64,000 bases of DNA from an uncultured Victivallales bacterium (GTDB taxonomy: Bacteria > Verrucomicrobiota > Kiritimatiellia > UBA8416). Location: positions 105,695 through 169,694 of the forward strand of contig CAZCDU010000002.1 in the NCBI GenBank assembly GCA_964497125.1. The letters run 5' to 3'. The notes below the pieces were generated by a model. That model saw only the letters and a program-made list of their open reading frames with translations. It did not search any database and was not told where the DNA came from. The position numbers were made by a program, and so were the translations under genes. Shown here piece after piece: positions 1 through 64,000 of the stretch. Positions within the stretch are counted from its first letter, which is position 1; every line of letters starts with the position of its first letter.

Positions 1-179
1 TCAAAGCCAACGCCGGCTTCCCCGAGCTTGTCGGAACCAAGGTCGTCTACTCCATGGATGCCGAAGGCTATTCCGAGTTCGTGCCTGAACTGATCAAAGC
101 CGGAGCCAACATCATCGGCGGTTGCTGTGGCACGCACGCCGACCACATCAAGGCTATCCGCGCGATCGTTGACCGCTAG
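1..179 (+). CDS. Homocysteine S-methyltransferase family protein, C-terminal part (5' truncated by window)
   Basis: Frame from nt 3 reads KANAGFPEL...GANIIGGCCGTHADHIKAI-TAG(177-179); NAG.P and GGCCGT are the Zn-binding signature of this family. Confidence 0.8.
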   Translation, partial: KANAGFPELVGTKVVYSMDAEGYSEFVPELIKAGANIIGGCCGTHADHIKAIRAIVDR

Positions 180-209
180 CTGCTTCACTTACAAACAGGG
201 AGTTTCTTC

Positions 210-899
210 ATGAGGGCAGTATCTTTCGAACGTAACTACATCAAACATCCAGCGGGGTCATGCCTGGCCTGCTTTGGCGACACGAAGGTAATCTGTACCG
301 CCAGTGTATCAACCGACTTGCCACCTTTCCTGCGTAACTCGGGCAAGGGATGGGTCACCGCTGAATACTCAATGCTGCCCGGCAGCACCGGCGGGGGTCG
401 CAAGCGTCGGGATGGAGCCAAGAAGGATGGCCGTGGGACTGAGATCCAACGCCTGATCGGGCGTTGCCTGCGAGCTGCGGTGGATATGGAGAAGCTGGGT
501 GAAGTTGCCATCACGATTGATTGTGATGTCCTGCAAGCCGATGGCGGCACACGGACAGCGGCCATCAGCGGCGGTTGGGTAGCGCTTTACGATGCCCTGC
601 GTGTTGTTGCCGAGAAACAGGAGAAACCAGGTCCCGAGTATTACCTCCTCGGGCAGGTAGCTGCCGTGAGTGTTGGTGTCGTGAAAGGTGAGATTGTCTG
701 CGACCTCGACTACGCCAACGACTCCACGGCCGAAGTCGACATGAATGTTGTCATGCGCGGCGATCAGCTTGTAGAAGTTCAGGGCACCGGAGAACAGGGC
801 GTTTTCTCACGCGATCAGCTCACCGCACTCATCGATTCCGCGGAAGCCGGGATTGCCGGAATTCAGCAATCTCAATGCCAGGCACTCGGCATCAACTGA
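210..899 (+). CDS. rph: Ribonuclease PH
   Basis: GSCLACFGDTKVICTAS, GWVTAEYSMLP, EIQRLIGR, DCDVLQADGGTRTAAI, DLDY..DS.AEVDMNVV motifs. Confidence 0.95.
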   Translation: MRAVSFERNYIKHPAGSCLACFGDTKVICTASVSTDLPPFLRNSGKGWVTAEYSMLPGSTGGGRKRRDGAKKDGRGTEIQRLIGRCLRAAVDMEKLGEVAITIDCDVLQADGGTRTAAISGGWVALYDALRVVAEKQEKPGPEYYLLGQVAAVSVGVVKGEIVCDLDYANDSTAEVDMNVVMRGDQLVEVQGTGEQGVFSRDQLTALIDSAEAGIAGIQQSQCQALGIN

Positions 900-923
900 C
901 CCACGAGAAAGCACGTTTCACGA

Positions 924-1736
924 GTGAAGAAGATCATTCACATCAGCGACCTCCACGCGGGTGGCGGCGATAGCCTGGACCGACAACCTGAGGACGTCGT
1001 AAGCGCACTCATCGACGAGTACGATGGCCGTGCGGAAGACTACGTCGTCGTCATCACGGGAGACTTGGTGCAGGTCGTCTCACCCGAGAACGATGAGCCT
1101 TTTGCTGCCGTGCAGACCGAGCTCCGCAAACTGGAAGAGGCAGGCTTCGAGCTGGTCGTGGTCCCTGGGAATCATGATCTGGGAACGGGATCGAAAGCCG
1201 ATCCCCGCATGGTACGCATCTTCGAGGAGACCTTCTACGGCAATGTGCGGAGGTTCCCTCGCCTATTCTGCAAGGGTGGTATCGCGTTTGTGGTCCTGAA
1301 CTCAATGGCGGATGAACTACACTTCTGGGACCGATGGTTTGCGCAGGGCGAGATCGGTGATGTTCAGCTCGACTACATGGTCCACCTGTTTCAGAGCGAG
1401 GAGGCAAAAGCGTGCGAGAAGCGTGTGCTCTGCCTTCACCACCACCCTTTCGACTGGCTGCCACTGCACCAGCTGCGTGACAAGCGGGCGCTCCACCGAA
1501 CGCTGCGTGACCGCGTGATGAGCGGTGAGGATCCCGTCACGGTTGATGCCATCCTGTATGGGCACAACCACCGAGGCAAGAAGCGCGTCGACAAGTGGAA
1601 CATTCGCAGGGCCTACGATGCGGGTTCAGCAACCTTGAGACGCAGTACGACCGCCCTTGCGCCACGTAGCCACATTCGCGAAATCAATATCGAGAATGAT
1701 GACCCGGAGACCGACAGGATCATCCTTGAACCGTAA
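924..1736 (+). CDS. Calcineurin-like metallophosphoesterase (Icc/CpdA-like)
   Basis: HISDLH, TGDLV, PGNHD, LHHHP, YGHNH metal-binding motifs in canonical order; GTG start. Confidence 0.85.
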   Translation: MKKIIHISDLHAGGGDSLDRQPEDVVSALIDEYDGRAEDYVVVITGDLVQVVSPENDEPFAAVQTELRKLEEAGFELVVVPGNHDLGTGSKADPRMVRIFEETFYGNVRRFPRLFCKGGIAFVVLNSMADELHFWDRWFAQGEIGDVQLDYMVHLFQSEEAKACEKRVLCLHHHPFDWLPLHQLRDKRALHRTLRDRVMSGEDPVTVDAILYGHNHRGKKRVDKWNIRRAYDAGSATLRRSTTALAPRSHIREINIENDDPETDRIILEP

Positions 1737-1915
1737 GTTGCTCTACGCCTTGTTGTAGAACTGCACGATACCGCCAAGATCGCATACGAGGTCTGCTGCA
1801 GCTGATCCTCGGTTTTTCCGGCCCACTTCCGCCTCATCTTGAGGACAACAGCGATAATCACGGCGTCCACAACCAGGAATAGCAGAACCGCGACAGCAAA
1901 AATGGGAAACATCAT
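1613..1915 (-). CDS. Small single-pass membrane protein, hypothetical (3' end doubtful)
   Basis: Strong GGAGG RBS upstream of ATGATG; N-terminal hydrophobic helix followed by a basic patch; last ~120 nt overlap the convergent phosphoesterase gene. Confidence 0.45.
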   Translation of the reverse strand: MMFPIFAVAVLLFLVVDAVIIAVVLKMRRKWAGKTEDQLQQTSYAILAVSCSSTTRRRATYGSRMILSVSGSSFSILISRMWLRGARAVVLRLKVAEPAS

Positions 1916-1936
1916 CTCACCACCTCCGGCAGTCAG

Positions 1937-2416
1937 TTAGGTCAAAGGCTGGTCGGGCAGCAGGTCCGCCGCGATCTTAACGACGACCTTCTTTACATGA
2001 CAGGGATCAGCAATCTGTAGACCCGGCATATGGGCATCATGGGGGAAGAACACGGCGAACCCGCCGGGCGCCAGGTCCAGCATTGTCCCGGGCGTGCCAG
2101 GCTGTTCAAAGAACATGATATCCCGATCCGCCACGTACGGTTCTGCAACGGCAAGCCCCTCAATCGGCCACCAGGCAATCTGCTCAACACCGGCAAGCAG
2201 GACTTGGATATCAACGTACTTCCTGTGAGCTTCGGGACGCTTGACCGCCGCAGGCTGCGTTTCATAGCTCTCGATAGCAGCGTAGATCAGATCGCCCTGT
2301 AGCGTGTACCGCTTCTCTTCGGCGTCAGGCTTAAGCGAAAGCAGGAAGTCAAAGGCGACATCCCAGGCATCCCCGTAAGCGTAAAAGTCATGTCTATCGA
2401 TATGATCCAGAATCAT
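1937..2416 (-). CDS. YhcH/YjgK/YiaL family protein
   Basis: EAHRKYVDIQVLL, D..FF, FAVFFPHDAHMP, VKKVVVKI motifs. Confidence 0.85.
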   Translation of the reverse strand: MILDHIDRHDFYAYGDAWDVAFDFLLSLKPDAEEKRYTLQGDLIYAAIESYETQPAAVKRPEAHRKYVDIQVLLAGVEQIAWWPIEGLAVAEPYVADRDIMFFEQPGTPGTMLDLAPGGFAVFFPHDAHMPGLQIADPCHVKKVVVKIAADLLPDQPLT

Positions 2417-2461
2417 GAGAGAAGCCTAGTCGCCTCGTGTCGGATATGAAAGCGGAAACGA

Positions 2462-3406
2462 CTACGCATCCGTCTTCGCTACAGCGTCTTTGCGGCGCCA
2501 TACCTCGGCCATGACCGAGGAGGTCACGATGCACATGTAAACAAACACGGCCGTTGAAACGGCAGCACGTTCACCGAAGTGGGCCAGGGCAAGAACGGTC
2601 CCCATCCCCGCATTCTGCATGCCTATCTCAATGCTGAGGGTCCGTTTGCGTGGGAGAGCAAACCGGGCCACGTGGCCGACGCCATATCCGGCGAGCATCC
2701 CGTAGATGTTCAGAACGAAGACGGCACCAACAACCAGGAGCAGCTCGTACGAGAAGGTACTGAAGAACGCACGGTTACCAGCCACCACCAGGGCACAGAT
2801 GAACACAATGAACGTTACAGAGATTGCAGGGAACACATGCACAACCGGCTCAATACGTTCGCCCAACAAGCGCCGGAATAGCAGCCCGATCAATAACGGA
2901 CCGGCGACCATGCGCAAGACATCAAACATCATCGGCCAGAACGAGACATGCAGGACCGTCCCGGCCAGCAGCTGGGTCAACAGGGGTGTCAGCAATGGAC
3001 ATAGAATCGTCGACACCGTCGTGAGCGAAACCGAGTAAGCAGCATCCGCCTTGGCAATGTAACTCATGACATTGCTGGCCATTGCCCCGGGAACACAACC
3101 GGCCAGGATCAGGCCCACCGCCATCTCGGGGGGCAGCCGGAAACTGCGGGCAATGATGAACGCCCCCAGCGGCATGATCGTGAACTGCGCTATCGAACCG
3201 ATCAAGACAATGGATGGCTTCCGACCAATGCGCGCAAAGTCCTCAGGTTTGAGTACAGCGCCGATTCCAAACATCGTCAGGCCGAAGAACGCCTTGTTAA
3301 AGGGCTTCATGGCCAGGAAGGGAGCTGGTAGGCAATATGCCAGTACGCCACCGATAATCACCCAGAGGGCGAAGTACTTCGTGTAGAACTCAAGAACGCG
3401 TTTCAT
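2462..3406 (-). CDS. Bile acid:sodium symporter (BASS) family transporter
   Basis: MFGIG, QFTIMP, GCVPGAMASNVMSY, SIEIGMQNAG motifs; multi-TM. Confidence 0.9.
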   Translation of the reverse strand: MKRVLEFYTKYFALWVIIGGVLAYCLPAPFLAMKPFNKAFFGLTMFGIGAVLKPEDFARIGRKPSIVLIGSIAQFTIMPLGAFIIARSFRLPPEMAVGLILAGCVPGAMASNVMSYIAKADAAYSVSLTTVSTILCPLLTPLLTQLLAGTVLHVSFWPMMFDVLRMVAGPLLIGLLFRRLLGERIEPVVHVFPAISVTFIVFICALVVAGNRAFFSTFSYELLLVVGAVFVLNIYGMLAGYGVGHVARFALPRKRTLSIEIGMQNAGMGTVLALAHFGERAAVSTAVFVYMCIVTSSVMAEVWRRKDAVAKTDA

Positions 3407-5016
3407 CAGGAGTCACCTCGGTCAACTAACGTCAGCTCTGCTCTCAGGATCGTACGGTCGTTCCCGGGGCTTCCCCAGAGTACCAACCGGTTGAGCTTTC
3501 CCGTGGCCCGAATCATTGCCTTCGTGCGCGCGGTATCGTGACGTTTAGGCGACGAGCTGCCGGACTGCATTAGCGAAGCCAGCGTATAGCCAGCCAACGC
3601 TTTGATCATCAAGTCACTACTATCCTCCAAGTCAGCCCACCCATAGACCGAGGCGTTGTGCTCTGCCAGCCCTGACCCCCAAGCCGCCTGCACGTCCCCG
3701 GCATTCGCTCCGGACAGGATCCGCCGCAGCACATCCACATTAGACATCGCAATCAGCCAGCCATCATGAACGGCAATGGCAGGGCGTTCATTGGCGCCCA
3801 ACAGTTTCTTGAAGCTGTCGCTACGGACCGAATCAACAACATAAATGCGGGGATCATGGGTATCCGGTGTCGAAACCACGCCCCAGCCGTAGACAGCGTT
3901 CATCGAGTCCAGCATGCGACGGACCACACTCGCACCATCGGCATCGGCAACCATCGGAGCGACAAGACCGAATGACGGCACCTTCATGCGCATCATGCGC
4001 CCATAATAGTCACCACCGCATGCGAACAGGTAAACATCCCCATCAGACCTGATGTCATTCTGCAACGCTGACCACAACGTCGTCACCTGGGTATCGTTCC
4101 AGCTCGTAACAAGCCGACCGGCTTGCTGGACTGGCGTTGCCGTGATGATGGTGGGGCGGTGACCGAGGATGGCGGGCGGTGTGCCAGGCTGCGCGGAGAG
4201 GAAACCAGAAGGGTCGAGCGGCATCCACCTACCGAGCTCACCAAGGTCAGAGGCGGGCGGCAGTTCAGCAATAACCGACACACGCTCGGACGACAGATCG
4301 GTGAACCCACCGCGGATAACAACACTCGCCCGACCGGCTTCGCCGGGAGGCGTGACACGAGCCTTGAAGGCGTCGAGAAGCTCGTGTGTGCCCGTGTCCT
4401 CACACCACTCCTGCACCAGTGGCGTGGGTGGCAGTTGACGTTGAAGATTTGGTAAGCAATAGAGGACACCCAAGGGCTCAGATGAGAAGCAACCGACGAG
4501 CACGCCCTCATGTACCGTAAGCGAGATGTGGTATCCGGTTCTCAGCTCATTGCAGGGCCTGAACCACACCCGACGGTTGCCCATGATCTTATGTGCGCTG
4601 AAGTCACCAAGGTGACGATCGATGAGTCCCCAGCGCAGAAACTGGGAGTAGCCACCCACCCAGGCCCCAAAGACAAGAGCCTTTTCAGAGCGCACCCCCA
4701 GGGAAGGTACCAGCCCCGTCACAACATAGCGCGACCCCAGAAGATCCACCACCTTGGAGAGTCCGGCGCTATTGAGACTCTGTTCAATGGCCGCAGCATC
4801 GGCACCAAACTCAACGGCAATGTTCGTTATGGCGGGACTGCGCGCAAAGGCCATCCAACGGTCGGCGGGCGCTATATGTCGTGTCGCCAGCGTAGCGTCG
4901 GCAGGGATCACCCGGCATACCAGCTCGGGACGGAAGGGAAAGTGGAACACCCACCAGCAAGGGAGAATGATGAAGGCGAGGACCAGGACCAGGAAAATCG
5001 CGCGGCGTACCTTCAT
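3406..5016 (-). CDS. Hypothetical protein with N-terminal membrane anchor
   Basis: Long ORF (ATG at 5016, MKVRRAIFLVLVLAFIILP) packed between pyrD and the BASS gene; its stop shares a base with the BASS start; no family motif recognised. Confidence 0.75.
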   Translation of the reverse strand: MKVRRAIFLVLVLAFIILPCWWVFHFPFRPELVCRVIPADATLATRHIAPADRWMAFARSPAITNIAVEFGADAAAIEQSLNSAGLSKVVDLLGSRYVVTGLVPSLGVRSEKALVFGAWVGGYSQFLRWGLIDRHLGDFSAHKIMGNRRVWFRPCNELRTGYHISLTVHEGVLVGCFSSEPLGVLYCLPNLQRQLPPTPLVQEWCEDTGTHELLDAFKARVTPPGEAGRASVVIRGGFTDLSSERVSVIAELPPASDLGELGRWMPLDPSGFLSAQPGTPPAILGHRPTIITATPVQQAGRLVTSWNDTQVTTLWSALQNDIRSDGDVYLFACGGDYYGRMMRMKVPSFGLVAPMVADADGASVVRRMLDSMNAVYGWGVVSTPDTHDPRIYVVDSVRSDSFKKLLGANERPAIAVHDGWLIAMSNVDVLRRILSGANAGDVQAAWGSGLAEHNASVYGWADLEDSSDLMIKALAGYTLASLMQSGSSSPKRHDTARTKAMIRATGKLNRLVLWGSPGNDRTILRAELTLVDRGDS

Positions 5017-5020
5017 GTGA

Positions 5021-5941
5021 CTACTCAACGATCACACCACCGATGAGCTCTCGAACATCAGCAATGCCATGCTCCACGAGGTACTGCTCGAGACCTTCGA
5101 TGACATCGATTGAGGCCATCGGTTCGGTGAAGTTGGCTGTACCGACCGCGACGGCTGTCGCCCCGGCCAGCAGGAACTCAACAGCATCACGGGCGCAGGT
5201 GATGCCGCCCATGCCAATGATTGGAATCGAAACGGCTTGGGCAGTCTCCCACACTTGCTTGATGGCTACCGGCTTGATGCCGGGCCCGGAGAGCCCCCCC
5301 ACCACGTTGGAAAGTACAGGACGGCGGGTCTCGGTATCGATCACCATCGCCGGCAGTGTATTGATCAGCGACACGGCATCTGCACCCTCATCTTCCGCAA
5401 CCTTCGCAAAGAGGGCCACGTTGGGTACGTTGGGAGAGAGCTTGGGAATAAGGGGCAGGCGCGTCCTGGCACGCGTTTCTGCGATGACCTTCGCCGCCAT
5501 GGCCGGATCCGTTCCGAAAGCGATCCCGCCCTCCTTGATGTTCGGACACGAGATATTCACTTCCAGTCCGGCGATACCATCGACGCCATCGAACGCGGCC
5601 GCGACTTCCCCGTATTCTTCAATCGTCTTGCCCCAGATGTTGACGATGACGGGCACGTCAAACTGCCGCAGAAACGGCATGTACTTATCTACGAAGCCCG
5701 CAACGCCCGGCCCCTGCAGGCCAATGGCATTGACGAGTCCGCCGGGCACTTCGACCATACGGGGTGGCGCATTGCCCTCCCAGGACTCCATACGAATGCC
5801 CTTAACCGTGATGGCCCCAAGCGCGTTCAGGTCAACAAACTCGGCATACTCAGGGCCGTATCCAAACGTGCCTGACGCCACCGTCACGGGATTCTTCATC
5901 TTGATCCCTGCGATTTCGACTGCCATGTTCGGCCGACTCAT
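5021..5941 (-). CDS. pyrD: Dihydroorotate dehydrogenase B, catalytic subunit
   Basis: KNPVTVASGTFGYG, NAIGLQGPG, EVNISCPN, KLSPNV, GGLSGPGIKP, AVGTANF; ATGA overlap with pyrK. Confidence 0.95.
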   Translation of the reverse strand: MSRPNMAVEIAGIKMKNPVTVASGTFGYGPEYAEFVDLNALGAITVKGIRMESWEGNAPPRMVEVPGGLVNAIGLQGPGVAGFVDKYMPFLRQFDVPVIVNIWGKTIEEYGEVAAAFDGVDGIAGLEVNISCPNIKEGGIAFGTDPAMAAKVIAETRARTRLPLIPKLSPNVPNVALFAKVAEDEGADAVSLINTLPAMVIDTETRRPVLSNVVGGLSGPGIKPVAIKQVWETAQAVSIPIIGMGGITCARDAVEFLLAGATAVAVGTANFTEPMASIDVIEGLEQYLVEHGIADVRELIGGVIVE

Positions 5942-6735
5942 ATCGTGTCTCCCGCATCCCAAACAATCTCGCGAGCCTCGAAGATCGGACCGTCCTTGCA
6001 GACACGCTTCCAGACGACCGTGTCGTTGTCTTCACGGATCTTCTGTACACAGGCCAGGCATGCGCCCACGGCACATCCCATATGCTTGTCCAGCGACAGC
6101 CAACCGGGCCGCTTGGCGGCAAGAGCACGATCCCCGACGGCTTTGAGCAGACCATCCGGACCACAGGCAAAGAACTCGGGGGCCCGCTCAGAGCCTCCAT
6201 CAGCCATCCAGCGGTCAAGAGCGCTGGTCACCAAGCCTGTCTCACCCAACGAACCATCCTCGGTGGTGATCTGGACATCCCAGCCCAACGCCTCGAACTG
6301 ATCGATGCATAGAATATCGATTGCACTGCGGCCGCCAACGAAGAGGATGCCCTTGGCCGGGGTCCGTGATGCCAGCAGATACAGCGGAGCAACACCGTAG
6401 CCCCCGGCCACCAGGACAGGGAATGCGGCGGGATCTGCTTCCGGAAATCCGTTGCCCAGCGGGCCCACGATACTGAGCACTTCACCGGCGCGGATCACGG
6501 CCATAGCACGGGTGCCACGCCCAACCTGTTTGTAGAGCACCGAAAGGCTGCTGTCATCAGCCTTAAAGACGCTGAAAGGTCGCCGCAGCACGGCCCCGCC
6601 CAGGCGCGGCACACGCAAGTGGATAAACTGGCCGGGCACCACCTGGGATGCGACAGCAGGCACATCGAGCACGAGCAGGTTGTACCCCCCACCGAAATCA
6701 CGGTGCTCTAAAACGTTGGCGTTCTCAACTTTCAT
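5938..6735 (-). CDS. pyrK: Dihydroorotate dehydrogenase B electron-transfer subunit
   Basis: PGQFIHL, LRRPFS, GPLGNGF, AGGYGVAP, ACGP, 2Fe-2S motif MGCAVGACLAC...VCKDGPIF; start MKVENA at 6735. Confidence 0.92.
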   Translation of the reverse strand: MKVENANVLEHRDFGGGYNLLVLDVPAVASQVVPGQFIHLRVPRLGGAVLRRPFSVFKADDSSLSVLYKQVGRGTRAMAVIRAGEVLSIVGPLGNGFPEADPAAFPVLVAGGYGVAPLYLLASRTPAKGILFVGGRSAIDILCIDQFEALGWDVQITTEDGSLGETGLVTSALDRWMADGGSERAPEFFACGPDGLLKAVGDRALAAKRPGWLSLDKHMGCAVGACLACVQKIREDNDTVVWKRVCKDGPIFEAREIVWDAGDTI

Positions 6736-6783
6736 TGGTCGGTCAGTGTGCGGGTTTCCTGTTGATGGGTCAAGCCGACAACG

Positions 6784-6811
6784 AAAAGGGCGGCCCGAAG
6801 ACCGCCCTTTT
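6784..6811 (-). terminator. Intrinsic terminator after nrdJ
   Basis: Minus strand AAAAGGGCGGTC-TTCG-GGCCGCCCTTTT: GC stem, C(UUCG)G loop, short U tract; symmetric A/T flanks. Confidence 0.8.
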
Positions 6812-6841
6812 GTTTGGCAAGATTGCCGCTTGTGTCGCGAA

Positions 6842-9829
6842 TCAGGAACAACCCATGGAGTTGCCGCAGTTATAACAACGATAGCAAGCGCCGTTACGAA
6901 CCGTGATGGAGCCGCACACATCGCATGCCGGTGCATCTTCCATGAAGTGGTCGAACTGCTCGTCGACACGCTGCACATCATCGGACTCCGTTGCCACTTC
7001 GGGTGCCGCAGCCACAGTCGTTGCCGCCACTGCCGTTGACGTTGCCACGGTTGCCACGGGAGCAGGGGTCGGCTCTTCGACCGGCGCGCCTGCGGCGGCG
7101 GGATCCTCTTCCGCCATGCCCTCCAACGTGCCGTTCGGGAACGTCACGTGCAACCAGCGGAAGATGTAGTCCACGAGCGATTTCGCCATCGGGATATCGG
7201 GGTTCTTTGTGAACCCACTTGGTTCAAACCGGCTGTGAGCAAACTTCTGACAGAGCTCTCGTACCGGCACACCATACTGCAGGCAGAGCGAGATGGCCGT
7301 GCCGAACGCGTCCATCGTTCCGCCAACAGTACTACCCTCTTTCGCCATGGTGATGAAGAGTTCTCCCGGGCTGCCGTCATCGTACATACCGACGGTGAGA
7401 TACCCCTCATGACCCGCCACTTCAAACTTATGCGTCAGCGACTGCCGCGTGTACGGCATGCGACGACGATACGGTTTGCGGCGTGCCGCATTCAGGATCT
7501 CCTCATGATCCTCGTTTTCCTCCACCGGCGCAACTTCAGCTTCAACCTTCCCGCCCTGCTCATCGCTGGTCGATAGAGGCTGGATGCGCTTGGAACCGTC
7601 ACGGTAGATTGCAACAGCCTTCAGACCAAGCTGCCATCCCTCCATGTAGGTCTGCATGATGTCGTTGACTGTAGCCTCCGTCGGGAGGTTCACCGTCTTG
7701 CTGATGGCACCAGAAAGGAACGACTGTACCGCAGACATCATCCGGAGATGCGCCTGGTACGGGATGAAACGGGATCCGTTAACAGCCTTGAACGCGCAGT
7801 CAAAGACCGGTAGGTGCTCGGACTTCACGTGCGGGGCGCCTTCGATCGTGTCATTCTCGTCGACATAGCGGAGAACACCGTCGATCTCGTCTTCGGAATA
7901 GCCAAGACGCATGAGCGCTGGACGCAACGTGCGGTTCACGATTTTCATCATGCCGCCGCCGGCAAGCTGCTTGTACTTCACCAGCGCGATGTCCGGTTCC
8001 ACGCCGGTCGTATCGCAGTCCATCATGAAGCCAATCGTGCCCGTGGGAGCCAGCACCGTTACCTGGGCGTTGCGGAAGCCTTTTGTTGCACCCGTAACAA
8101 CCTGGTCCCATACCTCGCGGCTGGCTTTCTTGATCGCAGATGGTGCCGCGATACTATCGATGTCATCAACGGCCACCCGGTGCATCTTCATCACGTCTGC
8201 CATGCAGTCAGCATTCTCGGCCCAGCCGTCGAACGGACCAACAGTCTTCGAGAGCTCCTGGCTTGTGGCGTAAGCGTGACCCGTCATGAGAGCCGTGACC
8301 GATCCCGCAAACGCACGCCCGGCGTCGCTGTCATACGGCATTCCGAGACGCATGATCAGAGCGCCGAGATTCGCGTAACCGAGTCCCAGCGGACGGAAGC
8401 GATGCGAGTTCGAGGCGATGCGCTCGGCCGGGTAGCTCGCGTTGTCGACGAGGATCTCCTGCGCAATAATGAACAGGCGGACCACATGTTTGAAACGATC
8501 GATGTCGAACGTGCCGTTGTCATCGACGAACTTCATCAGGTTAACAGAGGCCAGGTTACACGCACTGTCATCCAGGAACATGTACTCCGAACAGGGATTA
8601 CTGGCATTGATCGGCGCCGTGTTCTTGCACGTGTGCCAGCGATTGATTGTCGAATCGTACTGCAACCCGGGGTCACCGCACAGGTGAGCCGCGTCAGCGA
8701 TCTCAGACATGATGTTGCGGGCCTTGTGGGTCTCAACCGGATCACCGGCCGTAACCGTGCGGGTCTGCCAGTCGCCATCATTCTCCACGGCCGACATGAA
8801 CTCGTCGGTAACACGCACGGAGAGATTGGCATTCTGGAACATCACCGACTCATAGGCGTCGCCGCCGAACGAACCGTCGTACCCTTCTTCAATCAGAGCC
8901 CAGGCCTTCTTCTCTTCCGTCACCTTGGAGTTGATGAAATCCAGGATGTCGGGGTGGTGAACTTTGAGGCTCTGCATCTTGGCTGCGCGACGGGTCTTTC
9001 CACCCGACTTGATGGCGCCGGCGACCTGGTCGAAGATGCGCATGAAGCTGAGAGGGCCTGATGGCGTGCCGCCACCAGAAAGCGTCTCGCGACTGCTTCG
9101 CAGCGTGCTCAAGTCGGTGCCCGTGCCGGAGCCGTGCTTGAAGAGCATGGCTTCGGAGGCCGCGAGACGCATGATATCTTCCATCGTGTCGTCAACGGAC
9201 TGAATGAAGCAAGCGGAAGCCTGGGGATGTTTGTACGTGTCTTCGATCAGCTCACAGCAACCCGCATCCGGGTTCCACGCGTAGCTTGCGCGGCTACTTG
9301 ATGTATGTCCGTAGACATCATAAAGGCCGACGTTGAACCATACCGGGCTGTTGAAAGCGCCAATCTGATTCACGCATGCGAATGCCAATTCTGCGTAGAA
9401 TGTCTCGGCATCTTCAGGCGTGGCGAAGTAACCATCTTTGAGCCCGTGGTCGGCGATCGTCCGGGCCACACGGTGGACAAGCTGTCGTACCGAATACTCG
9501 CGATCCTCGGCCCCAACGGCGCCGTAGAAGTACTTCGAAGCCACAACATTCGTGGCCAGCATTGACCAGGATTTCGGGACCTCGACATCATCCTGTTCGA
9601 AGACCACGGTGCCTTTGCCGTCTGAGATCTCGGCATGGCGACGCTCCCACTCCAACCCGGCGAAGGGATCGGCGCCCTTTTCCAGCAACAGTGAATCAAC
9701 CTTCAACCCGGTCCGCTTTGCCTTCCGTTCTCCCTCTGTCGTCTTGCGGTTCCCCTTGGGGCGGCTGGTGCGCGCTCGGCTCGCAACCTTGGCCTCGGCA
9801 AGATCAGACGTCTCCTTGACATCAAGCAT
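6842..9829 (-). CDS. nrdJ: Class II (adenosylcobalamin-dependent) ribonucleotide reductase with C-terminal TSCPD-like and Zn-ribbon regions
   Basis: FNSPVWFN, QASACFI, GGKTRRAAKM, ASNPCSEY, APTGTI, SGAISKTVN, YRDGSK, terminal CDVCG...CYNCG..MGCS; no intein seen. Confidence 0.95.
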   Translation of the reverse strand: MLDVKETSDLAEAKVASRARTSRPKGNRKTTEGERKAKRTGLKVDSLLLEKGADPFAGLEWERRHAEISDGKGTVVFEQDDVEVPKSWSMLATNVVASKYFYGAVGAEDREYSVRQLVHRVARTIADHGLKDGYFATPEDAETFYAELAFACVNQIGAFNSPVWFNVGLYDVYGHTSSSRASYAWNPDAGCCELIEDTYKHPQASACFIQSVDDTMEDIMRLAASEAMLFKHGSGTGTDLSTLRSSRETLSGGGTPSGPLSFMRIFDQVAGAIKSGGKTRRAAKMQSLKVHHPDILDFINSKVTEEKKAWALIEEGYDGSFGGDAYESVMFQNANLSVRVTDEFMSAVENDGDWQTRTVTAGDPVETHKARNIMSEIADAAHLCGDPGLQYDSTINRWHTCKNTAPINASNPCSEYMFLDDSACNLASVNLMKFVDDNGTFDIDRFKHVVRLFIIAQEILVDNASYPAERIASNSHRFRPLGLGYANLGALIMRLGMPYDSDAGRAFAGSVTALMTGHAYATSQELSKTVGPFDGWAENADCMADVMKMHRVAVDDIDSIAAPSAIKKASREVWDQVVTGATKGFRNAQVTVLAPTGTIGFMMDCDTTGVEPDIALVKYKQLAGGGMMKIVNRTLRPALMRLGYSEDEIDGVLRYVDENDTIEGAPHVKSEHLPVFDCAFKAVNGSRFIPYQAHLRMMSAVQSFLSGAISKTVNLPTEATVNDIMQTYMEGWQLGLKAVAIYRDGSKRIQPLSTSDEQGGKVEAEVAPVEENEDHEEILNAARRKPYRRRMPYTRQSLTHKFEVAGHEGYLTVGMYDDGSPGELFITMAKEGSTVGGTMDAFGTAISLCLQYGVPVRELCQKFAHSRFEPSGFTKNPDIPMAKSLVDYIFRWLHVTFPNGTLEGMAEEDPAAAGAPVEEPTPAPVATVATSTAVAATTVAAAPEVATESDDVQRVDEQFDHFMEDAPACDVCGSITVRNGACYRCYNCGNSMGCS

Positions 9830-9882
9830 GTAACTCCCTCCGTAAGAGTATATTATAGAGAAAAAATGTTCCTAGATAGGAA

Positions 9883-9930
9883 ACACCACATTTAGCCACT
9901 GGGGTCGACGATACCCACTACATATAGTGG
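9883..9930. promoter_or_regulatory. Tandem NrdR boxes upstream of nrdJ
   Basis: CCACTACATATAGTGG (9915-9930, near-perfect palindrome) and ACACCACATTTAGCCA (9883-9898); starts 32 bp apart; resemble consensus acaCwAtATaTwGtgt. Confidence 0.85.
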
Positions 9931-9936
9931 CTTCAA
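9908..9936 (-). promoter_or_regulatory. Sigma70-type promoter of nrdJ
   Basis: Minus strand TTGAAG-N17-TATCGT; the 17-bp spacer contains the stronger NrdR box. Confidence 0.65.
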
Positions 9937-10078
9937 GCGAAAATGATTCGTTAATTATCTAACGCATTCGCTCTGGAAATATAACCCTTTGAGGCAGGGA
10001 GAGTTAAGTGGAATCAAGCATCGGGAGAGAAAATATTGCGTTCCCGCGGGCGTTGACGCGGCACCGAAATACGCTGCA

Positions 10079-11437
10079 TTAATCCCGTCGTTTTCGTGCC
10101 CGGAATTGGAGTAGAACCGGTGCGCCTTCAAGCCCGAACCGGGAACGTAGACACTTGATCAGATAGGAACGGTAGGCTGGACGGACAATCTTCGGATCAT
10201 TGACGAAGAGCCGGATCCTGATCGGATCTTTGCCAACCTGCGTGGCGTAGTACATTTTCAGCCGTTTCCCCTTCACGCCGGGAGGGCCGACCTTCTCAAA
10301 GGCCTCGTGTAGGGTGCGGTTGAGAATCCCCGTCGGCAGGTCCACCGTAACCTGGGAAGCCACGTAATCAATGGCCTCTACCGTGCGGCGAATATTGTAA
10401 CCGGTCTCTGCTGATGCGAATAGGACCGGGCAGTGCCCCATGAAGGGCATCGTCTTGACCAACGCCGGGCCGTACTGTCGCTGCGTCACTTCACCGTCGG
10501 CAAGATCCCACTTATTCACCAGAACGATACAGCCGCGATGATACTCCTCGACCAGCGCTGCAATCTTCTTGTCGTGCGCCGTTGGTCCCTGGTGTGCATC
10601 CAACACCAGGATAACGACAGTAGCGCCCTTAATGCTCTTCTCCGCCCGCATCAGGCTGAAGCGCTCGACCGTCGAGTCAATCTTCCCACTGCGACGCATA
10701 CCGGCTGTATCCACCAGCACGTAGTGCCGGGCCTGGTGGCCACTCCCTACCGCGAAGGGAACGTCAACGCTATCACGGGTGGTCCCCGGGATGTTCGAGA
10801 CGAGCACACGGTCACTGCGCAAGAGGCGGTTGACATAGCTGGACTTGCCTACATTCGGACGTCCGACAATGGCGACCCTGAGCGGCTCCACCTCGGTCGG
10901 GTTCTCCGCTTCGGGCAAGGCCTTGATCACGGGAGCCATCAGGGCATCGAATCCACGGTGCTGCAACGCCGAGACGGGAAACACGGGGAACCCCAGTCGT
11001 TCGAAATCGACGGCACCAACATCATGGTTCTCGCCGTCGGCCTTATTGGCGGCCACCACGGTCGTGCAGCCGCTGGCACGCAGAATCCCGGCCACTTCCT
11101 CATCCATCGGATGAACGCCGGCCTGCACGTCCACAACGAAGATCGCAACGGCCGCATCCCCCAGGGCCGCGTCCACCTGGCTGCGAATACCGGTTTCAAT
11201 CACGTCATCTGTTGCGGCGCCGTCGATGTTGCAGACACCGCCGGTATCCACGAGCTCAAAGCGTTCCTCGCCCCTTGTCACTTCACGCATGAGACGATCG
11301 CGCGTCACGCCGCTCTGCGCGTGCACAATAGCAATGCGCTTGCCGGCGAGACGATTGAACATGGCGGACTTGCCCACGTTCGGACGACCGACAATCACAA
11401 CGACACGCTGTTTGGGGTTGGTTTCTGAGGTATTCAT
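10079..11437 (-). CDS. der: Ribosome biogenesis GTPase Der (EngA)
   Basis: Two G domains: GRPNVGKS twice, GVTRD/GTTRD, DTGG/DTAG, NKAD/NKWD; C-terminal KH-like domain. Confidence 0.95.
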   Translation of the reverse strand: MNTSETNPKQRVVVIVGRPNVGKSAMFNRLAGKRIAIVHAQSGVTRDRLMREVTRGEERFELVDTGGVCNIDGAATDDVIETGIRSQVDAALGDAAVAIFVVDVQAGVHPMDEEVAGILRASGCTTVVAANKADGENHDVGAVDFERLGFPVFPVSALQHRGFDALMAPVIKALPEAENPTEVEPLRVAIVGRPNVGKSSYVNRLLRSDRVLVSNIPGTTRDSVDVPFAVGSGHQARHYVLVDTAGMRRSGKIDSTVERFSLMRAEKSIKGATVVILVLDAHQGPTAHDKKIAALVEEYHRGCIVLVNKWDLADGEVTQRQYGPALVKTMPFMGHCPVLFASAETGYNIRRTVEAIDYVASQVTVDLPTGILNRTLHEAFEKVGPPGVKGKRLKMYYATQVGKDPIRIRLFVNDPKIVRPAYRSYLIKCLRSRFGLEGAPVLLQFRARKRRD

Positions 11438-11483
11438 GTGCGGGTGAACTGTAAGGAGTGTGGGCCGATAAAGCCAGTTTGAT

Positions 11484-12281
11484 TTAGACGCCGAGCGGCG
11501 TGTGGTCTCCCACGGATAAGGCCCCTGACAGAGCGGAAGCCACGAACGCCTGCGCCCGCGCCACGGCCTCTTTCAACGATCGTCCGAGGGCGAGCTCCGC
11601 GGCAACAACCGCCGAGAACGTGCAGCCGGTGCCATGGGTCTCCTGCACGGCGACCCGTGGCGTCTCAAAGACCTCAACCGAACCGGCGTCATACAGCACA
11701 TCGACGACAGTCGCCGTATCACCCTCGAGATGCCCCCCTTTGAGTGCACAGGCGACCCCAAAGCGCTCCCCAATCTCACGGGCCGCTTCACGCAGCGCTT
11801 CCAACGACGCGATGGAGTGCCCCGCCAAGACCTCGGCCTCAGGCAGATTAGGCGTAATAACCCTGGCCTGGGGAATCAGGTGCTCCTGCAGAGCCACGAC
11901 GGCGTCCTCGCGCAATAACCTTGCGCCCGATGTCGCAACCATGACAGGGTCAACAACAAGCTCCTCGAGGCCACATTCGGCAACCACGCCGGCAACCGCT
12001 TCGATAATCTCCGCCGAGAACAGCATTCCCGTCTTAGCTGCCGCAATCGGGAACCCGTCGCAGACCGTGCGGACCTGTGCCGCCACGGTATCCGCGGAAA
12101 GGGCCTCGACGCAGCGCACTTCGTCCGGATTCTGTGCCGTCACACAGGTAACCGCCGTCGTACCGAAGCATCCCGACGCGTGGAACACCTTAAGGTCGGC
12201 TTGCAGGCCGGCACCACCGCCGCTGTCTGAACCCGCGATGGTTAGAACAGCGGGGCGTGTGTTGTTGGGCTGGTCGCTCAT
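11484..12281 (-). CDS. thiD: Hydroxymethylpyrimidine/phosphomethylpyrimidine kinase
   Basis: LTIAGSDSGGGAGLQADLK, TAQN, KTGML, VDPVMVATSG, ITPNLPEAE, KGGH, THGTGCTFS. Confidence 0.92.
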   Translation of the reverse strand: MSDQPNNTRPAVLTIAGSDSGGGAGLQADLKVFHASGCFGTTAVTCVTAQNPDEVRCVEALSADTVAAQVRTVCDGFPIAAAKTGMLFSAEIIEAVAGVVAECGLEELVVDPVMVATSGARLLREDAVVALQEHLIPQARVITPNLPEAEVLAGHSIASLEALREAAREIGERFGVACALKGGHLEGDTATVVDVLYDAGSVEVFETPRVAVQETHGTGCTFSAVVAAELALGRSLKEAVARAQAFVASALSGALSVGDHTPLGV

Positions 12282-12304
12282 CGAATCACTCTATTTCGTA
12301 CAGG

Positions 12305-12383
12305 ACAGGCTTCCCGTATTCGGGAGCCTGTGTTCCCCGCGATGCCGTTGTCAGCACGCGCTCCTCAGGGAAGCGCGTGCTAC
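12305..12383. repeat. Two REP-like hairpins between argG and thiD
   Basis: ACAGGCTTCCCG-TATT-CGGGAGCCTGT (12305-12331) and, on the minus strand, GTAG-CACGCGCTTCC-CTGA-GGAGCGCGTG (12355-12383). Confidence 0.6.
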
Positions 12384-12407
12384 AACACGGGATATGCAGA
12401 TGTAACG

Positions 12408-13640
12408 CTACGAGCGAATCTGCTTGGCCAGGGCCAGCGAACGCGCTTCGACCGACTGAATCTCGGCAAAGCCCTGTGAGCTCACCGGGTTCAAGCCTTC
12501 GCTTGCCTCCATCGACGAATCCGCTTCGTTATAGAGCGAGGCAGGACAGTCGGTCAGACTGTTGAAGAGCACATTGCCCTTGTACAGGTCGACCTTAACG
12601 GTTCCCGTTGCAACGGACGCAAAGACGTCAATCGCGGCTTTCGCAGCTGTCGTCGCCGGATCGAAATAGCGGCCATCATAGATCTGGTCCGCGATCAGCT
12701 TCGAAAGCTGGCCGAAGAGTAGCATCGCGCGACGGTCCATCGTCGCCTGGTAGACGCTCATCAGGCACTGCCCCAGCAGTTCCATGCCGGGTGATTCATA
12801 GACTCCCCGGCTCTTGGTGCCGATGATTCGGTTCTCAAGCGCGTTCTTGAATCCGACGCCATTACGGCCCGCAATGGTGTTGGCAAGCGTCATCGCCTCG
12901 AGCGGTGAGACCTCCTTGCCGTTAATCGCAACCGCCCGGCCCTTCTCGAAGCGAACTTCCACGGTTTCGGCTTCATCCGGTGCCTCGGCAGGCCATACAC
13001 CCATCGTCGGTTCGACGATCGTGCAGGGCGTCTCCATGCTCTCCAAGTCCTCGGCTTCATGTGACAAACCGGCCAGGTTGCCATCTGTTGAATAGCGCTT
13101 CTCGCCACCGGGGAAAGCTTCAATCCCGGCCTTGCGCAGGTACTCAACCATCTCCAGCCGGCCAGGGAATTCCTCGAGCAGGTCCTCATCCCGCCAGGGG
13201 GCGTAGACTTTCATCTCCGGCGCCAGCACGTTGGTGTAGCGTTCGAAACGCATCTGGTCATTGCCACGTCCCGTAGCACCATGTGCGAGGACCGTGCAGC
13301 CCTTCTCCTGCATTGCGGCGACAAGCCCCTTAACCGTAACAGCCCGGGCAATGCCGGTCGAATTCCAGTATCCGCCGTCGTACATCGCCTGGTATTGGAT
13401 GACTTCGAAGCACGCTTCCGCCATGGGCTCTTTCAGGTCCACGACAAACGTATCGGCGCCACAGGGCGCCATCTTCTCGATAACACCGTTGATATCCTCT
13501 TCATCCGGTTGCGCCAGATCTGCGGTGAAGCAGACCACGTCGATACCGAGATCCATGAACTTCTTGGTCACCGTCTTGCTGTCCAGTCCACCGGACACAC
13601 AAACGCCGATCTTCTCTCCCGTCAGCTCTTTGAGCTTCAT
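12408..13640 (-). CDS. argG: Argininosuccinate synthase
   Basis: SGGLDS, HGATGRGNDQMRF, YSTDGNL.G.SHE, ENRIIGTKSRGVYESPG. Confidence 0.92.
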   Translation of the reverse strand: MKLKELTGEKIGVCVSGGLDSKTVTKKFMDLGIDVVCFTADLAQPDEEDINGVIEKMAPCGADTFVVDLKEPMAEACFEVIQYQAMYDGGYWNSTGIARAVTVKGLVAAMQEKGCTVLAHGATGRGNDQMRFERYTNVLAPEMKVYAPWRDEDLLEEFPGRLEMVEYLRKAGIEAFPGGEKRYSTDGNLAGLSHEAEDLESMETPCTIVEPTMGVWPAEAPDEAETVEVRFEKGRAVAINGKEVSPLEAMTLANTIAGRNGVGFKNALENRIIGTKSRGVYESPGMELLGQCLMSVYQATMDRRAMLLFGQLSKLIADQIYDGRYFDPATTAAKAAIDVFASVATGTVKVDLYKGNVLFNSLTDCPASLYNEADSSMEASEGLNPVSSQGFAEIQSVEARSLALAKQIRS

Positions 13641-14944
13641 GCTGGTGCTCCTTCCTCCTCGGCTACGTCCTCGTTCGTCTCGTCAGCAGCGGCTGTATCC
13701 GCGGTGGGGACCTCTTCTTCGGGGGCCTCTTCTGCCGTTTCCTCAACACTCTCGGCTCCGCCGTGCATGGCATCCAAACAGTCATCAAGAATGTCCAGTG
13801 CCTCTTCCAGTTCATCGTCTTTGACGGTGAGAGGCGGAAGGAACCGCACAACATTTCCGGCCGTTGCAATAGTCAGCAAGCCGATCTCCGCCAGCGCTGT
13901 CGTGAGCGGCTTTGCATCCTGGTCGAGCACAAGCCCGAGCATGAGCCCCCGCCCCCGCACGCCGGTGACGTGTTCATACTTCTCGACGAACGCCTCAAGC
14001 CCTTCGGCAAAGAGAGCGCCTTTCTCCTTCGACCGCTCGACAAGGCCTTCGGCCTCCATGACGTCCAGGGTTGCCAACGCTGCCGCGCACGCTAATGGTG
14101 TGCCACCGAACGTACTGGCGTGATTACCGGGCTGGAAGACATCCGCCAATTTCGGTCCACTGACAACGGCACCGATGGGATAGCCGCTGCCCAGGGCTTT
14201 AGCCAGCGAGAAGGCGTCCGGCTCTACATCGTATGCCTGGAAACCGAACCATTCTCCGGTCCGCCCGAGGCCACACTGGACTTCGTCGCACAGCATGAGC
14301 AGGTCCTTCTCGTCACAGAGCGCCCGGACATCCTTTATGAACTGCTCGTCGCCGGCAATGATGCCGCCTTCGCCCTGCACAGCCTCCAACAGAATCGCCA
14401 CGGTCTTCTCGTTCACGAGGGCCTTTACCGACTCAATGTTATTGTACTCGGCATGTACGAATCCCTCGGGCATGGGCTCGAAGCCTTTCTGTACCTTCTC
14501 CTGTCCCGTGGCAGCCGCCGTTGCCAGCGTCCGTCCGTGGAAGGAGTCTTTCATACAGATCACTTCATACTTGCCCTGCTCGTGTCCCCACAACCGCGCC
14601 AGCTTGATCAAGCCTTCGTTGGCTTCGGCACCGGAGTTGGCAAAGAAGCACTTCCCCTTCAGTGACAACTCATTCAGCCGCTTAGCAAGCAACGCCTGAT
14701 TCTCCGTGTAGTAGAGATTCGAAACGTGGACCAATTCGGCAACCTGGGCCTGAATCGCGTTGACAACCGTCGGGTGTGAATAGCCAACATTCAGCACCGA
14801 GATACCCGCAGCAAAATCCAGATAGACCTTACCGCCAGCATCCCATACTTTCGTTCCTTTGCCCTTCACCAGCGCCGTCTCCGGCGCATAGGTGGGCATC
14901 ACATTATCCTTAAACATATCTGCAATTTCCTGTGTCGTACTCAT
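13637..14944 (-). CDS. argD: Acetylornithine aminotransferase with acidic C-terminal tail
   Basis: YLDFAAGISV, NSGAEANE, SFHGRT, VQGEGG, DEVQCGLGRTG, SLAKALG, HASTFGG; located in the arg cluster. Confidence 0.92.
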   Translation of the reverse strand: MSTTQEIADMFKDNVMPTYAPETALVKGKGTKVWDAGGKVYLDFAAGISVLNVGYSHPTVVNAIQAQVAELVHVSNLYYTENQALLAKRLNELSLKGKCFFANSGAEANEGLIKLARLWGHEQGKYEVICMKDSFHGRTLATAAATGQEKVQKGFEPMPEGFVHAEYNNIESVKALVNEKTVAILLEAVQGEGGIIAGDEQFIKDVRALCDEKDLLMLCDEVQCGLGRTGEWFGFQAYDVEPDAFSLAKALGSGYPIGAVVSGPKLADVFQPGNHASTFGGTPLACAAALATLDVMEAEGLVERSKEKGALFAEGLEAFVEKYEHVTGVRGRGLMLGLVLDQDAKPLTTALAEIGLLTIATAGNVVRFLPPLTVKDDELEEALDILDDCLDAMHGGAESVEETAEEAPEEEVPTADTAAADETNEDVAEEEGAPA

Positions 14945-14980
14945 TTCTATTACTCCAATATTAAGTCAACAAATGACTCG

Positions 14981-15859
14981 TTACTCTCCAATAATCTGTG
15001 TCCCTACGCCTTTGTCTGTGAACATCTCAAGCAAGAGCGAATGCTGCATTCGGCCGTCAATCATATGAACTTTCCTGACGCCGGCACTCAGTGCCTCCAT
15101 ACAGCTCTTGATCTTGGGCAGCATGCCGCCCGAAATCACGCCCTGCTCAACCAACCATTCAATCTCATTCTGCTTGAGCGTTGAAATCAGGGACGCTTCA
15201 TCGTGCGGATCCCGCAGCAGCCCGGGCACGTCAGAGAGAAAAGCCAGTTTGCGCGCACGCAATGCTTTGGCAACCGCCGCCGCTGCAACATCCGCATTGA
15301 TGTTATGGGTCCGGCCCTTAGGCCCGACGCCCAGCGGTGTGATTACCGGAATGACTCCTTCTGCCAACATTGAACGGATCGGACCGGTGTCCACTTCTCC
15401 CGGCTCGCCGACGAAGCCCCAGTCGATGGCCTCTCCCGTATCAGAATCAACGCCCTTCTTACGTGTCACATGGAATATGGACTGACCATGCAAACTTCTG
15501 GCCTCCGCACCCTTGCCCTTCAGCATCTTGACGATACGCGGGTTGACATCCGTCTTCAGCACACGCTCCACAACGTGAATGGATTTCTCGCACGTAACAC
15601 GCAGGCCGTGCAGGAATGTCGAGTCGATACCGTCCTCCTGCATACCACGCGAGATGGCTTTGCCACCGCCGTGAACAAGCACGAGTTTCATGCCGACGCA
15701 TTCCATAAAGGCGACATCTGCCAACACGCCCTCAACATGCGCCGGATCCTCCATCGCACTACCACCAAACTTCACCACAACAATCTCGTTGCGGAACTGC
15801 TGGATATAGGGCAACGCCTCAATCAGCACACTGGCTTTCTCGATCACCTTCTCCATCAC
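14981..15859 (-). CDS. argB: Acetylglutamate kinase
   Basis: VVKFGGSAM, VHGGG, GLRVT, NINAD, LSDVPG, GGMLPK, EMFTDKGVGT. Confidence 0.95.
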   Translation of the reverse strand: MMEKVIEKASVLIEALPYIQQFRNEIVVVKFGGSAMEDPAHVEGVLADVAFMECVGMKLVLVHGGGKAISRGMQEDGIDSTFLHGLRVTCEKSIHVVERVLKTDVNPRIVKMLKGKGAEARSLHGQSIFHVTRKKGVDSDTGEAIDWGFVGEPGEVDTGPIRSMLAEGVIPVITPLGVGPKGRTHNINADVAAAAVAKALRARKLAFLSDVPGLLRDPHDEASLISTLKQNEIEWLVEQGVISGGMLPKIKSCMEALSAGVRKVHMIDGRMQHSLLLEMFTDKGVGTQIIGE

Positions 15860-15902
15860 ACCTCTCCACCAAATCTCTCAGCACCCGACACAGCAAAACT
15901 CC

Positions 15903-16235
15903 GTGCCCCTGGCTGGTCCAGTCAGCCGCCCTCTTCTCCCCAAACCACCCAACGAAGGGCTGGGGTGCCCCTGGCTGGCCTAGTCGGTGCAGCCGTCCCC
16001 GGCAAACCAACTCCAGACAGCCACTCCTCTTTCTCCCCAAACCACCAGCGGAGGGCTGGGGTGCCCCTGGCTGGCCTAGTCGGTGCAGCCGTCCCCGGCA
16101 AACCAACTCCAGACAGCCACTCCTCTTTCTCCCCAAACCACCAGCGGAGGGCTGGGGTGCCCCTGGCTGGCCTAGTCGGTGCAGCCGTCCCCGGCAAAGC
16201 GACTCCAGACAGCCAGGGGCACCCCAGCCCGGAGC
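15903..16235. repeat. Nested-hairpin element (16144-16235) with 96-bp tandem partial copies between argJ and argB
   Basis: GGGCTGGGGTGCCCCTGGCTGGCCTAG recurs at 15957, 16053 and 16149 (period 96), with a decayed copy at 15903; only the last unit has the perfect 20-bp inverted arm (16210-16229). Confidence 0.9.
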
Positions 16236-16236
16236 G

Positions 16237-17448
16237 TCACGTCATGTACTCCGCATTAATCTTCACATAGTCATAACTGCAATCGCAGGTATAGACCGTA
16301 TCCGTCTCGCTCCCGAGCTTCAGATCGATCAGAATCTCGAATGCTGTCCTGGCAAAAACGGTTTCGAGCTCGGAGAACGCAACGCCTTCGGCCATTTGGC
16401 CTCCGATCACGGCGGCTACGTCATCAAACGAAATGTCCACGAGGTCGGCATCGACTTGTGCACCGGAGTAGCCAACGGCAGCAATGACCCGCCCCCAATT
16501 GGGGTCTCCACCGAACCACGCGGTCTTGCAAAGCAACGAATTCGCGACAGCCTTTGCCGCCTGATTGGCATCTGTCGCGGTGACGGCCCCTTGAACCGTC
16601 ACGGTAATAAAGCGAGTCGCGCCTTCGCCGTCCTTGACCATCATCGTCGCGAGGGCGAGCGCCACGTCGGCCACCGCGGCCTCGAACGTGCCCCACGCCG
16701 GATGCGATTCATCCAGAAGCGGTGTCTCGGATGCACCATTTGCGAACAACAGGACCGTGTCGTTGGTGCTCTGATCACCATCGACGGTCACCCGGTTAAA
16801 ACTCTTGGTCACGGCCTTCTTGAGACAGCTCTGCAGGGCCGTCAGTGAGACAGCGGCATCGGTTGTCAAAAAGGCCAGCATGGTAGCCATGTTCGGCTCG
16901 ATCATGCCGGCGCCCTTCGCCATACCACCGACATGCACCGTCTTGCCGTCCAGCTCAAAAGAAACAGCGTGCTGCTTGGCGACCGTGTCCGTCGTCATGA
17001 TGGCGTGCGCGGCTTCGCCACCGCCATGCGCTGAGAGTGCTTCGACGGCTACCGGTAATCCCGCCTTGATCTTACCCACGGGAAGCGGCTTGCCTATGGT
17101 GCCGGTTGAACACACAAAAATGGAGTCCGGCTCAATGCCCAGGGCAGCCGCGGTTGCAGCGGCCGTCTTCTCGGCAGCTTCCATCCCAGCCGCGCCCGTA
17201 CATGCATTCGCACAGCCGCTGTTAACCACAACCGACGATGCTGTTCCGGATGCCAACACACGCTTGCATAACTTCACGGGGGCCGCCTGGACCGCGTTGG
17301 TTGTGAACATGCCGGCAACCGTGGCGGGCGTTTCAGAAACCAACAGAGCCAAATCAAGCGCATTGGCCTTGATGCCGGCGCATACGCCGGAAGCCTTGAA
17401 GCCCTTCGGTGCAGTCACGCCACCGTCTGTAGTTACGAATTCACTCAT
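16237..17448 (-). CDS. argJ: Bifunctional ornithine acetyltransferase/N-acetylglutamate synthase
   Basis: GVTAPKGF, FTTN, VNSGCANA, STGTIG, IMTTDT, GMAKGAGMIEPNMATML, DGDQSTNDT, KDGEGAT, DPNWGR, CDCSYDYVKINAEY. Confidence 0.95.
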   Translation of the reverse strand: MSEFVTTDGGVTAPKGFKASGVCAGIKANALDLALLVSETPATVAGMFTTNAVQAAPVKLCKRVLASGTASSVVVNSGCANACTGAAGMEAAEKTAAATAAALGIEPDSIFVCSTGTIGKPLPVGKIKAGLPVAVEALSAHGGGEAAHAIMTTDTVAKQHAVSFELDGKTVHVGGMAKGAGMIEPNMATMLAFLTTDAAVSLTALQSCLKKAVTKSFNRVTVDGDQSTNDTVLLFANGASETPLLDESHPAWGTFEAAVADVALALATMMVKDGEGATRFITVTVQGAVTATDANQAAKAVANSLLCKTAWFGGDPNWGRVIAAVGYSGAQVDADLVDISFDDVAAVIGGQMAEGVAFSELETVFARTAFEILIDLKLGSETDTVYTCDCSYDYVKINAEYMT

Positions 17449-17582
17449 CTTTTCACTCCGATAAATTGGCTGCTGAATATCCAACATTCCCCAGGCAAAG
17501 TCGAATAGAAAAGGGGTACAGAAAAGGGACAAGAAACGCGAGGCCATGAGAACAGGGAATGCGGACGACGTGTCCGAGATGC

Positions 17583-19514
17583 TTAGCGTCGACGCGGTGG
17601 GCGGGAGCGCGAATCGCGACGACCACCACCGGAACGACCGCCTGAACGACCACCAGGTCGTCCCCCGGGACCCGAGCGGGGTGAACGCCTGTAAGGTTTG
17701 GCGTCCGTATGGGGAAGTGGCGTCAACAGCACGTCTTCCGGGTAGAGGCAGGATAGCTCTTCGCCGATATACTCTTCAATCTCCGGAATCGTAAAGGACT
17801 CGTCCTCGCAGGCAAACGAAACGGCCGTACCCTCGGCACCCGCTCTGCCAGTGCGACCAATGCGATGCACGTAGTCTTCTGCTTCGTACGGCAGATCGAA
17901 ATTCACGACATGATCAATGTCATCAACATGCAATCCCCGTCCCGCAACATCGGTAGCCACCACGGTCATCACCTTGCCGGACCTGAAGTCTTCCAGCACG
18001 CGCGTTCGGCGATTCTGGTTCACCGCACCTGAAAGCAGCTCACACTTGATGCCATAACGCTGTAGTTCGCCGGCAATTCGTTCTGTCTGGTCGCGGCGGT
18101 TGGCAAAGATCAGGACACGGCCGATATTCGGGCGCTTCAGAAGGTTGTACAGTACCGTGAACTTCTCGTTCGCCCGCACCATGTAGACAAGCTGCTTAAC
18201 CGTATCGACGGCCACCTGGTCAGGTTCGATCTCAACAACGTGCGGATCCGGCATCCACTGGGACGCCAAACGCATCACGGTATCAGTCAGCGTGGCGCTG
18301 AAAAGCAGTGTCCGGCGTTTATCTTTGGGCGGTGTACTGCGGATGATCGTGCGAACGTCGGGGATGAAGCCCATGTCGAGCATGCGGTCTGCCTCGTCAA
18401 TCACGAGCACTTCCACGCCGCGCAGGTCGATAATCCGTCTACGCTGGAAATCCAAAAGGCGCCCGGGTGTAGCGGCGACCAGATCAACCGGTCCACGCCG
18501 GAGATCGCGTTCCTGCTGCTCAAACCCGGTTCCGCCATAGACGGCCAAGCTGCGCATGGAGCAGTACTTCCCGATCTGCTCAGCATCTTTCATGATCTGA
18601 ATCACCAACTCACGTGTAGGTGCAATGACCAGGGCACGAGGACGGGCAGCCGGACGATCTGCCGGCAGAGGATTATCGAGAAACTGTTTGAACGTCAGCA
18701 GCAAAAATGCGGCGGTCTTCCCCGTACCGGTCTGAGCTTTGCCGGCCACGTTGTGACCCTCGGCAACTTCCTGCAGGACGCGGGCCTGAATAGGCGTGCA
18801 GTACTCGAATCCGAGATCCGCGATGGCATGCATGATCTCATCAGAAAGATCCACATCGTGAAAGCGTGTCTTCCCCTCGGCAGGCTCTACCTTATAGTCA
18901 TCAATCGACCATGGCTTCGCCGGCGGCTGTGACTCGCGTTGGTCGCCTTGCTGCTGAGGTCGTGGCTTTGCCGGCGGCTGCGACTCAGGTTGGTCGCCCT
19001 GCTGCTGAGGCTGTGGCTCCGCTGGCTGCTGCGATTCGGGTTGGTCGCCCTGCTGGGAGCGCGGCTTGCGACGGCGTCTTGGCCTTCGCTTGCGTGGAGC
19101 CTGCTCTTGCGTGCCATCATCCGTCTTGTCGGCTGAAGGCGAAGGCTTGGCGGGACGGGAGTCCGGTTCCGGGTCATCCCCCGGTTGCGAAAGCACCTGG
19201 GAATCATCTGCCGGTCGCGGTTTGCGCGGGCGACGTTTCCGTGGTGGACGCGTAGACTGTTCTGAACGACCCGACGATGATTTGCTTGATGACTTCCGCG
19301 GAGCCGGATTCTGTCCCGGGCGCCAAGTCTCGGTGTTGGGTCCATCCTTGGCCGCAACGGTAGTCTTGGCCTTCTGACCCGTCGATTTTCCGCCACGAGG
19401 GCGTGAATCGTTCTGCTTAGAGGGTGTCGAATCAGCCTTGGCAGGCCCGGAGCCCTTGCGAACCCGGGATGCCAGAGATTTGATAAGTCGAATTGCCATA
19501 ATCTGTATCTGCAA
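17583..19514 (-). CDS. rhlB: DEAD-box RNA helicase, RhlB-like, with long disordered N-terminus
   Basis: AQTGTGKT, PTREL, TPGRLLD, DEAD, FSAT, TDVAGRG, HRIGRTGRAG, SFACE; the ortholog call is moderate, the family call is firm. Confidence 0.8.
   Translation of the reverse strand: MQIQIMAIRLIKSLASRVRKGSGPAKADSTPSKQNDSRPRGGKSTGQKAKTTVAAKDGPNTETWRPGQNPAPRKSSSKSSSGRSEQSTRPPRKRRPRKPRPADDSQVLSQPGDDPEPDSRPAKPSPSADKTDDGTQEQAPRKRRPRRRRKPRSQQGDQPESQQPAEPQPQQQGDQPESQPPAKPRPQQQGDQRESQPPAKPWSIDDYKVEPAEGKTRFHDVDLSDEIMHAIADLGFEYCTPIQARVLQEVAEGHNVAGKAQTGTGKTAAFLLLTFKQFLDNPLPADRPAARPRALVIAPTRELVIQIMKDAEQIGKYCSMRSLAVYGGTGFEQQERDLRRGPVDLVAATPGRLLDFQRRRIIDLRGVEVLVIDEADRMLDMGFIPDVRTIIRSTPPKDKRRTLLFSATLTDTVMRLASQWMPDPHVVEIEPDQVAVDTVKQLVYMVRANEKFTVLYNLLKRPNIGRVLIFANRRDQTERIAGELQRYGIKCELLSGAVNQNRRTRVLEDFRSGKVMTVVATDVAGRGLHVDDIDHVVNFDLPYEAEDYVHRIGRTGRAGAEGTAVSFACEDESFTIPEIEEYIGEELSCLYPEDVLLTPLPHTDAKPYRRSPRSGPGGRPGGRSGGRSGGGRRDSRSRPPRRR
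18912..19056. repeat. 51-bp coding tandem repeat (~3 copies) in the helicase N-terminus
   Basis: Units start at 18912, 18963 and 19014; encode QQQGDQPESQPPAKPRP-like 17-mers. Confidence 0.85.
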
Positions 19515-19575
19515 GACGCAAACAGATCCCCGGCAACCGAAAGCTGCAAAAGCGGTCCGCGTGATGCTGGTCGCT

Positions 19576-19974
19576 TTAACGCTTGGAGAACTGGAAACGC
19601 TTGCGTGCGCCGGGCTGACCGGGTTTCTTCCGCTCTTTCATACGAGCGTCACGGGTCAGACAACCGCTGTTCTTCAACACCTCGCGCAGCGAGCTGTCGG
19701 CAACGGTTAGAGCACGAGCCAGGGCGTGACGCAGGGCGCCGGCCTGTCCAGCAATACCCCCGCCCTTGAGTGTGGCGGCGATATCGTACTTCTCTTGGGT
19801 GTTCGTTAGTTGCAGGGGCTGCACGATATACTGCAGCAGCGCTTCGCTGGGGAAGTATTCCTTAAGATCCCGCTTGTTTACCTTGCAGGCGCCTGACCCT
19901 TCGACCAATCGAACGCGGGCCACCGCCGTCTTCCGTCTTCCCGTAGCGCTAAACTCTTGAGCTTTGTCTGCCAC
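19576..19974 (-). CDS. rpsI: 30S ribosomal protein S9
   Basis: TGRRKTAVARV, GGGIAGQAGALRH, LTRDARMKERKKPG..ARKRFQFSKR. Confidence 0.98.
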   Translation of the reverse strand: MADKAQEFSATGRRKTAVARVRLVEGSGACKVNKRDLKEYFPSEALLQYIVQPLQLTNTQEKYDIAATLKGGGIAGQAGALRHALARALTVADSSLREVLKNSGCLTRDARMKERKKPGQPGARKRFQFSKR

Positions 19975-20010
19975 TGCCAGCTCCCTTAAACTATCCGTTT
20001 ATCGGATTAC

Positions 20011-20442
20011 TTATAGTGTGATTGTACTGGGGTTCTGCGCCTCATGCGGGTGCGTCTCGCCAGCGTATACTTTAAGTCGACGGAACATCTGCCTGCTTAG
20101 GTTATTCTTGGGCAGCATACCTTTCACAGCCGACTTAATAATTCGATCGGGATGCCGTTCACGCACCACCGAAGCTTTGACCTCTCTGTGCCCACCACGA
20201 TAACCCGTGTAGCGCGCATAGGTCTTCTTTTCGTCTTTGTTGCCGGTCAACTTAACTTTCTCGGCGTTGACAACAACAACAAAATCACCCGTATCTACGT
20301 GGTTTGAGAAGATGGGCTTCTCTTTGCCACGCAACACGTTTGCAATTTTCACACCCAACCGACCAACGGGCAATCCAGCCGCGTCAATCACATACCAGTT
20401 CCGGTCGGTTCCGGGATCTTTCGGCACAAATGTCTTCATCAC
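20011..20442 (-). CDS. rplM: 50S ribosomal protein L13
   Basis: WYVIDA, LRGKEKP, DTGDFVVVVNAEK, AVKGMLPKN, LKVYAGETHPHEAQ. Confidence 0.98.
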   Translation of the reverse strand: MMKTFVPKDPGTDRNWYVIDAAGLPVGRLGVKIANVLRGKEKPIFSNHVDTGDFVVVVNAEKVKLTGNKDEKKTYARYTGYRGGHREVKASVVRERHPDRIIKSAVKGMLPKNNLSRQMFRRLKVYAGETHPHEAQNPSTITL

Positions 20443-20472
20443 TTCTTTCCTTCGATAAAATCAGAACGGCGG

Positions 20473-20501
20473 ACACTACCCCAAGGCCATCAGGGTGTCA
20501 A
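20473..20501 (-). promoter_or_regulatory. Sigma70 promoter of rplM-rpsI
   Basis: Minus strand TTGACA-N17-TAGTGT. Confidence 0.8.
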
Positions 20502-20526
20502 CCCCCTTTTATGGCACTTTTTCGTG

Positions 20527-23007
20527 TTATTCGTTGGCCCCGTTCAAATCCCGACGCGCCTCGTTAATGAGACTGTCGATAATGCTCTCATGGATCTCCA
20601 TGTCGTCAACGTACTCTGAAGAGCTCGGTGAGGGCGGCGGCAGCGGGGCTGGTTCACGCCTTGGCGCGACCGGTTCGGACCGGATATCGGAGTGAGCTTC
20701 ACTCACCAACTCACCGACAACACCATCATCCAGCGGCATTGAATCGGTGTATCCACTGCCTTCTGCCATCGTGCTCCCCGACCACCCTGACTTCCACATG
20801 CCCCCGATATTCAAGGAATCCCGGCGGCGGCGTGTCTCCTCGGCCACCTCTTCAGGTGTATCCAGAACGTACGGCGTAATAAACACAATCGTCTCGGTTC
20901 GTCCTTTACTCCGGCTGTCTGAATTGAAGAGGCGACCCAGTAACGGAATATCCCCCAGGAGCGGAATCTTCGACCGGGAACGATTGTTCGTATCACGCAC
21001 CTGGCCACCCAACACAATGGTCTGCCCGCTCTGCACCGCAATAGAGGCCTCAATCGTTCGATCCTTGGAGATGACCTGTCCTGCCAGGTTGTCCGTCGTG
21101 CCGCTCTGATCGCCGGGCTGACTGATCTTCTGCGTAATCTCCATCATCACGACTTTGTTGTCATTGATGTGAGGCTTCACCGTCAACTCCAGGCCGATGT
21201 CCTCCTGACGGTAGCGGGCCGAGTTGTTGCCGGTGCTTCCACTCGTACTGTTGTAGTACGTTGTGCCCTCGAAAACGTATATCTTCTCGGTTGAGGCCAG
21301 TTTGGCCTCTGTATTGTCCGTTGTCAGCAGGGCCGGCGTCGAAACCACCTTCGTCCGGCTATCGCCTGCGCTCGCCTGGATGACGGCATTGATATTCAGG
21401 TCGAACATCGTGAAGAAGTACCCCAGGCCGGATGTTGCCAGGTCAGATGACGTGAGCCCTACCGCATCACGGGGGGCGCCGAGAGAACCGGTTTCACCGC
21501 CGCCTCCACCCGCAAAAGAGACAATGGGTGAACGCCGACCGGCTGCGTCCTTTCCGTAGGTCGTCAGTGATTTCTGAATCCAGCTAACCCCCGTATTCAG
21601 GGAGTCGCTGAGATCGACGTCGATGATGACGGCTTCTATCAGCACCTGCGAGAGCATCATGTCCATGTCATCGACGATCTCCAGTAGCGTTGTCAGGTCG
21701 CCTTTGCTTGCCATGATAATCAGTGCGTTCGTGCGCTCATCCGAGAGGATCTTAATATTGTCCTTTGATAGCTCACCTACACTCGATTTCTTGTCCGCAG
21801 CCGGCTGTGTGCTCTTAATACTGTCTACATAGTCGCGTAGAGCCTTCACATCGGAGTCACCGCCATCGGTGCTCTTGGGGGCAGCCGCAGGGGCATCGTC
21901 CTTGTCGGTAGCGCCGATCAGGTCATTCAGCATACCGGCGATTTCCTTCGCCTCGGCGAACTCCAGGCGCACCACCTTGACCATGACATCCGGGGATGTC
22001 TCGATATCAAGCACATCCACGATCATCTTGAAGAAGGTCATGTTTTCGGGACGTGTGATGATGATCAGTTTGTTTGTGCGTTCATCCGCCACGATCTTGA
22101 CGGTCCCGCGAATGATGCCGCGTTCGGCTTCTTCGATCAGGGCGGCCACCGGGGGGGCTGATTTCGATGGCGTAGGGGCTTTGCTGCGGGCACGAATGAC
22201 GCCGGGAACATTTCGGACGACACCTGGCGCACCGGAGCTCTTGGCTGCCGGCACGGTGGACTTCTGCTGTTCCTTCTGGGATTCAGCGATGATCTCTTCC
22301 AGTTTCTGTTTAATCTCTGACGCCTTCGCGTACCGGATCTGGATAATGCTGGGTTCTTCGCGAGCCTCAATCGGTTGGTCAATGAACCGCAGCACCTGGA
22401 GCATACGATTGATGTTGGCCGGAATATCGGTAACCAGGATTGAATTCGTGCGCTCAAACGCATTGATCGTGCCGTATTCGTGCCGCAACACATCCACGGC
22501 CTTGGTCGCTTCTGCGATATCAATGTGCTTAAGCACAATCATCTGGCTGATTAGTTCACCCGAGTCCTCGGGCAACACCCCCTCAGCCAACGACTCGCGG
22601 ATCGCCATCGGCTCACGACGCACATCCTTGATCGGCACCACGCGGATAAACTTGTCCCCAGACGCGACCAAGCCGATCCCATGCATACTCAGGACCGTTT
22701 CCACGGCACTGAGGTACTCATCAATGGCAAGATCGCCCTGGCTTCTCAGCGTAAAGGTCGGCGTCGGCAGCCCGGGAGCCCGTAACAGGGTCTTTCCGGT
22801 CTTCTCGCTGTAATCCTGTAATACAATATCAAGTGGTGTGCTACTGAACTTGAGGCGCAATCCCTCTTCAACAGCTCCACCACCGGTCGTAGCAGGCCGT
22901 GCCGGTATGCCCGGAATGCCCGGAACGCCCTGGGCCCACACCGAAGAGACAGCCACACACACAACCGCCTGAACCGCCAGAAGTCCCAAATAGCGTCTAA
23001 TCACCAT
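20527..23007 (-). CDS. gspD: Type II secretion system secretin
   Basis: Signal peptide; repeated secretin-N domains (ERTNSILVT, DERTNKLII, DERTNALII); QVLIEAVI; C-terminal KIPLLGDIPLLGRLF...ETIVFITP; alternative start at 23019. Confidence 0.93.
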   Translation of the reverse strand: MVIRRYLGLLAVQAVVCVAVSSVWAQGVPGIPGIPARPATTGGGAVEEGLRLKFSSTPLDIVLQDYSEKTGKTLLRAPGLPTPTFTLRSQGDLAIDEYLSAVETVLSMHGIGLVASGDKFIRVVPIKDVRREPMAIRESLAEGVLPEDSGELISQMIVLKHIDIAEATKAVDVLRHEYGTINAFERTNSILVTDIPANINRMLQVLRFIDQPIEAREEPSIIQIRYAKASEIKQKLEEIIAESQKEQQKSTVPAAKSSGAPGVVRNVPGVIRARSKAPTPSKSAPPVAALIEEAERGIIRGTVKIVADERTNKLIIITRPENMTFFKMIVDVLDIETSPDVMVKVVRLEFAEAKEIAGMLNDLIGATDKDDAPAAAPKSTDGGDSDVKALRDYVDSIKSTQPAADKKSSVGELSKDNIKILSDERTNALIIMASKGDLTTLLEIVDDMDMMLSQVLIEAVIIDVDLSDSLNTGVSWIQKSLTTYGKDAAGRRSPIVSFAGGGGGETGSLGAPRDAVGLTSSDLATSGLGYFFTMFDLNINAVIQASAGDSRTKVVSTPALLTTDNTEAKLASTEKIYVFEGTTYYNSTSGSTGNNSARYRQEDIGLELTVKPHINDNKVVMMEITQKISQPGDQSGTTDNLAGQVISKDRTIEASIAVQSGQTIVLGGQVRDTNNRSRSKIPLLGDIPLLGRLFNSDSRSKGRTETIVFITPYVLDTPEEVAEETRRRRDSLNIGGMWKSGWSGSTMAEGSGYTDSMPLDDGVVGELVSEAHSDIRSEPVAPRREPAPLPPPSPSSSEYVDDMEIHESIIDSLINEARRDLNGANE

Positions 23008-23169
23008 CACTAACTCCAACCATTCCCAAAACCATCAGCAAAGCAACAAGGCATCCCAACTACCCCAACAAACACCCACCGCATCCCCTCAAACAGACCG
23101 TCAGCGATAAGCAGGCCCCAGACAGCCAAAGACACCTATTCCCGTAGCCTCTCTTCCTTCAAACCTCAA

Positions 23170-23263
23170 GCGGAGGAATAGGGCATCCCTGGCTGGCCTA
23201 GCAGGTCGAGCGGCTTTGCCGCGAGAGCTGCTCCAGACAGCCAGGGATGCCCTATTCCGGAGC
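23170..23263. repeat. Nested-hairpin element overlapping the gspM stop codon
   Basis: GCGGAG-GAATAGGGCATCCCTGGCTG-GCCTAG...CTCCAG-A-CAGCCAGGGATGCCCTATTC-CGGAGC; perfect 20-bp arms; inner GCGGC-TTT-GCCGC hairpin. Confidence 0.9.
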
Positions 23264-23782
23264 ATCCCGCATATAAGCACAATAAAGCGAGAACCGCCCC
23301 GTTCGAACCACCTTATCCTTTGGCTTTACGCGCAAATATCGAATGTCAAGCATAGCACCTTCGCTTTGCAGATCAAATAGGAAATGAACCAGCGAATCGA
23401 GCGAACCCTCCCAATCCCGGCACTCGATAGGCAGCTCGTAAATGGGTCCTTCCTGTAGCTCTCCACTGACTTCATGACGCAGGATCTTGAGACCATGCTT
23501 GGTCGCTTTGCGCTCCATTTCCGTTGACCAATGGACATCCATACGTTTCCCCTGGGGAAAACGTGGCATCATGCCCTGGAGCTCACCCATTTTCGCATCC
23601 CATTTCTCACGTTGCCCGACCAACAGCTGACTGCGGGCTATAGAGCTGCGAACCTGCTCCTGCTGCTCCCGCACAGTTTTGAGATCCTCAATCTTCGAGC
23701 GTGCCAACAGTCCTGTCACGCCAAACAGAGCCACAGAAACTGTGGCCAGCGCCAATACGGATTCCCGTGTTGTTATCTTCAT
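23252..23782 (-). CDS. gspM: T2SS inner-membrane platform protein, GspM/PilO-like
   Basis: N-terminal TM helix, coiled coil, ferredoxin-like C-terminus (GSLDSLVHFLFDL); position between gspL and gspD. Confidence 0.7.
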   Translation of the reverse strand: MKITTRESVLALATVSVALFGVTGLLARSKIEDLKTVREQQEQVRSSIARSQLLVGQREKWDAKMGELQGMMPRFPQGKRMDVHWSTEMERKATKHGLKILRHEVSGELQEGPIYELPIECRDWEGSLDSLVHFLFDLQSEGAMLDIRYLRVKPKDKVVRTGRFSLYCAYMRDAPE

Positions 23783-25131
23783 GGCGTCGCCTCCGGGAAG
23801 CTGATATCAAAACCGAAACGATGCCTGCCTTTACGCGTGAGCGTTCGAGTCCCCGGCTTCACGTCCGCGAATAGTTTCGATTGGTTCAGCTTTTCGTTAA
23901 ACTCATTCACGAGTGGCCCGCTATCCGCTTCGCCATCCAGATCCAGTCCCTCTCCCTTCCGGTAGGTGAAGGACGTCAGGTCCAAACCTTGAGGTTGCAG
24001 AGCGCTGATCTCCCGCAGACATTCCAGGGCGGAGTGGGTACGATCGGTATAGCGCTCAATCATATCTACCTGGAGCCGCAGCCGGCGCACTTCGTTCGCC
24101 GGCTCCATCCAGCGGACCTCATCTTCTTCCAGCTTCACCAGGCGTGCCTCTTCGACTGCGAGCCAACCCAGTCCACCACCGACGAATAGAGCCCAGACCC
24201 CAAGCACGCATAGGGCCGTGACCACCATCTGACGCCGTGTCCGTTTCGAGGTAGCGGCGAGCCGCCATGGCGCCGGGGTCAGATCCAGCAGACCATCCCC
24301 TGACAGTTCCCGCAGGGCGACACCACGTTCCGTCGAAGGCAGAATCCCCAGCGACCGCTCGCCCACACTGCTCTTGCAGGCTATCTGTAGTGACGTCGCA
24401 AACGAAGCCAGCGGCTCATCCGACCAAAGCGTGATCGCCTGGCCCTCTTCGTGGCGACCGTTCTCGATCTCAAAGCCCAACAGCAGGTGTGCGACCTCCC
24501 GGGCAATATCGTTAGCCGTTGCCACGTCCTCAAGATCCGGAGTCCGGCCGAGACAACTCAACCCAACGGGAATTCCACCTTCGTGCGTCAGCACCTCGAG
24601 CGTGCCATCGCTGACAATCACCAGGGTTTCTCTGCCAGAAGTCGCCAATTGGCCGGTTTCAACAATGCTGTTCCAGCGTCCCAGGAGGGCCACGTCCACG
24701 CGTCCGATTTTCACCCCCTGCGCCTTCAGCACATCAGCGGCTTCGTCGATAGCCGCCTCCTTGGCGGCCGCCACCAGCACGGTACATGATTGATCATCCC
24801 GGGAGAGCACCTCGTGTGACACGACCATCTGATCAATAGGGAATGGAGAGTACTTGTCGACCTGGAGCTCCACCATATCGGAAAGCTCGTCATCATCGAC
24901 GGCGGGAAACTCGAGAACACGCAACAGAAGCTGGTTTGTGGGCAAAGCAAGAACGGCGGGAGACTTGATATCGACGAGCTGGTTCATCTCGACCGAAGGC
25001 TCTTCGTCCTCTTCAGGTCGCTCCACGCGTCCCTCTGAGACACAGTCGGGCGCGCCCTTGGCCTGCCGCAGCGTTGCCCACGCCACCGCCTCAGACGTCA
25101 CCAGAATCCCAGTTGCCAAATCCTTCGCCAT
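23779..25131 (-). CDS. gspL: T2SS GspL-like protein (PilM-like cytoplasmic part plus PilN-like periplasmic part)
   Basis: LLRVLEFP..DDDELSDMVELQVDKYSPF, VLVAA, single TM helix, C-terminal PilN-like domain; operon position. Confidence 0.75.
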   Translation of the reverse strand: MAKDLATGILVTSEAVAWATLRQAKGAPDCVSEGRVERPEEDEEPSVEMNQLVDIKSPAVLALPTNQLLLRVLEFPAVDDDELSDMVELQVDKYSPFPIDQMVVSHEVLSRDDQSCTVLVAAAKEAAIDEAADVLKAQGVKIGRVDVALLGRWNSIVETGQLATSGRETLVIVSDGTLEVLTHEGGIPVGLSCLGRTPDLEDVATANDIAREVAHLLLGFEIENGRHEEGQAITLWSDEPLASFATSLQIACKSSVGERSLGILPSTERGVALRELSGDGLLDLTPAPWRLAATSKRTRRQMVVTALCVLGVWALFVGGGLGWLAVEEARLVKLEEDEVRWMEPANEVRRLRLQVDMIERYTDRTHSALECLREISALQPQGLDLTSFTYRKGEGLDLDGEADSGPLVNEFNEKLNQSKLFADVKPGTRTLTRKGRHRFGFDISFPEATP

Positions 25132-25164
25132 CAATCGTCCTTATGCAGCCCCAGTATCAACAGA

Positions 25165-25188
25165 CTGAATTCTAACGAATCCAGCTAC
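25165..25188 (-). repeat. GTAG-tagged REP, family 1
   Basis: Minus strand GTAG-CTGGATTC-GTTA-GAATTCAG. Confidence 0.9.
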
Positions 25189-25204
25189 CTATTCATCCCT
25201 GCCC

Positions 25205-25408
25205 CCAAAACCACCAGCGGAGGCATCGACACGCCATCTACCCTCTCTCACAAACCGCCAGCGGAGGGCTGGGGTGGCCCTGGCTACCCAAGCCAGCACA
25301 GCCCGCGCATTCTCCCCAAAAACACCGCCAGCGGAGGCGTTGGGTGTCCCTCGCAGGCCTAGTGGCTTCCCAGCCACTCCAGCCAAGAGGGACACCCAAC
25401 GCCGGAGC
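25205..25408. repeat. Nested-hairpin element (25331-25408) plus two decayed upstream units
   Basis: GCGGAG-GCGTTGGGTGTCCCTC...GCCTAG-TGGCTTCCCAGCCA-CTCCAG...GAGGGACACCCAACGC-CGGAGC; CCAGCGGAGG recurs three times; lies 2 nt after the gspK stop. Confidence 0.88.
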
Positions 25409-25410
25409 GC

Positions 25411-26595
25411 CTAGTCATCTTCCCGCCACCTCACGATGGTCAATTTCTTGCTTTCGTAGCGCACAATACACCACAACGTCCGCGGGACACCATTAATTTC
25501 GCCCGTCGAGGTAATACGATAGATCTGGGACGATGTGGATACCAAATCCTTCACGCGGCCATCCAACTCCGGAATCCGGGACGTAAAATCCCCTACATCC
25601 TTGAATGACTCATCGTGAGACACCCCGGATTCATCGGTCCACCCGCGCCGCTCCTCCTCGATCAATTCAACGATATTCTCATCCACACCGGGCAGGGCCA
25701 TGAGCACACGGCGAGATGCGGCATTCACGTTCACTTTGCCGTCACCATAGGTTGTCAGCATATCTCCCATGCCCGAACAACGAAGTGTATCGTCCTCAAA
25801 CATCCCTTCGTGCAAAACCCCGCCATCCAACATCTCGCGTGTAAATCCCTTGATCAGCAGCAATTCACCAACTGTATCCAACGGCCCGTTGCGAGCCATG
25901 TACGGCTCATCGAGACTTCCGTAGTAGTCGGTTTCCGCACCGTCAGCGCGAGGCGCATCATCCTCATCGGTCCAGTCATAGAAGGCCTCTATCAACTCAG
26001 ACCACATCTCCACCGGAATACCGGCGACTTCAAAAATGCCTTCCCAGATAAGATCGCTTGTCTCGCCCTGCTTGGCCGTGAGTGTATTAACATTCAGGCG
26101 TGCCGGCTCCGGCGTGATCTTAACGGTGATCGTCCCCTCCCCCAGATCTTCCTCCGCAAGGTCATGCTCAATCACGACTTCGACGCCATCGGCAAGACTC
26201 TGGGCATGCGCGTGCCATTTATCGGTCGCCGCCTTGGCTTCGTCCAGCTCCCCGCCGGCCGTCAGCCCTTCCGACTTGCTCATCAGGAGTTCCGCGATGG
26301 CCAGGCCTGAACGCGCAAGGTAGTCCGCCTTGGTACGGTTGCGGTAGTACGACGTCAGGCGCGCTTCAATGTGGGCTTCAAAAGCAAAGGAAGCCACAAG
26401 CATCCCCAGCAACCCAATCACCCATAGCGACACAATCAGAGCTGATCCCCCAGATGCGTTTCGCTTGCGTGTCTGAATTCTCACGAATCCAGCCACAGTG
26501 CTATCTGTGTAGCTGGATCCGTTAGGATTCAGATCTCTATCCGCCCAGCTCCCGCAACCGAACCACGAACGTCGAAATCTGGCCCCTATTTCCAT
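25411..26595 (-). CDS. gspK: T2SS minor pseudopilin K
   Basis: GG|SALIVSLWVI leader, ARLNVN, DWTDEDD, YMARNGPLDTVGELLLIKG, GKVNVNAAS..VL.ALPG; start uncertain (ATG 26595 or GTG inside the REP). Confidence 0.9.
   Translation of the reverse strand: MEIGARFRRSWFGCGSWADRDLNPNGSSYTDSTVAGFVRIQTRKRNASGGSALIVSLWVIGLLGMLVASFAFEAHIEARLTSYYRNRTKADYLARSGLAIAELLMSKSEGLTAGGELDEAKAATDKWHAHAQSLADGVEVVIEHDLAEEDLGEGTITVKITPEPARLNVNTLTAKQGETSDLIWEGIFEVAGIPVEMWSELIEAFYDWTDEDDAPRADGAETDYYGSLDEPYMARNGPLDTVGELLLIKGFTREMLDGGVLHEGMFEDDTLRCSGMGDMLTTYGDGKVNVNAASRRVLMALPGVDENIVELIEEERRGWTDESGVSHDESFKDVGDFTSRIPELDGRVKDLVSTSSQIYRITSTGEINGVPRTLWCIVRYESKKLTIVRWREDD
26473..26532. repeat. Inverted doublet of family-1 REPs inside the gspK 5' region
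   Basis: GTGG-CTGGATTCGTGAGAATTCAG (26473-26496, minus) and GTAG-CTGGATCCGTTAGGATTCAG (26509-26532, plus), 12-bp spacer. Confidence 0.9.
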
Positions 26596-27278
26596 GCCAG
26601 CTCCCCGACACGAAGGCCTATCACCCGTTTCATTTCAACCGGATCATCCCCTTCAACAATAGGCTCCACATAAAGCGAGACCTCAACGATGGTTGGAATT
26701 TTGTTGGTTTCCTCCCATTCATCCAGCCAGTCAATCTCGCCGTCTTCATCCAGCTGCCACGCCGTCCGGCAATTGAACCCGACGACGCGTTTGGAAAGAA
26801 ACATGGGATCGAGTTCATCCGGATCAAAATCTTCCGGCTGTCCCTGCAGCCGCCAGGCAACCACGGCGGCCGCGGAATCGCCATCTTCGTCATCTTCCAG
26901 GAGGAAGCGAACCCGGTGCGGCGTCTCGGCAAACGAGCTATCGCGGCCCACGAGAGCGCCACCCAACTTCACCCAGCAGATCTCATCCTCTGCATTCTCG
27001 CCCTCGCCGTTGTCCTCATGCCAGAAACCATACTCGGGAGCACCTGCCCCTTTCGTCCCATCAGGATAGTACGCCGACCGCAATCCCATCACCAACTGCT
27101 GAATCACATAATCGCCATGGTGCAGGTTATCAGCCAGGGTTGTTCCCCGCTGCCAGGCCGAGGTAGCCGCCGAAAACGTCATGAACGTCACCGTGGAGAC
27201 GAGCGACAGAATCGTGACGGCAAACAGAATCTCCAACAGCGTGAAGCCGATGGCCCCTGTTCTTCCCCCCCTCTTCAT
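26586..27278 (-). CDS. gspJ: T2SS minor pseudopilin J
   Basis: Prepilin site G|FTLLEILFAV; operon order. Confidence 0.8.
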   Translation of the reverse strand: MKRGGRTGAIGFTLLEILFAVTILSLVSTVTFMTFSAATSAWQRGTTLADNLHHGDYVIQQLVMGLRSAYYPDGTKGAGAPEYGFWHEDNGEGENAEDEICWVKLGGALVGRDSSFAETPHRVRFLLEDDEDGDSAAAVVAWRLQGQPEDFDPDELDPMFLSKRVVGFNCRTAWQLDEDGEIDWLDEWEETNKIPTIVEVSLYVEPIVEGDDPVEMKRVIGLRVGELAWK

Positions 27279-27313
27279 CTGAAACCCGAACCCCGACACC
27301 TGAACCCCGCTTC
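27279..27313. repeat. Heptamer tandem repeat between gspI and gspJ
   Basis: CTGAAAC CCGAACC CCGACAC CTGAACC CCGCTTC. Confidence 0.6.
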
Positions 27314-27314
27314 C

Positions 27315-27719
27315 TTACTCCCGGTACAACCAGTACCGCATCACTTCCTCGCTGTTCTCCTTGCCGCGATCCGCCCAGGCGACCCGCGTCTTGATAACCA
27401 GCAGACGAACTTCACTGTCCTCATCCGACTCATAGGGATCGTCAACCGTTCGCTCATACGAGAAGCCACCAAAATCTTCTGCACTGACCTCGAAATCGTC
27501 CGGATCCATGTCGTCGTCTTTCTCGGTCCGAATCATCGGGAATTCGGCATGGCCGGCACTCAGCGCCCAAAGCGCGTCGTGATAACCGGTCGAGACCTTC
27601 AATACACGCAGACAGCGGGAGATTGCCGTCAGCATTACCACCATCCCCAGGCTGAGGATCGTAACCGCCAACAACACCTCAATCAGCGTCAAGCCGCGCT
27701 TTCTGATGGCTCTGCTCAC
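27315..27719 (-). CDS. gspI: T2SS minor pseudopilin I
   Basis: RG|LTLIEVLLAV prepilin site; 134 aa; operon order. Confidence 0.8.
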   Translation of the reverse strand: MSRAIRKRGLTLIEVLLAVTILSLGMVVMLTAISRCLRVLKVSTGYHDALWALSAGHAEFPMIRTEKDDDMDPDDFEVSAEDFGGFSYERTVDDPYESDEDSEVRLLVIKTRVAWADRGKENSEEVMRYWLYRE

Positions 27720-28351
27720 TCGCCGTCTCCCACGGTCATGGCCGATGCCAACGCATCAACCTTAATCAAAACGCCCACGTCTTCATCATCCACCAGTCGC
27801 ACCTTGTAAGGCATACAGCGCCCGTTCGACTGGTAAACAACCGCGCAGGATTCCCCCGTACTCCGGTCTCCCCCCTCGACCTCCACGTAGGCAATCTTCA
27901 CCCGGTCCAAGGCTCGCTCCAGTGTATCGTCGACGCCCACGGCGGCGGGGGCATCACGCTCATCCGCTTTGGTGGTGAGCGTATCCATCAGGAGAGACGG
28001 CTGCTCGTCCGCATCGTCCCCCTCCTCCAGCTCCTCATCGCCTTCGGGTTTGGACGGTTTAATGTGACGAACCGAGAGCGTCCCGGCCTCGAGATCAAAT
28101 GTGATCGTCATCGGGCGCTGGTGCAGCACGGCCATGCTACGTGCATAGCGACCAGCCGCAATAACGGTTCGTGCCGCCGTGCGCCGACGATTGCCCTTCA
28201 TGGACTTCACGAACGATGGCACGGCGATCGCCGTCACCACCCCAATAATCACCAGCACCAGCAGTAGTTCAATCAGGGTGAAACCAGCGCGAGCACGACA
28301 GGCGCCAGGGGATGATGGCATCCCCCCCGGGACATAAGACCTATGAGGCAT
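27716..28351 (-). CDS. gspH: T2SS minor pseudopilin H
   Basis: AG|FTLIELLLVLVIIG prepilin site; RYARSMAV; operon order. Confidence 0.8.
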   Translation of the reverse strand: MPHRSYVPGGMPSSPGACRARAGFTLIELLLVLVIIGVVTAIAVPSFVKSMKGNRRRTAARTVIAAGRYARSMAVLHQRPMTITFDLEAGTLSVRHIKPSKPEGDEELEEGDDADEQPSLLMDTLTTKADERDAPAAVGVDDTLERALDRVKIAYVEVEGGDRSTGESCAVVYQSNGRCMPYKVRLVDDEDVGVLIKVDALASAMTVGDGE

Positions 28352-28362
28352 ATGAGTCCTGT

Positions 28363-28779
28363 TCAGAAGCTCGTAATATCGTCGCCTGAGCCCTGCTGCA
28401 GATCGGGACCCGCCGATGAAATCTTATAGCCGCTCTCGCTGGAGGCCTTGTAGGAAAAAGCCGTGCCCCAGGCATCGACCAGGGACTCCTTGCCCCCACG
28501 AAGGTATGGGCCACTCCAATTCGGCTCTCCCGAGCTCGTCAGAAGATTGTCCAATGATGAAGGATACCGGCCCGTATCGAGCTGATAGATATCCACCTGT
28601 GTCGCAATGGCTGCGATACTGGCACGCGTCGCTTTGATGCGAGCCTTCTCACCATGCTGGCCAAAATTACCAACGACTACCGCCGCCAGAATCCCAAGGA
28701 TCGCCACCACCAGCAACACTTCGATCAACGTAAAACCCGCTGCCCCATGCGCCCCACGCTCACTCCGTCTTTCACTCAT
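28363..28779 (-). CDS. gspG: T2SS major pseudopilin G
   Basis: AG|FTLIEVLLVV; YQLDTGRYPSSL..L; NWSGPYL; DAWG; SAGPD...GSGDDI. Confidence 0.93.
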   Translation of the reverse strand: MSERRSERGAHGAAGFTLIEVLLVVAILGILAAVVVGNFGQHGEKARIKATRASIAAIATQVDIYQLDTGRYPSSLDNLLTSSGEPNWSGPYLRGGKESLVDAWGTAFSYKASSESGYKISSAGPDLQQGSGDDITSF

Positions 28780-28871
28780 ATTGACCTCCCTGCTATTTCA
28801 GGCTCCGTTCCACACTCCACTCACCATCAAAAACAATATCCTGCCCCACCAGAGACCCAGCGTCCCTAAGA

Positions 28872-28895
28872 CTGAATTCTAACGAATCCAGCTAC
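28872..28895 (-). repeat. GTAG-tagged REP, family 1
   Basis: Minus strand GTAG-CTGGATTC-GTTA-GAATTCAG, identical to the 25165 copy. Confidence 0.9.
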
Positions 28896-28904
28896 CCCAT
28901 TGTC

Positions 28905-29262
28905 TCCCCAAACCGCCAGCCGCAGACCAACCCTCTCTGCCCCACAAACCGCCAGCCCCAGAGCAACCCTCTCTCTCCCCACAAACCACCAGCGGAGGGC
29001 TGGGGTGCCCTTGCCTAGCCTAGTCGCTGCAGCCGTCCCCACAAACCGCCAGCGGAGGCATTGGGTGCCCCTCGCAGGCCTAGTGGCTTCCCAACCACTC
29101 CAGCTCTTCCTCCAAACACCACCAGCGGAGGGCTGGGGTGTCCCTGGCTGGCCTAGTCGGTGCAGCCGTCCCCACAAACCGCCAGCGGAGGCGTTGGGTG
29201 CCCCTCGCAGGCCTAGTGGCTTCCCAGCCACTCCAGCCAAGAGGGGCACCCAACGCCGGAGC
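28905..29262. repeat. Mosaic tandem array of nested-hairpin element units between gspF and gspG
   Basis: Six units starting with a CAAACC(A/G)CCAGC-like linker; bodies alternate between the argJ-type and gspK-type; complete element at 29185-29262, 1 nt after the gspF stop. Confidence 0.88.
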
Positions 29263-29263
29263 G

Positions 29264-30493
29264 TCACCCCATGCCGTTCGTAAGATTAAACACCGCCATC
29301 AAAATACTAACCGCCACAAAACCAACCGCCAGCGCCACAAAGACAATCAGAATAGGCTCAAGCGCCGTCGTAAAGATCTTAACATTCCGGTCCAGGTCAT
29401 TCTCGTATCGCCGGGCAATGTGGGTCAGCGATCCCACCATATCGCCCGTCTGTTCACCGATCGACAGCATATCGGTCATCATCGTAGGAAAGACCTTGCC
29501 TGCCGCCAGGGGCCCCGAAATCGATGTCCCGTCGGTCACCCGTTCACGGGCATTATCCAGCTCGCGCGCGATCACGGCATTTCCTACCGTCTGGGCCACG
29601 ATCTGCAGAGCCCGAAGCACGGGAACCCCGTTACCTAGTAGTGTACCAAGTGTTCGCGCAAAATTGGCATAAATTCCCGATGCCACAATGCCGCGAATCA
29701 GCGGCATTTTCAGCAGCACACGATGCCACCAGAGCTGGCCACGTTTGGTCTGCACACCACGGTGAGCCAACACGGCCAGGATTCCCATGGCGACGAGGAC
29801 AAGCAATCCGTATTTCGTGAGAAATCCGCTGATCCCAATCAGAATTCGTGTGGGCAACGGTAAGGTCTGATTCATCTGCGCGAAGATACGCTCAAATTTG
29901 GGGACCACGTTCACCATGGAGAATATCAGCGTGGCCGCGCCCATAACCATCACGATCATCGGATAGACAAGGGCCATCACGACCTTCTCTTTCAGGTCCT
30001 GGACCCGCTCATAGTGCTCCACTAATCGCTTGAGCACTTCATGCAGCGCGCCACTCGCTTCACCGGCACGGATCATATTGACGTAGAGATTCGAAAAGAT
30101 CTTCGGGTGCCGTTGCAGAGCGTCCGAGAGACTCGCACCCCGTACGATCTCATCACGAAGCGACCCAATAATCGAGTCGCTTCCTTTGCCCGAGCGTCTG
30201 TTGGCAAGGGTGTTGAGTGCATTACCAAGGGTCATGCCTGATGCCAGCAGATCGCTTAGCTCCGTGGTAAAGACGAGGACCTCGCGCATGCTCATGCGAT
30301 CGGGGCGAGTCATCTGGAATCGCTTTGTAGATGCGCCCGAAGGTTTTGCTGCCGCAACGCCCTCCTTGACCGACACGGGAATCAGCCCCTGCCGCTCAAT
30401 GCCCGCCAGGGCCTCACGGCGATCCTTGGCATCCAGTTCCCCGGCAACCTTCTCGCCTGCCTTGGTCCGTGCGCTATATGTAAATGTAGGCAT
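29264..30493 (-). CDS. gspF: T2SS inner-membrane platform protein F
   Basis: LSDLLASG, GASLSDAL, YVNMIRAGEASGAL, YP, LGTLLGNGVPVLRAL, MLSIGEQTG, LEPILI. Confidence 0.95.
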   Translation of the reverse strand: MPTFTYSARTKAGEKVAGELDAKDRREALAGIERQGLIPVSVKEGVAAAKPSGASTKRFQMTRPDRMSMREVLVFTTELSDLLASGMTLGNALNTLANRRSGKGSDSIIGSLRDEIVRGASLSDALQRHPKIFSNLYVNMIRAGEASGALHEVLKRLVEHYERVQDLKEKVVMALVYPMIVMVMGAATLIFSMVNVVPKFERIFAQMNQTLPLPTRILIGISGFLTKYGLLVLVAMGILAVLAHRGVQTKRGQLWWHRVLLKMPLIRGIVASGIYANFARTLGTLLGNGVPVLRALQIVAQTVGNAVIARELDNARERVTDGTSISGPLAAGKVFPTMMTDMLSIGEQTGDMVGSLTHIARRYENDLDRNVKIFTTALEPILIVFVALAVGFVAVSILMAVFNLTNGMG

Positions 30494-30537
30494 GACCTTT
30501 ACTCACTCCCGGAACCACCCACCGGGGACCGGAACAA

Positions 30538-32235
30538 CTAATCGTTCTCTTCCGTTGCGCGTAGCACTTCCTCAATCGTCGTCACGCCGGTCAGGACCTT
30601 TTCCCAGCCGTCATCACGAAGCGTCCGCATCCCCTCTCTCAGGGCTTCCGTCTTGATCTCGCCGGCGGAGTGTCGACCCACAATGAGCGATTGGATGGAT
30701 TCCGTTACGGGCAAAATCTCGAAAATGCCGGAACGGCCGCGGAAGCCGGTGCCGCGACAGGCCTCACACTTCGAAATCTCGTAGATCTTACCGGACGCCA
30801 GCTGATCGACGGGAAAGCCGACTTCCTGCAGAAAATCGAGGCCGGGCGCTGCTTCCGTGCGGCAATCGGGGCAGAGCCTGCGCACCAGGCGCTGGGCAAC
30901 GATGCCTTCCACGGCTGACGAGACCAGGTAGGGCTCCACGCCCATGTCCATTAGGCGTGAAAAGGCGCCGGCCGCATCGTTGGTATGCAGCGTACTGAAG
31001 ACCAGATGCCCTGTCAGCGATGCCTGGATGGCGATCTCCGCCGTTTCGATGTCACGAATCTCACCAACCATAATGATGTCGGGGTCCTGGCGCAGGAACG
31101 AGCGCAGGGTTCGCGCGAAGGTCAGGCCAATCTCCGGACGCACCAGGACCTGGTTCACACCCGTCATCTCATACTCAATCGGGTTCTCAGCAGTCATGAT
31201 CCGTACATCAACGCGGTTCAACTCCTGTAGATACCCGAATAGTGAGGTAGACTTACCCGAACCGGTTGGCCCCGTAACAAGAATGATACCGTTGGGCCGG
31301 TGGATCAGTTTGCGGATCAGTTCGGCATCGCGATCGTTCATGCCGGAATCCTCGATCGTGACCAGCTGGGTTCCGCTCTGGAGAAGACGCAGACTAACGC
31401 TTTCGCCGTAAACCGTGGGCATGGTGGAAACACGAATATCGATATCCTGTCCCTGGATACGGAGCCCGATACGACCATCCATGGGAAGCCGCTTCTCGGC
31501 GATGTCCAGGTTGGCCATCACCTTGATACGCGAGATAATGGCGGCCTGGAATCGGTTCAATTGCAACGGAACGGGTGTTTCGTGGAGCACACCGTCGATC
31601 CGGTAGCGTATGCGGAGCTTCTCCTCCATGGGTTCCATGTGAATGTCGGTGGCGCCTTGCTGATTCGCTTCCCAGATAATCTGGTTCACGAACTTCACGA
31701 TTGAGGCTTCCTGGTCCATCTGGCTCAGGTCCACTTTTCCGAGCTGTTCGTCGGGGGCGACCTCGAACCGGTCGTCCTGCATCATGCGATCGACAGTGTC
31801 AGCCCCGACGCCGTAGAATTTCTTCGCCGCCTGCGCAATATCGTCGGACGGACTCAGCACGAGCTTAATGCGTGCGTCGGCAGCCAGGCGCAGGGAATCC
31901 ACGAGTCCCGGAGCAAACGGGTCACTAACGGCCACGCGCAGAATTCCGGTTTCGAATCCAATGGGCACGACGTTGTATTGAAAGACCGCTTTGGTCGGCA
32001 GGCGTTCGAGCACCTCGCGTTCGATGTCCTCTTCCTTCAGCGGCATAAAGGGCATCTGCAGCACGTCGGCCAGGGACTCGAGAAAGGCATCCTCACGGCA
32101 AAGCCCCTGGCTTGCCACGACCTGCCCTATCGGCAAATCGTTATCGGCCGCCAGGTCGACCAGCGTTTCGATCTGTTCAGCCGAGAACAGATCCGTGCGC
32201 TCAAGCAATTCGGCCAAGTATTTTGAAACCGCCAT
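30538..32235 (-). CDS. gspE: T2SS assembly ATPase E
   Basis: ATDIHMEP, IRYRIDGVL, DIAEKRLPMDG, GPTGSGKST, LRSFLRQDPDIIMVGEIRD, TLHTND, CPDC...CEACRGTGFRGR. Confidence 0.95.
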   Translation of the reverse strand: MAVSKYLAELLERTDLFSAEQIETLVDLAADNDLPIGQVVASQGLCREDAFLESLADVLQMPFMPLKEEDIEREVLERLPTKAVFQYNVVPIGFETGILRVAVSDPFAPGLVDSLRLAADARIKLVLSPSDDIAQAAKKFYGVGADTVDRMMQDDRFEVAPDEQLGKVDLSQMDQEASIVKFVNQIIWEANQQGATDIHMEPMEEKLRIRYRIDGVLHETPVPLQLNRFQAAIISRIKVMANLDIAEKRLPMDGRIGLRIQGQDIDIRVSTMPTVYGESVSLRLLQSGTQLVTIEDSGMNDRDAELIRKLIHRPNGIILVTGPTGSGKSTSLFGYLQELNRVDVRIMTAENPIEYEMTGVNQVLVRPEIGLTFARTLRSFLRQDPDIIMVGEIRDIETAEIAIQASLTGHLVFSTLHTNDAAGAFSRLMDMGVEPYLVSSAVEGIVAQRLVRRLCPDCRTEAAPGLDFLQEVGFPVDQLASGKIYEISKCEACRGTGFRGRSGIFEILPVTESIQSLIVGRHSAGEIKTEALREGMRTLRDDGWEKVLTGVTTIEEVLRATEEND

Positions 32236-32320
32236 GTTCGTAGACTCCTATGCCCTTATAAGGCTACCGTCCAACGCCAGAATAGCAATGCTGAATGAGT
32301 CGCCTGCCAAATCGGCCTCC

Positions 32321-32344
32321 GTAGCTGGATTCGTGAGAATTCAG
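32321..32344 (+). repeat. GTAG-tagged REP, family 1, overlapping the trmJ stop
   Basis: GTAG-CTGGATTC-GTGA-GAATTCAG; its reverse complement contains the TGA stop at 32341-32343. Confidence 0.9.
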
Positions 32345-33087
32345 TCCCCGCATTCAGATTCGTCAGCATTCAGATTATCAACGGCCCACTCGGTTTGCCG
32401 TACAATCCCCATCATGATGCGAACATCGTCCTCCGTTTCCGCCCCACGCCCCATGATCCGACGAAAGCCCTGCATCATGTGGTCTGCCTTGTCGTCTTCC
32501 ATGAACCCGATACGCAGGAGAAGATCACGCCACATCGTGAACATGCGTTCCCGCAAGACAGAGGGCGCGAGCTCAGACTTCTCAACCGGTGGCTCGTAGA
32601 TGTCAGCGGCAACGAAGATCTCGTAGCAGCATACCATCACCGCCTGGGACAGATTCAGAGAGGTGTAGGATTCCGACGTCGGAATCTGGATAATCCGGGA
32701 ACAGATCGCCAGCTCTTCGTTCGACAGTCCTTTGTCTTCGCGCCCGAACACGAGCGCCACCTTGCCCCGCGAGGTGTCCGATAGCACCGGCAGTGCCCAC
32801 TCACGTGGTGTTTTGGCGTGTTGGCGGTAGAGTCCCGTCCGCGCCGAGGTGCCCATGATGACACCACAATCCTGTACCGCCTCCGCCAGGGATTCGTGCG
32901 TCGAGCGCGAATCGAGAATGTCGGTTGCGTGACACGCCATCATGCGGGCCTCGTCCATATTCAGCCGCCGCTCAGACACAATGGCCAGATCCGAGAGCCC
33001 CGTATTGGCCATTGCGCGACATACCGAACCAACATTGCCTCCATACAGTGGTCCTACCAGTACAATGCGTATATTATCCAGATTCAT
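32341..33087 (-). CDS. trmJ: SPOUT tRNA/rRNA methyltransferase, TrmJ/LasT family
   Basis: IRIVLV.P..GGNVGSVCRAM.N.GL, LVFGREDKGLSNEEL, SLNLSQAV, E..DVRIMMGI. Confidence 0.85.
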   Translation of the reverse strand: MNLDNIRIVLVGPLYGGNVGSVCRAMANTGLSDLAIVSERRLNMDEARMMACHATDILDSRSTHESLAEAVQDCGVIMGTSARTGLYRQHAKTPREWALPVLSDTSRGKVALVFGREDKGLSNEELAICSRIIQIPTSESYTSLNLSQAVMVCCYEIFVAADIYEPPVEKSELAPSVLRERMFTMWRDLLLRIGFMEDDKADHMMQGFRRIMGRGAETEDDVRIMMGIVRQTEWAVDNLNADESECGD

Positions 33088-33203
33088 TCATTACCCCACA
33101 CTTCACGATTGAAAGATTGAAGTTCAGCAACTATAAACGGGCGTCACATATAAATGCCAGTGCAGACTGGCGGAGCGACGATGAATACTGGGGGCTCATA
33201 GCC

Positions 33204-33683
33204 ATGGACGAACTACTCCAATTACTGAAAAAGGATGCCCGCGAATCGATTAGAAGCCTCGCGGAGATGCTCGACGTCTCCGAAGATGAGGTGCGTGAGC
33301 GCATTGCCGAATACGAGGATCAGGGCGTCATCCGGGGCTACCGGGCCGTCGTGAACGAAGACCAGCTCGATATTGACCGTGTACGGGCAGCCATTGAGGT
33401 CCGCATGAAACCGGAGCGGGGAGGTGGCTATGATCGCGTCGCAAACCGGATCGGGCGTTTTCCGGAAGTGGACTCTCTCTTCCTGATGTCCGGCGGCTAT
33501 GATCTGCTCGTGTTCGTCAAGGGGCGTACGCTTCAGGAAGTTGCCGGGTTCGTTAACGAACGTCTCGCAACGCTCGATGGTGTTTTGTCGACATCGACGC
33601 ATTTCACACTGAAGACTTACAAAGACCAGGGCATCCTGATGGAAACCGAGGGCGAGCATGAGCGACTCAAAGTCACACCCTAG
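33204..33683 (+). CDS. Lrp/AsnC family transcriptional regulator
   Basis: N-terminal HTH (LLKKDARESIRSLAEML...GVIRGY), RAM domain with MSGGYDL and STHF.LK.YK. Confidence 0.9.
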   Translation: MDELLQLLKKDARESIRSLAEMLDVSEDEVRERIAEYEDQGVIRGYRAVVNEDQLDIDRVRAAIEVRMKPERGGGYDRVANRIGRFPEVDSLFLMSGGYDLLVFVKGRTLQEVAGFVNERLATLDGVLSTSTHFTLKTYKDQGILMETEGEHERLKVTP

Positions 33684-34836
33684 TTACGTCGCCCGCTACC
33701 TCAGTGATGTTCCGCGCTCCGGGATCCGCGACTTCTTTGATATTGTCAGCACACGCAAGGACGTCATCAGCCTGGGCATCGGTGAGCCGGATTTCGTTAC
33801 GCCATGGCACATCCGTGAATCCTCGGTCTACGCCTTGGACCACGGAGCTACCTCCTATACGTCCAACCTGGGACTGCTGGAGTTGCGCCGGGCGATCTCA
33901 AGCTACGTCGAGCGGCGTTTCCAGGCCACGTATGATGCCGAGACGGAGATTCTCATCACCGTTGGTGTGAGCGAAGCGCTGGACCTCGCCATCCGGGCAC
34001 TCATTGAGCCGGGCGACGAAGTGCTCTACCACGAGCCCTGCTACGTCTCCTACGGACCCATTGTCACATTCGCGCATGGTGTGCCTGTCCCCGTTGAGAC
34101 GCGACGCGAGGATGACTTCCGCCTGACGGTCAGCGCCCTTGAGGAAAAGGTGACGGAGAAGACCAAGATCCTACTCCTCAATTTCCCAACGAATCCGACG
34201 GGCGCGATCCTGACGCAGACCGATATCGAGCAGATTTCCGAGTTCGCGATTGAACACGATCTGATCGTCATCACCGACGAGATCTACTCGGAACTGACCT
34301 ACGAAGATGACCGCGTCAGCATTGCGGCGATCCCCGGCATGAAATCCCGCACCATTTTTCTGAATGGATTCTCGAAAGCCTGGGCCATGACAGGCTTCCG
34401 AATCGGGTTCTCCTGTGCGCCTCCCGAGCTCACAGAAGCCATGATGAAAATTCATCAATACACAATGCTCTGCGCGCCGATCCTGGCCCAGAAAGCAGCC
34501 ATCGAAGCACTGGAGAACGGTGACCGTGACGTCGAAGAGATGCGTCGCGCTTACCACCGAAGGCGCAACGTCATGATAAAGGGCTTCGAAGATGCCGGAA
34601 TTTCGTGCCCGGCACCCAAAGGGGCATTCTATGCCTTCCCCTACGTGGCAAACTTCGGCATGTCATCCCATGACTTCGCCATGAAGCTACTGGAAGAAGA
34701 AAACGTGGCCTGCGTGCCAGGCACGGCTTTTGGCGCCTGTGGCGAGGGGTTTGTGCGTTGTTGCTATGCCACTGCCATGGACGAAATCAGGGAAGCACTC
34801 ACCCGAATCAACCGTTTCGTAAAACGGCTGGGGTAG
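33658..34836 (+). CDS. PLP-dependent aminotransferase class I/II
   Basis: ISLGIGEPDF, NFPTNPTG, DEIY, NGFSKAWAMTGFRIG, PKGAFY, VPGTAFG, GEGFVRCCYA. Confidence 0.92.
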   Translation: MSDSKSHPSYVARYLSDVPRSGIRDFFDIVSTRKDVISLGIGEPDFVTPWHIRESSVYALDHGATSYTSNLGLLELRRAISSYVERRFQATYDAETEILITVGVSEALDLAIRALIEPGDEVLYHEPCYVSYGPIVTFAHGVPVPVETRREDDFRLTVSALEEKVTEKTKILLLNFPTNPTGAILTQTDIEQISEFAIEHDLIVITDEIYSELTYEDDRVSIAAIPGMKSRTIFLNGFSKAWAMTGFRIGFSCAPPELTEAMMKIHQYTMLCAPILAQKAAIEALENGDRDVEEMRRAYHRRRNVMIKGFEDAGISCPAPKGAFYAFPYVANFGMSSHDFAMKLLEEENVACVPGTAFGACGEGFVRCCYATAMDEIREALTRINRFVKRLG

Positions 34837-34861
34837 CCCAGTTCCGCCGCAACGGCAGGCG

Positions 34862-34981
34862 GTGAGACTTCGATCCGCGGGCCGGGAAATCTTCCCGGCC
34901 GTGGAGGAGAAAGTCAAAAGGCGGAAGATTTCCCGCCCCACCTGGAGAATCCAAATCTCCGGAAGACGCGCCAAGTCTCAC
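34862..34981. repeat. Inverted pair of family-2 REP-like hairpins inside a 9-bp outer stem
   Basis: GCGG-GCCGGGAA-ATC-TTCCCGGC (34877-34899, plus) and GTGG-GGCGGGAA-ATC-TTCCGCC (34920-34941, minus); closed by GTGAGACTT/AAGTCTCAC. Confidence 0.7.
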
Positions 34982-35742
34982 TTCAGAGGAAACTCATCCT
35001 GGTTGATATCGAGAATCCGGGAATCATTGATTAATTTGTGATCCAGGGTCTCGACGAACGAAACATACGGCATAGTCCGGTACTCGCTGACGCGTTTGAG
35101 CTTCTTCAGAATGTCTGAGATATCATCCACAGCACGTGAACAGGCCTCGAATTCCTCCTGCTCCAACACCTCCGGACGCAGGTCCCGAACACGGGAAAGA
35201 TAGAGGCTCAGAATCGTGGCCGGTTGCCCCAAGTGGTGACATGCGGCTCCAAGACTCTCAATCATGACGCGCTGCTGCTCGGCGGCGACAATCTCATCAG
35301 ATTGATTCTGGATCGTCTTGACCATCTGCCGCGAGAGCTCAAGCTGCTCATCCAACCTCGAAATCTTGTCCTGCAGGCCGTGAATGATGGTGTTCAACGA
35401 CTTCTCGATGTCCACCATGTCCTGCTCGTGAAGCACTAGGGTTGCTTGTTCAGGGAGATCCTCCGCGGCCATCTGCGCCAGGTAGTCGCGGAGACGTTCG
35501 ATATTGGCCGGGTAGCGGCGGAGTATGCTGTAGCCGAGGATACCGGAGAGCAGACCAGTGGCCATTACGGCTGTCTGCGTAACTACTGAATACGTAACGA
35601 TTGTCGTGAAGAGCGAAAGCGCCACGAGCGTGAAGGACAGCATGGGAATAATCACTGTCAGGGCGACGGCGATCTTGATCTGGTAGCGAGATCGCTGAGA
35701 GGTCAGCGATGTCGAACCAAACCACGACGATCGATGCTGCAT
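34978..35742 (-). CDS. Two-TM membrane protein with HAMP-like linker and HisKA-like (DHp) helix, no ATPase domain
   Basis: Two hydrophobic helices, a coiled coil, ESLGAACHHLGQPATIL H-box-like motif; ends ~70 aa later without N/G boxes. Confidence 0.7.
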   Translation of the reverse strand: MQHRSSWFGSTSLTSQRSRYQIKIAVALTVIIPMLSFTLVALSLFTTIVTYSVVTQTAVMATGLLSGILGYSILRRYPANIERLRDYLAQMAAEDLPEQATLVLHEQDMVDIEKSLNTIIHGLQDKISRLDEQLELSRQMVKTIQNQSDEIVAAEQQRVMIESLGAACHHLGQPATILSLYLSRVRDLRPEVLEQEEFEACSRAVDDISDILKKLKRVSEYRTMPYVSFVETLDHKLINDSRILDINQDEFPLK

Positions 35743-35770
35743 CGTCCTTCTATCCCTTCAGGAGCGCTCG

Positions 35771-36607
35771 CTATTTGACGTATTTACGAGTCACCTTTAC
35801 CAGCGTTTTCCACAAGCTCGTCTGATCCGCCGCAGCAAGCAAGGCTTCACGCGCGTCGGCAGCCATGAAGGTCTCGGTTAACCCAGCCAGCAGCTTCAGG
35901 TAGAAGGCGCTCGCGGCGGTTGGAATCACGAGGAAGAAGATGATATTCGAGGCCTCACTATCGGGTCCCTCAAAACAGATGCCGTCTTTGCTCAACCCCA
36001 CGGCAAGCGTAAGGCCTCCGCCCTCTACGCCTCGCACGTGTGGGAACGCCAGCCCATGGTCCACGGCCGTCGAGTAGATGGCTTCACGGCGCATAGCTTC
36101 TTCCGCAAGGAGGTCGGCTCGATCAATGAACCCCTCGTCTTCCATGCGCTGAGCCAACAGCGTGATGGCACCATCCCGATCACAGTCGCCAAGATCAACA
36201 ACCATCAGACTCTCTGCGGAGAAACGTGAGATACCGGGCTTTGGCTTGTCAAAACGTCCGGGACGTTTGCGTACATTCCGAGCAGCGGCTTCGGGCATGA
36301 ATAGAAAACGCGCACAATTCGGGCATGACTGCACTTCCTCGGCTAGCCGGACCTGTTGTACGAGGCTTCGCGGAAGCTGCATCCCACATGCCGAACAGTT
36401 GCTTTCGGAAACAGCCACGATCACGTTCTGGTCTTTCTTCTGCAGTTTCTCGAACATCACCTTTGTGTCCGCAGGGAGCTGCTCGGTCATGGACGCGATG
36501 GCCTCGTTGAGCTGCTCAAGGTGAATGGCTCCACCAGCGACGCGCTGCTCTTCGCGTACCAGGGTCAGTTCCTGCAACTGAATAAGGTGGTTTACTGTGG
36601 GATGCAT
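35771..36607 (-). CDS. C4 Zn-ribbon (DUF164-like) fused to a PTS EIIA (mannitol/fructose/Ntr-type) domain
   Basis: CSACGMQLP...CPNCARFL; RREAIYSTAVDHGLAFPHVR with the phosphorylatable His retained; GGAG RBS before ATG 36607. Confidence 0.85.
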   Translation of the reverse strand: MHPTVNHLIQLQELTLVREEQRVAGGAIHLEQLNEAIASMTEQLPADTKVMFEKLQKKDQNVIVAVSESNCSACGMQLPRSLVQQVRLAEEVQSCPNCARFLFMPEAAARNVRKRPGRFDKPKPGISRFSAESLMVVDLGDCDRDGAITLLAQRMEDEGFIDRADLLAEEAMRREAIYSTAVDHGLAFPHVRGVEGGGLTLAVGLSKDGICFEGPDSEASNIIFFLVIPTAASAFYLKLLAGLTETFMAADAREALLAAADQTSLWKTLVKVTRKYVK

Positions 36608-36728
36608 GTATGCTCCAATTATCTTGAGGTAACGCACTACCTAGTCTGAACATGGGCCAAAAATAGCCAAGGCCACTGCCCCCGAAGTCTAGTAAAGCAG
36701 CCGCCACTGTCAACAACAACCGCACGAT

Positions 36729-37427
36729 ATGAACATGCACCGCCTTCACTATATCCAGCACGTGCCCTTCGAGGGGCTTGGCAGTATCTCGGCTTGGGCA
36801 GACCGTCACCGTGTCACGGTCTCGTGCACACGCCTGTTTCTGGGCGAGGAGCTGCCATCAACTGAAGCGTACGACATTCTCGTCGTTATGGGTGGCCCCA
36901 TGGGCGTTCACGACACGGCGGCACACCCCTGGCTAACGGCTGAAATGAGCCACCTCGAATCAGCCATCAAAGCGAGAAAGAAGGTGGTGGGTATCTGCCT
37001 GGGAGCACAACTGCTGGCACACGTGATGGGCGCAGAGGTCACGACAAACCCCCATCGTGAAATCGGTTGGTTTCGTGTTGAACGCACCGCGGCAGCCGCA
37101 ACATCCGGTATCCATACCGCTTTTGCCCCGGCGGCCGATGCTTTTCATTGGCACGGCCAGACGTTCGGCATTCCAAGCGGCGCCGTCCATCTCGCCACAA
37201 GCGAAGCCTGCACCAACCAGGCTTTCATCTATGAGGATCGCATCCTGGGGCTGCAGTATCACCTGGAAACAACCCCTGCCGCCGCTCAATCCCTGGTTGA
37301 CCACTGCGGTGACGAAATGACACCAGCCCCCTATGTCCAGTCTGCCGAGACCATCATGGCGTCACTGGACCGCTTCAGCACGATTAACAGCCACATGGCA
37401 AAGCTACTCGACTACCTGGCCTCCTGA
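36729..37427 (+). CDS. Type 1 glutamine amidotransferase (stand-alone)
   Basis: QHVPFEGLG, MGGPMGV, GICLGAQ (nucleophile Cys), FHWHG, QYHLE. Confidence 0.9.
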   Translation: MNMHRLHYIQHVPFEGLGSISAWADRHRVTVSCTRLFLGEELPSTEAYDILVVMGGPMGVHDTAAHPWLTAEMSHLESAIKARKKVVGICLGAQLLAHVMGAEVTTNPHREIGWFRVERTAAAATSGIHTAFAPAADAFHWHGQTFGIPSGAVHLATSEACTNQAFIYEDRILGLQYHLETTPAAAQSLVDHCGDEMTPAPYVQSAETIMASLDRFSTINSHMAKLLDYLAS

Positions 37428-37690
37428 GCCGCATGCGGCCGTAGCGCTTCGAATAGCTTCAGGCTCGTCTCGCGCAGGACGACCACGCCGCCGAAATAGA
37501 CAGCGCAGGCGAACCACCCGAATGCCACCCAAATCACCCATTCCCCCGACTCTGCCAACAGCGCGCAGTCCCATCGCCCGAGGACAACCAGGACCAGGTA
37601 GACGCCGACAGCGGCCCAGTTTGCCGCCCGCCGCCCCACCCACAGCACAACGCCCGTAGCCAACAACCATCCTGCCGCACAAAGCACCAT
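37412..37690 (-). CDS. Small multi-pass membrane protein, hypothetical
   Basis: GGAGG RBS before ATG 37690; three hydrophobic segments. Confidence 0.55.
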   Translation of the reverse strand: MVLCAAGWLLATGVVLWVGRRAANWAAVGVYLVLVVLGRWDCALLAESGEWVIWVAFGWFACAVYFGGVVVLRETSLKLFEALRPHAAQEAR

Positions 37691-37762
37691 AACCGCCTCC
37701 TTCCACCCCTGTAGAAGGAGCAATCCCGAGTTTTTCCGAAAAAAGGTCAGAAAATCTTCTTC

Positions 37763-37800
37763 CTTCCCATTTCTGCTTTCTGCTTTCCCATTTCTGCTTT
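37763..37800. repeat. Pyrimidine-rich heptamer repeat directly upstream of larC
   Basis: CTTCCCA TTTCTGC TTTCTGC TTTCCCA TTTCTGC TTT. Confidence 0.7.
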
Positions 37801-37813
37801 ACTCTCTCCTCCC

Positions 37814-39043
37814 ATGCGCGTGCTCTACTATGACTGCTTCAGCGGAATCAGTGGCGACATGAATCTTGCCGCCATGCTGTCGCTTGGCGTTGACGAATCC
37901 CTGTTGCGCGGTGAGCTTGCCAAGCTCGGCCTGGCGGACGAGTTCGAATTGCAGGTCGTGGATGATGCCAAGTGCGGCATTCACGGTAAGCGTGTTGACG
38001 TGAACCTGAAGCACGATCATGACCATGGTCACCATCCCGCACACCGTCACCTGGCCGATATTGATGCCATCATCAACGGGTGCGCCCTCAGCGACAGCGT
38101 AAAGACCACGAGCCTGGCCATCTTCCGTCGCATCGCTGAAGCCGAAGCCCATGTACACAACTGCAGCGTGGATGAGATCCACTTCCACGAAGTTGGCGCC
38201 ACTGACGCCATTGTCGATATCGTGGGGGCGGCCATCTGCCGCGACGCCCTTCAGGTCGACCAGGTGCTCTGCTCCTCAATTGAACTTGGTGGCGGCTTTG
38301 TTACGTGTGACCACGGCAAGCTTCCGGTACCCGCGCCGGCGACGGTCGAGATTCTGCATGGCATACCGACCAAACGAGGAGCTGTGCCATTTGAGACGAC
38401 GACACCAACCGGCGGGGCCATCCTTGCCGAGCTGGTGGACCAGTTCGCGGACGCACCCACTATCGTTGCGGAGCGTACGGCCTACGGCGTCGGGCATCGG
38501 GACACGGAGATTCCCAATGTCCTGCGCGTACAACTCGGCACACGTAATGATGAGCCGGCGAGTGTTGATGCCGTACTGCTCGAATGCACGATCGATGACA
38601 TGACGGCCGAGGCCATGAGCTACGCGTTGGAGCGACTCCTCGAGACGGGGGCGAGCGACGTGAACTTCATCCCTGTCACCACCAAGAAATCGCGGCCGGC
38701 CACTATTGTGTCCGTGCTCTGTCCTCCCGACCGTATTCAAGACGTAGAGCGAACGATGTTCCGCGAAACCACAACGCTCGGAATTAAACACATCCCCATA
38801 TCGAAGTCCGTCCTGGACCGACGCACCCGTATCTGTGAGACGCGCCATGGCGCCATCACGGTGAAGGAAGCTGTACTTAACGGTGAAGTCATTCGCGCCA
38901 AACCCGAATTTGAAGAATGCGCCGCCATCGCCCGGCGCGAGAACATTCCTCTGGCCGATATTTACAAGGAAGTCGCGACGCCCCCTCCAATCCAGCACCC
39001 AGCATCCAGCATCCAGCAACCAGCATCCAGAGACCAGTCATGA
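37814..39043 (+). CDS. larC: Nickel-pincer cofactor biosynthesis protein LarC
   Basis: YYDCFSGISGDM, His-rich HDHDHGHH, IAEAEAHVH, HFHEVGATDAIVDI, PVPAPAT, TPTG, ECTIDDM, FRETTTLG, PEFEEC. Confidence 0.93.
   Translation: MRVLYYDCFSGISGDMNLAAMLSLGVDESLLRGELAKLGLADEFELQVVDDAKCGIHGKRVDVNLKHDHDHGHHPAHRHLADIDAIINGCALSDSVKTTSLAIFRRIAEAEAHVHNCSVDEIHFHEVGATDAIVDIVGAAICRDALQVDQVLCSSIELGGGFVTCDHGKLPVPAPATVEILHGIPTKRGAVPFETTTPTGGAILAELVDQFADAPTIVAERTAYGVGHRDTEIPNVLRVQLGTRNDEPASVDAVLLECTIDDMTAEAMSYALERLLETGASDVNFIPVTTKKSRPATIVSVLCPPDRIQDVERTMFRETTTLGIKHIPISKSVLDRRTRICETRHGAITVKEAVLNGEVIRAKPEFEECAAIARRENIPLADIYKEVATPPPIQHPASSIQQPASRDQS
38990..39031 (+). repeat. Six-unit ATCCAGC heptamer repeat within the larC 3' end
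   Basis: ATCCAGC ACCCAGC ATCCAGC ATCCAGC AACCAGC ATCCAGA, translated as IQHPASSIQQPASR. Confidence 0.85.
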
Positions 39044-39783
39044 CCGAAGATCAAATCAAATCGCTACTCGACCAAGTTAGCAGCGGAGAGCAAAGCGCGG
39101 AGGACGCCATGAAAACGCTCCGCGACCTGCCTTACGAAGATATTGGGCACACCAAGATCGATCACCACCGCACGCTGCGGAACGGATTCCCGGAAGTCAT
39201 CTATGGTGCGGGCAAGACGCCTGACCAGGTAGCCGAGATCTTTGCGACGATGATGCAACGCGGAAACGTGCTCGCAACCCGGGTATCTGAAGCTGCTGCG
39301 GAAGCCGTGCTGGCAATTTGCCCGGATGCCGAGCACAACGCGATGGCCCGCACGATGGTCTACCGGCGTGAGCCGGTGACACCGAGAGGCGGCAAGGTGC
39401 TTGTCGTTACGGCAGGAACATCCGACCTGCCCGTCGCCGAGGAGGCCCGTGTCACGGCGGATATCCTGGGGAACGAGACGGAGCTTGTCTCCGACGTTGG
39501 CGTCGCCGGCATTCATCGCCTCTTCGGTGCGCTGGACAAACTCCGCGAAGCCTCCGTCATCATCGTGGTGGCCGGCATGGAAGGGGCGCTGGCAAGCGTC
39601 GTGGGCGGCATGATCGATCGCCCCGTCATCGCCGTCCCAACCAGCGTCGGTTACGGCGCCAGTTTCGAGGGCATCGCCGCTCTGCTGGGGATGCTCACCT
39701 CCTGTGCCGCCGGCATCACCGTCGTCAATATCGACAACGGATTCGGTGCCGCCTGTGCAGCGACCCGAATCAACCGTCTCTAA
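39040..39783 (+). CDS. larB: Nickel-pincer cofactor biosynthesis protein LarB
   Basis: DHHRTLRNGFPEVIYGAGKT, AGTSDLPVAEEA, DVGVAGIHRL, VAGMEGAL.SV, VPTSVGYG, VNIDNGFGA; ATGA overlap with larC. Confidence 0.93.
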   Translation: MTEDQIKSLLDQVSSGEQSAEDAMKTLRDLPYEDIGHTKIDHHRTLRNGFPEVIYGAGKTPDQVAEIFATMMQRGNVLATRVSEAAAEAVLAICPDAEHNAMARTMVYRREPVTPRGGKVLVVTAGTSDLPVAEEARVTADILGNETELVSDVGVAGIHRLFGALDKLREASVIIVVAGMEGALASVVGGMIDRPVIAVPTSVGYGASFEGIAALLGMLTSCAAGITVVNIDNGFGAACAATRINRL

Positions 39784-39920
39784 AGCCATACGACCAACAG
39801 GAACTCAAGGGGAGCCACGCTATGCACATCGCAGGTCTCAACGGGCATAGTGTCCGGCGTTCTGACAACGGTCTCCTGTAATCTACCCTTGGGGAACATC
39901 ACCTACATCAGAAAATCAAC

Positions 39921-42560
39921 GTGACAGGGAATCCTATGATCCACCTCAAAGACTACAGGCCGCCGGCCTTTGCAATCCCACGCACCGATCTTGATATCGA
40001 CATTCAGGACGCTGTCGTCCGCGTATCAGCCACGCTCACGATCGAGCGCGCCCCGGACTCCCCACCTGATGCGCCTCTTGTACTCAACGGGGAGCAACTG
40101 GTCCTGGTGAGCGTTGCCATAGACGAGCGCCAGCTTCAGGCTGACGAGTACGTCCTTACCGATAAGACGCTGACGATCGGAGACGTCCCCTCGAGCTTCA
40201 CGCTTCATACCATAGTCGAGATTGAACCGGCGAAAAACACAGCACTGGAAGGTCTGTACCAGTCAGGTCAGATTCTCTGCACCCAGAACGAACCGGAAGG
40301 CTTCCGCCGAATCACGTTCTTCCAGGACCGGCCTGACTGCATGAGTTCTTTCTCCACGACCATCACGGCCGACAAACAGCGCTATCCCTACCTGCTATCG
40401 AACGGCAACCTGCTGAGCGAGGAAGAGCTCGCAGACGGCCGCCACCGGGCCCGGTGGCATGACCCGTTCGTCAAGCCAAGTTATCTCTACGCTCTCGTGG
40501 CCGGTGACTTCGCGCGTACCGAGGACTCCTTCACGACGGTATCGGGACGCGATGTTGCCATTCACGTCTACGTCGACCACGGCAACGAGGACAAAGTCTC
40601 GCACACGATTGAATCCCTGAAGCGGGCTATGCGCTGGGACGAAGAGGTCTTCGGACTCGAGTACGACCTTGACCTCTTCATGATTGTGGCCGTGGATGCC
40701 TTCAATTTCGGGGCCATGGAAAACAAAGGGCTCAACGTGTTCAACTCCGCCTGCGCCCTTGCCAACCCGGACACGGCAACCGATGGCGACTTCCAGAACA
40801 TCGAAGCCATTGTGGCTCACGAGTACTTTCATAACTGGACCGGCGACCGCATCACCCTACGCGACTGGTTTCAGCTTACCCTCAAAGAAGGCCTCACGGT
40901 CTACCGTGATTCGCGCTACATGGCCGACATCTATTCCGCGGCCATCCAGCGCATCCAGCGTGTCACATCGTTCCGGGGCGGGCAGTTCGCGGAGGATGCG
41001 GGGCCAAACGCACATCCGATCCAGCCCAAGTCCTATGCAGAGATCAACAATTTCTACACCGCAACTGTCTACAGCAAGGGAGCACAGGTCATCCGAATGC
41101 TGGACGTCCTCCTGGGGCGTGATGGCTTCCGCAAGGGCATGGACCGTTACGTGGAGAAGTATGATGGCAAGGCCATCACGACCGAGGACTTCCTCTCCGC
41201 CATGGAAGAGGCGAACGACACGACCCTAACGCAGTTCCGACGCTGGTATCACCAGGCCGGCACGCCTATATGCAAAGTCAACAGCGAGTACGATCCCGCG
41301 CGACAAACCTTCACGCTCACCGTCCAACAGCACTGTGAGCCAACCGCAGATGGCAGTCCCAAAGAGCCGCTGTACTTTCCGATGACAATGGCGATGCTTG
41401 ATAGCAGAGGGAATGAGCTGCCTCTCCGCCTTTCCGGGGAATCGCGGGAAACCGCAGCAACGACGCGTGTACTGACTATTGAACAACCCGAACAGGCTTT
41501 CGTTTTCACGGATATCGCTGCCGCCCCCTGCCCTTCTCTGTTCCGGGACTTCAGTGCCCCGGTCAAAGTGGAGTACCCCTATACGCGTGAAGACCTGACG
41601 TTCCTCTTCAAGCATGACAGTGACCCATTCAATCGTTTTGACGCCGGACAGCGGCTTGCCACGGGATGCCTCGTGGAAATGGTCAATGCGCTGCGGGACG
41701 GAAAGACGGCGTTGGTCCCCGACCCCGTCTTGAATGCCTACGGCCCGCTGCTGGACGATGATGCCGACGACTTGTCTTTCTCTGCCCTGGCCCTCACGCT
41801 CCCCACCATATCGGTGCTTTGCCAGGAGCTCGATGAATTCGACGTACAGAACGTGTACCGGGCCCGCGAGATCTTTAAAGCCGCCATGACGAACCGTCAC
41901 TCGGAAGCCTTGCGCCGCTGCTACGATCGCTGCAGCAAGAATGCCGTCGGGTTGGGGGCAGACGCCGTGGCAAAGCGAGGACTGCGTAATGCCTGCCTCT
42001 ACTACCTCTCCTACCTTGCGGATCATGCTGTAGACTTGGCGGCGAAGCAGTTCGACGGGGCCATGAACATGACAGACCGTATGGGCGCCCTCCTGGTGCT
42101 CTGCCAGTCGGATACGGATGCCCGCCAGGCGGCGCTCGACGCATTTCTTGATCGCTACCGTGACGACTTCAACGTCATCAACAAGTGGTTCGGTGTCCAG
42201 GCATCTGCCGTGCGTTGCGGCAATTTGCTCAATACGGTAAAGGCGCTTCTGAAGCATCCCCTGTTTGACATCAACAATCCGAATCGCTGTCGCAGCGTCT
42301 ATGGGGCATTTGCCGGATCACTGCCGGCCTTCCACGCCCCCGCTGGCAGCGGCTACAAGTTGATTGCCGATGCCATCCTGACAATCGACCCCAAGAACAG
42401 CACCGTCGCCGCGGGAATGGCCAACGGCTTCAAGCACTACAGGCGACTGCCGGCCCAGAACAAGGCAGCTATGAAAGTCGAGCTGGACAGAATCTCAGAA
42501 ACCCCAGATCTATCCGAAGGCCTGCGGGAGATCATTTCAAAGACCCTGCAACAGTCATGA
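39921..42560 (+). CDS. pepN: Aminopeptidase N (M1 family)
   Basis: TQNEPEGFRRIT, DPFVKPSYL, FGAMENKGLN, HEYFHNWTG..LKEG, FYTATVYSKG, NPNR. Confidence 0.95.
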   Translation: MTGNPMIHLKDYRPPAFAIPRTDLDIDIQDAVVRVSATLTIERAPDSPPDAPLVLNGEQLVLVSVAIDERQLQADEYVLTDKTLTIGDVPSSFTLHTIVEIEPAKNTALEGLYQSGQILCTQNEPEGFRRITFFQDRPDCMSSFSTTITADKQRYPYLLSNGNLLSEEELADGRHRARWHDPFVKPSYLYALVAGDFARTEDSFTTVSGRDVAIHVYVDHGNEDKVSHTIESLKRAMRWDEEVFGLEYDLDLFMIVAVDAFNFGAMENKGLNVFNSACALANPDTATDGDFQNIEAIVAHEYFHNWTGDRITLRDWFQLTLKEGLTVYRDSRYMADIYSAAIQRIQRVTSFRGGQFAEDAGPNAHPIQPKSYAEINNFYTATVYSKGAQVIRMLDVLLGRDGFRKGMDRYVEKYDGKAITTEDFLSAMEEANDTTLTQFRRWYHQAGTPICKVNSEYDPARQTFTLTVQQHCEPTADGSPKEPLYFPMTMAMLDSRGNELPLRLSGESRETAATTRVLTIEQPEQAFVFTDIAAAPCPSLFRDFSAPVKVEYPYTREDLTFLFKHDSDPFNRFDAGQRLATGCLVEMVNALRDGKTALVPDPVLNAYGPLLDDDADDLSFSALALTLPTISVLCQELDEFDVQNVYRAREIFKAAMTNRHSEALRRCYDRCSKNAVGLGADAVAKRGLRNACLYYLSYLADHAVDLAAKQFDGAMNMTDRMGALLVLCQSDTDARQAALDAFLDRYRDDFNVINKWFGVQASAVRCGNLLNTVKALLKHPLFDINNPNRCRSVYGAFAGSLPAFHAPAGSGYKLIADAILTIDPKNSTVAAGMANGFKHYRRLPAQNKAAMKVELDRISETPDLSEGLREIISKTLQQS

Positions 42561-42642
42561 CCCTTGGAAACTTGAACGCGAAAGGGAACTGCCAGAATAG
42601 ACGTCTCTGCCTCTTCTTCAGTTTTCCATTATATCAGCGGAA

Positions 42643-42699
42643 CTGAATTCTCACGAATCCAGCTACAATCGAGAAGTAGCTGGATTCGTTAGAATCCAG
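42643..42699. repeat. Inverted doublet of family-1 REPs
   Basis: 42643-42666 (minus) and 42676-42699 (plus, perfect palindrome CTGGATTC-GTTA-GAATCCAG), 9-bp spacer. Confidence 0.9.
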
Positions 42700-42757
42700 T
42701 GCCGCGGCCAACAGCACTTACCACAGAAGTCGCACCTCCAGACAGGGAGCCATCGGA

Positions 42758-43663
42758 ATGAAGCAACAGACACAGGCAACAGCCTTGGCCCTGCTGGCGG
42801 TGCTGTTCTGGTCGACGATGGCCACGGCGTTCACGTTGGGGCTTCGCGAGATGGATACGCTTCAGCTTATGCTGGGAGCAAGTTGTGTCTCGCTGCTCTG
42901 TCTAGGATTCGTGGCGAGTGCAACACGAGCAATTTCCCTCTCTGATCTTGATGGTCCGACGCTGCTTCGGGCCGCCATGCGTGGCGCCCTGAATCCATTC
43001 GCCTACTACGTCATTCTCTTGAAAGCCTATACGCTCCTACCTGCCCAGGAGGCCATGGCGTTGAACTACACCTGGCCCATGACCCTCGTGCTTCTGTCAG
43101 TGCCGCTGCTCAAGCAGTCGATCAGCTGGCGAACCGTGGCCGCGCTGCTGATCAGTTTCACCGGGGTGCTGGTTGTCGCCACACAGGGGAACATTGCTTC
43201 GCTTAAGCTGACGGACCCGCTCGGAGATGCGCTCGCACTCGGCAGCTCCGTGATCTGGGCGCTCTACTGGATCGCGAACGTCCGTGACAAGCATAACGAT
43301 GTCGCAAAGCTTTTCCTGGGAATGGCCTTCGGGACGGTCTACCTGCTGGTGGCGACACTGCTCTTCTCAGAACTACGACTCCCCACGAGGGCAGGACTCG
43401 GTGCCATTGTTTACATCGGACTCTTTGAGACGGGAATCACGTTTGTGTGCTGGTTGAAGGCGCTTAGTCGGTCCACCTCTGCCGCTCGTGTTGGGCAGCT
43501 CATCTACCTATCACCGTTCCTCTCCATGCTGTTCATTCGCATGGTGCTCAAAGAGAGCATTCATCCCGCAACCGCGGTAGGAGTCATCCTCATCGTCGGG
43601 GGGATCGTGGTGCAACAACGACTGCAGAAGTCACGCGAAGCGATCAAACCGCAGAGATCATAG
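42758..43663 (+). CDS. DMT/EamA family transporter
   Basis: About 10 TM helices in two EamA repeats; LNYTWP, YLSPFLS motifs. Confidence 0.9.
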   Translation: MKQQTQATALALLAVLFWSTMATAFTLGLREMDTLQLMLGASCVSLLCLGFVASATRAISLSDLDGPTLLRAAMRGALNPFAYYVILLKAYTLLPAQEAMALNYTWPMTLVLLSVPLLKQSISWRTVAALLISFTGVLVVATQGNIASLKLTDPLGDALALGSSVIWALYWIANVRDKHNDVAKLFLGMAFGTVYLLVATLLFSELRLPTRAGLGAIVYIGLFETGITFVCWLKALSRSTSAARVGQLIYLSPFLSMLFIRMVLKESIHPATAVGVILIVGGIVVQQRLQKSREAIKPQRS

Positions 43664-43670
43664 CCTGCTG

Positions 43671-44888
43671 CTACTTCGAGGCCGCCCGATTCGCAATGAC
43701 GAAACTGTGAATCTCGCCATGCCATGCGCGGTCGTCCTTCCACTCGTTACCAAGGAGAAGCTGGTAGAGTTCCCAGTTGCTGAAGTCACCACCGATCTGG
43801 TTGATTTTGACTTCCTTGCCGTCCACGGAAAGACTCAGTTCGCCGGGACGATAGGAGACAACCACGTGTGTGCGTCGGCCCGCTGTCAGTTTACAGAGCT
43901 GTACCTGGGGCGCGGTACCATTGGGACCCGTTTTTGTCGTCCGCAACCGCAACAGCAGACTGTTCCCCTCCTGGCACAGAGAGAAGTTGCGCTTCGCGCC
44001 ATCTAGGGAGAAGGACACGATACGAGCCGGACCCGTCTGCTTCAGATTGTCGGTTTCGAACGTCACGTCCAACATCAGTTCATTCGACTGCTTGCATGCC
44101 GCCAGGAGCGCTTCATTGATGTCCTCAACGAGAATGCGCCCACCCTCACACTCGAGCGTGCCTCCCCGAATACGACTCTTCCCTTGTGCTGCCATTTCCG
44201 TACTGAGCCTACGCCCCTCGGATTGGATCGCGACCTCGTCGCCCAGCTGGTTTCGATCCCATGAAACGCGATACAGGCCTTCGGTCGACGGCACTTGGGG
44301 TCGAGATACCGGAGTGGCAACGACTGCGTCGGGTGCCTCCCTACCCGCGGACGCCGCGTCTGCGACGCCAAACTGAGCGGCCCGAAATGCATCGCCCGAC
44401 TTCACGCGCTCGATCTCACGGCGCATTTCCATCGCCTGCGGAATCTTGCCATCAACGGTATGCTGCTTCTTCTCTTGCTCAAGCCGCGCTATGTACCGGT
44501 TGGAAAGCTGCATAACCGAACGGTCCCGATTCAGGGATATAGAATCGAGCGGGGCCCGGGCACTTCGCTGCAGCTTCTGGATCACAGGAGTACTACTGAA
44601 GGCCTTCGGAACCGGGATCTTCTTCTCTTTGGAGAAACGTGTCTGCTCCGACTTCACTTCCAACAGGAGATCCAGATCACCGGACTTCTGGACCTGGGTG
44701 GACAGAAGCTCCAGTCGACGACCGTACTCGCGAAGAATCGTGGTCCTCTCGCTGCCCGCACTCAGCTCGATCCGGTTGAGGGACGTCTCGTAGATCTTGC
44801 GAAGCTCTTTCAGGGATGTTTCGGCGGCGGTCATGTTCATACAGGATAGGGCAAACACGACGGCAATGACTCGACAAATGACTGACAT
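43671..44888 (-). CDS. Secreted hypothetical protein: helical coiled-coil N-domain plus LamG/ConA-like C-domain
   Basis: Signal peptide; helical repeats (Y...L..L.....GDLD..L.V..E); C-terminal PARIVSFS...RNFSLCQ...LRLRT...THVVVSY...L.LGNE...W.G.I. Confidence 0.7.
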   Translation of the reverse strand: MSVICRVIAVVFALSCMNMTAAETSLKELRKIYETSLNRIELSAGSERTTILREYGRRLELLSTQVQKSGDLDLLLEVKSEQTRFSKEKKIPVPKAFSSTPVIQKLQRSARAPLDSISLNRDRSVMQLSNRYIARLEQEKKQHTVDGKIPQAMEMRREIERVKSGDAFRAAQFGVADAASAGREAPDAVVATPVSRPQVPSTEGLYRVSWDRNQLGDEVAIQSEGRRLSTEMAAQGKSRIRGGTLECEGGRILVEDINEALLAACKQSNELMLDVTFETDNLKQTGPARIVSFSLDGAKRNFSLCQEGNSLLLRLRTTKTGPNGTAPQVQLCKLTAGRRTHVVVSYRPGELSLSVDGKEVKINQIGGDFSNWELYQLLLGNEWKDDRAWHGEIHSFVIANRAASK

Positions 44889-45023
44889 GACAATGTCCTC
44901 TATTGAACCTTCAGAAGCTCAGTGCGGCGCCATGCCACACGCAGGGCTCCATTGGACGAACAGTGTAGGAATTCAAGCCACCCGCTGCAAGCCTGTCTAC
45001 CCGGCCTTCATCGATCCCGGCTG

Positions 45024-46166
45024 TCACCCCGAGAGGATTCGTCTGATAGCTGAGCGTGCCAGGCGCCGGCCGGCTTCGCGGTACTGCTTCGGTGTCATGG
45101 ATGTCTTGCCACAGAGGGCATAGGGCACGGCGATAACGAGAGAACTGACTTCCATGACATCGCGGGCATAGCTGCCCAGAGACAGCCCGGCTGCAGCGGG
45201 CTGTTTCTGGACAATGCGTTTGAAGTCCGAAGCGGCATACTCTTGGCCAAGCGCTTCATGAAAGACATTGGCCCATTTCTCGGCATCCTTCGAAGCGGCG
45301 TTGCCCCCTTCAGTTGACGGCAGGCGGCAGTAGAGCCCATCGCTCTCAGAACCGCCGGTGGCTTGTAGGTCAAGGATCAAGGCAGGACGACAGCGGGCCT
45401 TCCATTCGGATAGATCGCACTGTATGACGCGCGCCTCGTGACGCAATGGGGTCATTCCCCAGGCCTGGTCGAGATCAAGGTCCACGCTTCCACGGCCATA
45501 GTGGCCGCGTTCAATGCCGCCCACATCGGCAAGCGGAACGGACCAGACCAGGACACGGCTTTCATGCGTTCGCGCAAAGTGCTGCAGCATCCCATCCAAC
45601 ACCCACGATCCGGGAGTCTCGCCGCCATGCTGTCGCGCCACCAGGAAGATCCCGGGACGGTCTCCTGCACGATCAACGATGTTGCTGACGCGCTGAACGG
45701 GGCGGCCGCCGGCACTCAGGCCGATGGAATTCATGGACCAATATGCCTTGGACTTCCGGACTAACGTCTTCACTTCGTGAAAACCGTATGGATAGCAGAG
45801 CGCGAATTCAGATGCCGGCTCCGGATAAGGAATCGTCCACGACACCTTTACCTGGCCATCCTCGCCCGTCGAAACAACGCCTGTCTTGGTCCGGTTCCAG
45901 TTCTGCCCCTCACCCCGGTAGACTGGATGCATAGCGGCTGGCGTATTGCAGCCGGTGAGGCTGCGCAGGAATTTCAAGGTAAGAGTCAGGTTGGCGGGGT
46001 GCGGCTCATCGGCAGACGATTCAAGCACACGAAAATGAAACCAGAGCGATTCAGACCCACCACAGGGATGAGCCGTGAACTCAATCTCCGCCGACGGAGC
46101 CTTCTCCAAGACACGTACGGCTGCGACGTTTCCTCCGGAAAAGCGAGATTCCACGCGTAAACTCAT
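45024..46166 (-). CDS. M14 carboxypeptidase-like protein with degenerate active site
   Basis: N-terminal SRFSGGN and WFHFRV; ARQHGGETPGSW (HxxE); LDLQA and IAVPY where His and Glu are expected. Confidence 0.75.
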   Translation of the reverse strand: MSLRVESRFSGGNVAAVRVLEKAPSAEIEFTAHPCGGSESLWFHFRVLESSADEPHPANLTLTLKFLRSLTGCNTPAAMHPVYRGEGQNWNRTKTGVVSTGEDGQVKVSWTIPYPEPASEFALCYPYGFHEVKTLVRKSKAYWSMNSIGLSAGGRPVQRVSNIVDRAGDRPGIFLVARQHGGETPGSWVLDGMLQHFARTHESRVLVWSVPLADVGGIERGHYGRGSVDLDLDQAWGMTPLRHEARVIQCDLSEWKARCRPALILDLQATGGSESDGLYCRLPSTEGGNAASKDAEKWANVFHEALGQEYAASDFKRIVQKQPAAAGLSLGSYARDVMEVSSLVIAVPYALCGKTSMTPKQYREAGRRLARSAIRRILSG

Positions 46167-46257
46167 GCGTTAGACAATAGCAAACTACGACGTCCCTTCA
46201 ACTCAGATTCTCTCTATTTCCATTTCCCATCGCGGAATTATGCTATACGCTCTGCAA

Positions 46258-47088
46258 ATGCCTGACATTGGAAAACTGAACACGCTGCCAATCGCGCGAT
46301 CATCAGACTTCGGCCTCTTTCTGGATGGCGGAGACCTTGGTGACATCCTGTTACCCAATCGCTACGTACGTTCCGAATGGGGTCCCGGTGACGAGATCGA
46401 GGTGTTTCTCATGCTCGACTCCGAGGATCGCCTGACGGCGACGACACTCAAGCCCTACGCCATGGTCGATGAGTTCGCCTGCCTACGGGTTGTTTCCTGC
46501 TCAGCCGTGGGGGCGTTCCTGGACTGGGGGCTGCCGAAGGATCTTCTTGTGCCCTTCCGTGAGCAGAAGGTGAAGATGCAGGAGGGACGCTCATACGTTG
46601 TGCGCGTATACCTGGACGACGTTAGCAAGCGCATCGCTGCCACAGCAAAGTTGGATAAGTTCCTGGACAAGACACCTGGCAATTTCACCACGGGCCAAGC
46701 GGTCGACCTCCTGATCTGCGACAAAACCGACCTAGGCTACAAGGCTATTGTCGACGGCACGCATTGGGGCATCCTCTTCCACAACCAGGTATTCAGAAGG
46801 CTGGAACGGGGACAGCGCATTGATGGGTTCATCCAACGCGTGCGGGACGATGGAAAGCTTGATCTCTCCCTTGAGCAACCCGGCTACGGCAGGGTCTCTG
46901 ACGTCTCAGGCACGATTCTCGCCTATTTGAAGGACCATGGCGGCTCCATGCCCATCACCGACAAGAGTTCGCCAGAGGAGATCCGCGCTGCTTTCGGCAT
47001 CAGCAAGAAGGTCTACAAGAAAGCAATTGGCGCCCTCTACAAAGCGCGCAAAGTCACGATCGACAAGACCGATACACGGCTCGCCTAG
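46258..47088 (+). CDS. cvfB: CvfB/YitL S1-domain RNA-binding protein
   Basis: IGKLNTL, GLFLDGG, DSEDRL.AT, GAFLDWGLPKDLLVPF.EQ, FGISKKVYKKAIGALYK; alternative start 46240. Confidence 0.9.
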   Translation: MPDIGKLNTLPIARSSDFGLFLDGGDLGDILLPNRYVRSEWGPGDEIEVFLMLDSEDRLTATTLKPYAMVDEFACLRVVSCSAVGAFLDWGLPKDLLVPFREQKVKMQEGRSYVVRVYLDDVSKRIAATAKLDKFLDKTPGNFTTGQAVDLLICDKTDLGYKAIVDGTHWGILFHNQVFRRLERGQRIDGFIQRVRDDGKLDLSLEQPGYGRVSDVSGTILAYLKDHGGSMPITDKSSPEEIRAAFGISKKVYKKAIGALYKARKVTIDKTDTRLA

Positions 47089-47159
47089 CCGCTGCGTTCC
47101 TTCCGGAATATCCGGGGCCCTTTCATGAGCTCGACCCTACGCCCCCACCAGGCGCGATT

Positions 47160-47269
47160 GTAGGGCGGGAACGGTCGAGTCCGCGAGACCTTCCCGCCGT
47201 CTCCCGATGCAACAGCGCCACCTGAAGGCCGGCGGGAAGGACTCGGAGACTCGACCGTTCCCGCCCTAC
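47160..47269. repeat. REPIN-like inverted doublet of GTAG REP family 2
   Basis: Perfect 22-bp terminal inverted repeat GTAGGGCGGGAACGGTCGAGTC/GACTCGACCGTTCCCGCCCTAC; each half folds GGCGGGAA...TTCCCGCC. Confidence 0.88.
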
Positions 47270-47369
47270 AGTCGGATGCCAACCGAATCTTCCCCGTTTC
47301 AGCTTTTCAGGTTCTGCCCTTACGGCACGATCCAGATCGGCGAGGACAGCGCCGTATCGCGGTCGGCCG

Positions 47370-47789
47370 CTAGTCTTCGATCGTGACGCTATTGATCGTG
47401 TCGCCCATTCGGATGGCGTTAACGACGTCCATGTCCTCGGTACGACCAAAGACGGTATGCACGCCGTCCAGATGCGGTGTCGCGACGTGGGTGATGAAAA
47501 ACTGGCTGCCGCCTGTGTTGGGACCCGCATGGGCCATGGAAAGCGTACCGGGCGTATGCTTCTGGCTGTTGATCTCACAGTCAATCTGGTACCCCGGCCC
47601 GCCACAGCCTGTGCCATCCGGACAGCCGCCCTGGATCATGAAGTTGGCGATGACACGGTGAAAGGTGAGGCCGTCATAGTAGCCCTTCTTGGCCAGGTCG
47701 CTGAAGTTCTTGACCGTGTTGGGGGCGTCCTTGTCGAACAGCTCCAGGTTGATCGTTCCCTTGCTGGTTTCCATGATGGCTTTTGGCAT
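47370..47789 (-). CDS. Cyclophilin-type peptidyl-prolyl isomerase
   Basis: [50 protein letters not shown]. Confidence 0.95.
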
Positions 47790-47904
47790 GCGTTGCTCCT
47801 TTGCGTCTCGTCGGTTAGCAGATTCCTATGTGGGACAGAGCATAGCGATATCAGGCCCAAATAGAAGTTCTTTCCTTAGTTCCCATGTGATAGAGAGTAA
47901 AGCT

Positions 47905-48138
47905 ATGACTGCTCATCCCAAACTACTGGTCGCGATGATGGTCCTCTCCATGGTGTGTTCCGGCAGGGCCGCAGAACTGAGAGTGGGAGCAGAGGTGACG
48001 GCCATCGTGCCCGCGACCGGGAAACGCGTGGTTGTCTATCTACCGGCGGATTATGATGCGGGCCGGCGCTGGCCGGTCGTCTTCCATTTTCATGGAGCCA
48101 ACGGCCGCAACGTTCCAACCCATGACCGGCAAACGTGA
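47905..48138 (+). pseudogene. 5' fragment of a secreted esterase/alpha-beta hydrolase-like gene
   Basis: Signal peptide, then VYLPADYDAGRRWPVVFHFHGANG, then a stop 10 codons later; no GxSxG region follows. Confidence 0.6.
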
Positions 48139-48205
48139 TGCGCCGAAACGCATCATACGGCGAGGTAACAAGATCATCTTCGAACGCGACTGACACAGGA
48201 CTGCA

Positions 48206-48793
48206 ATGACGCTTCCTAACAAGCTTACGTTGGCAAGATTGGCCCTGACCCCTGTCGGGTTGACCTTACTCTATGTCAACACCGTTCCATACAATTACCT
48301 GTGCGCTGCGATCATCTTCATGATCGCCATGCTAACGGACGTGGCTGATGGCTACATCGCCAGGAAGTACGACTGCGTGACGAAGCTGGGTACGTTTCTG
48401 GATCCAATTGCCGACAAACTCATCCTGCTGTTGCACCTGGTCTTGCTACAGACACTGGGCCTGTATCCGCTATGGCTCTTGCTCGCGTTTATCGCCCGAG
48501 AACTTCTCGTCGATGCCATTCGAAACTACGCCGCCAGCCAAAAGCATTGCATCCGCGCCAACAGATCAGGAAAGGGCAAGGCCCTCCTGCAGACCATTTC
48601 GATCCTCTCGGCACTCATCTATCTTTCCGCGAGCCACTCGCAACTCTTCGGCATCTCCCTGGCCGGCGCATTCTGGCGGAACTTCCCGTTCTACACGCTG
48701 CTGGCAGCATTCCTGGTCGGTCTCATCGGCGTTTGCATTGTTGCCGGCGAGCTCCGTGCCCTCTTCGATGAGGACGGCGCCCCAGGCAACTGA
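48206..48793 (+). CDS. pgsA: CDP-diacylglycerol--glycerol-3-phosphate phosphatidyltransferase
   Basis: TLPNKLT..R, TDVADGYIARK...TKLGTFLDPIADK, RELLV..IR, GKGKA..Q. Confidence 0.88.
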   Translation: MTLPNKLTLARLALTPVGLTLLYVNTVPYNYLCAAIIFMIAMLTDVADGYIARKYDCVTKLGTFLDPIADKLILLLHLVLLQTLGLYPLWLLLAFIARELLVDAIRNYAASQKHCIRANRSGKGKALLQTISILSALIYLSASHSQLFGISLAGAFWRNFPFYTLLAAFLVGLIGVCIVAGELRALFDEDGAPGN

Positions 48794-48832
48794 GGCATGA
48801 AACCCCGCGCATCACGTTAGACCGGAAATCTA

Positions 48833-49081
48833 TTGCGTAATGCCACTCGCTTGGTATCATTCACCTCGATGACTGTTGAATCCGAATGGGGTGAAGATTC
48901 AGACAGCCAGATCGGCGTCGGTGTGCAGCTGGGACCGAGACTGCAGCACGCGAGTCGTCCGTTTGGCGTGGAAGCCAACGTCGGGGGTTCTGTCTACCTG
49001 GGCGAATGGGACTTCGGTCTTAATCGCGATGGCGGGCGACTGTCTTACATCGTCAACATCGGGCTGAGATTGAGCTACTAG
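48833..49081 (+). pseudogene. Probable C-terminal fragment of an outer-membrane beta-barrel gene
   Basis: Alternating amphipathic strands ending NIGLRLSY (C-terminal aromatic); no signal peptide or clear RBS. Confidence 0.4.
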
Positions 49082-49178
49082 ACAGAATGAAATGGTTGAT
49101 GGGCATGAAGTCCATCAGCCATCGAGAACAGGGCGTGCGTGTGGTAACCCCACTCAACGGACTATGCGACACGCTAGT

Positions 49179-49748
49179 TTAGAAAGAGTAGCGGTATCCG
49201 ACCGACCAGAGGGACATGTTCTCCGCAAGTCCGGTTGCGTCCAATTCAACGTCACCGTAGCCACCGAGGGCGATAACGACACCTACACCACCGGCAACAC
49301 CGGAATCCTTGCTGGACCAACTGGCGCCCCCTTGTGAGCCCGATACCTCCCCGTTCAGGAGTAGCCCAAGTCGTGCGCGTGCGGTCAGCCAGTCGAGGAC
49401 GACGGCACTGACAACGCCGTAGCCTGTGAAGCCGCTAAACTCCCACTCGCCGGAAGGACCGAACATCTGGTCGCCTTTGACAAGCGACCGCACGTACTCG
49501 GCTTCGACCCCGGCGGAGACCGGAAGGTCACCAAGGACACTCCCGGTGGGGATATCATAGGTCAGGAAGTCCCACCCTCCCCCAATGGCCATACCGTAAG
49601 TACTGTCGAACCCGGTTTGGGTGAATGCCAGGTAGCCGACCTTCCCCGAGACATAGAATGCATCGGCATTGAATTCGGCAGACGCAGAAACCGCCATCGC
49701 AACCGCGAGGATTCCCGCGGCAATAACTCGTCTTCTCATGCGGATCAC
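49179..49748 (-). CDS. Small outer-membrane beta-barrel protein
   Basis: Signal peptide (AVSASA|E), Gly/aromatic-rich strands, C-terminal VGYRYSF. Confidence 0.8.
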   Translation of the reverse strand: MIRMRRRVIAAGILAVAMAVSASAEFNADAFYVSGKVGYLAFTQTGFDSTYGMAIGGGWDFLTYDIPTGSVLGDLPVSAGVEAEYVRSLVKGDQMFGPSGEWEFSGFTGYGVVSAVVLDWLTARARLGLLLNGEVSGSQGGASWSSKDSGVAGGVGVVIALGGYGDVELDATGLAENMSLWSVGYRYSF

Positions 49749-49939
49749 CTCAGAAGTTCGCGCAACCGGTCATGACTACCATCAGAACGACGACTGCTAG
49801 AGTGTTAACAACTATGCTTAGCTTTACCATCACGCCCTCCTTTGTTTGTTTCCGTAATGCTACCGTTTTGGTGTTCTTCTGTCGACAAGATAGTGAGAAT
49901 CTGCTTCCAACACGCGTAAAGAGCTGCTATTTCCCTGCC

Positions 49940-50320
49940 ATGGCTATGAAGAAGAAAGAAACAGAAGCGGAGCGGCGTGCACGCATTCTTGGCGAGCTGC
50001 ATCATGATCGTCGTGAGCGGGAGAAGGGCTATCGTGCGAGGGCACTGAAGTTGTTCCCCCACGTCTGTGGCTCGTGCGGGCGGGAGTTTGAAGGCAAGCG
50101 GCTTCGCGAACTGACCGTTCATCACAAGGACCACAACTTTAAGAACAACCCGAACGACGGCAGCAACTGGGAGCTGCTCTGCCTCTACTGTCACGACCAT
50201 GAGCACGAGACTCACGCTCACGACGCGAGAGGCATGGGTCCCGCAACGGTCGGCGAGGCCCCTCCCCCGGTAGCCAATCCCTTCGACAGTCTGGATGACC
50301 TACTGGGCAAGAAGGACTAG
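49940..50320 (+). CDS. yajD: YajD family HNH nuclease
   Basis: YRARALKLFPHVCGSCGREF...LRELTVHHKDHNFKNNPNDGSNWELLCLYCHDHEH. Confidence 0.9.
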   Translation: MAMKKKETEAERRARILGELHHDRREREKGYRARALKLFPHVCGSCGREFEGKRLRELTVHHKDHNFKNNPNDGSNWELLCLYCHDHEHETHAHDARGMGPATVGEAPPPVANPFDSLDDLLGKKD

Positions 50321-50382
50321 CCCGGAATGGCACTTGGATAAGACCTTCTTTGCATGAATCGCGTCTATGATAGGTGCCATTC

Positions 50383-50493
50383 AATAACGAAATACCCAAA
50401 CCCGAAAGGGGGAGAAAGACGCTTTGGCCTGGCTATTCGTCATTCGGGTTTCGGATTTCTTTGGGTATTTGGGTACTTAGGTGTTTCGTCATT
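50383..50493. repeat. Inverted 7/8-mer tandem repeat block between convergent genes
   Basis: AATAACGAAATACCCAAACCCGAA opposite TTCGTCA TTCGGGT TTCGGAT TTC TTTGGGTA TTTGGGTA CTTAGGTG TTTCGTCATT. Confidence 0.65.
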
Positions 50494-50508
50494 CCTCCCC
50501 CCCCCTCT

Positions 50509-53500
50509 CTACCGCTTCGGCGGGGCGGCTTCACGAATGAGGGCACCGTCTGCTTCGCTCATGATAAGGATCGCAAACCGCTCAACGTGGTCGAGCTCGT
50601 TGGTATTGAGCGATGTGTAGTCAAACCGGCCACGCAGGTCGGTGTAGCCGTCCTTGTAGAACTTGACTTCCCCTCCCTTCATGCGGGCATAGACCTTCAC
50701 GTAGACTTTCGAAAGCGGCTTGCCGTTCTTCTCGTGGGCGACGCGAAGTTGCCCGTAGTTCTCGGTGAGCTGTATGGCAAGCGAATGCGGGTAATAGCCC
50801 TGTGAACGACGGATACCGTCTGCGACAAGTTCAACCATCACGTTCTGGTCACGGTACTGGCGTGGAAGCGAAACGGTGGTTGTCTTGTCTCCTTCGTGCA
50901 GGTCAAGCACACCGGTCTCGTTGGGTTGAATGACAGAGAACTGACCGGAGATCTCCTGAACGAAGGGCTTCTTGGAGAAGAGCAGTTCGATATCCATCAG
51001 GTAGTAGTTCACGAGACAGGACTCCAGGTTCTGCGAGGCAATCACGATCTTGCGATCCTCGATCTTGAAATCAAGACTGGCAGCGGTGTCTGCAAGCTGG
51101 GCCTGGCGCTGGGCTCGATCTTCTTTGTCGATCACAACGGCCTTGCCTCCCGTGATCTCTTCAGCCTGGGCCGTTACCTGGGCGAAGCGATTGCGCCAGC
51201 GGTCAACGGGGTGGTCTTTGTAGCGGGCCGCAATCTTGAGCGCCGCTTCGGCGTCGGAGCGATAGAATGCGACGTAAGCCTGCATGTAGTCATACTGCAT
51301 GGCAGTGGGCACTTCGGAACGCTCAACCCGATCAAAGAACTTCAGACCTTCATCAATCCGGTCCTGCAGGAACATGTAGTACGCGACTGCGGCCTCGTCG
51401 GCTTCGGCGAGCGAAGGCCTGTAGCGCAGATACGTCATGTAGCGTTTGTACTGCTCATGGAACTGCGTGTTCAGGATTTTGCGCTTTGCCCCCAGCTGGT
51501 AGGTACGGGCATTGACGAGTGGCCAGTACTCCTTGTGCTGATAGGTGTGACGTGCCACGGGGTCGAGCGTCAGTAGCGGCGAATCAATGTAGAAGCCTAC
51601 CATGGTCGCGAAGCGTGAATTCTGCAGGAACTCCCGGGCAACCGGAACCGCATTGTGGTGGATGCTGTATGACCAGAGCGTGGCATTGTAGGCATGACGC
51701 GACTCAAGCAACCCGATGATCGTGTCAAAGAACTGACGGTCCTTCATGCGGAAAGCAATGAGCGCCAGGTTCAGCCGGTCCACGTTGTGATCGTTGAGGT
51801 AGCGAATGACATCGTCGTTGCTGCCAAACTGCGAGATGTAATCCCACGAGGCCTTGTCGATGGTCGACAGCTTGTCAACCACGTTGAACGTGAAGGCATC
51901 GGTGTAGGCAAGAAGATCGCCATCCTGCGCTACGTGCACCGGGAAGTGTTCGTAGCTGCCGGGGAATGGGAAATAGAAGTAGTACTCAAGCTTCTGGGTC
52001 GAATAGGGCTGCACCTGGGTGTGCTGGCTTCGCGTGAAGAACCCGTTCTGCACCGGCAGTGCGCCCTTCGGGAGTTGCATCAAGACATCAACCTTGCGGC
52101 GAGTCGAGGTAGGATTAGTCAGAACGACCTGGCAGCCGTAGACGTTGTGGTACAGAAACTCCTTTGTGACGAACTTGTCGAGGCGCTCGTTATCCACGTG
52201 CAGGAAACGGTCATTCAGGGCAAAGAAGTTCTGGCTAACCAGCAATGTCTGCGCCTCGGGCATCTGGCCGGCTGGGACAATCTCCTTGTGAAACACAACA
52301 ACAGGAGAGTTGGCCACCATCGTTGCGCGCAGCCCCTCACGTGAGATCTCCTGCTTGGCCGATTCGAACGGCAGGTCCAACACGGACATCGCGAACATCA
52401 TCTCCGTGAAGTTGCGCGAGGCCTCGGCGACGTGCGTGGAAAGGAATGGAGTCTTGCTGTCATGTGCAGCGAAGTCCTTCCAGAAACCGCAGACGGGCAC
52501 AAGCCCGGCAAGCTGGGCTTCTATGGGCTGTTTGTAGTAGTTGTTTTCAACCCACTCCTCGGTCTTGTCGAGTTTCTGGTAGTATCGGCGTACTGCCTCA
52601 CGTCGCCGCGAGTCGCGCCTCAGCTCACCGAGGGACAACTCGGTCTCAGCCATGATGCGTCCTGAAGCCACCTGGAGTTTGGCTTCCGCGAACGCCGCCT
52701 TACCCTTCTTACTCTTCGCTTGTATGCGGGCGAGGGATCGGCTGGCGGGCGCCGCCGCTAGCGAACTGAGCATGTCGGCGCTCTCCTCCTTCTCAGCCAA
52801 GAAGGCTACAGCCTTGAGTTCATCCGTGATACCCGCCAACAAGCCGACATCGGTTGAGAGTGCACTACCGCGAATGGCCGTCTTGAAGAGATGGTTGAAG
52901 TGCTCGATATCGGGCGGAATCAGATCGTAGCGATCCTTGACGTGACGGGCGGCAGCCGCGTGTTCGGCGGCAAGCTGCCGCCCAAGAAGCACACGTTCAA
53001 CCATGTTGAGGCGCGCGTGTGACCAGGGCTTGAGATAGGCATCAAGCGCGCTACCCAGCAGCCAGTGATCCATGAAGGTCTTATCCTTCTTGTTGGCGAG
53101 GTAGGGTTTGATGACAGACTCAAAGAAGGCTGGATCCTTCTTGTAGAGGAAGAAACTGAGTTCGTGGCAGGCGTACTTGCTGTAAAGCTCACGCTTCTTT
53201 GTCACGGACATGTCCGGCCAGGTGAGAATGAAACTGAACTCCTTGAAAGTAGCATCCGTGTTAAGCGTCGAGAGCAAGCCATAGACCTTTGCTAGCGAGT
53301 CGTACACCTCCATCTGTGACGTGCGCACGTTCTCGAGGACAAACGGCTTATCGGCATCGGCAATACTGATAAGTTTCTGTTCGGTGAAGTGTTTCTTCGG
53401 GTCGAGTATGCGCGCCATACGCAGATCGCGATACTGGCGCCAGTCTGGTGGCAGCGACGCTTCACGGTATACGGCATTCGCCGAGTTGATCGCCATGATA

Positions 53501-56500
53501 TGGATCTGCTGACGTGGCCCAACCTGTTTCAGATCAATTCGGACCACGCCATTCGTATCGGGACGCAGGTTGCCCAGGACAAGTGCGGACTCCGGGAGAA
53601 AGTCCAGGTTTGGCGCTACGTAGCCGCCCCTCGAGCCGCGCTGGAGGAGAGCGTTCGCCATCGCATCCCTGGCTGCGGCTGAACGCCGGGCGCCCTCGGC
53701 CGCCCCCCACGCTTCGCCGCCCTTGGCTTGGTCCCGGCCGGTATCGGTCTTGCGCAGGCTCCACGGATTCAGGAGCAGTGTGGGACGACGGAGCATGTTG
53801 CCCGGGTACTTGTGGGCGAACTTCCGCTCAAGAATGTAGCGATACTCATCACCAATCTTACGACCGGACATGTAGGTACTCAGTGGGCGACCGGTAAGAG
53901 CCCAGCCCTTTCCCTGGACTTGGGGAGCGCCAAGCTGGTGGTAGATATCGAACTCCGGCAGGTAGCGGGTAGCAACCACGTGTACGCGCGTGTCAGCCGT
54001 GGCGTGCTGCAGCTGGATGGCTGCCGTACCGGCTTCGGCATCCGTTTCAATGGAGGAAACCTGGAGCGGACGCGAGTTCATCAGCTCAAGCTGGCGATCG
54101 CGCGAGATGGCGACCTTCCCGTCGCGGCGACCCGCCGTGACGCGAACAGTATGGCTAACGCCGGTACGCTTGAAGTAGAGGCTGTAATCACCGGGATCCA
54201 GATCCGTAATGGTCACAAACCCATCATCAATCTGGACGTGGCCTCGCACATCGCGAACGAACGTGCCGGTCCGCTGCTCCAGCAATGAAACCACATCGGC
54301 AACGCTCTCGGGAACCGAATCCATAAAGGGCACGGTGATGGCTTCGCCAACAGGAGCATGCACCGCACCGCGTATCGCGTGCCGGTCACGTACCATGTGC
54401 CAGCGGTGTGAGAGGTCATTGTCGAGTTTGGCGTTGACCCAATCGATATCCGTCAATGCTCCCAGATCTACGCGACCGTTCGCGTCAGTCATGAGCGTTG
54501 TGTGCACGCGATCCTTGAAGTCATGGTGTTTAAGCTCAAGATGAACGGGACGTGACTTGCGGGCCTCACCGGTCTTCCCGAGAATCTCAATCACGTAGTG
54601 GCCGCCAGCGTGGCGCAAATGCATGTCCTCCGTGTGAGCCGTCCGATCAATATCGTTGACCGTGATGCTGCCCGATGCGGAGAGATCCTCCTCCTTGGCC
54701 CGACTGATGTTAGTGACCTTTCCTGCAAGCGAATAGGAGAGCGATGCGAGTTTCTCCGGCACCTTGAGCTCGTACACTGACTCCTTATCATTGAAGAGCT
54801 CGAACCCCTCGATGGTTTTGGAGCTGCTGATGCCTTCCCTATCAACGGATGTGATCGTCAGGACCACCTTCTCCAGCAGACCGACATCGACAGTACGTCC
54901 GTTTAGTAGAAGCTGTGGGCGAACAAACAGCTCGCAAGTGCCGCCATCCAGGAGGGTCTCGCGATCAACATAGAAGCCAGTCGAAAGGGCATAGTTCTCC
55001 GCCTGGTGCTGGAACTTGTGCAACTCGGAGAAGCCGTTGTGAGTGATGATGAAAGGCTGATGGCCGGGCTTTGTGCTGAACGGAACGGCGATCTCACCAT
55101 TATCCTCAGCTTCGTAGCTGTGTCCATCAATCCAAAGCGAGGCGGTCTTGATGCGGGATCCCTCGCCGTCATAGACACGGAAGACATGACCTGCTGATCC
55201 CAAGCGGGAATGGAACGTCATGCGTCCCTTCTGCACCAGGGCACGGCTGCTTTTGCCGTTGCCGATGAGCTCAACCACGTAGACACCCGGTTCATCGATT
55301 GTGGGGAAGTCGAAGGTCTCGGTATGGCGGCGCTGGGGAATCTGTTCATAGCGGATCACGGTCTCTTCATTCGCAACCAGGCCGTCAAGATCGATGGCGG
55401 TCGTGACCGGCTTCATGTGATCCCGGTAGTAGTTCATCGTGTTGATTCGATAGGTCTTGATAATCAGCTTCTCGACGTTCTTTACCGCCACGTCGAGCGT
55501 GACCGCGTCGCCAGCTGCGATGATCTCCTTATTCGTGGGCAGGAACTCAATATCCACCCGCTCCTTCAACGCCTTGTACTCTTCGGGCGTCAGCAGCGAG
55601 TACCAACGTTCCATGTCGCCCACGCCATTGAGCACCTTGGTTTCGGCAAAGAGGCGTTTCATGTAGTTCGATTCAATGTAGGGCGTAAACTCCTTGTAGT
55701 CCTCGGCATCGATCACAAACCGCGCGAGGAAATCGCGAACAAGCGGCTCATCGGTCTGGACACTGACCAGCATGGTGTAGGTCTTGTAATTCGCAGCCAG
55801 GTTGGCGCGTACCATGCGATGTTCCGGTTTCTGGTTGTAGGTGCGATTGATGTAGGCCACGTTGCGGGGGAGTTTGATGTACTCCATGAAGAGCGCCTTG
55901 TCATAGACACCCTCACTGCGATCGTACGCCAGGCGATGAAACAGGACGTGCGCTTTGAGAGAGTTCTGCGACGCCGGAAGCCGCTTTACGAAGGCCCACA
56001 TTCTCTCGTAGTAGGCCTTCCGTTCCTGGGGGTCGTGCTCCCAGTCGACGTCCGCGTCAGGCCGTAGTTTGGTCAGATAGGCGTTGATGAACTTGGTATC
56101 CTTGAGCAGGTCGGGCTTGAGCTCGAGGCACTCGTCAAGCTGGGAGAGCAACAGCTGGGCGTGGATCTTGTGACTGCCAAATCCACCGCTGTGCTTGTAG
56201 TTCAGGTCGTCGACCACGAGCTTGGCCATGTTGGGGTGATCGGGACGCTTAATTCGCTGCAGCAGGTTCCGCAGATACTCTGGTTTGAGTTTCTGCTTCA
56301 CCAGGATGTCGAGAGCGGTGTCTTCAAAATCGTGCAGGCTGGTTGAGTGCCGGGAGAACGCGCGTTGCTGCAGAGTCGACCAGCTAATCGAATCCTGGTT
56401 AAGGCGGGTCGCGAAATTCGGCTTCTTGTCCAGGTTCCTGCGCTGGTGGTTGAAGTGGAGTCCAAGCCGGTATCGTATGCGCTCGAGGGTAGCCTTGTGA

Positions 56501-56793
56501 TTCGTGTCGTAGGTCAGCAACGCCTGACGATCGGTTATCTCTTCGACACGCGACGTTCGGCCGTGTCGCTTTATCCAGGGCTTGAGAAGCTCATCGACTT
56601 TGCCAAACTCCCCGAGGTGTTGGTAATGCAGACAGTGGTAATAGTAGTAGTCCGGCGTGCCGGGTATGAGCTCTTTAAGAGCGGTCGCACGGTCGTCCGA
56701 GAGGGCATACCTCTCATCGAAACCGATTTCGCCGGCATAAACAGTAGACATTGTAGCCAGCAGGAGGGTGAGTAGCATCCGGATCGTCATCAT
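50509..56793 (-). CDS. Giant secreted protein (2094 aa) of unknown function with macroglobulin-like beta-sandwich segments
   Basis: Signal peptide; uninterrupted ORF; helical N-terminus; MG-like segments (PGVYVVELIGNG, GKPLSKVYVKVY...GYTDLRGRFDY). Confidence 0.85.
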   Translation of the reverse strand: MMTIRMLLTLLLATMSTVYAGEIGFDERYALSDDRATALKELIPGTPDYYYYHCLHYQHLGEFGKVDELLKPWIKRHGRTSRVEEITDRQALLTYDTNHKATLERIRYRLGLHFNHQRRNLDKKPNFATRLNQDSISWSTLQQRAFSRHSTSLHDFEDTALDILVKQKLKPEYLRNLLQRIKRPDHPNMAKLVVDDLNYKHSGGFGSHKIHAQLLLSQLDECLELKPDLLKDTKFINAYLTKLRPDADVDWEHDPQERKAYYERMWAFVKRLPASQNSLKAHVLFHRLAYDRSEGVYDKALFMEYIKLPRNVAYINRTYNQKPEHRMVRANLAANYKTYTMLVSVQTDEPLVRDFLARFVIDAEDYKEFTPYIESNYMKRLFAETKVLNGVGDMERWYSLLTPEEYKALKERVDIEFLPTNKEIIAAGDAVTLDVAVKNVEKLIIKTYRINTMNYYRDHMKPVTTAIDLDGLVANEETVIRYEQIPQRRHTETFDFPTIDEPGVYVVELIGNGKSSRALVQKGRMTFHSRLGSAGHVFRVYDGEGSRIKTASLWIDGHSYEAEDNGEIAVPFSTKPGHQPFIITHNGFSELHKFQHQAENYALSTGFYVDRETLLDGGTCELFVRPQLLLNGRTVDVGLLEKVVLTITSVDREGISSSKTIEGFELFNDKESVYELKVPEKLASLSYSLAGKVTNISRAKEEDLSASGSITVNDIDRTAHTEDMHLRHAGGHYVIEILGKTGEARKSRPVHLELKHHDFKDRVHTTLMTDANGRVDLGALTDIDWVNAKLDNDLSHRWHMVRDRHAIRGAVHAPVGEAITVPFMDSVPESVADVVSLLEQRTGTFVRDVRGHVQIDDGFVTITDLDPGDYSLYFKRTGVSHTVRVTAGRRDGKVAISRDRQLELMNSRPLQVSSIETDAEAGTAAIQLQHATADTRVHVVATRYLPEFDIYHQLGAPQVQGKGWALTGRPLSTYMSGRKIGDEYRYILERKFAHKYPGNMLRRPTLLLNPWSLRKTDTGRDQAKGGEAWGAAEGARRSAAARDAMANALLQRGSRGGYVAPNLDFLPESALVLGNLRPDTNGVVRIDLKQVGPRQQIHIMAINSANAVYREASLPPDWRQYRDLRMARILDPKKHFTEQKLISIADADKPFVLENVRTSQMEVYDSLAKVYGLLSTLNTDATFKEFSFILTWPDMSVTKKRELYSKYACHELSFFLYKKDPAFFESVIKPYLANKKDKTFMDHWLLGSALDAYLKPWSHARLNMVERVLLGRQLAAEHAAAARHVKDRYDLIPPDIEHFNHLFKTAIRGSALSTDVGLLAGITDELKAVAFLAEKEESADMLSSLAAAPASRSLARIQAKSKKGKAAFAEAKLQVASGRIMAETELSLGELRRDSRRREAVRRYYQKLDKTEEWVENNYYKQPIEAQLAGLVPVCGFWKDFAAHDSKTPFLSTHVAEASRNFTEMMFAMSVLDLPFESAKQEISREGLRATMVANSPVVVFHKEIVPAGQMPEAQTLLVSQNFFALNDRFLHVDNERLDKFVTKEFLYHNVYGCQVVLTNPTSTRRKVDVLMQLPKGALPVQNGFFTRSQHTQVQPYSTQKLEYYFYFPFPGSYEHFPVHVAQDGDLLAYTDAFTFNVVDKLSTIDKASWDYISQFGSNDDVIRYLNDHNVDRLNLALIAFRMKDRQFFDTIIGLLESRHAYNATLWSYSIHHNAVPVAREFLQNSRFATMVGFYIDSPLLTLDPVARHTYQHKEYWPLVNARTYQLGAKRKILNTQFHEQYKRYMTYLRYRPSLAEADEAAVAYYMFLQDRIDEGLKFFDRVERSEVPTAMQYDYMQAYVAFYRSDAEAALKIAARYKDHPVDRWRNRFAQVTAQAEEITGGKAVVIDKEDRAQRQAQLADTAASLDFKIEDRKIVIASQNLESCLVNYYLMDIELLFSKKPFVQEISGQFSVIQPNETGVLDLHEGDKTTTVSLPRQYRDQNVMVELVADGIRRSQGYYPHSLAIQLTENYGQLRVAHEKNGKPLSKVYVKVYARMKGGEVKFYKDGYTDLRGRFDYTSLNTNELDHVERFAILIMSEADGALIREAAPPKR

Positions 56794-56813
56794 TGTGGAC
56801 TCCTTCTAGTAGC

Positions 56814-56841
56814 GTAGGGTTTGCGATCATCGCCATCCTAC
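56814..56841. repeat. Short palindrome with GTAG at both ends
   Basis: GTAGG-GTTT-GCGAT-C-ATCGC-CAT-CCTAC upstream of the giant gene. Confidence 0.4.
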
Positions 56842-56948
56842 ACCATTGAAGACGCCTGTCACCCGGTGAATGTTCCAAAAAACTTCCCATAAATGCGGCA
56901 AGCTCACATCCACCTTTCAACGTCCCGCGTTTTTCCCTATACCTACGC

Positions 56949-57476
56949 ATGCAGATGACAGCAGCAGGGATCAACATCGAACACGTCACCACACCTGAGC
57001 GAATAGCTGAGGTGGCGAAGCTCGCGAGTGAGATCTGGAAGGAGCACTTCACCCCGCTGATTGGGCAGGCTCAAGTAGACTATATGCTGGAGCGGTTCCA
57101 AAGCGTCCCGGCCATTTCGGATCAGATCAAGGATGGCGTTGAATACTGGCTACTACGGGTAGAGGGCGCCAACGCAGGCTACTACGCATTGATTCCTGAT
57201 ACGGCCACGCATTCCGCCATGCTCAGTAAATTCTATATCCATAGCCACGCACGCGGCCGCGGATACGCACGCACCATGCTGCAGCATGTCGAGAGCCGTT
57301 GCCTTGAGCTGGAAATGCAGGAGGTCTGGCTAACCGTGAACCGCCACAATGCGGCGCCAATCGCGATCTACGAGCATCTCGGATTCAAGGTCACAGGCGA
57401 GCTCGTGAAAGACATCGGTAATGGGTTCATCATGGACGACTACCGGATGGCGAAGAGCATTCCCTCTCCCAGCTGA
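56949..57476 (+). CDS. GNAT family N-acetyltransferase
   Basis: LSKFYI...RGRGYA, WLTVNRHN..IAIYEHLGF, DIGNGFIMDDYRM. Confidence 0.9.
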   Translation: MQMTAAGINIEHVTTPERIAEVAKLASEIWKEHFTPLIGQAQVDYMLERFQSVPAISDQIKDGVEYWLLRVEGANAGYYALIPDTATHSAMLSKFYIHSHARGRGYARTMLQHVESRCLELEMQEVWLTVNRHNAAPIAIYEHLGFKVTGELVKDIGNGFIMDDYRMAKSIPSPS

Positions 57477-57611
57477 CCCTATCCAGTTGGAATCTCGTCA
57501 CAAAGAAAAACAAGGTTCAGCACCCCTTTCTGCGGCTAGCACTCCCGGCACGTCACCTTTTCCGGCAGATTTCGGCTTTAATCCCCGGGCTCTTCGCTCT
57601 ACTCTCGTTCC

Positions 57612-58043
57612 ATGACAAGGGCCCTACTAGTCTGTGTGTTGGTGTCACTCGCGGTGGGGTGTGCATCCCCGGAGTATCGTATCCGCAAACACCCGGAGCT
57701 TTTTGCTTCGTTCCCGCCTGAGGTGCAGGAGAATGTCGCGGCCGGGAAGATCGAGATCGGGTATGATCCTGACATGGTCTTCATCGCCATGGGACGGCCC
57801 GATCACACTTACAGCCGGCAGACAGAGAGTGGCCTGACGCTGATCTGGGCCTACTCGACGCGGCACCATACGACATCTTGGCGTCCCGTTGAGACGCTGC
57901 ACGTCTATCGCGACAAGCACGGGCAGAGGCGCTATGCCAGCAGGACGACATGGATAGACGTGAATGAGTACACCGAAGTCGAAGCCGTCCGCATCGAGTT
58001 CTCGGATGAAAAGGTCAAGGCCATCGAAGTTCTGAACCGGTAG
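57612..58043 (+). CDS. Lipoprotein, SmpA/BamE-like fold
   Basis: Lipobox LAVGC; IEIGYDPDMVFIAMGRPD; IWAY; terminal IEFSDEKVKAI. Confidence 0.7.
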   Translation: MTRALLVCVLVSLAVGCASPEYRIRKHPELFASFPPEVQENVAAGKIEIGYDPDMVFIAMGRPDHTYSRQTESGLTLIWAYSTRHHTTSWRPVETLHVYRDKHGQRRYASRTTWIDVNEYTEVEAVRIEFSDEKVKAIEVLNR

Positions 58044-58266
58044 TCTGAGACTTCAGTCGTCGTTATCCGTGTGGAAGGTGGACCGTGGCCTCCGGACGCG
58101 GTCGAGCAAGGTGGAAGCCTGTCGTGTGACAGTATCGAACTCCGTGCTCCCATGTCTCTTGGAAGGCACATCACTTGCACGACGCCGTCCGGAGGCCGGC
58201 GTCCACCTTTCACGTCACCAGGTTTCACTCAGGAATGATCCAAGAGGCGCAGCGAGCCCTGACTCC

Positions 58267-59805
58267 CTACCAGATGAGCGCCTTGAGTAGCGGAGAACGC
58301 CACTGGTTCGCATCAGGATCATATGCACCGAACCCCGCGCAGAACTCCCAGTAGGCCGACCCCATTTTCCGTTTGGCGGCTTCGCGCGCGACAGAGCGGG
58401 TCCATCGGGCGCGGTCCTCCATGCGGGCCGGCGAGTATGCCCCAAATTCCCCCAGAAAGATCGGTCGCCGGTTCAGAATTCCCCACGTCATCGCTTCGTC
58501 AAGGTCCCGGCTCACCGCCTCTCGCTCCTTGCGGCTGCCCAACCATCTGACATCCTTGAGCGACTTCACCATGTCCCCCGCCCATGATGCTCCCTGGTGC
58601 GTGAAGCGATGCGGCGAGTAATAGTGGATCGTGACGACGATCTTGCGGTCGGTCGCCGGCAACTCGAGCTCATCAAGCCGACTGATGCTGTTAAACTGCG
58701 TGGGGCCTATCATGATCCAACGGTCGGGATTGCTCTTTCGGATCTCCTTGAGTGCGTGTATGGCAGCGCGGTTCCAGTCAATCGAACTCAGGTTGCCATG
58801 CGGCTCGTTGAGCAGTTCGAAGCAGACAGATTCCGGCGCATCGCGGAAGCGTTCTGCAATCTGCTTCCAGAGCGCCAGGAAACGGGGTTCATGCGTGCGC
58901 ACATCCTCGAAGTACTCATTGTAGTGGTGCATATTGAGCACAACGTTGAGCCTCTGTTCAGACGCGCTCCGCACGGCCCACTCAACGCGCTCAAAGAAGA
59001 CGGGGTCAATGCGGTAAGGCGGGGCCAGTTCTGCATGAGCAGACCAGCGCACGGGAATCCGTACAGTGTCAAATCCAGCTTTCCTGATGATTGAGAAGTA
59101 GGATGCATCCAGGGTGACGCCCCATGCCCCCTCGGTCGGAGCGTCCAGTGCGTTACCCAGGTTAATCCCGCGCCCGAAGAAGGGCTCCAGGGATCGAAAG
59201 AACGGGCTGTCATGTAGATCGGTTGCCACCATTCGCTTGTAGGTGACAGCCCGGATGTTGTCCACACGGAAATGGCTCGGAGTGCGGGGATGGTCCAGGA
59301 GTACCTGCAGCGATATGATGTTTGAACGGTCGATGAAACGATCACGGTCCCCATGCCACATGCCATAGGGGACACTCAATACACCTTTGCTACCGGCCGG
59401 TACAGTTACGGATTCAGTGTTGCAGTGCTTGCGACCGTCGGCGCCGGGATTGTTGAGACTGAGCAGGACCCTCACCGGGGTACTGGCCAAGTTGCGAACA
59501 TCCATCAGAATGGTGTCGTAGGTGCCAAGGTCCCACTTGCCGGAAGGCTGTGTGATAGCAATTGAGGGATAGCCTGCCCCTGCCTCCCCTTTTAACTCAA
59601 GGGAGTGACCGCTGCCTGTGGGAACAATCCTCCCTTTGAGCTTTCCGGGAGAGACAAAGATCTCCGAGTCCGGTTCAAAGTTCACAACCACACGGCTCAC
59701 GTCAATTTGGTCAGTGACGACATCCTCAGCCATAGCTGAGAGCACTGGGCAGAAGACACAGGCAGCACAGACCAGGATCCCGCGTATCATTAACCATCGA
59801 TTCAT
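58267..59805 (-). CDS. Glycoside hydrolase family 5 with N-terminal CBM-like domain
   Basis: RGINLGNALDAP, VRIPVRW, NMHHY, FELLNEP (acid/base), IHYY, LGEFG (nucleophile); signal peptide; GGAGG RBS. Confidence 0.9.
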   Translation of the reverse strand: MNRWLMIRGILVCAACVFCPVLSAMAEDVVTDQIDVSRVVVNFEPDSEIFVSPGKLKGRIVPTGSGHSLELKGEAGAGYPSIAITQPSGKWDLGTYDTILMDVRNLASTPVRVLLSLNNPGADGRKHCNTESVTVPAGSKGVLSVPYGMWHGDRDRFIDRSNIISLQVLLDHPRTPSHFRVDNIRAVTYKRMVATDLHDSPFFRSLEPFFGRGINLGNALDAPTEGAWGVTLDASYFSIIRKAGFDTVRIPVRWSAHAELAPPYRIDPVFFERVEWAVRSASEQRLNVVLNMHHYNEYFEDVRTHEPRFLALWKQIAERFRDAPESVCFELLNEPHGNLSSIDWNRAAIHALKEIRKSNPDRWIMIGPTQFNSISRLDELELPATDRKIVVTIHYYSPHRFTHQGASWAGDMVKSLKDVRWLGSRKEREAVSRDLDEAMTWGILNRRPIFLGEFGAYSPARMEDRARWTRSVAREAAKRKMGSAYWEFCAGFGAYDPDANQWRSPLLKALIW

Positions 59806-59913
59806 GATCACCCTCCATCCCGGAAACACTCCAGTACGTTCAATCTTGTCATATGACGGAATTGTCGAACAGTGCTATTCTGCTGCTTTGGTTGGGCGCT
59901 TCTACAAGCACCT

Positions 59914-59984
59914 GTAGCTGGATCCGTTAGGATTCAGAGGTCATGCGGGTAGACGACGGGCTGAATTCTCACGAATCCAGCTAC
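59914..59984. repeat. Inverted doublet of family-1 REPs (GTAG ends outward)
   Basis: 59914-59937 (plus) and 59961-59984 (minus), 23-bp spacer. Confidence 0.9.
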
Positions 59985-60074
59985 CGGGAGAGAGACTCAG
60001 ATGGCTGGAGCCTTTTAGATTTGCCGCTTGCTGTAGACCCGTGGGACGTGGACAATCGCACCATTGGAGGGCGA

Positions 60075-60563
60075 ATGATGACAGCAAATGACTGGATTGA
60101 GAGATTAGAGCTGATGCCACACCCCGAGGGAGGCTGGTTTCGTGAAGTGTATCGCAGTCATGAGCGGATTGCAGAGGATGCGCTTCCAGAGCGCTTCAGT
60201 GGAGCCCGGGTGTTCTCGACGGCGATCTACTTTCTGCTCAATGCAGGCGACGTGTCACGTCTGCACCGTATCCGGCAAGACGAGGTATGGCATGCCTATG
60301 CAGGCAACCCCTTGCGGCTTCATCGCATCCGTCCTGACGGCGAACACCTGGAGGTACAAGTTGGTTGCTCTGAGCATGCTCTGCCGCTCGCGGTCGTTCC
60401 GGCAGGCGACTTCTTTGGGGCAGAGGTCATTGGCGAAGGCTACAGTCTCGTCGGCTGCACGGTTGCTCCCGGGTTTGAGTTCGATGACTTTGAGATGCCA
60501 TCACGCGACGAGCTGTATCAGCAGTTCCCGCAACATGGCGAACTGATCCAGCAGCTGACGTAG
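60075..60563 (+). CDS. Cupin_5 (DUF985) protein
   Basis: LELMPHPEGGWFRE, STAIYFLL, HRIRQDEVWH, SLVGCTVAPGFEFDDF; GGAGG RBS. Confidence 0.92.
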   Translation: MMTANDWIERLELMPHPEGGWFREVYRSHERIAEDALPERFSGARVFSTAIYFLLNAGDVSRLHRIRQDEVWHAYAGNPLRLHRIRPDGEHLEVQVGCSEHALPLAVVPAGDFFGAEVIGEGYSLVGCTVAPGFEFDDFEMPSRDELYQQFPQHGELIQQLT

Positions 60564-60583
60564 CTGGATCCGTTAGGATTCAG
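60560..60583 (+). repeat. GTAG REP family 1 containing the cupin stop codon
   Basis: ACG-TAG-CTGGATCCGTTAGGATTCAG; TAG of the GTAG tag is the stop at 60561-60563. Confidence 0.9.
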
Positions 60584-60615
60584 ATCCCTTGCGGCCGCCA
60601 GGAGCAGCGTGCCAC

Positions 60616-60828
60616 CTAATAGTGCGGAGGGATCTCGACATCGGGCAGCGGCTGCTCGTTCCCGCCGGACTTCTCATCCCGATCCAGACGTTCGGACAAC
60701 GCCTTACATTTCGCCTTCAGGTCATCAATTTCCTTCTGTTGACCGCAGATGACGTCCGACAGGTCCTGGATGGTTCGTTCCTGAAAGGCAAGTGTACTCT
60801 CCAGGTCCGTTAATCGCTCCTCACTCAT
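60616..60828 (-). CDS. slyX: SlyX family protein
   Basis: ERLTDLESTLAFQERTIQDLSDVI..QQKEI; C-terminal PPHY; an in-frame upstream ATG at 60915 is also possible. Confidence 0.88.
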   Translation of the reverse strand: MSEERLTDLESTLAFQERTIQDLSDVICGQQKEIDDLKAKCKALSERLDRDEKSGGNEQPLPDVEIPPHY

Positions 60829-60933
60829 GGCAACACTGTCCGCTATCTCTTCCTCGATTGCGACCCCTTTCTGCAGCGCCGGCATGTCGGCTGACTTTAC
60901 ATATCGCTGCCCCATCTATAGGGTACCGCCCCT

Positions 60934-62259
60934 ATGAAATGGACGCCTGACAACATCCCCCTTGCACCCCGCCGCTACCCGTTCTTCTATGGCTGGATGA
61001 TTCTGGCTTTGGGCGCCATCGGGTTCCTGATGAGCTCGCCGGGGCAGACCTATGGCGTGTCCCCCTTCACAGACTCGCTAATTTCCGCACTCGGACTGAC
61101 TCGCGTACAGCTTAGCCTGGCTTACATGGTCGGGACCATCGGAAGCTCCCTATGCCTAACCCATGCCGGACGGGCCTATGACCGTTTTGGTGCCCGTGTG
61201 ATTGCTCCCGTGTCATCCGTCGTGCTGGGCCTCGTGCTTGTCTTGCTCAGTCAGTGCGACCGGATTGCAGCGGGCATTGCCGGAACACTGAACCTGGCCG
61301 GCAGTGAGCTCCCCGGATTCATCCTGCTCCTGCTTCTCTTTTTCGCCCTGCGGTTCAGTGGCCAAGGCGTTCTGACCATGGTCTCACGCAACATGATGAT
61401 GAAGTGGTTTGACCGCCATCGTGGTCTTGTGACAGGCATCAGCGGCATGGTGATTGCCCCAGCTTTTTCAGCCACACCCGCCGTTCTACACGCCCTGGTG
61501 GAAAGGACCGGCTGGCGGGGAGCCTGGCTTTGGCTGGCACTGCTTGTTGGCGGAGCATTTACCATTCTGGCGCTGCTGTTCTTTCGCGACAACCCGGAGG
61601 AATGCGGGCTCAGGGCCGATGGCCCCCTTGCAGATAAACCGTTGGGCTCCAAATCACGGCCCGACCATGAACTCAAGCAATACACCCTCAGCGAGGCGAG
61701 GCACACCTATAGCTTCTGGGTTTTCGCGGTCGGTGTCGCACTGTTCGGATTCTACATAACCGGCATGAGTTTCCATGCCGCATCCATTTTCGAGACAGCG
61801 GGCATGGCACGTAGCACGGGCTACCTGATTTTCCTTTATGCGTCGTTCGTCTCCATTGCTCTACGCCCTCTTGTCGGATTCCTGTGTGACCGAATCCCAT
61901 TGAAGTATCTACTCATGACCTTGATGACAGGCGTTTGCATTTCCTCGCTTGGATTGCAGGCTCTGGGTGAGGGGCCGCCGATGTGGGTTGTCATTGCCGG
62001 CAATGGACTGGCCGGGGCAACTGTAGGAACGCTGGCGTCCGTGTCATGGCCGCGCTTCTATGGCCGACAGAACCTTGGCGCCATCAGTGGCTTCAACATG
62101 GCCATAACGGTATTTGCCAGCGCAATCGGGCCATGGCTATTCAGTCAGAGCCAGGCCATTATGGGAACGTACTCACTGGCCACGACGTTGACGGCGGCAG
62201 CCAGTGGCGTCATCCTGATCCTCGCCATCCGGGCGAATAACCCGCAGGGAGGGACCTAA
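60934..62259 (+). CDS. MFS transporter
   Basis: About 12 TM helices; GRAYDRFGAR motif A; KWFDRHRGLVTG; FYGRQNLGAISG. Confidence 0.9.
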   Translation: MKWTPDNIPLAPRRYPFFYGWMILALGAIGFLMSSPGQTYGVSPFTDSLISALGLTRVQLSLAYMVGTIGSSLCLTHAGRAYDRFGARVIAPVSSVVLGLVLVLLSQCDRIAAGIAGTLNLAGSELPGFILLLLLFFALRFSGQGVLTMVSRNMMMKWFDRHRGLVTGISGMVIAPAFSATPAVLHALVERTGWRGAWLWLALLVGGAFTILALLFFRDNPEECGLRADGPLADKPLGSKSRPDHELKQYTLSEARHTYSFWVFAVGVALFGFYITGMSFHAASIFETAGMARSTGYLIFLYASFVSIALRPLVGFLCDRIPLKYLLMTLMTGVCISSLGLQALGEGPPMWVVIAGNGLAGATVGTLASVSWPRFYGRQNLGAISGFNMAITVFASAIGPWLFSQSQAIMGTYSLATTLTAAASGVILILAIRANNPQGGT

Positions 62260-62262
62260 TCC

Positions 62263-62736
62263 ATGGGACAGACGTTGGACATAGACATTGTACTGGTGTC
62301 GCCTGAGATCCCTCACAACACAGGCGCGGTTGGCAGGCTCTGCGTCTGCCTGGGGGCACGCCTGCACCTGGTACGACCGCTTGGCTTCGTCCTGACGGAA
62401 CGACATATCCGGCGGACCGGCATGGACTATTGGAAGCATGTTGACCTGACCGTACATGACGACTGGGAGTCATTCCTGCAAACCGTGCAACCCCGCCAAA
62501 TGCTCTTCAGCAGTACGCGAGGGACCAAATCGCTCTACGAACACAAGCTGCAGCCCGGCTGCGCGCTTGTCTTCGGCAATGAAACCAGCGGGCTACCACC
62601 AGAGATGTACGATAGGTATGCAGAATCGCTCTATCAGCTTCCCATGCCGGGCGACCACGCGCGTAGCCTCAACCTCTCGATGTCCGTTGCCATTTCTGCT
62701 TACGAGGCCTTTCGGCAGATGGGATGCCATGCATGA
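62263..62736 (+). CDS. trmL: tRNA (cytidine/uridine-34 2'-O)-methyltransferase
   Basis: LVSPEIPHNTGAVGRLC, LHLVRPLGF, GMDYW, FGNETSGLP, RSLNLS. Confidence 0.92.
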   Translation: MGQTLDIDIVLVSPEIPHNTGAVGRLCVCLGARLHLVRPLGFVLTERHIRRTGMDYWKHVDLTVHDDWESFLQTVQPRQMLFSSTRGTKSLYEHKLQPGCALVFGNETSGLPPEMYDRYAESLYQLPMPGDHARSLNLSMSVAISAYEAFRQMGCHA

Positions 62737-62765
62737 GAATCAGTCCTGGGCGGGCTGAAGGCGCT

Positions 62766-64000
62766 TTACGAATGGGGATGCGAAAAGGAACAGGTGATCA
62801 CCGAGCCTGTATCACTGCTCTGCACATCAAGTACGCCGTCAATCAATTCGGCGCGGTAACGCATTGCACGCAATCCCAATCCGACGCCATTCTCAGCTTT
62901 AATCGGGATGCCTGAGCCGTTGTCCCGGATTGACAGATCGCCATGCCCATCGCGTATATTGAGAGTAATAGCGATCCGGTCCGCATGCCCGTGGCGGATC
63001 GCGTTGTTGGCTGCCTCCTGGGTAATCTGGTAGAGATGCGACGTCGTTTCCCCGGGGATACTCTCGACTGAACCGTTGATGTCGAGCGTGCATTCGACCT
63101 CGCCGGCAGCGTTCAACTGTGAGGCCAGCCGTTCCAACGAGACAGTGAAGCCCTCCTGCGACATATCCACTGGACAGAGGCCGCGCGCTATTCGTCGCGT
63201 CTGGCCGACGGCATCGCGAACGAGTTCTGCTATCTGTCCTGCCCGGTCCGCTGCCGGGCTATTCTCTGCCCGTAAAGAATTCTCCAGTGCGGTAGACATA
63301 TAGCCAATCGCGGCTATCTGCTGTCCCAGGGAATCGTGAAGGTCCCGGCCGATCGTGCGTCGCCCTTCTTCGCAGGCCTCAATCACGGCCCGCTCCAACT
63401 TCCGTCGCTCCGTAACATCCCGGGCACAGAACAAGACTTGCTCATCCGGAAGCGGCACGGTGTGTACCTCGAACGTGACGTAGGTACCATCCTTGCGTCT
63501 GACTCGGCGCGTCTGTGTGAAATCCTCCCGATTTCGTATCTGCTCCCAGGGGAAGGGTCGATCAAGCAGATCATCCGTATCGAGCACCTCGGGTGCGGTC
63601 AGCGCCAGGAATTCGTCTCGCGTGTAGCCTAGGGCGACCAACGCCGCATCGTTGACCTCCAGGAAGCGGGCATCCAGGTCCGCCACGGCGTAGGGGTCGG
63701 CGGCTTTCTCCATGAGCAGCCGGTACCGCTCTTCGCTCTTGCGCAGCTCAGACTCCGCCCGCCATCGCCTGATTGCCGTTGCGGCTTGGAAGACGATTGC
63801 TTCCATAACGTCTTCCGGCGGCAGGACGGCTTTACCGCGCAGACAGAACGAGACGCCGCCAAAGCACTCGCCATCGGCAACACACCCCATTCCGTATACG
63901 CTATGGATGCCGGCAAGCTTCTCGAAGGAGCGGGTCATCGCCCGGGGGACCTTCCGGAGGCATAACTCGTAAAGCCCTTCTTCAATCCGAATCAGTCGGC
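62766..64000 (-). CDS. PAS-domain sensor histidine kinase (HisKA_3 type), 5' end beyond the window
   Basis: PAS domain; RDLHDSLGQ H-box; QEAANNAIRHG, IRDNGSG, GLGL; frame stays open from 63938 to the window end. Confidence 0.9.
   Translation of the reverse strand, partial: RLIRIEEGLYELCLRKVPRAMTRSFEKLAGIHSVYGMGCVADGECFGGVSFCLRGKAVLPPEDVMEAIVFQAATAIRRWRAESELRKSEERYRLLMEKAADPYAVADLDARFLEVNDAALVALGYTRDEFLALTAPEVLDTDDLLDRPFPWEQIRNREDFTQTRRVRRKDGTYVTFEVHTVPLPDEQVLFCARDVTERRKLERAVIEACEEGRRTIGRDLHDSLGQQIAAIGYMSTALENSLRAENSPAADRAGQIAELVRDAVGQTRRIARGLCPVDMSQEGFTVSLERLASQLNAAGEVECTLDINGSVESIPGETTSHLYQITQEAANNAIRHGHADRIAITLNIRDGHGDLSIRDNGSGIPIKAENGVGLGLRAMRYRAELIDGVLDVQSSDTGSVITCSFSHPHS

Follow-up and report, generated by a model that had tools for sequence, protein, structure and literature searches.

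What are the large nested hairpins that recur directly behind stop codons in this uncultured Victivallales bacterium, and do they move as DNA or act as RNA? The window, by which the whole 64-kb stretch of analysed DNA is meant, holds four complete copies with the common + strand scaffold GCGGAG-arm-GCCTAG-inner hairpin-CTCCAG-arm'-CGGAGC, all of them where the sequence-only reading had placed them (Table 1). The GCGGAG..GCCTAG..CTCCAG pattern matches six times in the window, always on the + strand, versus no match in 100 shuffles. Folding gives each complete copy a perfect outer helix of 17-21 bp enclosing the inner hairpin, with energies of -58 to -72 kcal/mol and z-scores of -5.5 to -8.8 on either strand, which bears out the earlier description of arms that are specific to each copy and still pair with their own partner. 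Copies 3 and 4 differ at only two positions, which together form the single compensatory pair (T-A to C-G) that had been noticed before.

Read on the gene strand, the element consists of the stop triplet, 0-1 nt, CGCTCCGG, a variable arm of 15-17 nt, CT(C)TTGGCTGGAG and a lineage-specific inner hairpin, followed by CTAGGCC-TGCGAG, the complementary arm, CCTCCGCTGG and a tail of the form (T)GGAG-T(3-7)-G. The hairpin core measures ~80-95 bp, or ~100-120 bp with the 3' tail. Counted from the stop codon to GCTCCGG, copy 1 begins 1 nt past the argJ stop (TGA, 16237-16239), copy 3 sits 2 nt past that of gspK (TAG, 25411-25413) and copy 4 lies 1 nt past that of gspF (TGA, 29264-29266). The gspM-like ORF runs into copy 2 and terminates at a TAG within the 5' arm (23252-23254), 12 nt inside the element, an arrangement also present in the related loci L030, L032 and L034. 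The reported proximity to stop codons holds for all four copies. The shared orientation relative to transcription is equally real but uninformative within the window, because all four host genes are on the - strand.

Table 1. Coordinates of complete, partial and associated repeats in the window
Feature	Position	Strand	Details
Partial-copy array behind copy 1	15896..16143	-	96-nt period; partial matches 27.3 and 20.7 bits
Complete copy 1	16144..16235	-	Arm type A, inner hairpin type A; 101.9 bits; -71.3 kcal/mol, z -5.5
Tail and degenerate 5'-partial copy behind copy 2	23104..23169	-	
Complete copy 2	23170..23263	-	Arm type C, inner hairpin type C; 86.6 bits; z -7.1
Copy of a second, GTAG-headed REP family (GTAGCTGGATTCGTTAGAATTCAG)	25162..25189	-	Closes gspK array distally
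Partial and degenerate copies behind copy 3	25190..25330	-	Covariance-model matches 24.6 and 12.9 bits
Complete copy 3	25331..25408	-	Arm type B, inner hairpin type B; 102.7 bits
GTAG-headed REP, identical to 25162..25189 copy	28869..28896	-	Closes gspF array distally
Alternating type A / type B partial copies behind copy 4	28897..29184	-	
Complete copy 4	29185..29262	-	Arm type B, inner hairpin type B; 106.5 bits
Possible internally deleted remnant, gspE/gspF	30494..30537	-	TAG-T-GTTCCGG...GGGAGTGAG-TAA; low confidence

The earlier count of four complete copies stands, but it missed two further pattern matches (16048 and 29052) and the tandem arrays of partial copies, devoid of the stop-proximal arm, that every complete copy in the window heads. 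The array unit behind argJ comprises box2, inner hairpin, box3, 3' arm, box4 and tail, with box1 and the 5' arm missing, and the array terminates at the TGATG of the argB start. Behind gspK, box4 motifs lie at 25214 and 25258 and a type A arm at 25261-25302, while the gspF array contains a 133-nt unit twice (28971-29103 and 29104-29236) and two degenerate 36-nt units (28906-28977). The possible remnant between gspE and gspF, which gave no covariance-model match, was judged against a filled allele in L046 and an empty TGATG allele in L047.

A covariance model recovers ~34 complete copies in related marine metagenome contigs and MAGs (31 with E<1e-8 from 20 sources, and three more in L046), and none among 10 chance pattern matches from viral contigs. 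The hosts are marine PVC bacteria, Lentisphaerota/Kiritimatiellota-like in character, with genomes of 45-60% GC, labelled Victivallales, Kiritimatiellia or Verrucomicrobia in MAG records. Neither Rfam nor the literature searched contains the element, in agreement with the earlier view that it belongs to no named family. Arms vary freely between copies, yet complementarity is perfect in young ones; across the arm helix 96.6% of cells are paired, compared with 76.1% in shuffles and 34-51% with partners slid, and change on both sides is seen in 15 of 17 arm pairs, confirming the covariation. Arm mismatches (12 G·U, 11 A·C and 10 other; 14 of the 31 copies are perfect) are strand-symmetric, as in a DNA palindrome undergoing decay and unlike an RNA helix under selection. 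Orthologous copies decay, as their falling model scores show: 102.7, 88, 64 and 57 bits for gspK|L; 101.9, 88, 56 and 20 bits for argJ|B. Within a single genome, neighbouring junctions carry near-identical copies (gspK|L plus gspF|G in the window, gspE|F plus gspF|G in L046), and metagenome contigs hold further arm variants on the same inner hairpin, with element depth 3-10x that of the flanks.

Orthologous operon junctions show gain, decay, truncation and loss of copies of this multicopy family. The argJ|argB junction is filled in the window, L034, L036 and L020/L021/L024; in L030 a remnant of 57 nt is left, and L032 (TAATG), L035 and L037 have clean empty sites. The gspK|L and gspM|D junctions are filled in the window, L030, L032 and L034 and empty in L035 and L036; L046 has additional copies behind spoU, gspE and argG, and the close relative L035/L047 has no copy across 37 kb. 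The search for empty sites that had been suggested thus yielded clean alleles, which are TGATG or TAATG stop/start overlaps, whereas the filled alleles carry a stop triplet on both sides (flanks TGA..TGATG, TGA..TAATG and TAG..TAATG, with TAATG or TGATG in the empty counterparts). The filled argJ|B alleles may share descent from one ancestral insertion and so may not be independent evidence.

Tabulation of stop distance and orientation, also suggested beforehand, showed that, of 17 independent sites, 13 fall between -12 and +4 nt from the stop codon of a gene in the same orientation, often at former TGATG/TAATG overlaps. Exceptions to this pattern include one antisense copy and one in a divergent intergenic region, so that the orientation bias among related loci is strong, not absolute. 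A P-type ATPase gene contains one copy in frame, and a further copy sits directly behind tRNA-Arg, whose end is imperfectly repeated downstream. The copy in L011 adjoins a resolvase-family gene and lies between direct repeats that are identical over 15 bp and extend to 21 bp if one mismatch is allowed. Several filled alleles have GGAG ~7 nt ahead of the downstream ATG.

The nested hairpins are probably (roughly 0.7) a previously undescribed family of non-autonomous palindromic DNA repeats of REP/REPIN-, MITE- or MIRU-like kind. Filled, empty and remnant junctions, the duplicated stop triplet, near-identical copies and the tandem, nested and decayed copies all favour the mobile element that the sequence-only reading had offered as one of two explanations. 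Against it, target duplication varies, with 3 bp at two junctions and 15-21 bp in L011, and at most sites cannot be detected above a cross-locus null, and the sampled population shows no excision/insertion polymorphism. No transposase or recombinase is linked to the element in the 64-kb window or in annotated relatives, and a Y1 transposase gene is absent from the window and from the Pfam-annotated related loci, all of which are fragments of genomes.

REP/REPIN sequences are mobilised by RAYT (Y1 HUH) transposases (Nunvar 2010; Bertels & Rainey 2011, PMC3116915; Di Nocera 2013, PMC3733652); REP termini can supply TAG stops and sit near 3' gene ends (PMC3733652), and REPIN hairpins commonly show compensatory changes and tandem clusters (PMC3116915). 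The present element resembles them as a small, extragenic, G+C-rich palindrome that forms long hairpins near the 3' end of the upstream ORF, with compensatory changes, tandem clusters, a GTAG-type head able to supply a stop codon and an occasional copy inside a gene, something also reported from Opitutus terrae, a PVC member; the window also contains a GTAG REP family of the classical kind. It differs in being one long hairpin with a nested inner hairpin, where a REPIN is a doublet of 20-40 nt REP palindromes, and in which parts are conserved: short asymmetric boxes at the hairpin base and close to its top, with variable arms, unlike the invariant ends of REPINs. Its 5-nt head (GTGAC, GTAGC, TAGGC and others) appears from L011 to be target sequence and not part of the element, and no RAYT gene accompanies it in the window or annotated relatives.

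MITEs such as Correia/NEMIS, ERIC, RUP and Nezha share its size (~80-120 bp), non-coding nature, inverted-repeat arms and intergenic position within transcription units; nested or truncated copies and signs of target duplication are further common features. However, its inverted repeats are subterminal and copy-specific rather than conserved transposase-binding termini, its duplication length is not fixed, and it is not known to have a parent insertion sequence with matching ends. MIRUs, which insert at start codons and carry a coupled ORF (PMC12548453), are likewise sense-oriented direct tandem repeats at stop/start junctions between operon genes that preserve translation of their neighbours (PMC12548453), but they are not long perfect palindromes, and the small coupled ORF has no demonstrated counterpart here. 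The ends of IS200/IS605 elements and PATEs share the biased orientation, and recognition of a folded single-strand hairpin through asymmetric features is plausible for both; they have two different subterminal hairpins, no target duplication and insertion 3' of a fixed tetra- or pentanucleotide, whereas here a single large hairpin fills the element and the stop triplet is duplicated.

The other explanation offered earlier, a host-selected structured RNA within operon mRNAs whose copies spread by duplication, is unlikely as the primary cause but is the most serious alternative. Such an RNA would shield the upstream cistron from 3' exonucleases, provide a processing site, for RNase III or another enzyme, or affect termination and re-initiation, roles that suit the stop adjacency and sense orientation at 13 of the 17 sites, the GGAG ahead of the next ATG and the strong arm covariation. 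Boxes with CUCC and GGAG motifs are kept from 45 to 60% GC, gspK|L and gspM|D are occupied in four genomes, and argJ|B is occupied in genomes whose ArgJ is only 73% identical; lasting occupancy of the same junctions over ~20-27% protein divergence, together with the strong sense orientation, could have a host function as its cause. The strand symmetry of the mismatches counts against a selected RNA, as do orthologous copies that are decayed, interrupted by apical-loop insertions, shrunk to remnants or missing, the six junctions empty in a close relative, the arrays of partial copies, and the antisense, divergent-promoter and in-frame intragenic copies. The element has no terminator signature and no Rfam match.

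It is much less probable that the hairpin is an attC-like folded single-strand site of a tyrosine or serine recombinase, recognised by structure rather than sequence with asymmetric loops marking the strand, the apparent insertions being products of site-specific recombination and not of transposition. Integron attC sites also lie directly behind ORF stops and combine a conserved folded structure and asymmetric unpaired bases with variable stems, and the copy at the tRNA 3' end and the repeat-flanked L011 copy would fit. However, R''/R' core sites (RYYYAAC/GTTRRRY) are absent, the window has no integrase gene, the element's neighbours are core operon genes of housekeeping type that keep their synteny and do not form a cassette array, and the resolvase association is a single case.

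Marginally less probable again is a mobile part confined to the inner module (box2-inner hairpin-box3), inserting into the loops of hairpins already present at gene ends, so that one inner hairpin would come to sit on many different arms. Inner hairpin A is identical on unrelated arms (window argJ, L004, L011 and loose ends), the orthologous argJ copies of the window, L034 and L036 have similar arms around different inner hairpins, and apical loops carry additional insertions; yet every copy conserves box1 and box4, which lie beyond the arms, to the same degree as the inner boxes, empty sites are plain TGATG/TAATG gene overlaps with no pre-existing hairpin, and entire units including arms are duplicated between junctions. 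That the element is an assembly artefact is hardly credible: the window is a scaffold built from short metagenomic reads and matches L038 at 100% identity, other assemblies end directly after the gspF stop and in MAG contig L006 another gene follows the gspK copy, but complete copies with different arms recur across independent assemblies, samples and species. Doubt is limited to array copy numbers, which are uncertain because the window is a short-read scaffold, although parts of the arrays and complete copies were recovered in independent assemblies, copy 3 in L006 and in Logan contigs.

As a mobile palindromic repeat, the element would be copied by an enzyme that recognises the folded single-stranded hairpin by its shape together with small asymmetric loops that are conserved, namely UCC/UCC at the base and the GGAG and CUAG boxes towards the top, in the manner of RAYT/IS200-type or attC-type enzymes. 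Replication would be restricted to well-paired "master" copies, and the arm covariation would follow. Repeated insertion at the duplicated stop triplet may have produced the 3'-partial arrays, together with unequal recombination between the GCTGGAG-like sequences that recur as direct repeats in box2 and box4/tail. In tight operons, the insertions that survive would be those that retain the upstream stop codon and place GGAG ~7 nt before the downstream ATG, which would account for the stop-anchored, sense-oriented pattern. Copies would be carried passively in operon mRNAs, and any effect on these, such as mRNA stabilisation or RNase III cutting, would be secondary.

The scaffold GCGGAG-arm-GCCTAG-inner hairpin-CTCCAG-arm'-CGGAGC lies on the forward strand at each of the four sites where the sequence-only reading had placed it. 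The three-box pattern has six matches in the window, all on the forward strand, and none in 100 dinucleotide-preserving shuffles. As that reading also held, the arms pair with their own partners, every copy forming a perfect outer helix of 17-21 bp and an inner hairpin, and the copies after gspK and gspF differ at two positions only, which make up one compensatory pair. Folding energies of the four copies range from -58 to -72 kcal/mol, 5.5-8.8 SD below shuffles on either strand. The host ORFs (argJ, gspM-like, gspK and gspF) are all on the reverse strand, in the block gspE-F-G-H-I-J-K-L-M-D / rplM-rpsI / DEAD-box helicase / argJ-B-D-G, which makes their shared orientation relative to transcription uninformative within the window. 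The gaps from stop codon to GCTCCGG were confirmed as 1, 2 and 1 nt for argJ, gspK and gspF, and the gspM-like ORF ends 12 nt inside the element.

Read on the gene strand, the element is composed of (stop triplet)-(0-1 nt)-CGCTCCGG-arm (NNNN-GGG-NNN-CCC-TC)-TTGGCTGGAG-inner hairpin-CTAGGCC-TGCGAG-arm'-CCTCCGCTGG-(T)GGAG-T(3-7)-G, with a palindrome of 78-95 nt. Short conserved boxes outside the arms (box1 and box4) and flanking the inner hairpin (box2 and box3) are opposed as partly unpaired loops, GC-UCC-GG opposite CC-UCC-GC. The five nucleotides before GCTCCGG are GTGAC (5 copies) or GTAGC (3), and also GTAAC, GTGGC, TAGGC, AAGGC, AGAGC, AGGGC, AGTGT and GGGAT; in the related contig L011 they are part of the duplicated target. 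Only a CTCC/GGAG core is common to the termini, CGCTCC... and ...GGAGTTTTG or ...GGAGTG; the long inverted repeats lie internally and vary from copy to copy. An origin of the tail GGAGTTTTG as a degenerate argJ end was rejected, since genomes of 45% GC have this tail behind copies at unrelated loci. The conserved ATG that precedes the stop by two codons is not part of the element, as element-free ArgJ homologues also end in YMT, and derivation of the arms from flanking target sequence was rejected, no similarity being seen.

Positions of the element, of the second repeat family and of other features in the window and in related contigs and loci (L numbers).
Feature	Sequence	Position	Remark
Complete copy 1	window	16144-16235	argJ
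Complete copy 2	window	23170-23263	gspM-like
Complete copy 3	window	25331-25408	gspK
Complete copy 4	window	29185-29262	gspF
GTAG REP	window	25162-25189	
GTAG REP	window	26470-26497	head-to-head with next
GTAG REP	window	26508-26537	
GTAG REP	window	28869-28896	
GTAG REP	window	32320-32349	
GTAG REP	window	42640-42667	head-to-head with next
GTAG REP	window	42675-42704	
GTAG REP	window	59913-59942	tail-to-tail with next
GTAG REP	window	59958-59985	
GTAG REP	window	60559-60588	
gspK ORF	window	25411-26595	REP doublet at 26470-26537
Tandem 51-nt repeats	window	18912-19064	helicase gene
HNH endonuclease domain ORF	window	49772-50320	
2094-aa ORF	window	50509-56793	reverse strand
Copy with apical-loop insertion	L034	2111-2256	
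Copy with apical-loop insertion	L030	14754-14917	
Copy and two partial copies	L018	8600-9330	after tRNA-Arg(tct)
Antisense copy	L011	1545-1745	
Resolvase-family gene	L011	969-1517	
Intragenic copy	L013	6639-6737	
P-type cation ATPase ORF	L013	5195-7987	reverse strand
Different gene joined after gspK copy	L006	3796-3830	
23S_rRNA_IVP/bAvd-domain gene	L032	20234-20611	
23S_rRNA_IVP/bAvd-domain gene	L033	12731-13108	

In a pattern scan of species-representative genomes, three MAGs had true copies, two of them labelled 'uncultured Victivallales' and one 'Kiritimatiellia'; organisms of 45% and 57% GC contributed further copies in a metagenome scan. With a covariance model built from 11 copies, the search envisaged in the sequence-only reading, all true copies scored 56-110 bits and the other 50 kb of the window gave no further hit. 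Viral contigs gave 10 chance pattern matches and no covariance-model hit, so the element is not present there. In all, 31 complete copies were recovered at E<1e-8, plus three more in the related locus L046. Inner hairpins fall into a few types common to the copies within one genome, and the arms vary much more, the window's species alone having at least 10 variants. Rfam gave no hits over the whole window at gathering thresholds and, in E-value mode, no more than a weak similarity to hairpins of generic miRNA precursors that stays far below threshold; the literature searched holds no prior description in Lentisphaerota or Kiritimatiellota, in line with the earlier view that this is not a named family. 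The element is a previously undescribed family of palindromic interspersed repeats.

Covariation, also anticipated from the window alone, is strong: in the 31-copy alignment 96.6% of cells are in standard pairs, against 76.1% in column shuffles, pairing falls to 34-51% when partners are slid by 1-3 columns, and changes have occurred on both sides in 15 of 17 arm pairs. The structure of the element is clearly maintained. Such maintenance could reflect a structured RNA selected by the host, which is the main rival explanation and an improbable one. In a selected RNA helix, G·U is tolerated and A·C is kept rare on the transcribed strand, whereas the arm mismatches comprise 12 G·U, 11 A·C and 10 transversions, with 14 of the 31 copies perfect. 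These matching counts are the defects expected of DNA palindromes that are born perfect and then decay by ordinary mutation. Compensated differences are common between close relatives (the gspK and gspF copies of the window; the 45% GC genomes L021 and L024; the TTGGGGGTGTCCC group), so pairing is enforced in the lineages that get copied further, and REPIN hairpins have the same pattern of compensated changes (PMC3116915). The strong covariation of the element reflects a DNA palindrome, not an RNA.

Comparison of orthologous junctions, in syntenic loci fetched via ArgJ and GspF homologues from relatives of 85-68% protein identity, revealed empty sites at argJ/argB, gspK/L and gspM/D. The argJ/argB junction is filled in the window, in L034 and L036 and in the 45% GC genomes L020, L021 and L024, retains a 57-nt remnant in L030, and is empty in L032 (stop/start overlap TAATG), L035 and L037. 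Both gspK/L and gspM/D are filled in the window, L030, L032 and L034 and empty, with no remnant, in L035 and L036. The L035/L047 lineage has no copy in 37 kb, and L046 carries additional copies after spoU, gspE and argG. Orthologous copies decay, with model scores of 103, 88, 64 and 57 bits at gspK/L and of 102, 88, 56 and 20 bits at argJ/argB. Near-identical copies occupy neighbouring junctions of one genome (gspK/L and gspF/G in the window; gspE/F and gspF/G in L046), and copies at the same junction in different genomes each have their own genome's inner-hairpin type, which indicates turnover or conversion within genomes. In L034 and L030, type A inner hairpins carry extra palindromic insertions of 35-60 nt in the apical loop, which look like nested insertions into an exposed loop.

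Where empty alleles are available they consist of a stop/start overlap, TAATG or TGATG, and filled alleles have a stop triplet on both sides (TGA...TGATG, TGA...TAATG or TAG...TAATG), a duplication found at argJ/argB and gspE/F, with the T(G/A)ATG junction kept at the 3' end of the element. The evidently young copy in L011 has perfect arms, and the direct repeat on its two sides is perfect over 15 bp and extends to 21 bp if one mismatch is allowed. Long target duplication as a general rule is not supported, only L011, and marginally the related contig L018, exceeding the cross-locus null. Excision or insertion variants sought in four metagenome runs yielded only repeat-to-repeat cross-joins. 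Variable occupancy, the duplicated stop triplet and near-identical copies within one genome support the earlier suggestion of a mobile non-autonomous element.

The proposed anchoring to stop codons in a single orientation holds for most sites but not for all. After orthologues were collapsed, 13 of 17 independent sites lie -12 to +4 nt from a co-oriented upstream stop, the exceptions including the related contigs L011, L012 and L013. The copy in L012 lies between divergent rpoN and metallo-beta-lactamase-fold genes. That in L011 is the only antisense copy; its tail abuts the stop of an AraC-type regulator gene, the last codons and stop of which are contained in the 15-bp repeat. A 182-aa resolvase-family (serine recombinase) gene is situated just downstream. 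The copy in L013 is in frame within a P-type cation ATPase gene, with the E1-E2_ATPase domain upstream and the Hydrolase and Cation_ATPase_C domains downstream, and its head is GTGGC, with TGG in place of the stop, so that the ORF reads through it. In L018 the copy starts 4 nt past the CCA end of tRNA-Arg(tct), with two partial copies behind it; about 210 nt downstream the T-arm region of the tRNA recurs as an imperfect 19-nt repeat, reminiscent of att-site duplication.

The gspM, spoU and argG ORFs run into the element and stop at a TAG inside the arm, and in several filled junctions the tail puts GGAG about 7 nt before the downstream ATG. Selection, we infer, accounts for much of the stop-anchored, sense-oriented pattern, as an insertion into a tightly coupled operon would be tolerated only if it left the upstream stop in place and provided a ribosome-binding site. 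The 1-nt spacing seen at unrelated loci makes an intrinsic preference for gene ends as targets likely as well.

The element is read, with a probability of about 0.7, as a non-autonomous mobile DNA element that is recognised in its folded form by a putative enzyme and filtered by selection to gene ends. A structured RNA acting at termination or mRNA processing, the other function proposed from the window, is opposed by the strand-symmetric mismatches, by the decay and loss of orthologous copies, by the antisense and intragenic copies and by the lack of a terminator signature. An intrinsic terminator, a G+C-rich hairpin with a U tract within 0-2 nt, was rejected: about 10 nt separate the helix from the U-rich tail, which in the window's copies contains only 3 U, scanning for sigma-70 promoters and terminators yielded nothing above the shuffle level, and the terminators reported equalled the shuffle count and included no complete copy. 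The locus does not occur in the RNA runs. Pfam and NCBIfam scans found no transposase, recombinase or integrase among 40 window ORFs, no transposase, RAYT (Y1_Tnp) included, and no integrase was present in the Pfam-annotated related loci either, and a parent insertion sequence was not found.

Several known systems share part of these properties. A REP unit is an imperfect palindrome of 20-40 nt with a conserved 5' GTAG/GTRG head, and a REPIN is formed by two inverted REPs with pairing invariant ends; both are extragenic, mostly 3' of genes and of high copy number, with a cognate single-copy RAYT gene flanked by repeats. The element resembles them in its position 3' of genes, but it is one long hairpin with small conserved asymmetric loops in place of two invariant REPs, and its arms are variable and not themselves REP palindromes. 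MITEs derived from DDE elements have terminal inverted repeats common to the copies and the parent IS, together with a fixed-length target duplication, whereas the termini here lack conserved inverted repeats and the duplication appears not to be of fixed length, being a stop triplet at argJ/argB and gspE/F and 15-21 bp in L011, with most sites not significant against the cross-locus null. Integron attC sites have R'' (RYYYAAC) and R' (GTTRRRY) core sites, in a cassette array with intI nearby; these motifs are absent from the alignment, the flanks are syntenic arg and T2SS genes, and the window encodes no integrase. MIRU-like repeats are sense-oriented tandem units at stop/start junctions with a small ORF coupled to the flanking genes, and the element is like them in position, orientation and tandem arrays but differs in being a perfect palindrome. 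Published REPs include GTAG heads supplying stop codons, proximity to 3' ends and intragenic copies in the PVC bacterium Opitutus terrae, and REP/REPIN also have compensatory hairpin changes and tandem clusters (PMC3733652, PMC3116915); mycobacterial MIRUs insert at start codons with coupling preserved (PMC12548453). The element therefore works like REP/REPIN, bacterial MITEs and MIRUs and is not filed as a member of any one of them.

The integrase IntI reads attC through its hairpin shape and small asymmetric loops. On a more speculative and rather doubtful reading, the element may be the substrate of a putative structure-specific single-strand DNA recombinase or transposase that reads the same kinds of feature and is aimed at gene 3' ends (stop/start overlaps, a tRNA end), and may have evolved as an 'operon-compatible' insert with a stop-adjacent head and a Shine-Dalgarno-bearing tail.

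Read along the gene strand, each complete copy opens a tandem array in which the further members lack box1 and the 5' arm and keep box2-inner hairpin-box3-3' arm-box4-tail. The argJ array has three 96-nt units and the gspF array two 133-nt A+B units, array copy numbers being uncertain because the window is a metagenome scaffold (100% identical to the ENA scaffold L038) and the same organism's other assemblies break off immediately behind the gspF stop. The gspK and gspM arrays consist of degenerate units, and two arrays close at a classical GTAG-headed REP of a second family, GTAGCTGGATTCGTTAGAATTCAG. Second copies within arrays also have TGA or TAG in front of them at places where no ORF ends, which fits repeated insertion at the duplicated triplet. 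Complete copies and large array parts recur in the MAG contig L006 (99.8% identical) and in Logan contigs from four runs, and element depth is 3-10 times that of the flanks in metagenome runs, with four complete copies in 64 kb of the window and up to five in 21 kb of L046.

In independent short-read assemblies of the same organism (L039-L045) contigs end about 15-130 nt past the gspF stop, and L006 has a different gene joined on immediately behind the gspK copy. Contigs are thus broken by the element, and chimeric joins are probably another consequence. In three runs, position 15711 is linked to 16237 in contigs that leave out 525 nt, with the whole argJ array and the start of argB; this join, the shorter side of which is only 23 nt, is either a minor variant or spurious.

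The second family in the window, GTAGCTGGATYCGTKAGRATTCAG, is a classical GTAG-headed REP, partly arranged in REPIN-like inverted doublets and with contig depth about 7-8 times that of the flanks, suggesting that the genome encodes a RAYT. One doublet is inside the predicted N-terminal region of gspK (codons ~20-42) and is either an in-frame intragenic insertion or a sign that the true start codon is downstream; GspK is 394 aa long in the window, compared with 342-389 aa in relatives. Other features of the window are three tandem 51-nt repeats (73-86% identical) in the N-terminal extension of the DEAD-box (RhlB/RhlE-like) helicase gene, and a 2094-aa ORF, with no Pfam match at E<1e-5, adjoined by an ORF with an HNH endonuclease domain. 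In the related loci L032 and L033, a 23S_rRNA_IVP/bAvd-domain gene, bAvd being a type of accessory protein of diversity-generating retroelements, is present downstream of the ribonucleotide reductase gene and is absent there in the window.

The element is a clear natural case of 'structure conserved, sequence free' evolution at the level of DNA, not of RNA, in which strong covariation is by itself no proof of RNA function. Poorly studied marine PVC lineages gain a previously undescribed repeat family, which accounts for the breaks of their short-read assemblies exactly at certain gene ends, and its covariance model can be used in annotation, masking elements and correcting overrun ORF ends (gspM, spoU, argG and the P-type ATPase). 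The layout of stop-bearing head and Shine-Dalgarno tail suggests how selfish DNA can live in translationally coupled operons with little harm. If the mobiliser were found, the fixed asymmetric boxes and free arms would offer a defined system for structure-specific recognition of folded single-stranded DNA, and if the proposal of an 'operon-compatible' insert is true, such an insert could colonise, and perhaps be co-opted to punctuate, the coupled T2SS and arginine operons of PVC bacteria.

Follow-up and report, generated by a model that had tools for sequence, protein, structure and literature searches.

Genes A and B, neighbours on the minus strand of the window (the whole stretch of 64,000 nucleotides analysed here, from a Kiritimatiellia-type bacterium), encode a zinc ribbon/EIIA fusion protein and a membrane-anchored protein with a predicted DHp-like hairpin and no ATP-binding domain. 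In our best explanation, which we hold with moderate confidence, they form a two-gene operon that occurs only in the window's own bacterial family. A and B would both be lineage-specific signalling proteins with separate evolutionary histories and largely separate functions, apart from a possible binding contact between them.

Layout of the Locus

The two reading frames are co-oriented and 28 bp apart, as an earlier note on this DNA had described. The frame of A can be opened to a GTG at 36637; we took the ATG at 36607 as its start because every homologue begins with MHP. The locus comprises the following elements:

36686 to 36713, minus strand: sigma-70-like promoter candidate upstream of A, TTGACA-16-TAGACT (consensus scan, 10/12 matches; a pattern match only)
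35771 to 36607, minus strand: gene A, 278 aa, Zn-ribbon/EIIA fusion protein (ORF, Pfam PF02591 and PF00359)
35743 to 35770, minus strand: A-B spacer of 28 bp with the Shine-Dalgarno sequence GAAGGA (sequence and scan)
34978 to 35742, minus strand: gene B, 254 aa, membrane-anchored, kinase-less HAMP-like/DHp protein (ORF, homologues, AF2)
34918 to 34939, minus strand: terminator-like GC hairpin and T tract after B (scan)

Sequence and scan together give the signals of an operon, i.e., the promoter candidate, Shine-Dalgarno sequences and a terminator-like hairpin past B, with no terminator in the spacer between the genes. The window ORFs and the gene neighbourhoods also agree with the earlier statement that no EIIB, EIIC or response regulator gene adjoins the pair, and PTS_EIIC is absent from the entire genome. 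In the window itself there is no hybrid kinase near B and no separate HATPase_c gene beside it. A split kinase with a neighbouring HATPase_c gene is rejected on the latter ground, and such an arrangement does not recur among 22 B-type loci.

Gene A: a Zinc Ribbon Joined to an EIIA Domain

Judged from its sequence, A is a shortened FlgZ/CdsZ-type helical hairpin and a C4 ribbon joined to a PtsN-like EIIA domain. Pfam, the AF2 model and an invariant His190 uphold the earlier reading of a coiled-coil part, a C4 Zn-ribbon and an EIIA domain with its FPHVR histidine. The protein is divided as follows:

36434 to 36607, minus strand: residues 1-58, three short helices, remnant of the FlgZ/CdsZ coiled-coil hairpin (AF2, alignment, Foldseek)
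36299 to 36421, minus strand: residues 63-103, C4 zinc ribbon, C71-x2-C74 ... C95-P-x-C98 (PF02591, invariant Cys)
36218 to 36298, minus strand: residues 104-130, basic linker with the conserved KPGISRFS motif at its end (AF2 and alignment)
35774 to 36217, minus strand: residues 131-278, EIIA(Ntr)-type domain (PF00359, PDB sequence matches, Foldseek)

The AF2 model places about 60 helical residues (helices 3-24, 27-42 and 46-58) before the ribbon and the EIIA domain after it, with no long N-terminal coiled coil. The genome also has a canonical Zn_ribbon_9 protein of 246 aa, whose C-terminal 85 residues align with residues 20-103 of A, and Foldseek matches A to CT398 (4ilo, E 2e-3). Since this canonical copy exists, A cannot be the only orthologue of FlgZ/CdsZ in the lineage. 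The ribbon itself scores 40.3 bits with Zn_ribbon_9 (PF02591, aa 71-102; cut-off 29.1), and C71, C74, C95 and C98, which make up both CxxC pairs, are all invariant among the homologues. The CdsZ equivalog NF047363 reaches only 23.3 bits (cut-off 275), over profile positions 166-239 only. A shares Zn_ribbon_9 and the flanking first and last helices with the sigma-54-binding proteins FlgZ (HP0958) of H. pylori and CdsZ (CT398) of Chlamydia, yet about 130 coiled-coil residues are missing and the ribbon is internal instead of C-terminal. RpoN binding by CT398 is reported for its coiled coil (PMC5947703), of which A keeps only a stump, and this counts against a sigma-54 reading. A 2011 survey of DUF164 architectures lists no EIIA fusion (PMC3372290), and our literature search found no paper on a Zn-ribbon/EIIA fusion.

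The linker is disordered at residues 110-118 (pLDDT <50), and G125, R128 and F129 are invariant in the homologue alignment. Beyond it, PTS_EIIA_2 (PF00359) covers aa 143-269 with 69.7 bits (cut-off 27), the PDB sequence search matches PtsN only, and the Foldseek superpositions on 1a6j, 3urr, 2a0j and 4gqx give TM scores of 0.81-0.87. The PtsN equivalog models are not reached (TIGR01419, 33.9 bits vs. a cut-off of 138.7; NF008145, 19.9 vs. 221). The phospho-acceptor His190 lies in the motif GLAFPH190 (FPHVR, codon 36038-36040) and is invariant in 34 homologues, as is Tyr236, which occupies the place of PtsN's second His. With PtsN/EIIA-Ntr of Proteobacteria (E. coli 1A6J, N. meningitidis 2A0J, Burkholderia 3URR/4GQX) A thus has in common the EIIA_2 fold, the GxAxPH phospho-His motif and the upstream Arg. 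Unlike PtsN, it stands behind a zinc-ribbon module, carries the Tyr in question and is not encoded near rpoN, a gene that the genome does possess. PtsN acts by binding partners, sensor kinases among them, according to its phosphorylation state, and its unphosphorylated form binds KdpD (PMC9239096).

The PTS set of the genome consists of two EI, three HPr and six EIIA_2 proteins (transporter, CBS and solo forms); EI and HPr genes share an operon (G000:C96). Because EIIC is lacking, this PTS is purely regulatory and permease-free, as in the PtsN system, and a sugar-transport role for A's EIIA is ruled out. More than 2,700 homologues of A were found, and the 120 listed all share at least 56% identity with it. 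Within the class A belongs to the core genes: 109 of 121 genomes carry it, in a single copy. One of them, G051, is the complete single-contig 2.9-Mb genome of a cultured member.

Gene B: a Membrane Protein with a DHp-Like Hairpin

B was described earlier as two TM helices, a HAMP-like linker and an H-box-like helix with no ATP-binding domain, and AF2, the alignment and Foldseek agree with this description. The AF2 model (pLDDT 80) has helices at 13-45 and 53-92, followed by a hairpin of 107-188 and 196-222, and gives these parts:

35518 to 35679, minus strand: residues 22-75, two TM helices and a 7-residue outer loop (sequence and AF2)
35368 to 35517, minus strand: residues 76-125, HAMP-like helix-connector-helix, YPANIERLR...EDLPE...DIEKSLNTII (AF2 topology, Foldseek)
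35077 to 35367, minus strand: residues 126-222, signalling helix and DHp-like hairpin (alignment, HisKA matches, Foldseek)
34981 to 35076, minus strand: residues 223-254, short tail with the conserved YRTxPY motif (alignment and AF2)

The TM stretches are hydrophobic and flanked by basic residues on their cytoplasmic sides. An outer loop of only seven residues leaves no periplasmic sensor domain, and any input must therefore be cytoplasmic or membrane-borne. HAMP (PF00672) has no Pfam match in B and, as HAMP or HAMP_2, weak matches in one and two of 43 homologues, respectively; the modelled topology and the best Foldseek match, the HAMP-DHp part of CpxA over 142 columns, are both consistent with a HAMP-like linker that Pfam does not score.

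The H-box ESLGAACHHLGQPAT is present in the following helix, with C168/H169/H170 at 35233-35241 and the invariant motif AAC168-H169-H170-x-G-Q173-P174-x-T176, in which a Pro stands at +5 from His169. HisKA (PF00512) stays below threshold on B itself (15.7 bits vs. a cut-off of 26.9), 29 of the 43 homologues have matches at E<=0.1 (best 5.6e-6), and in the relative P0300 the module scores 33.4 bits, above the cut-off. Foldseek returns the DHp parts of CpxA, LOV-HK and GacS at probabilities of 0.92-0.98; the E-values are poor (0.3-2), which is what a hairpin of helices would be expected to give. The CpxA DHp superimposes with an rmsd of 1.5-2.2 A over 65-72 columns (probability 0.96-0.97, E>0.1). 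A PDB profile search with the B alignment gave chance-level matches only, among them the EnvZ DHp at E 0.18. The hairpin is predicted to be of a divergent HisKA/DHp type, which places the conserved His in a DHp-like bundle as the earlier note had supposed. Past the hairpin the model contains only a low-confidence tail of about 30 residues (pLDDT 45-55; Y221, T223, P225 and Y226 conserved) and no CA-like alpha/beta domain. The C-terminus lies 85 residues past H169, which leaves no room for HATPase_c. Some homologues are named chemoreceptors in their source; no MCPsignal domain occurs in B or its homologues (Pfam), and this candidate was rejected.

The B-Type Family and Its Gene Contexts

The missing ATPase domain is a property of the family. 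HATPase_c is found in none of 223 B homologues, and the DHp module, of which there are at least 355 clusters at 50% identity almost confined to the class, is C-terminal in nearly all clusters, with a median distance of 78 aa from the motif to the protein end. Among the best 150 matches listed, the module ends nearly every protein, at lengths from 85 to 631 aa. In a set of 257 family proteins only two extend more than 130 residues past the CHHxxQP motif, which itself is kept in 248. A local truncation of a kinase, named as a possibility in the earlier note, is thereby excluded for B. A literature search yielded no paper on this family.

The inputs joined to the module are TM, REC or PAS, and the fusions include REC-DHp, REC-TM-TM-DHp and HK-...-DHp. 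Hybrid kinases adjoin B-type genes at loci L019, L032, L044 and L045, and the operon at L040 combines an HPt-less hybrid kinase, a NarL-type response regulator and a B-type gene. Association with HPt-less hybrid kinases and response regulators is seen at L040, L044, L045, L021 and L034 (5/22 B-type loci), and a kinase neighbour at only 5/22. These contexts point to receiver (Asp) domains, not EIIA, as phospho-partners. Hybrid kinases, response regulators and REC fusions around the relatives of B suggest a role like that of Spo0B (B. subtilis), ChpT (Caulobacter) and RedE (Myxococcus), in phosphotransfer with, or as a phosphatase of, receiver domains. These kinase-derived proteins shuttle phosphate between receiver domains or remove it from them (PMC3433190, PMC2755868); RedE does not autophosphorylate, takes phosphate from a receiver domain and has phosphatase activity (PMC2755868). 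Like them, B has a DHp-type hairpin, a conserved His and no autokinase capacity. The B family differs in having no CA-like domain, and B in its membrane anchor via a HAMP-like linker, its distinctive Cys-His-His-x-x-Gln-Pro box and the lack of an adjacent relay partner in the window.

Linkage of A and B across Genomes

A and B are adjacent in all four genomes of the window's own family, where the B proteins share 51-55% identity. About 20 further class genomes possess both genes, and in every one of them, G119 and G084 for example, the two lie apart. At distant B-type loci A is never nearby, and none of the 257 B-family proteins is an EIIA-DHp fusion. Within the family the pair is co-oriented, spaced by 28-73 bp and present across three genera. 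Adjacency is nevertheless weak evidence of coupling because the whole class keeps the gene order around A (aminotransferase, AsnC, SpoU, T2SS E/F), whatever the function. The earlier note had made the coupling depend on linkage in other genomes, and this distribution largely refutes it.

Proposed Mechanism and Alternatives

A may be a PTS-controlled regulator in which phosphate passes from PEP via EI and HPr to His190 of the PtsN-like EIIA, and the phosphorylation state of this residue would change binding by the attached miniature FlgZ/CdsZ module. The hairpin and ribbon would bind protein or RNA, with sigma-54/RNA polymerase as the leading, unproven candidate. B would be a sensor-less, membrane-anchored dimeric DHp protein incapable of autophosphorylation. 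Its His169 most likely swaps phosphoryl groups with the receiver domains that hybrid kinases and response regulators carry; alternatively B may dephosphorylate these domains. The earlier note, too, had a possible phosphatase or adaptor function of B as its second choice. If there is contact between the two proteins, it would most likely consist of phosphorylation-dependent binding of the EIIA domain to the cytoplasmic HAMP/DHp part of B, A then providing the input that the absent sensor domain of B cannot. By analogy, such PtsN-KdpD-like binding is likelier than His-to-His transfer, should A and B communicate; PtsN reportedly also binds the kinase PhoR.

It is possible, if doubtful, that the adjacency is incidental, i.e., that B was inserted beside A in the family ancestor and that the two serve unrelated pathways, A as a PTS-regulated factor and B as a relay or phosphatase of a two-component pathway encoded elsewhere. 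This would fit the synteny around A, kept irrespective of function, as well as the observation that A usually stands alone and is directly followed in distant genomes by a convergent aminotransferase gene. It would also fit the heterogeneous other neighbours of B-type genes (ApbE, LRR, FecCD, CorA, Nramp and ABC transporter genes). However, mere insertion accounts poorly for the tight spacing, the shared orientation, the lack of an internal terminator and the retention of the pair across three genera, and equally for a B without any sensor of its own.

That B is a pseudo-kinase adaptor in the manner of RocA or DivL, forming a heterodimer with or docking on a genuine membrane kinase and tuning its kinase/phosphatase balance while carrying no phosphate, appears improbable. 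This role would suit a protein that lacks a CA domain and has a membrane anchor and a DHp-like hairpin for dimerisation. RocA of Streptococcus pyogenes, likewise a membrane-anchored, kinase-dead, DHp-containing accessory protein, modulates CovS in this way without needing its His (PMC7028121). RocA, however, retains a CA domain in degenerate form and can do without its His, whereas the His box of the B family is almost invariant and the His of B itself invariant, in contrast to pseudo-kinase scaffolds. Retention of CHHxxQP fits chemistry at the site rather than docking, and the REC-DHp fusions suggest phosphate exchange inside one chain.

We see little chance that phospho-EIIA of A charges the kinase-less DHp dimer B, or gates it by contact, so that B sets the phosphorylation of a response regulator. 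Very unlikely, in particular, is the relay that would wire the PTS directly to a His-Asp pathway (PEP to EI to HPr to His190 of A to His169 of B to a response regulator). His-to-His phosphate transfer is routine in PTS chemistry, invariant histidines are kept in both proteins, co-transcription in the window's family is predicted from the spacer and the scan, and a B without kinase domain and sensor needs an external phosphodonor or input. Against this stand the linkage in one family only of two genes that are widespread and otherwise unlinked, which makes direct phosphate hand-over from A to B unlikely, the absence of EIIA-DHp fusions, the REC domains and hybrid kinases (Asp donors) as the module's fusion and operon partners, and Tyr236 in place of PtsN's second active-site His. 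Moreover, we know of no report of EIIA-to-DHp transfer. Of the phosphorelay that the earlier note had proposed the domain calls hold and the coupling largely does not, and a PTS-to-DHp phosphorelay is weakly supported.

Significance and Genomic Background

An association between ptsN and rpoN has long been known and is poorly explained. A fuses a PtsN-like switch to a module that binds sigma-54 in Helicobacter and Chlamydia, and it occurs in nearly all class genomes; if our readings hold, the association could be tested on this natural fusion. If B-type proteins are relay or phosphatase stations, the two-component wiring diagrams of the class bacteria are incomplete. The pairing in one family would likewise offer a compact test case for cross-talk between the PTS and two-component systems, although support for coupling is weak. 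Were A indeed to charge or gate B, a PTS protein would stand in for a histidine kinase's ATP-binding domain as the signal source, and the pair would be the first natural example of such a bridge.

The same genome encodes a solo 149-aa EIIA apart from A. It also contains four ordinary HPt domains, which rules out an HPt-less genome in need of a substitute, and a DHp-type relay step is thus not required by default.

Organization of the Gene Pair

We find that the Zn-ribbon/PTS-EIIA fusion (protein A, 278 aa) and the membrane-bound DHp protein without a kinase domain (protein B, 254 aa) are, judging by the sequence, arranged as a bicistronic operon. The two genes are indeed co-oriented and 28 bp apart, as the earlier note described, with both ORFs on the minus strand:

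36713-36686, minus strand: sigma-70-like promoter candidate (pattern scan)
35771-36607, minus strand: gene A (ORF)
34978-35742, minus strand: gene B (ORF)
34939-34918, minus strand: GC hairpin and T tract downstream of gene B (scan)

The gene A ORF is open up to a GTG at 36637, yet its start is placed at the ATG at 36607, which has GGAG in front, because all homologues begin with MHP. The 28-bp spacer contains a GAAGGA ribosome-binding site, and a sequence scan revealed no terminator in it. The terminator-like hairpin at 34918-34939 (GGGGCGGGAAATCTTCCGCC plus T tract) is a member of the GGCGGGAA REP family (34877-34941).

Protein A

The proposed fusion of a Zn-ribbon to an EIIA domain with a phosphorylatable His is borne out. 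Both domains score above their Pfam cut-offs (Zn_ribbon_9 with 40.3 bits at aa 71-102, PTS_EIIA_2 with 69.7 bits at aa 143-269), and 34 homologues share without exception His190 (GLAFPHVRG), the four Cys and a large part of the EIIA core. In the PDB, the EIIA part has sequence matches to PtsN/EIIA-Ntr chains only, and the AF2 model (pLDDT 84) reaches TM 0.81-0.87 to 1a6j, 3urr, 2a0j and 4gqx; the second His position of PtsN, however, is an invariant Tyr236 in A. The N-terminal part of the model matches the CT398/CdsZ structure 4ilo (E 2e-3). Residues 20-103 of A can be aligned to the C-terminal 85 residues of a canonical coiled-coil/Zn_ribbon_9 protein of 246 aa that another locus of the genome encodes; A is therefore a paralogue of that protein, with the long coiled coil shortened to three small helices and with an EIIA domain appended after the ribbon. 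We found no paper on such a fusion in the literature.

Protein A has more than 2,700 homologues (the best 120 listed all share at least 56% identity, with a typical length of 276-281 aa) and is present in 109 of the 121 sampled genomes of the class, almost always in single copy, its absence being mainly confined to one family. Outside the class the search brought up no more than a few distant full-length relatives; the source names indicate Kiritimatiellia and allied "Lentisphaerae/Verrucomicrobia" MAGs. Immediately behind A there is usually a convergent aminotransferase gene, with AsnC, a SpoU methylase and T2SS E/F beyond it, an order conserved class-wide. On a 3.1-Mb contig of one sampled genome (G015:C1), the EIIA half of A occurs five times in partial form (residues 88-277 or 107-277; at 4394, 15903, 3064021, 3075532 and 3087043), 11.5 kb apart and near both ends; the cause is a tandem repeat with a unit of about 11.5 kb or else an artefact of assembly.

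The PTS complement of the genome consists of two EI and three HPr, alongside six proteins with EIIA_2: one fused to a cation antiporter, two fused to amino-acid permeases, EIIA-CBS-CBS, a solo 149-aa EIIA and A itself. The five besides A are located on contigs C14, C18, C29, C128 and C117 (loci L007-L011). No PTS_EIIC is found anywhere in the 93%-complete assembly, and the PTS therefore seems to serve purely for regulation, acting on transporters and on signalling proteins, with A among several targets.

Protein A is best seen as a PTS-controlled regulator whose putative output is a mini FlgZ/CdsZ module. Sigma-54 is among the partners of FlgZ and CdsZ, and the FlgZ ribbon binds RNA (PMC3372290, PMC5947703). 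A, however, keeps little of the coiled coil by which RpoN is reported to be held, so that sigma-54 is no more than a candidate target. FlgZ-type zinc-ribbon genes classically have NIF3 genes as neighbours (PMC3372290); in a distant relative, a short NIF3/DUF34 gene is positioned two genes upstream of A (L003, 3847-4158).

Protein B and the Kinase-Less DHp Family

The ordinary HisKA box reads His-Glu-x-x-Thr/Asn-Pro. The invariant box of B, A-A-C168-H169-H170-x-G-Q173-P174-x-T176, accompanied by a Y-R-T-x-P-Y tail in the alignment, retains the usual Pro at +5 but departs from it by a Cys at -1, a His at +1 and a Gln at +4; the Cys-His-His site is possibly metal- or redox-sensitive. No Pfam family scores above cut-off in B, the relevant weak match being HisKA (15.7 bits). 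HisKA recurs at E<=0.1 in 29 of 43 homologues, with no second recurrent family, and in one relative (P0300) the module itself passes the cut-off (33.4 bits). The two TM helices, HAMP-like linker and H-box helix read earlier from the sequence agree with the AF2 topology (pLDDT 80) and the invariant H169 box: two TM helices with seven residues between them lead into a helix-connector-helix and then into a long helix (107-188), which packs back against helix 196-222. The closest PDB matches are the HAMP-DHp or DHp parts of CpxA, a LOV kinase, GacS and ERS1 (probability 0.92-0.98, rmsd 1.5-3 A over 65-90 columns), yet with E-values of 0.3-2, as expected for a helical hairpin. B has neither a periplasmic sensor nor space for a CA domain.

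Searched exhaustively with phmmer, B residues 145-254 match 355 clusters (134 at E<=1e-10), and in nearly all of the best 150 listed the match ends no more than about 10-20 residues from the C-terminus of proteins of 85 to 631 aa. The Cys-His-His-x-x-Gln-Pro motif (window 35233-35241) occurs in 248 of 257 family proteins, at a median of 78 residues from the end. The concern that orthologs might keep an intact HATPase domain, making B a local truncation, is thereby removed. On its N-terminal side the module is joined to a TM-HAMP-like part (B type), REC, PAS-PAS, REC-HD or a full kinase core, the module in the last case being the second DHp. In a sample of 201 genomes, the module is found in 26 genomes of the class and a single one outside it; no paper on the family was found in the literature.

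The genome itself encodes a PAS-PAS protein ending in this module (G000:C36:27405-28713; L022, 11406-12713), adjoining a PilM/secretin cluster and at 10 kb from rpoN, and one counterpart of about 380-420 aa occurs in many class genomes. Proteins of about 620 aa (L038, 3862-5727; G025:C171; G081:C17) combine REC with a kinase-like core whose H-box is degenerate, a pair of TM helices and the kinase-less DHp module in a single chain.

Possible Coupling Between A and B

The earlier note proposed that a PTS-derived phosphate feeds B, an interpretation that is supported in part: the domains are correct and B has not been truncated, but there is weak evidence for the coupling. As to the linkage in other genomes that it named as a check, A and B lie side by side in each of the four sampled genomes of the window's family (G000, G054, G067, G078; B 51-55% identical, spacers 43-73 bp) and in none of the approximately 20 others among the 121 that have a full-length B-type gene. 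On metagenome contigs, A and B homologues co-occur among closer relatives only; distant B-type loci have no A nearby, nor distant A loci a B, and none of the 257 family proteins fuses an EIIA or zinc-ribbon to the DHp module. Adjacency in one family is weak evidence of coupling, because flanking synteny is kept class-wide regardless of gene function.

KdpD is bound by unphosphorylated PtsN (PMC9239096). By analogy, A and B might communicate in the window's family through phospho-state-dependent binding, a tentative reading that we hold at clearly less than an even chance; if A binds B, the latter would gain an input that it otherwise lacks. That A and B are functionally unlinked is about equally likely. 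Direct His-to-His transfer from A to B, for which both proteins have a His, is improbable given this weak coupling.

Probable Partners and Role of B

For B, the best reading is a DHp dimer that is anchored in the membrane, lacks a kinase domain and works on receiver domains. Neighbours of B-type genes are heterogeneous, with large hybrid kinases in 5 of 22 loci. In L040, an HPt-lacking hybrid kinase (PAS-HisKA-HATPase-REC) shares a tight operon with a NarL-type regulator and a B-type gene; a comparable hybrid kinase occurs in L044, REC-HK-REC and REC-TM-TM-DHp proteins form a pair in L045, and in L021 and L034 DHp-only proteins lie within clusters of kinases and REC-HDOD proteins. Such contexts are those expected of a Spo0B/ChpT-like histidine relay station or a RedE-like protein; RedE is unable to autophosphorylate, receives its phosphate from the receiver domain of a partner and strips phosphate from another regulator (PMC2755868). 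The genome carries four ordinary HPt domains, and a DHp relay role of B is therefore not forced. A pure RocA-type scaffold appears disfavoured because the His box of the B family is near-invariant, whereas the His of RocA is dispensable (PMC7028121). Metal transporters adjoin 4 of the 22 B-type loci (Nramp twice, CorA, FecCD).
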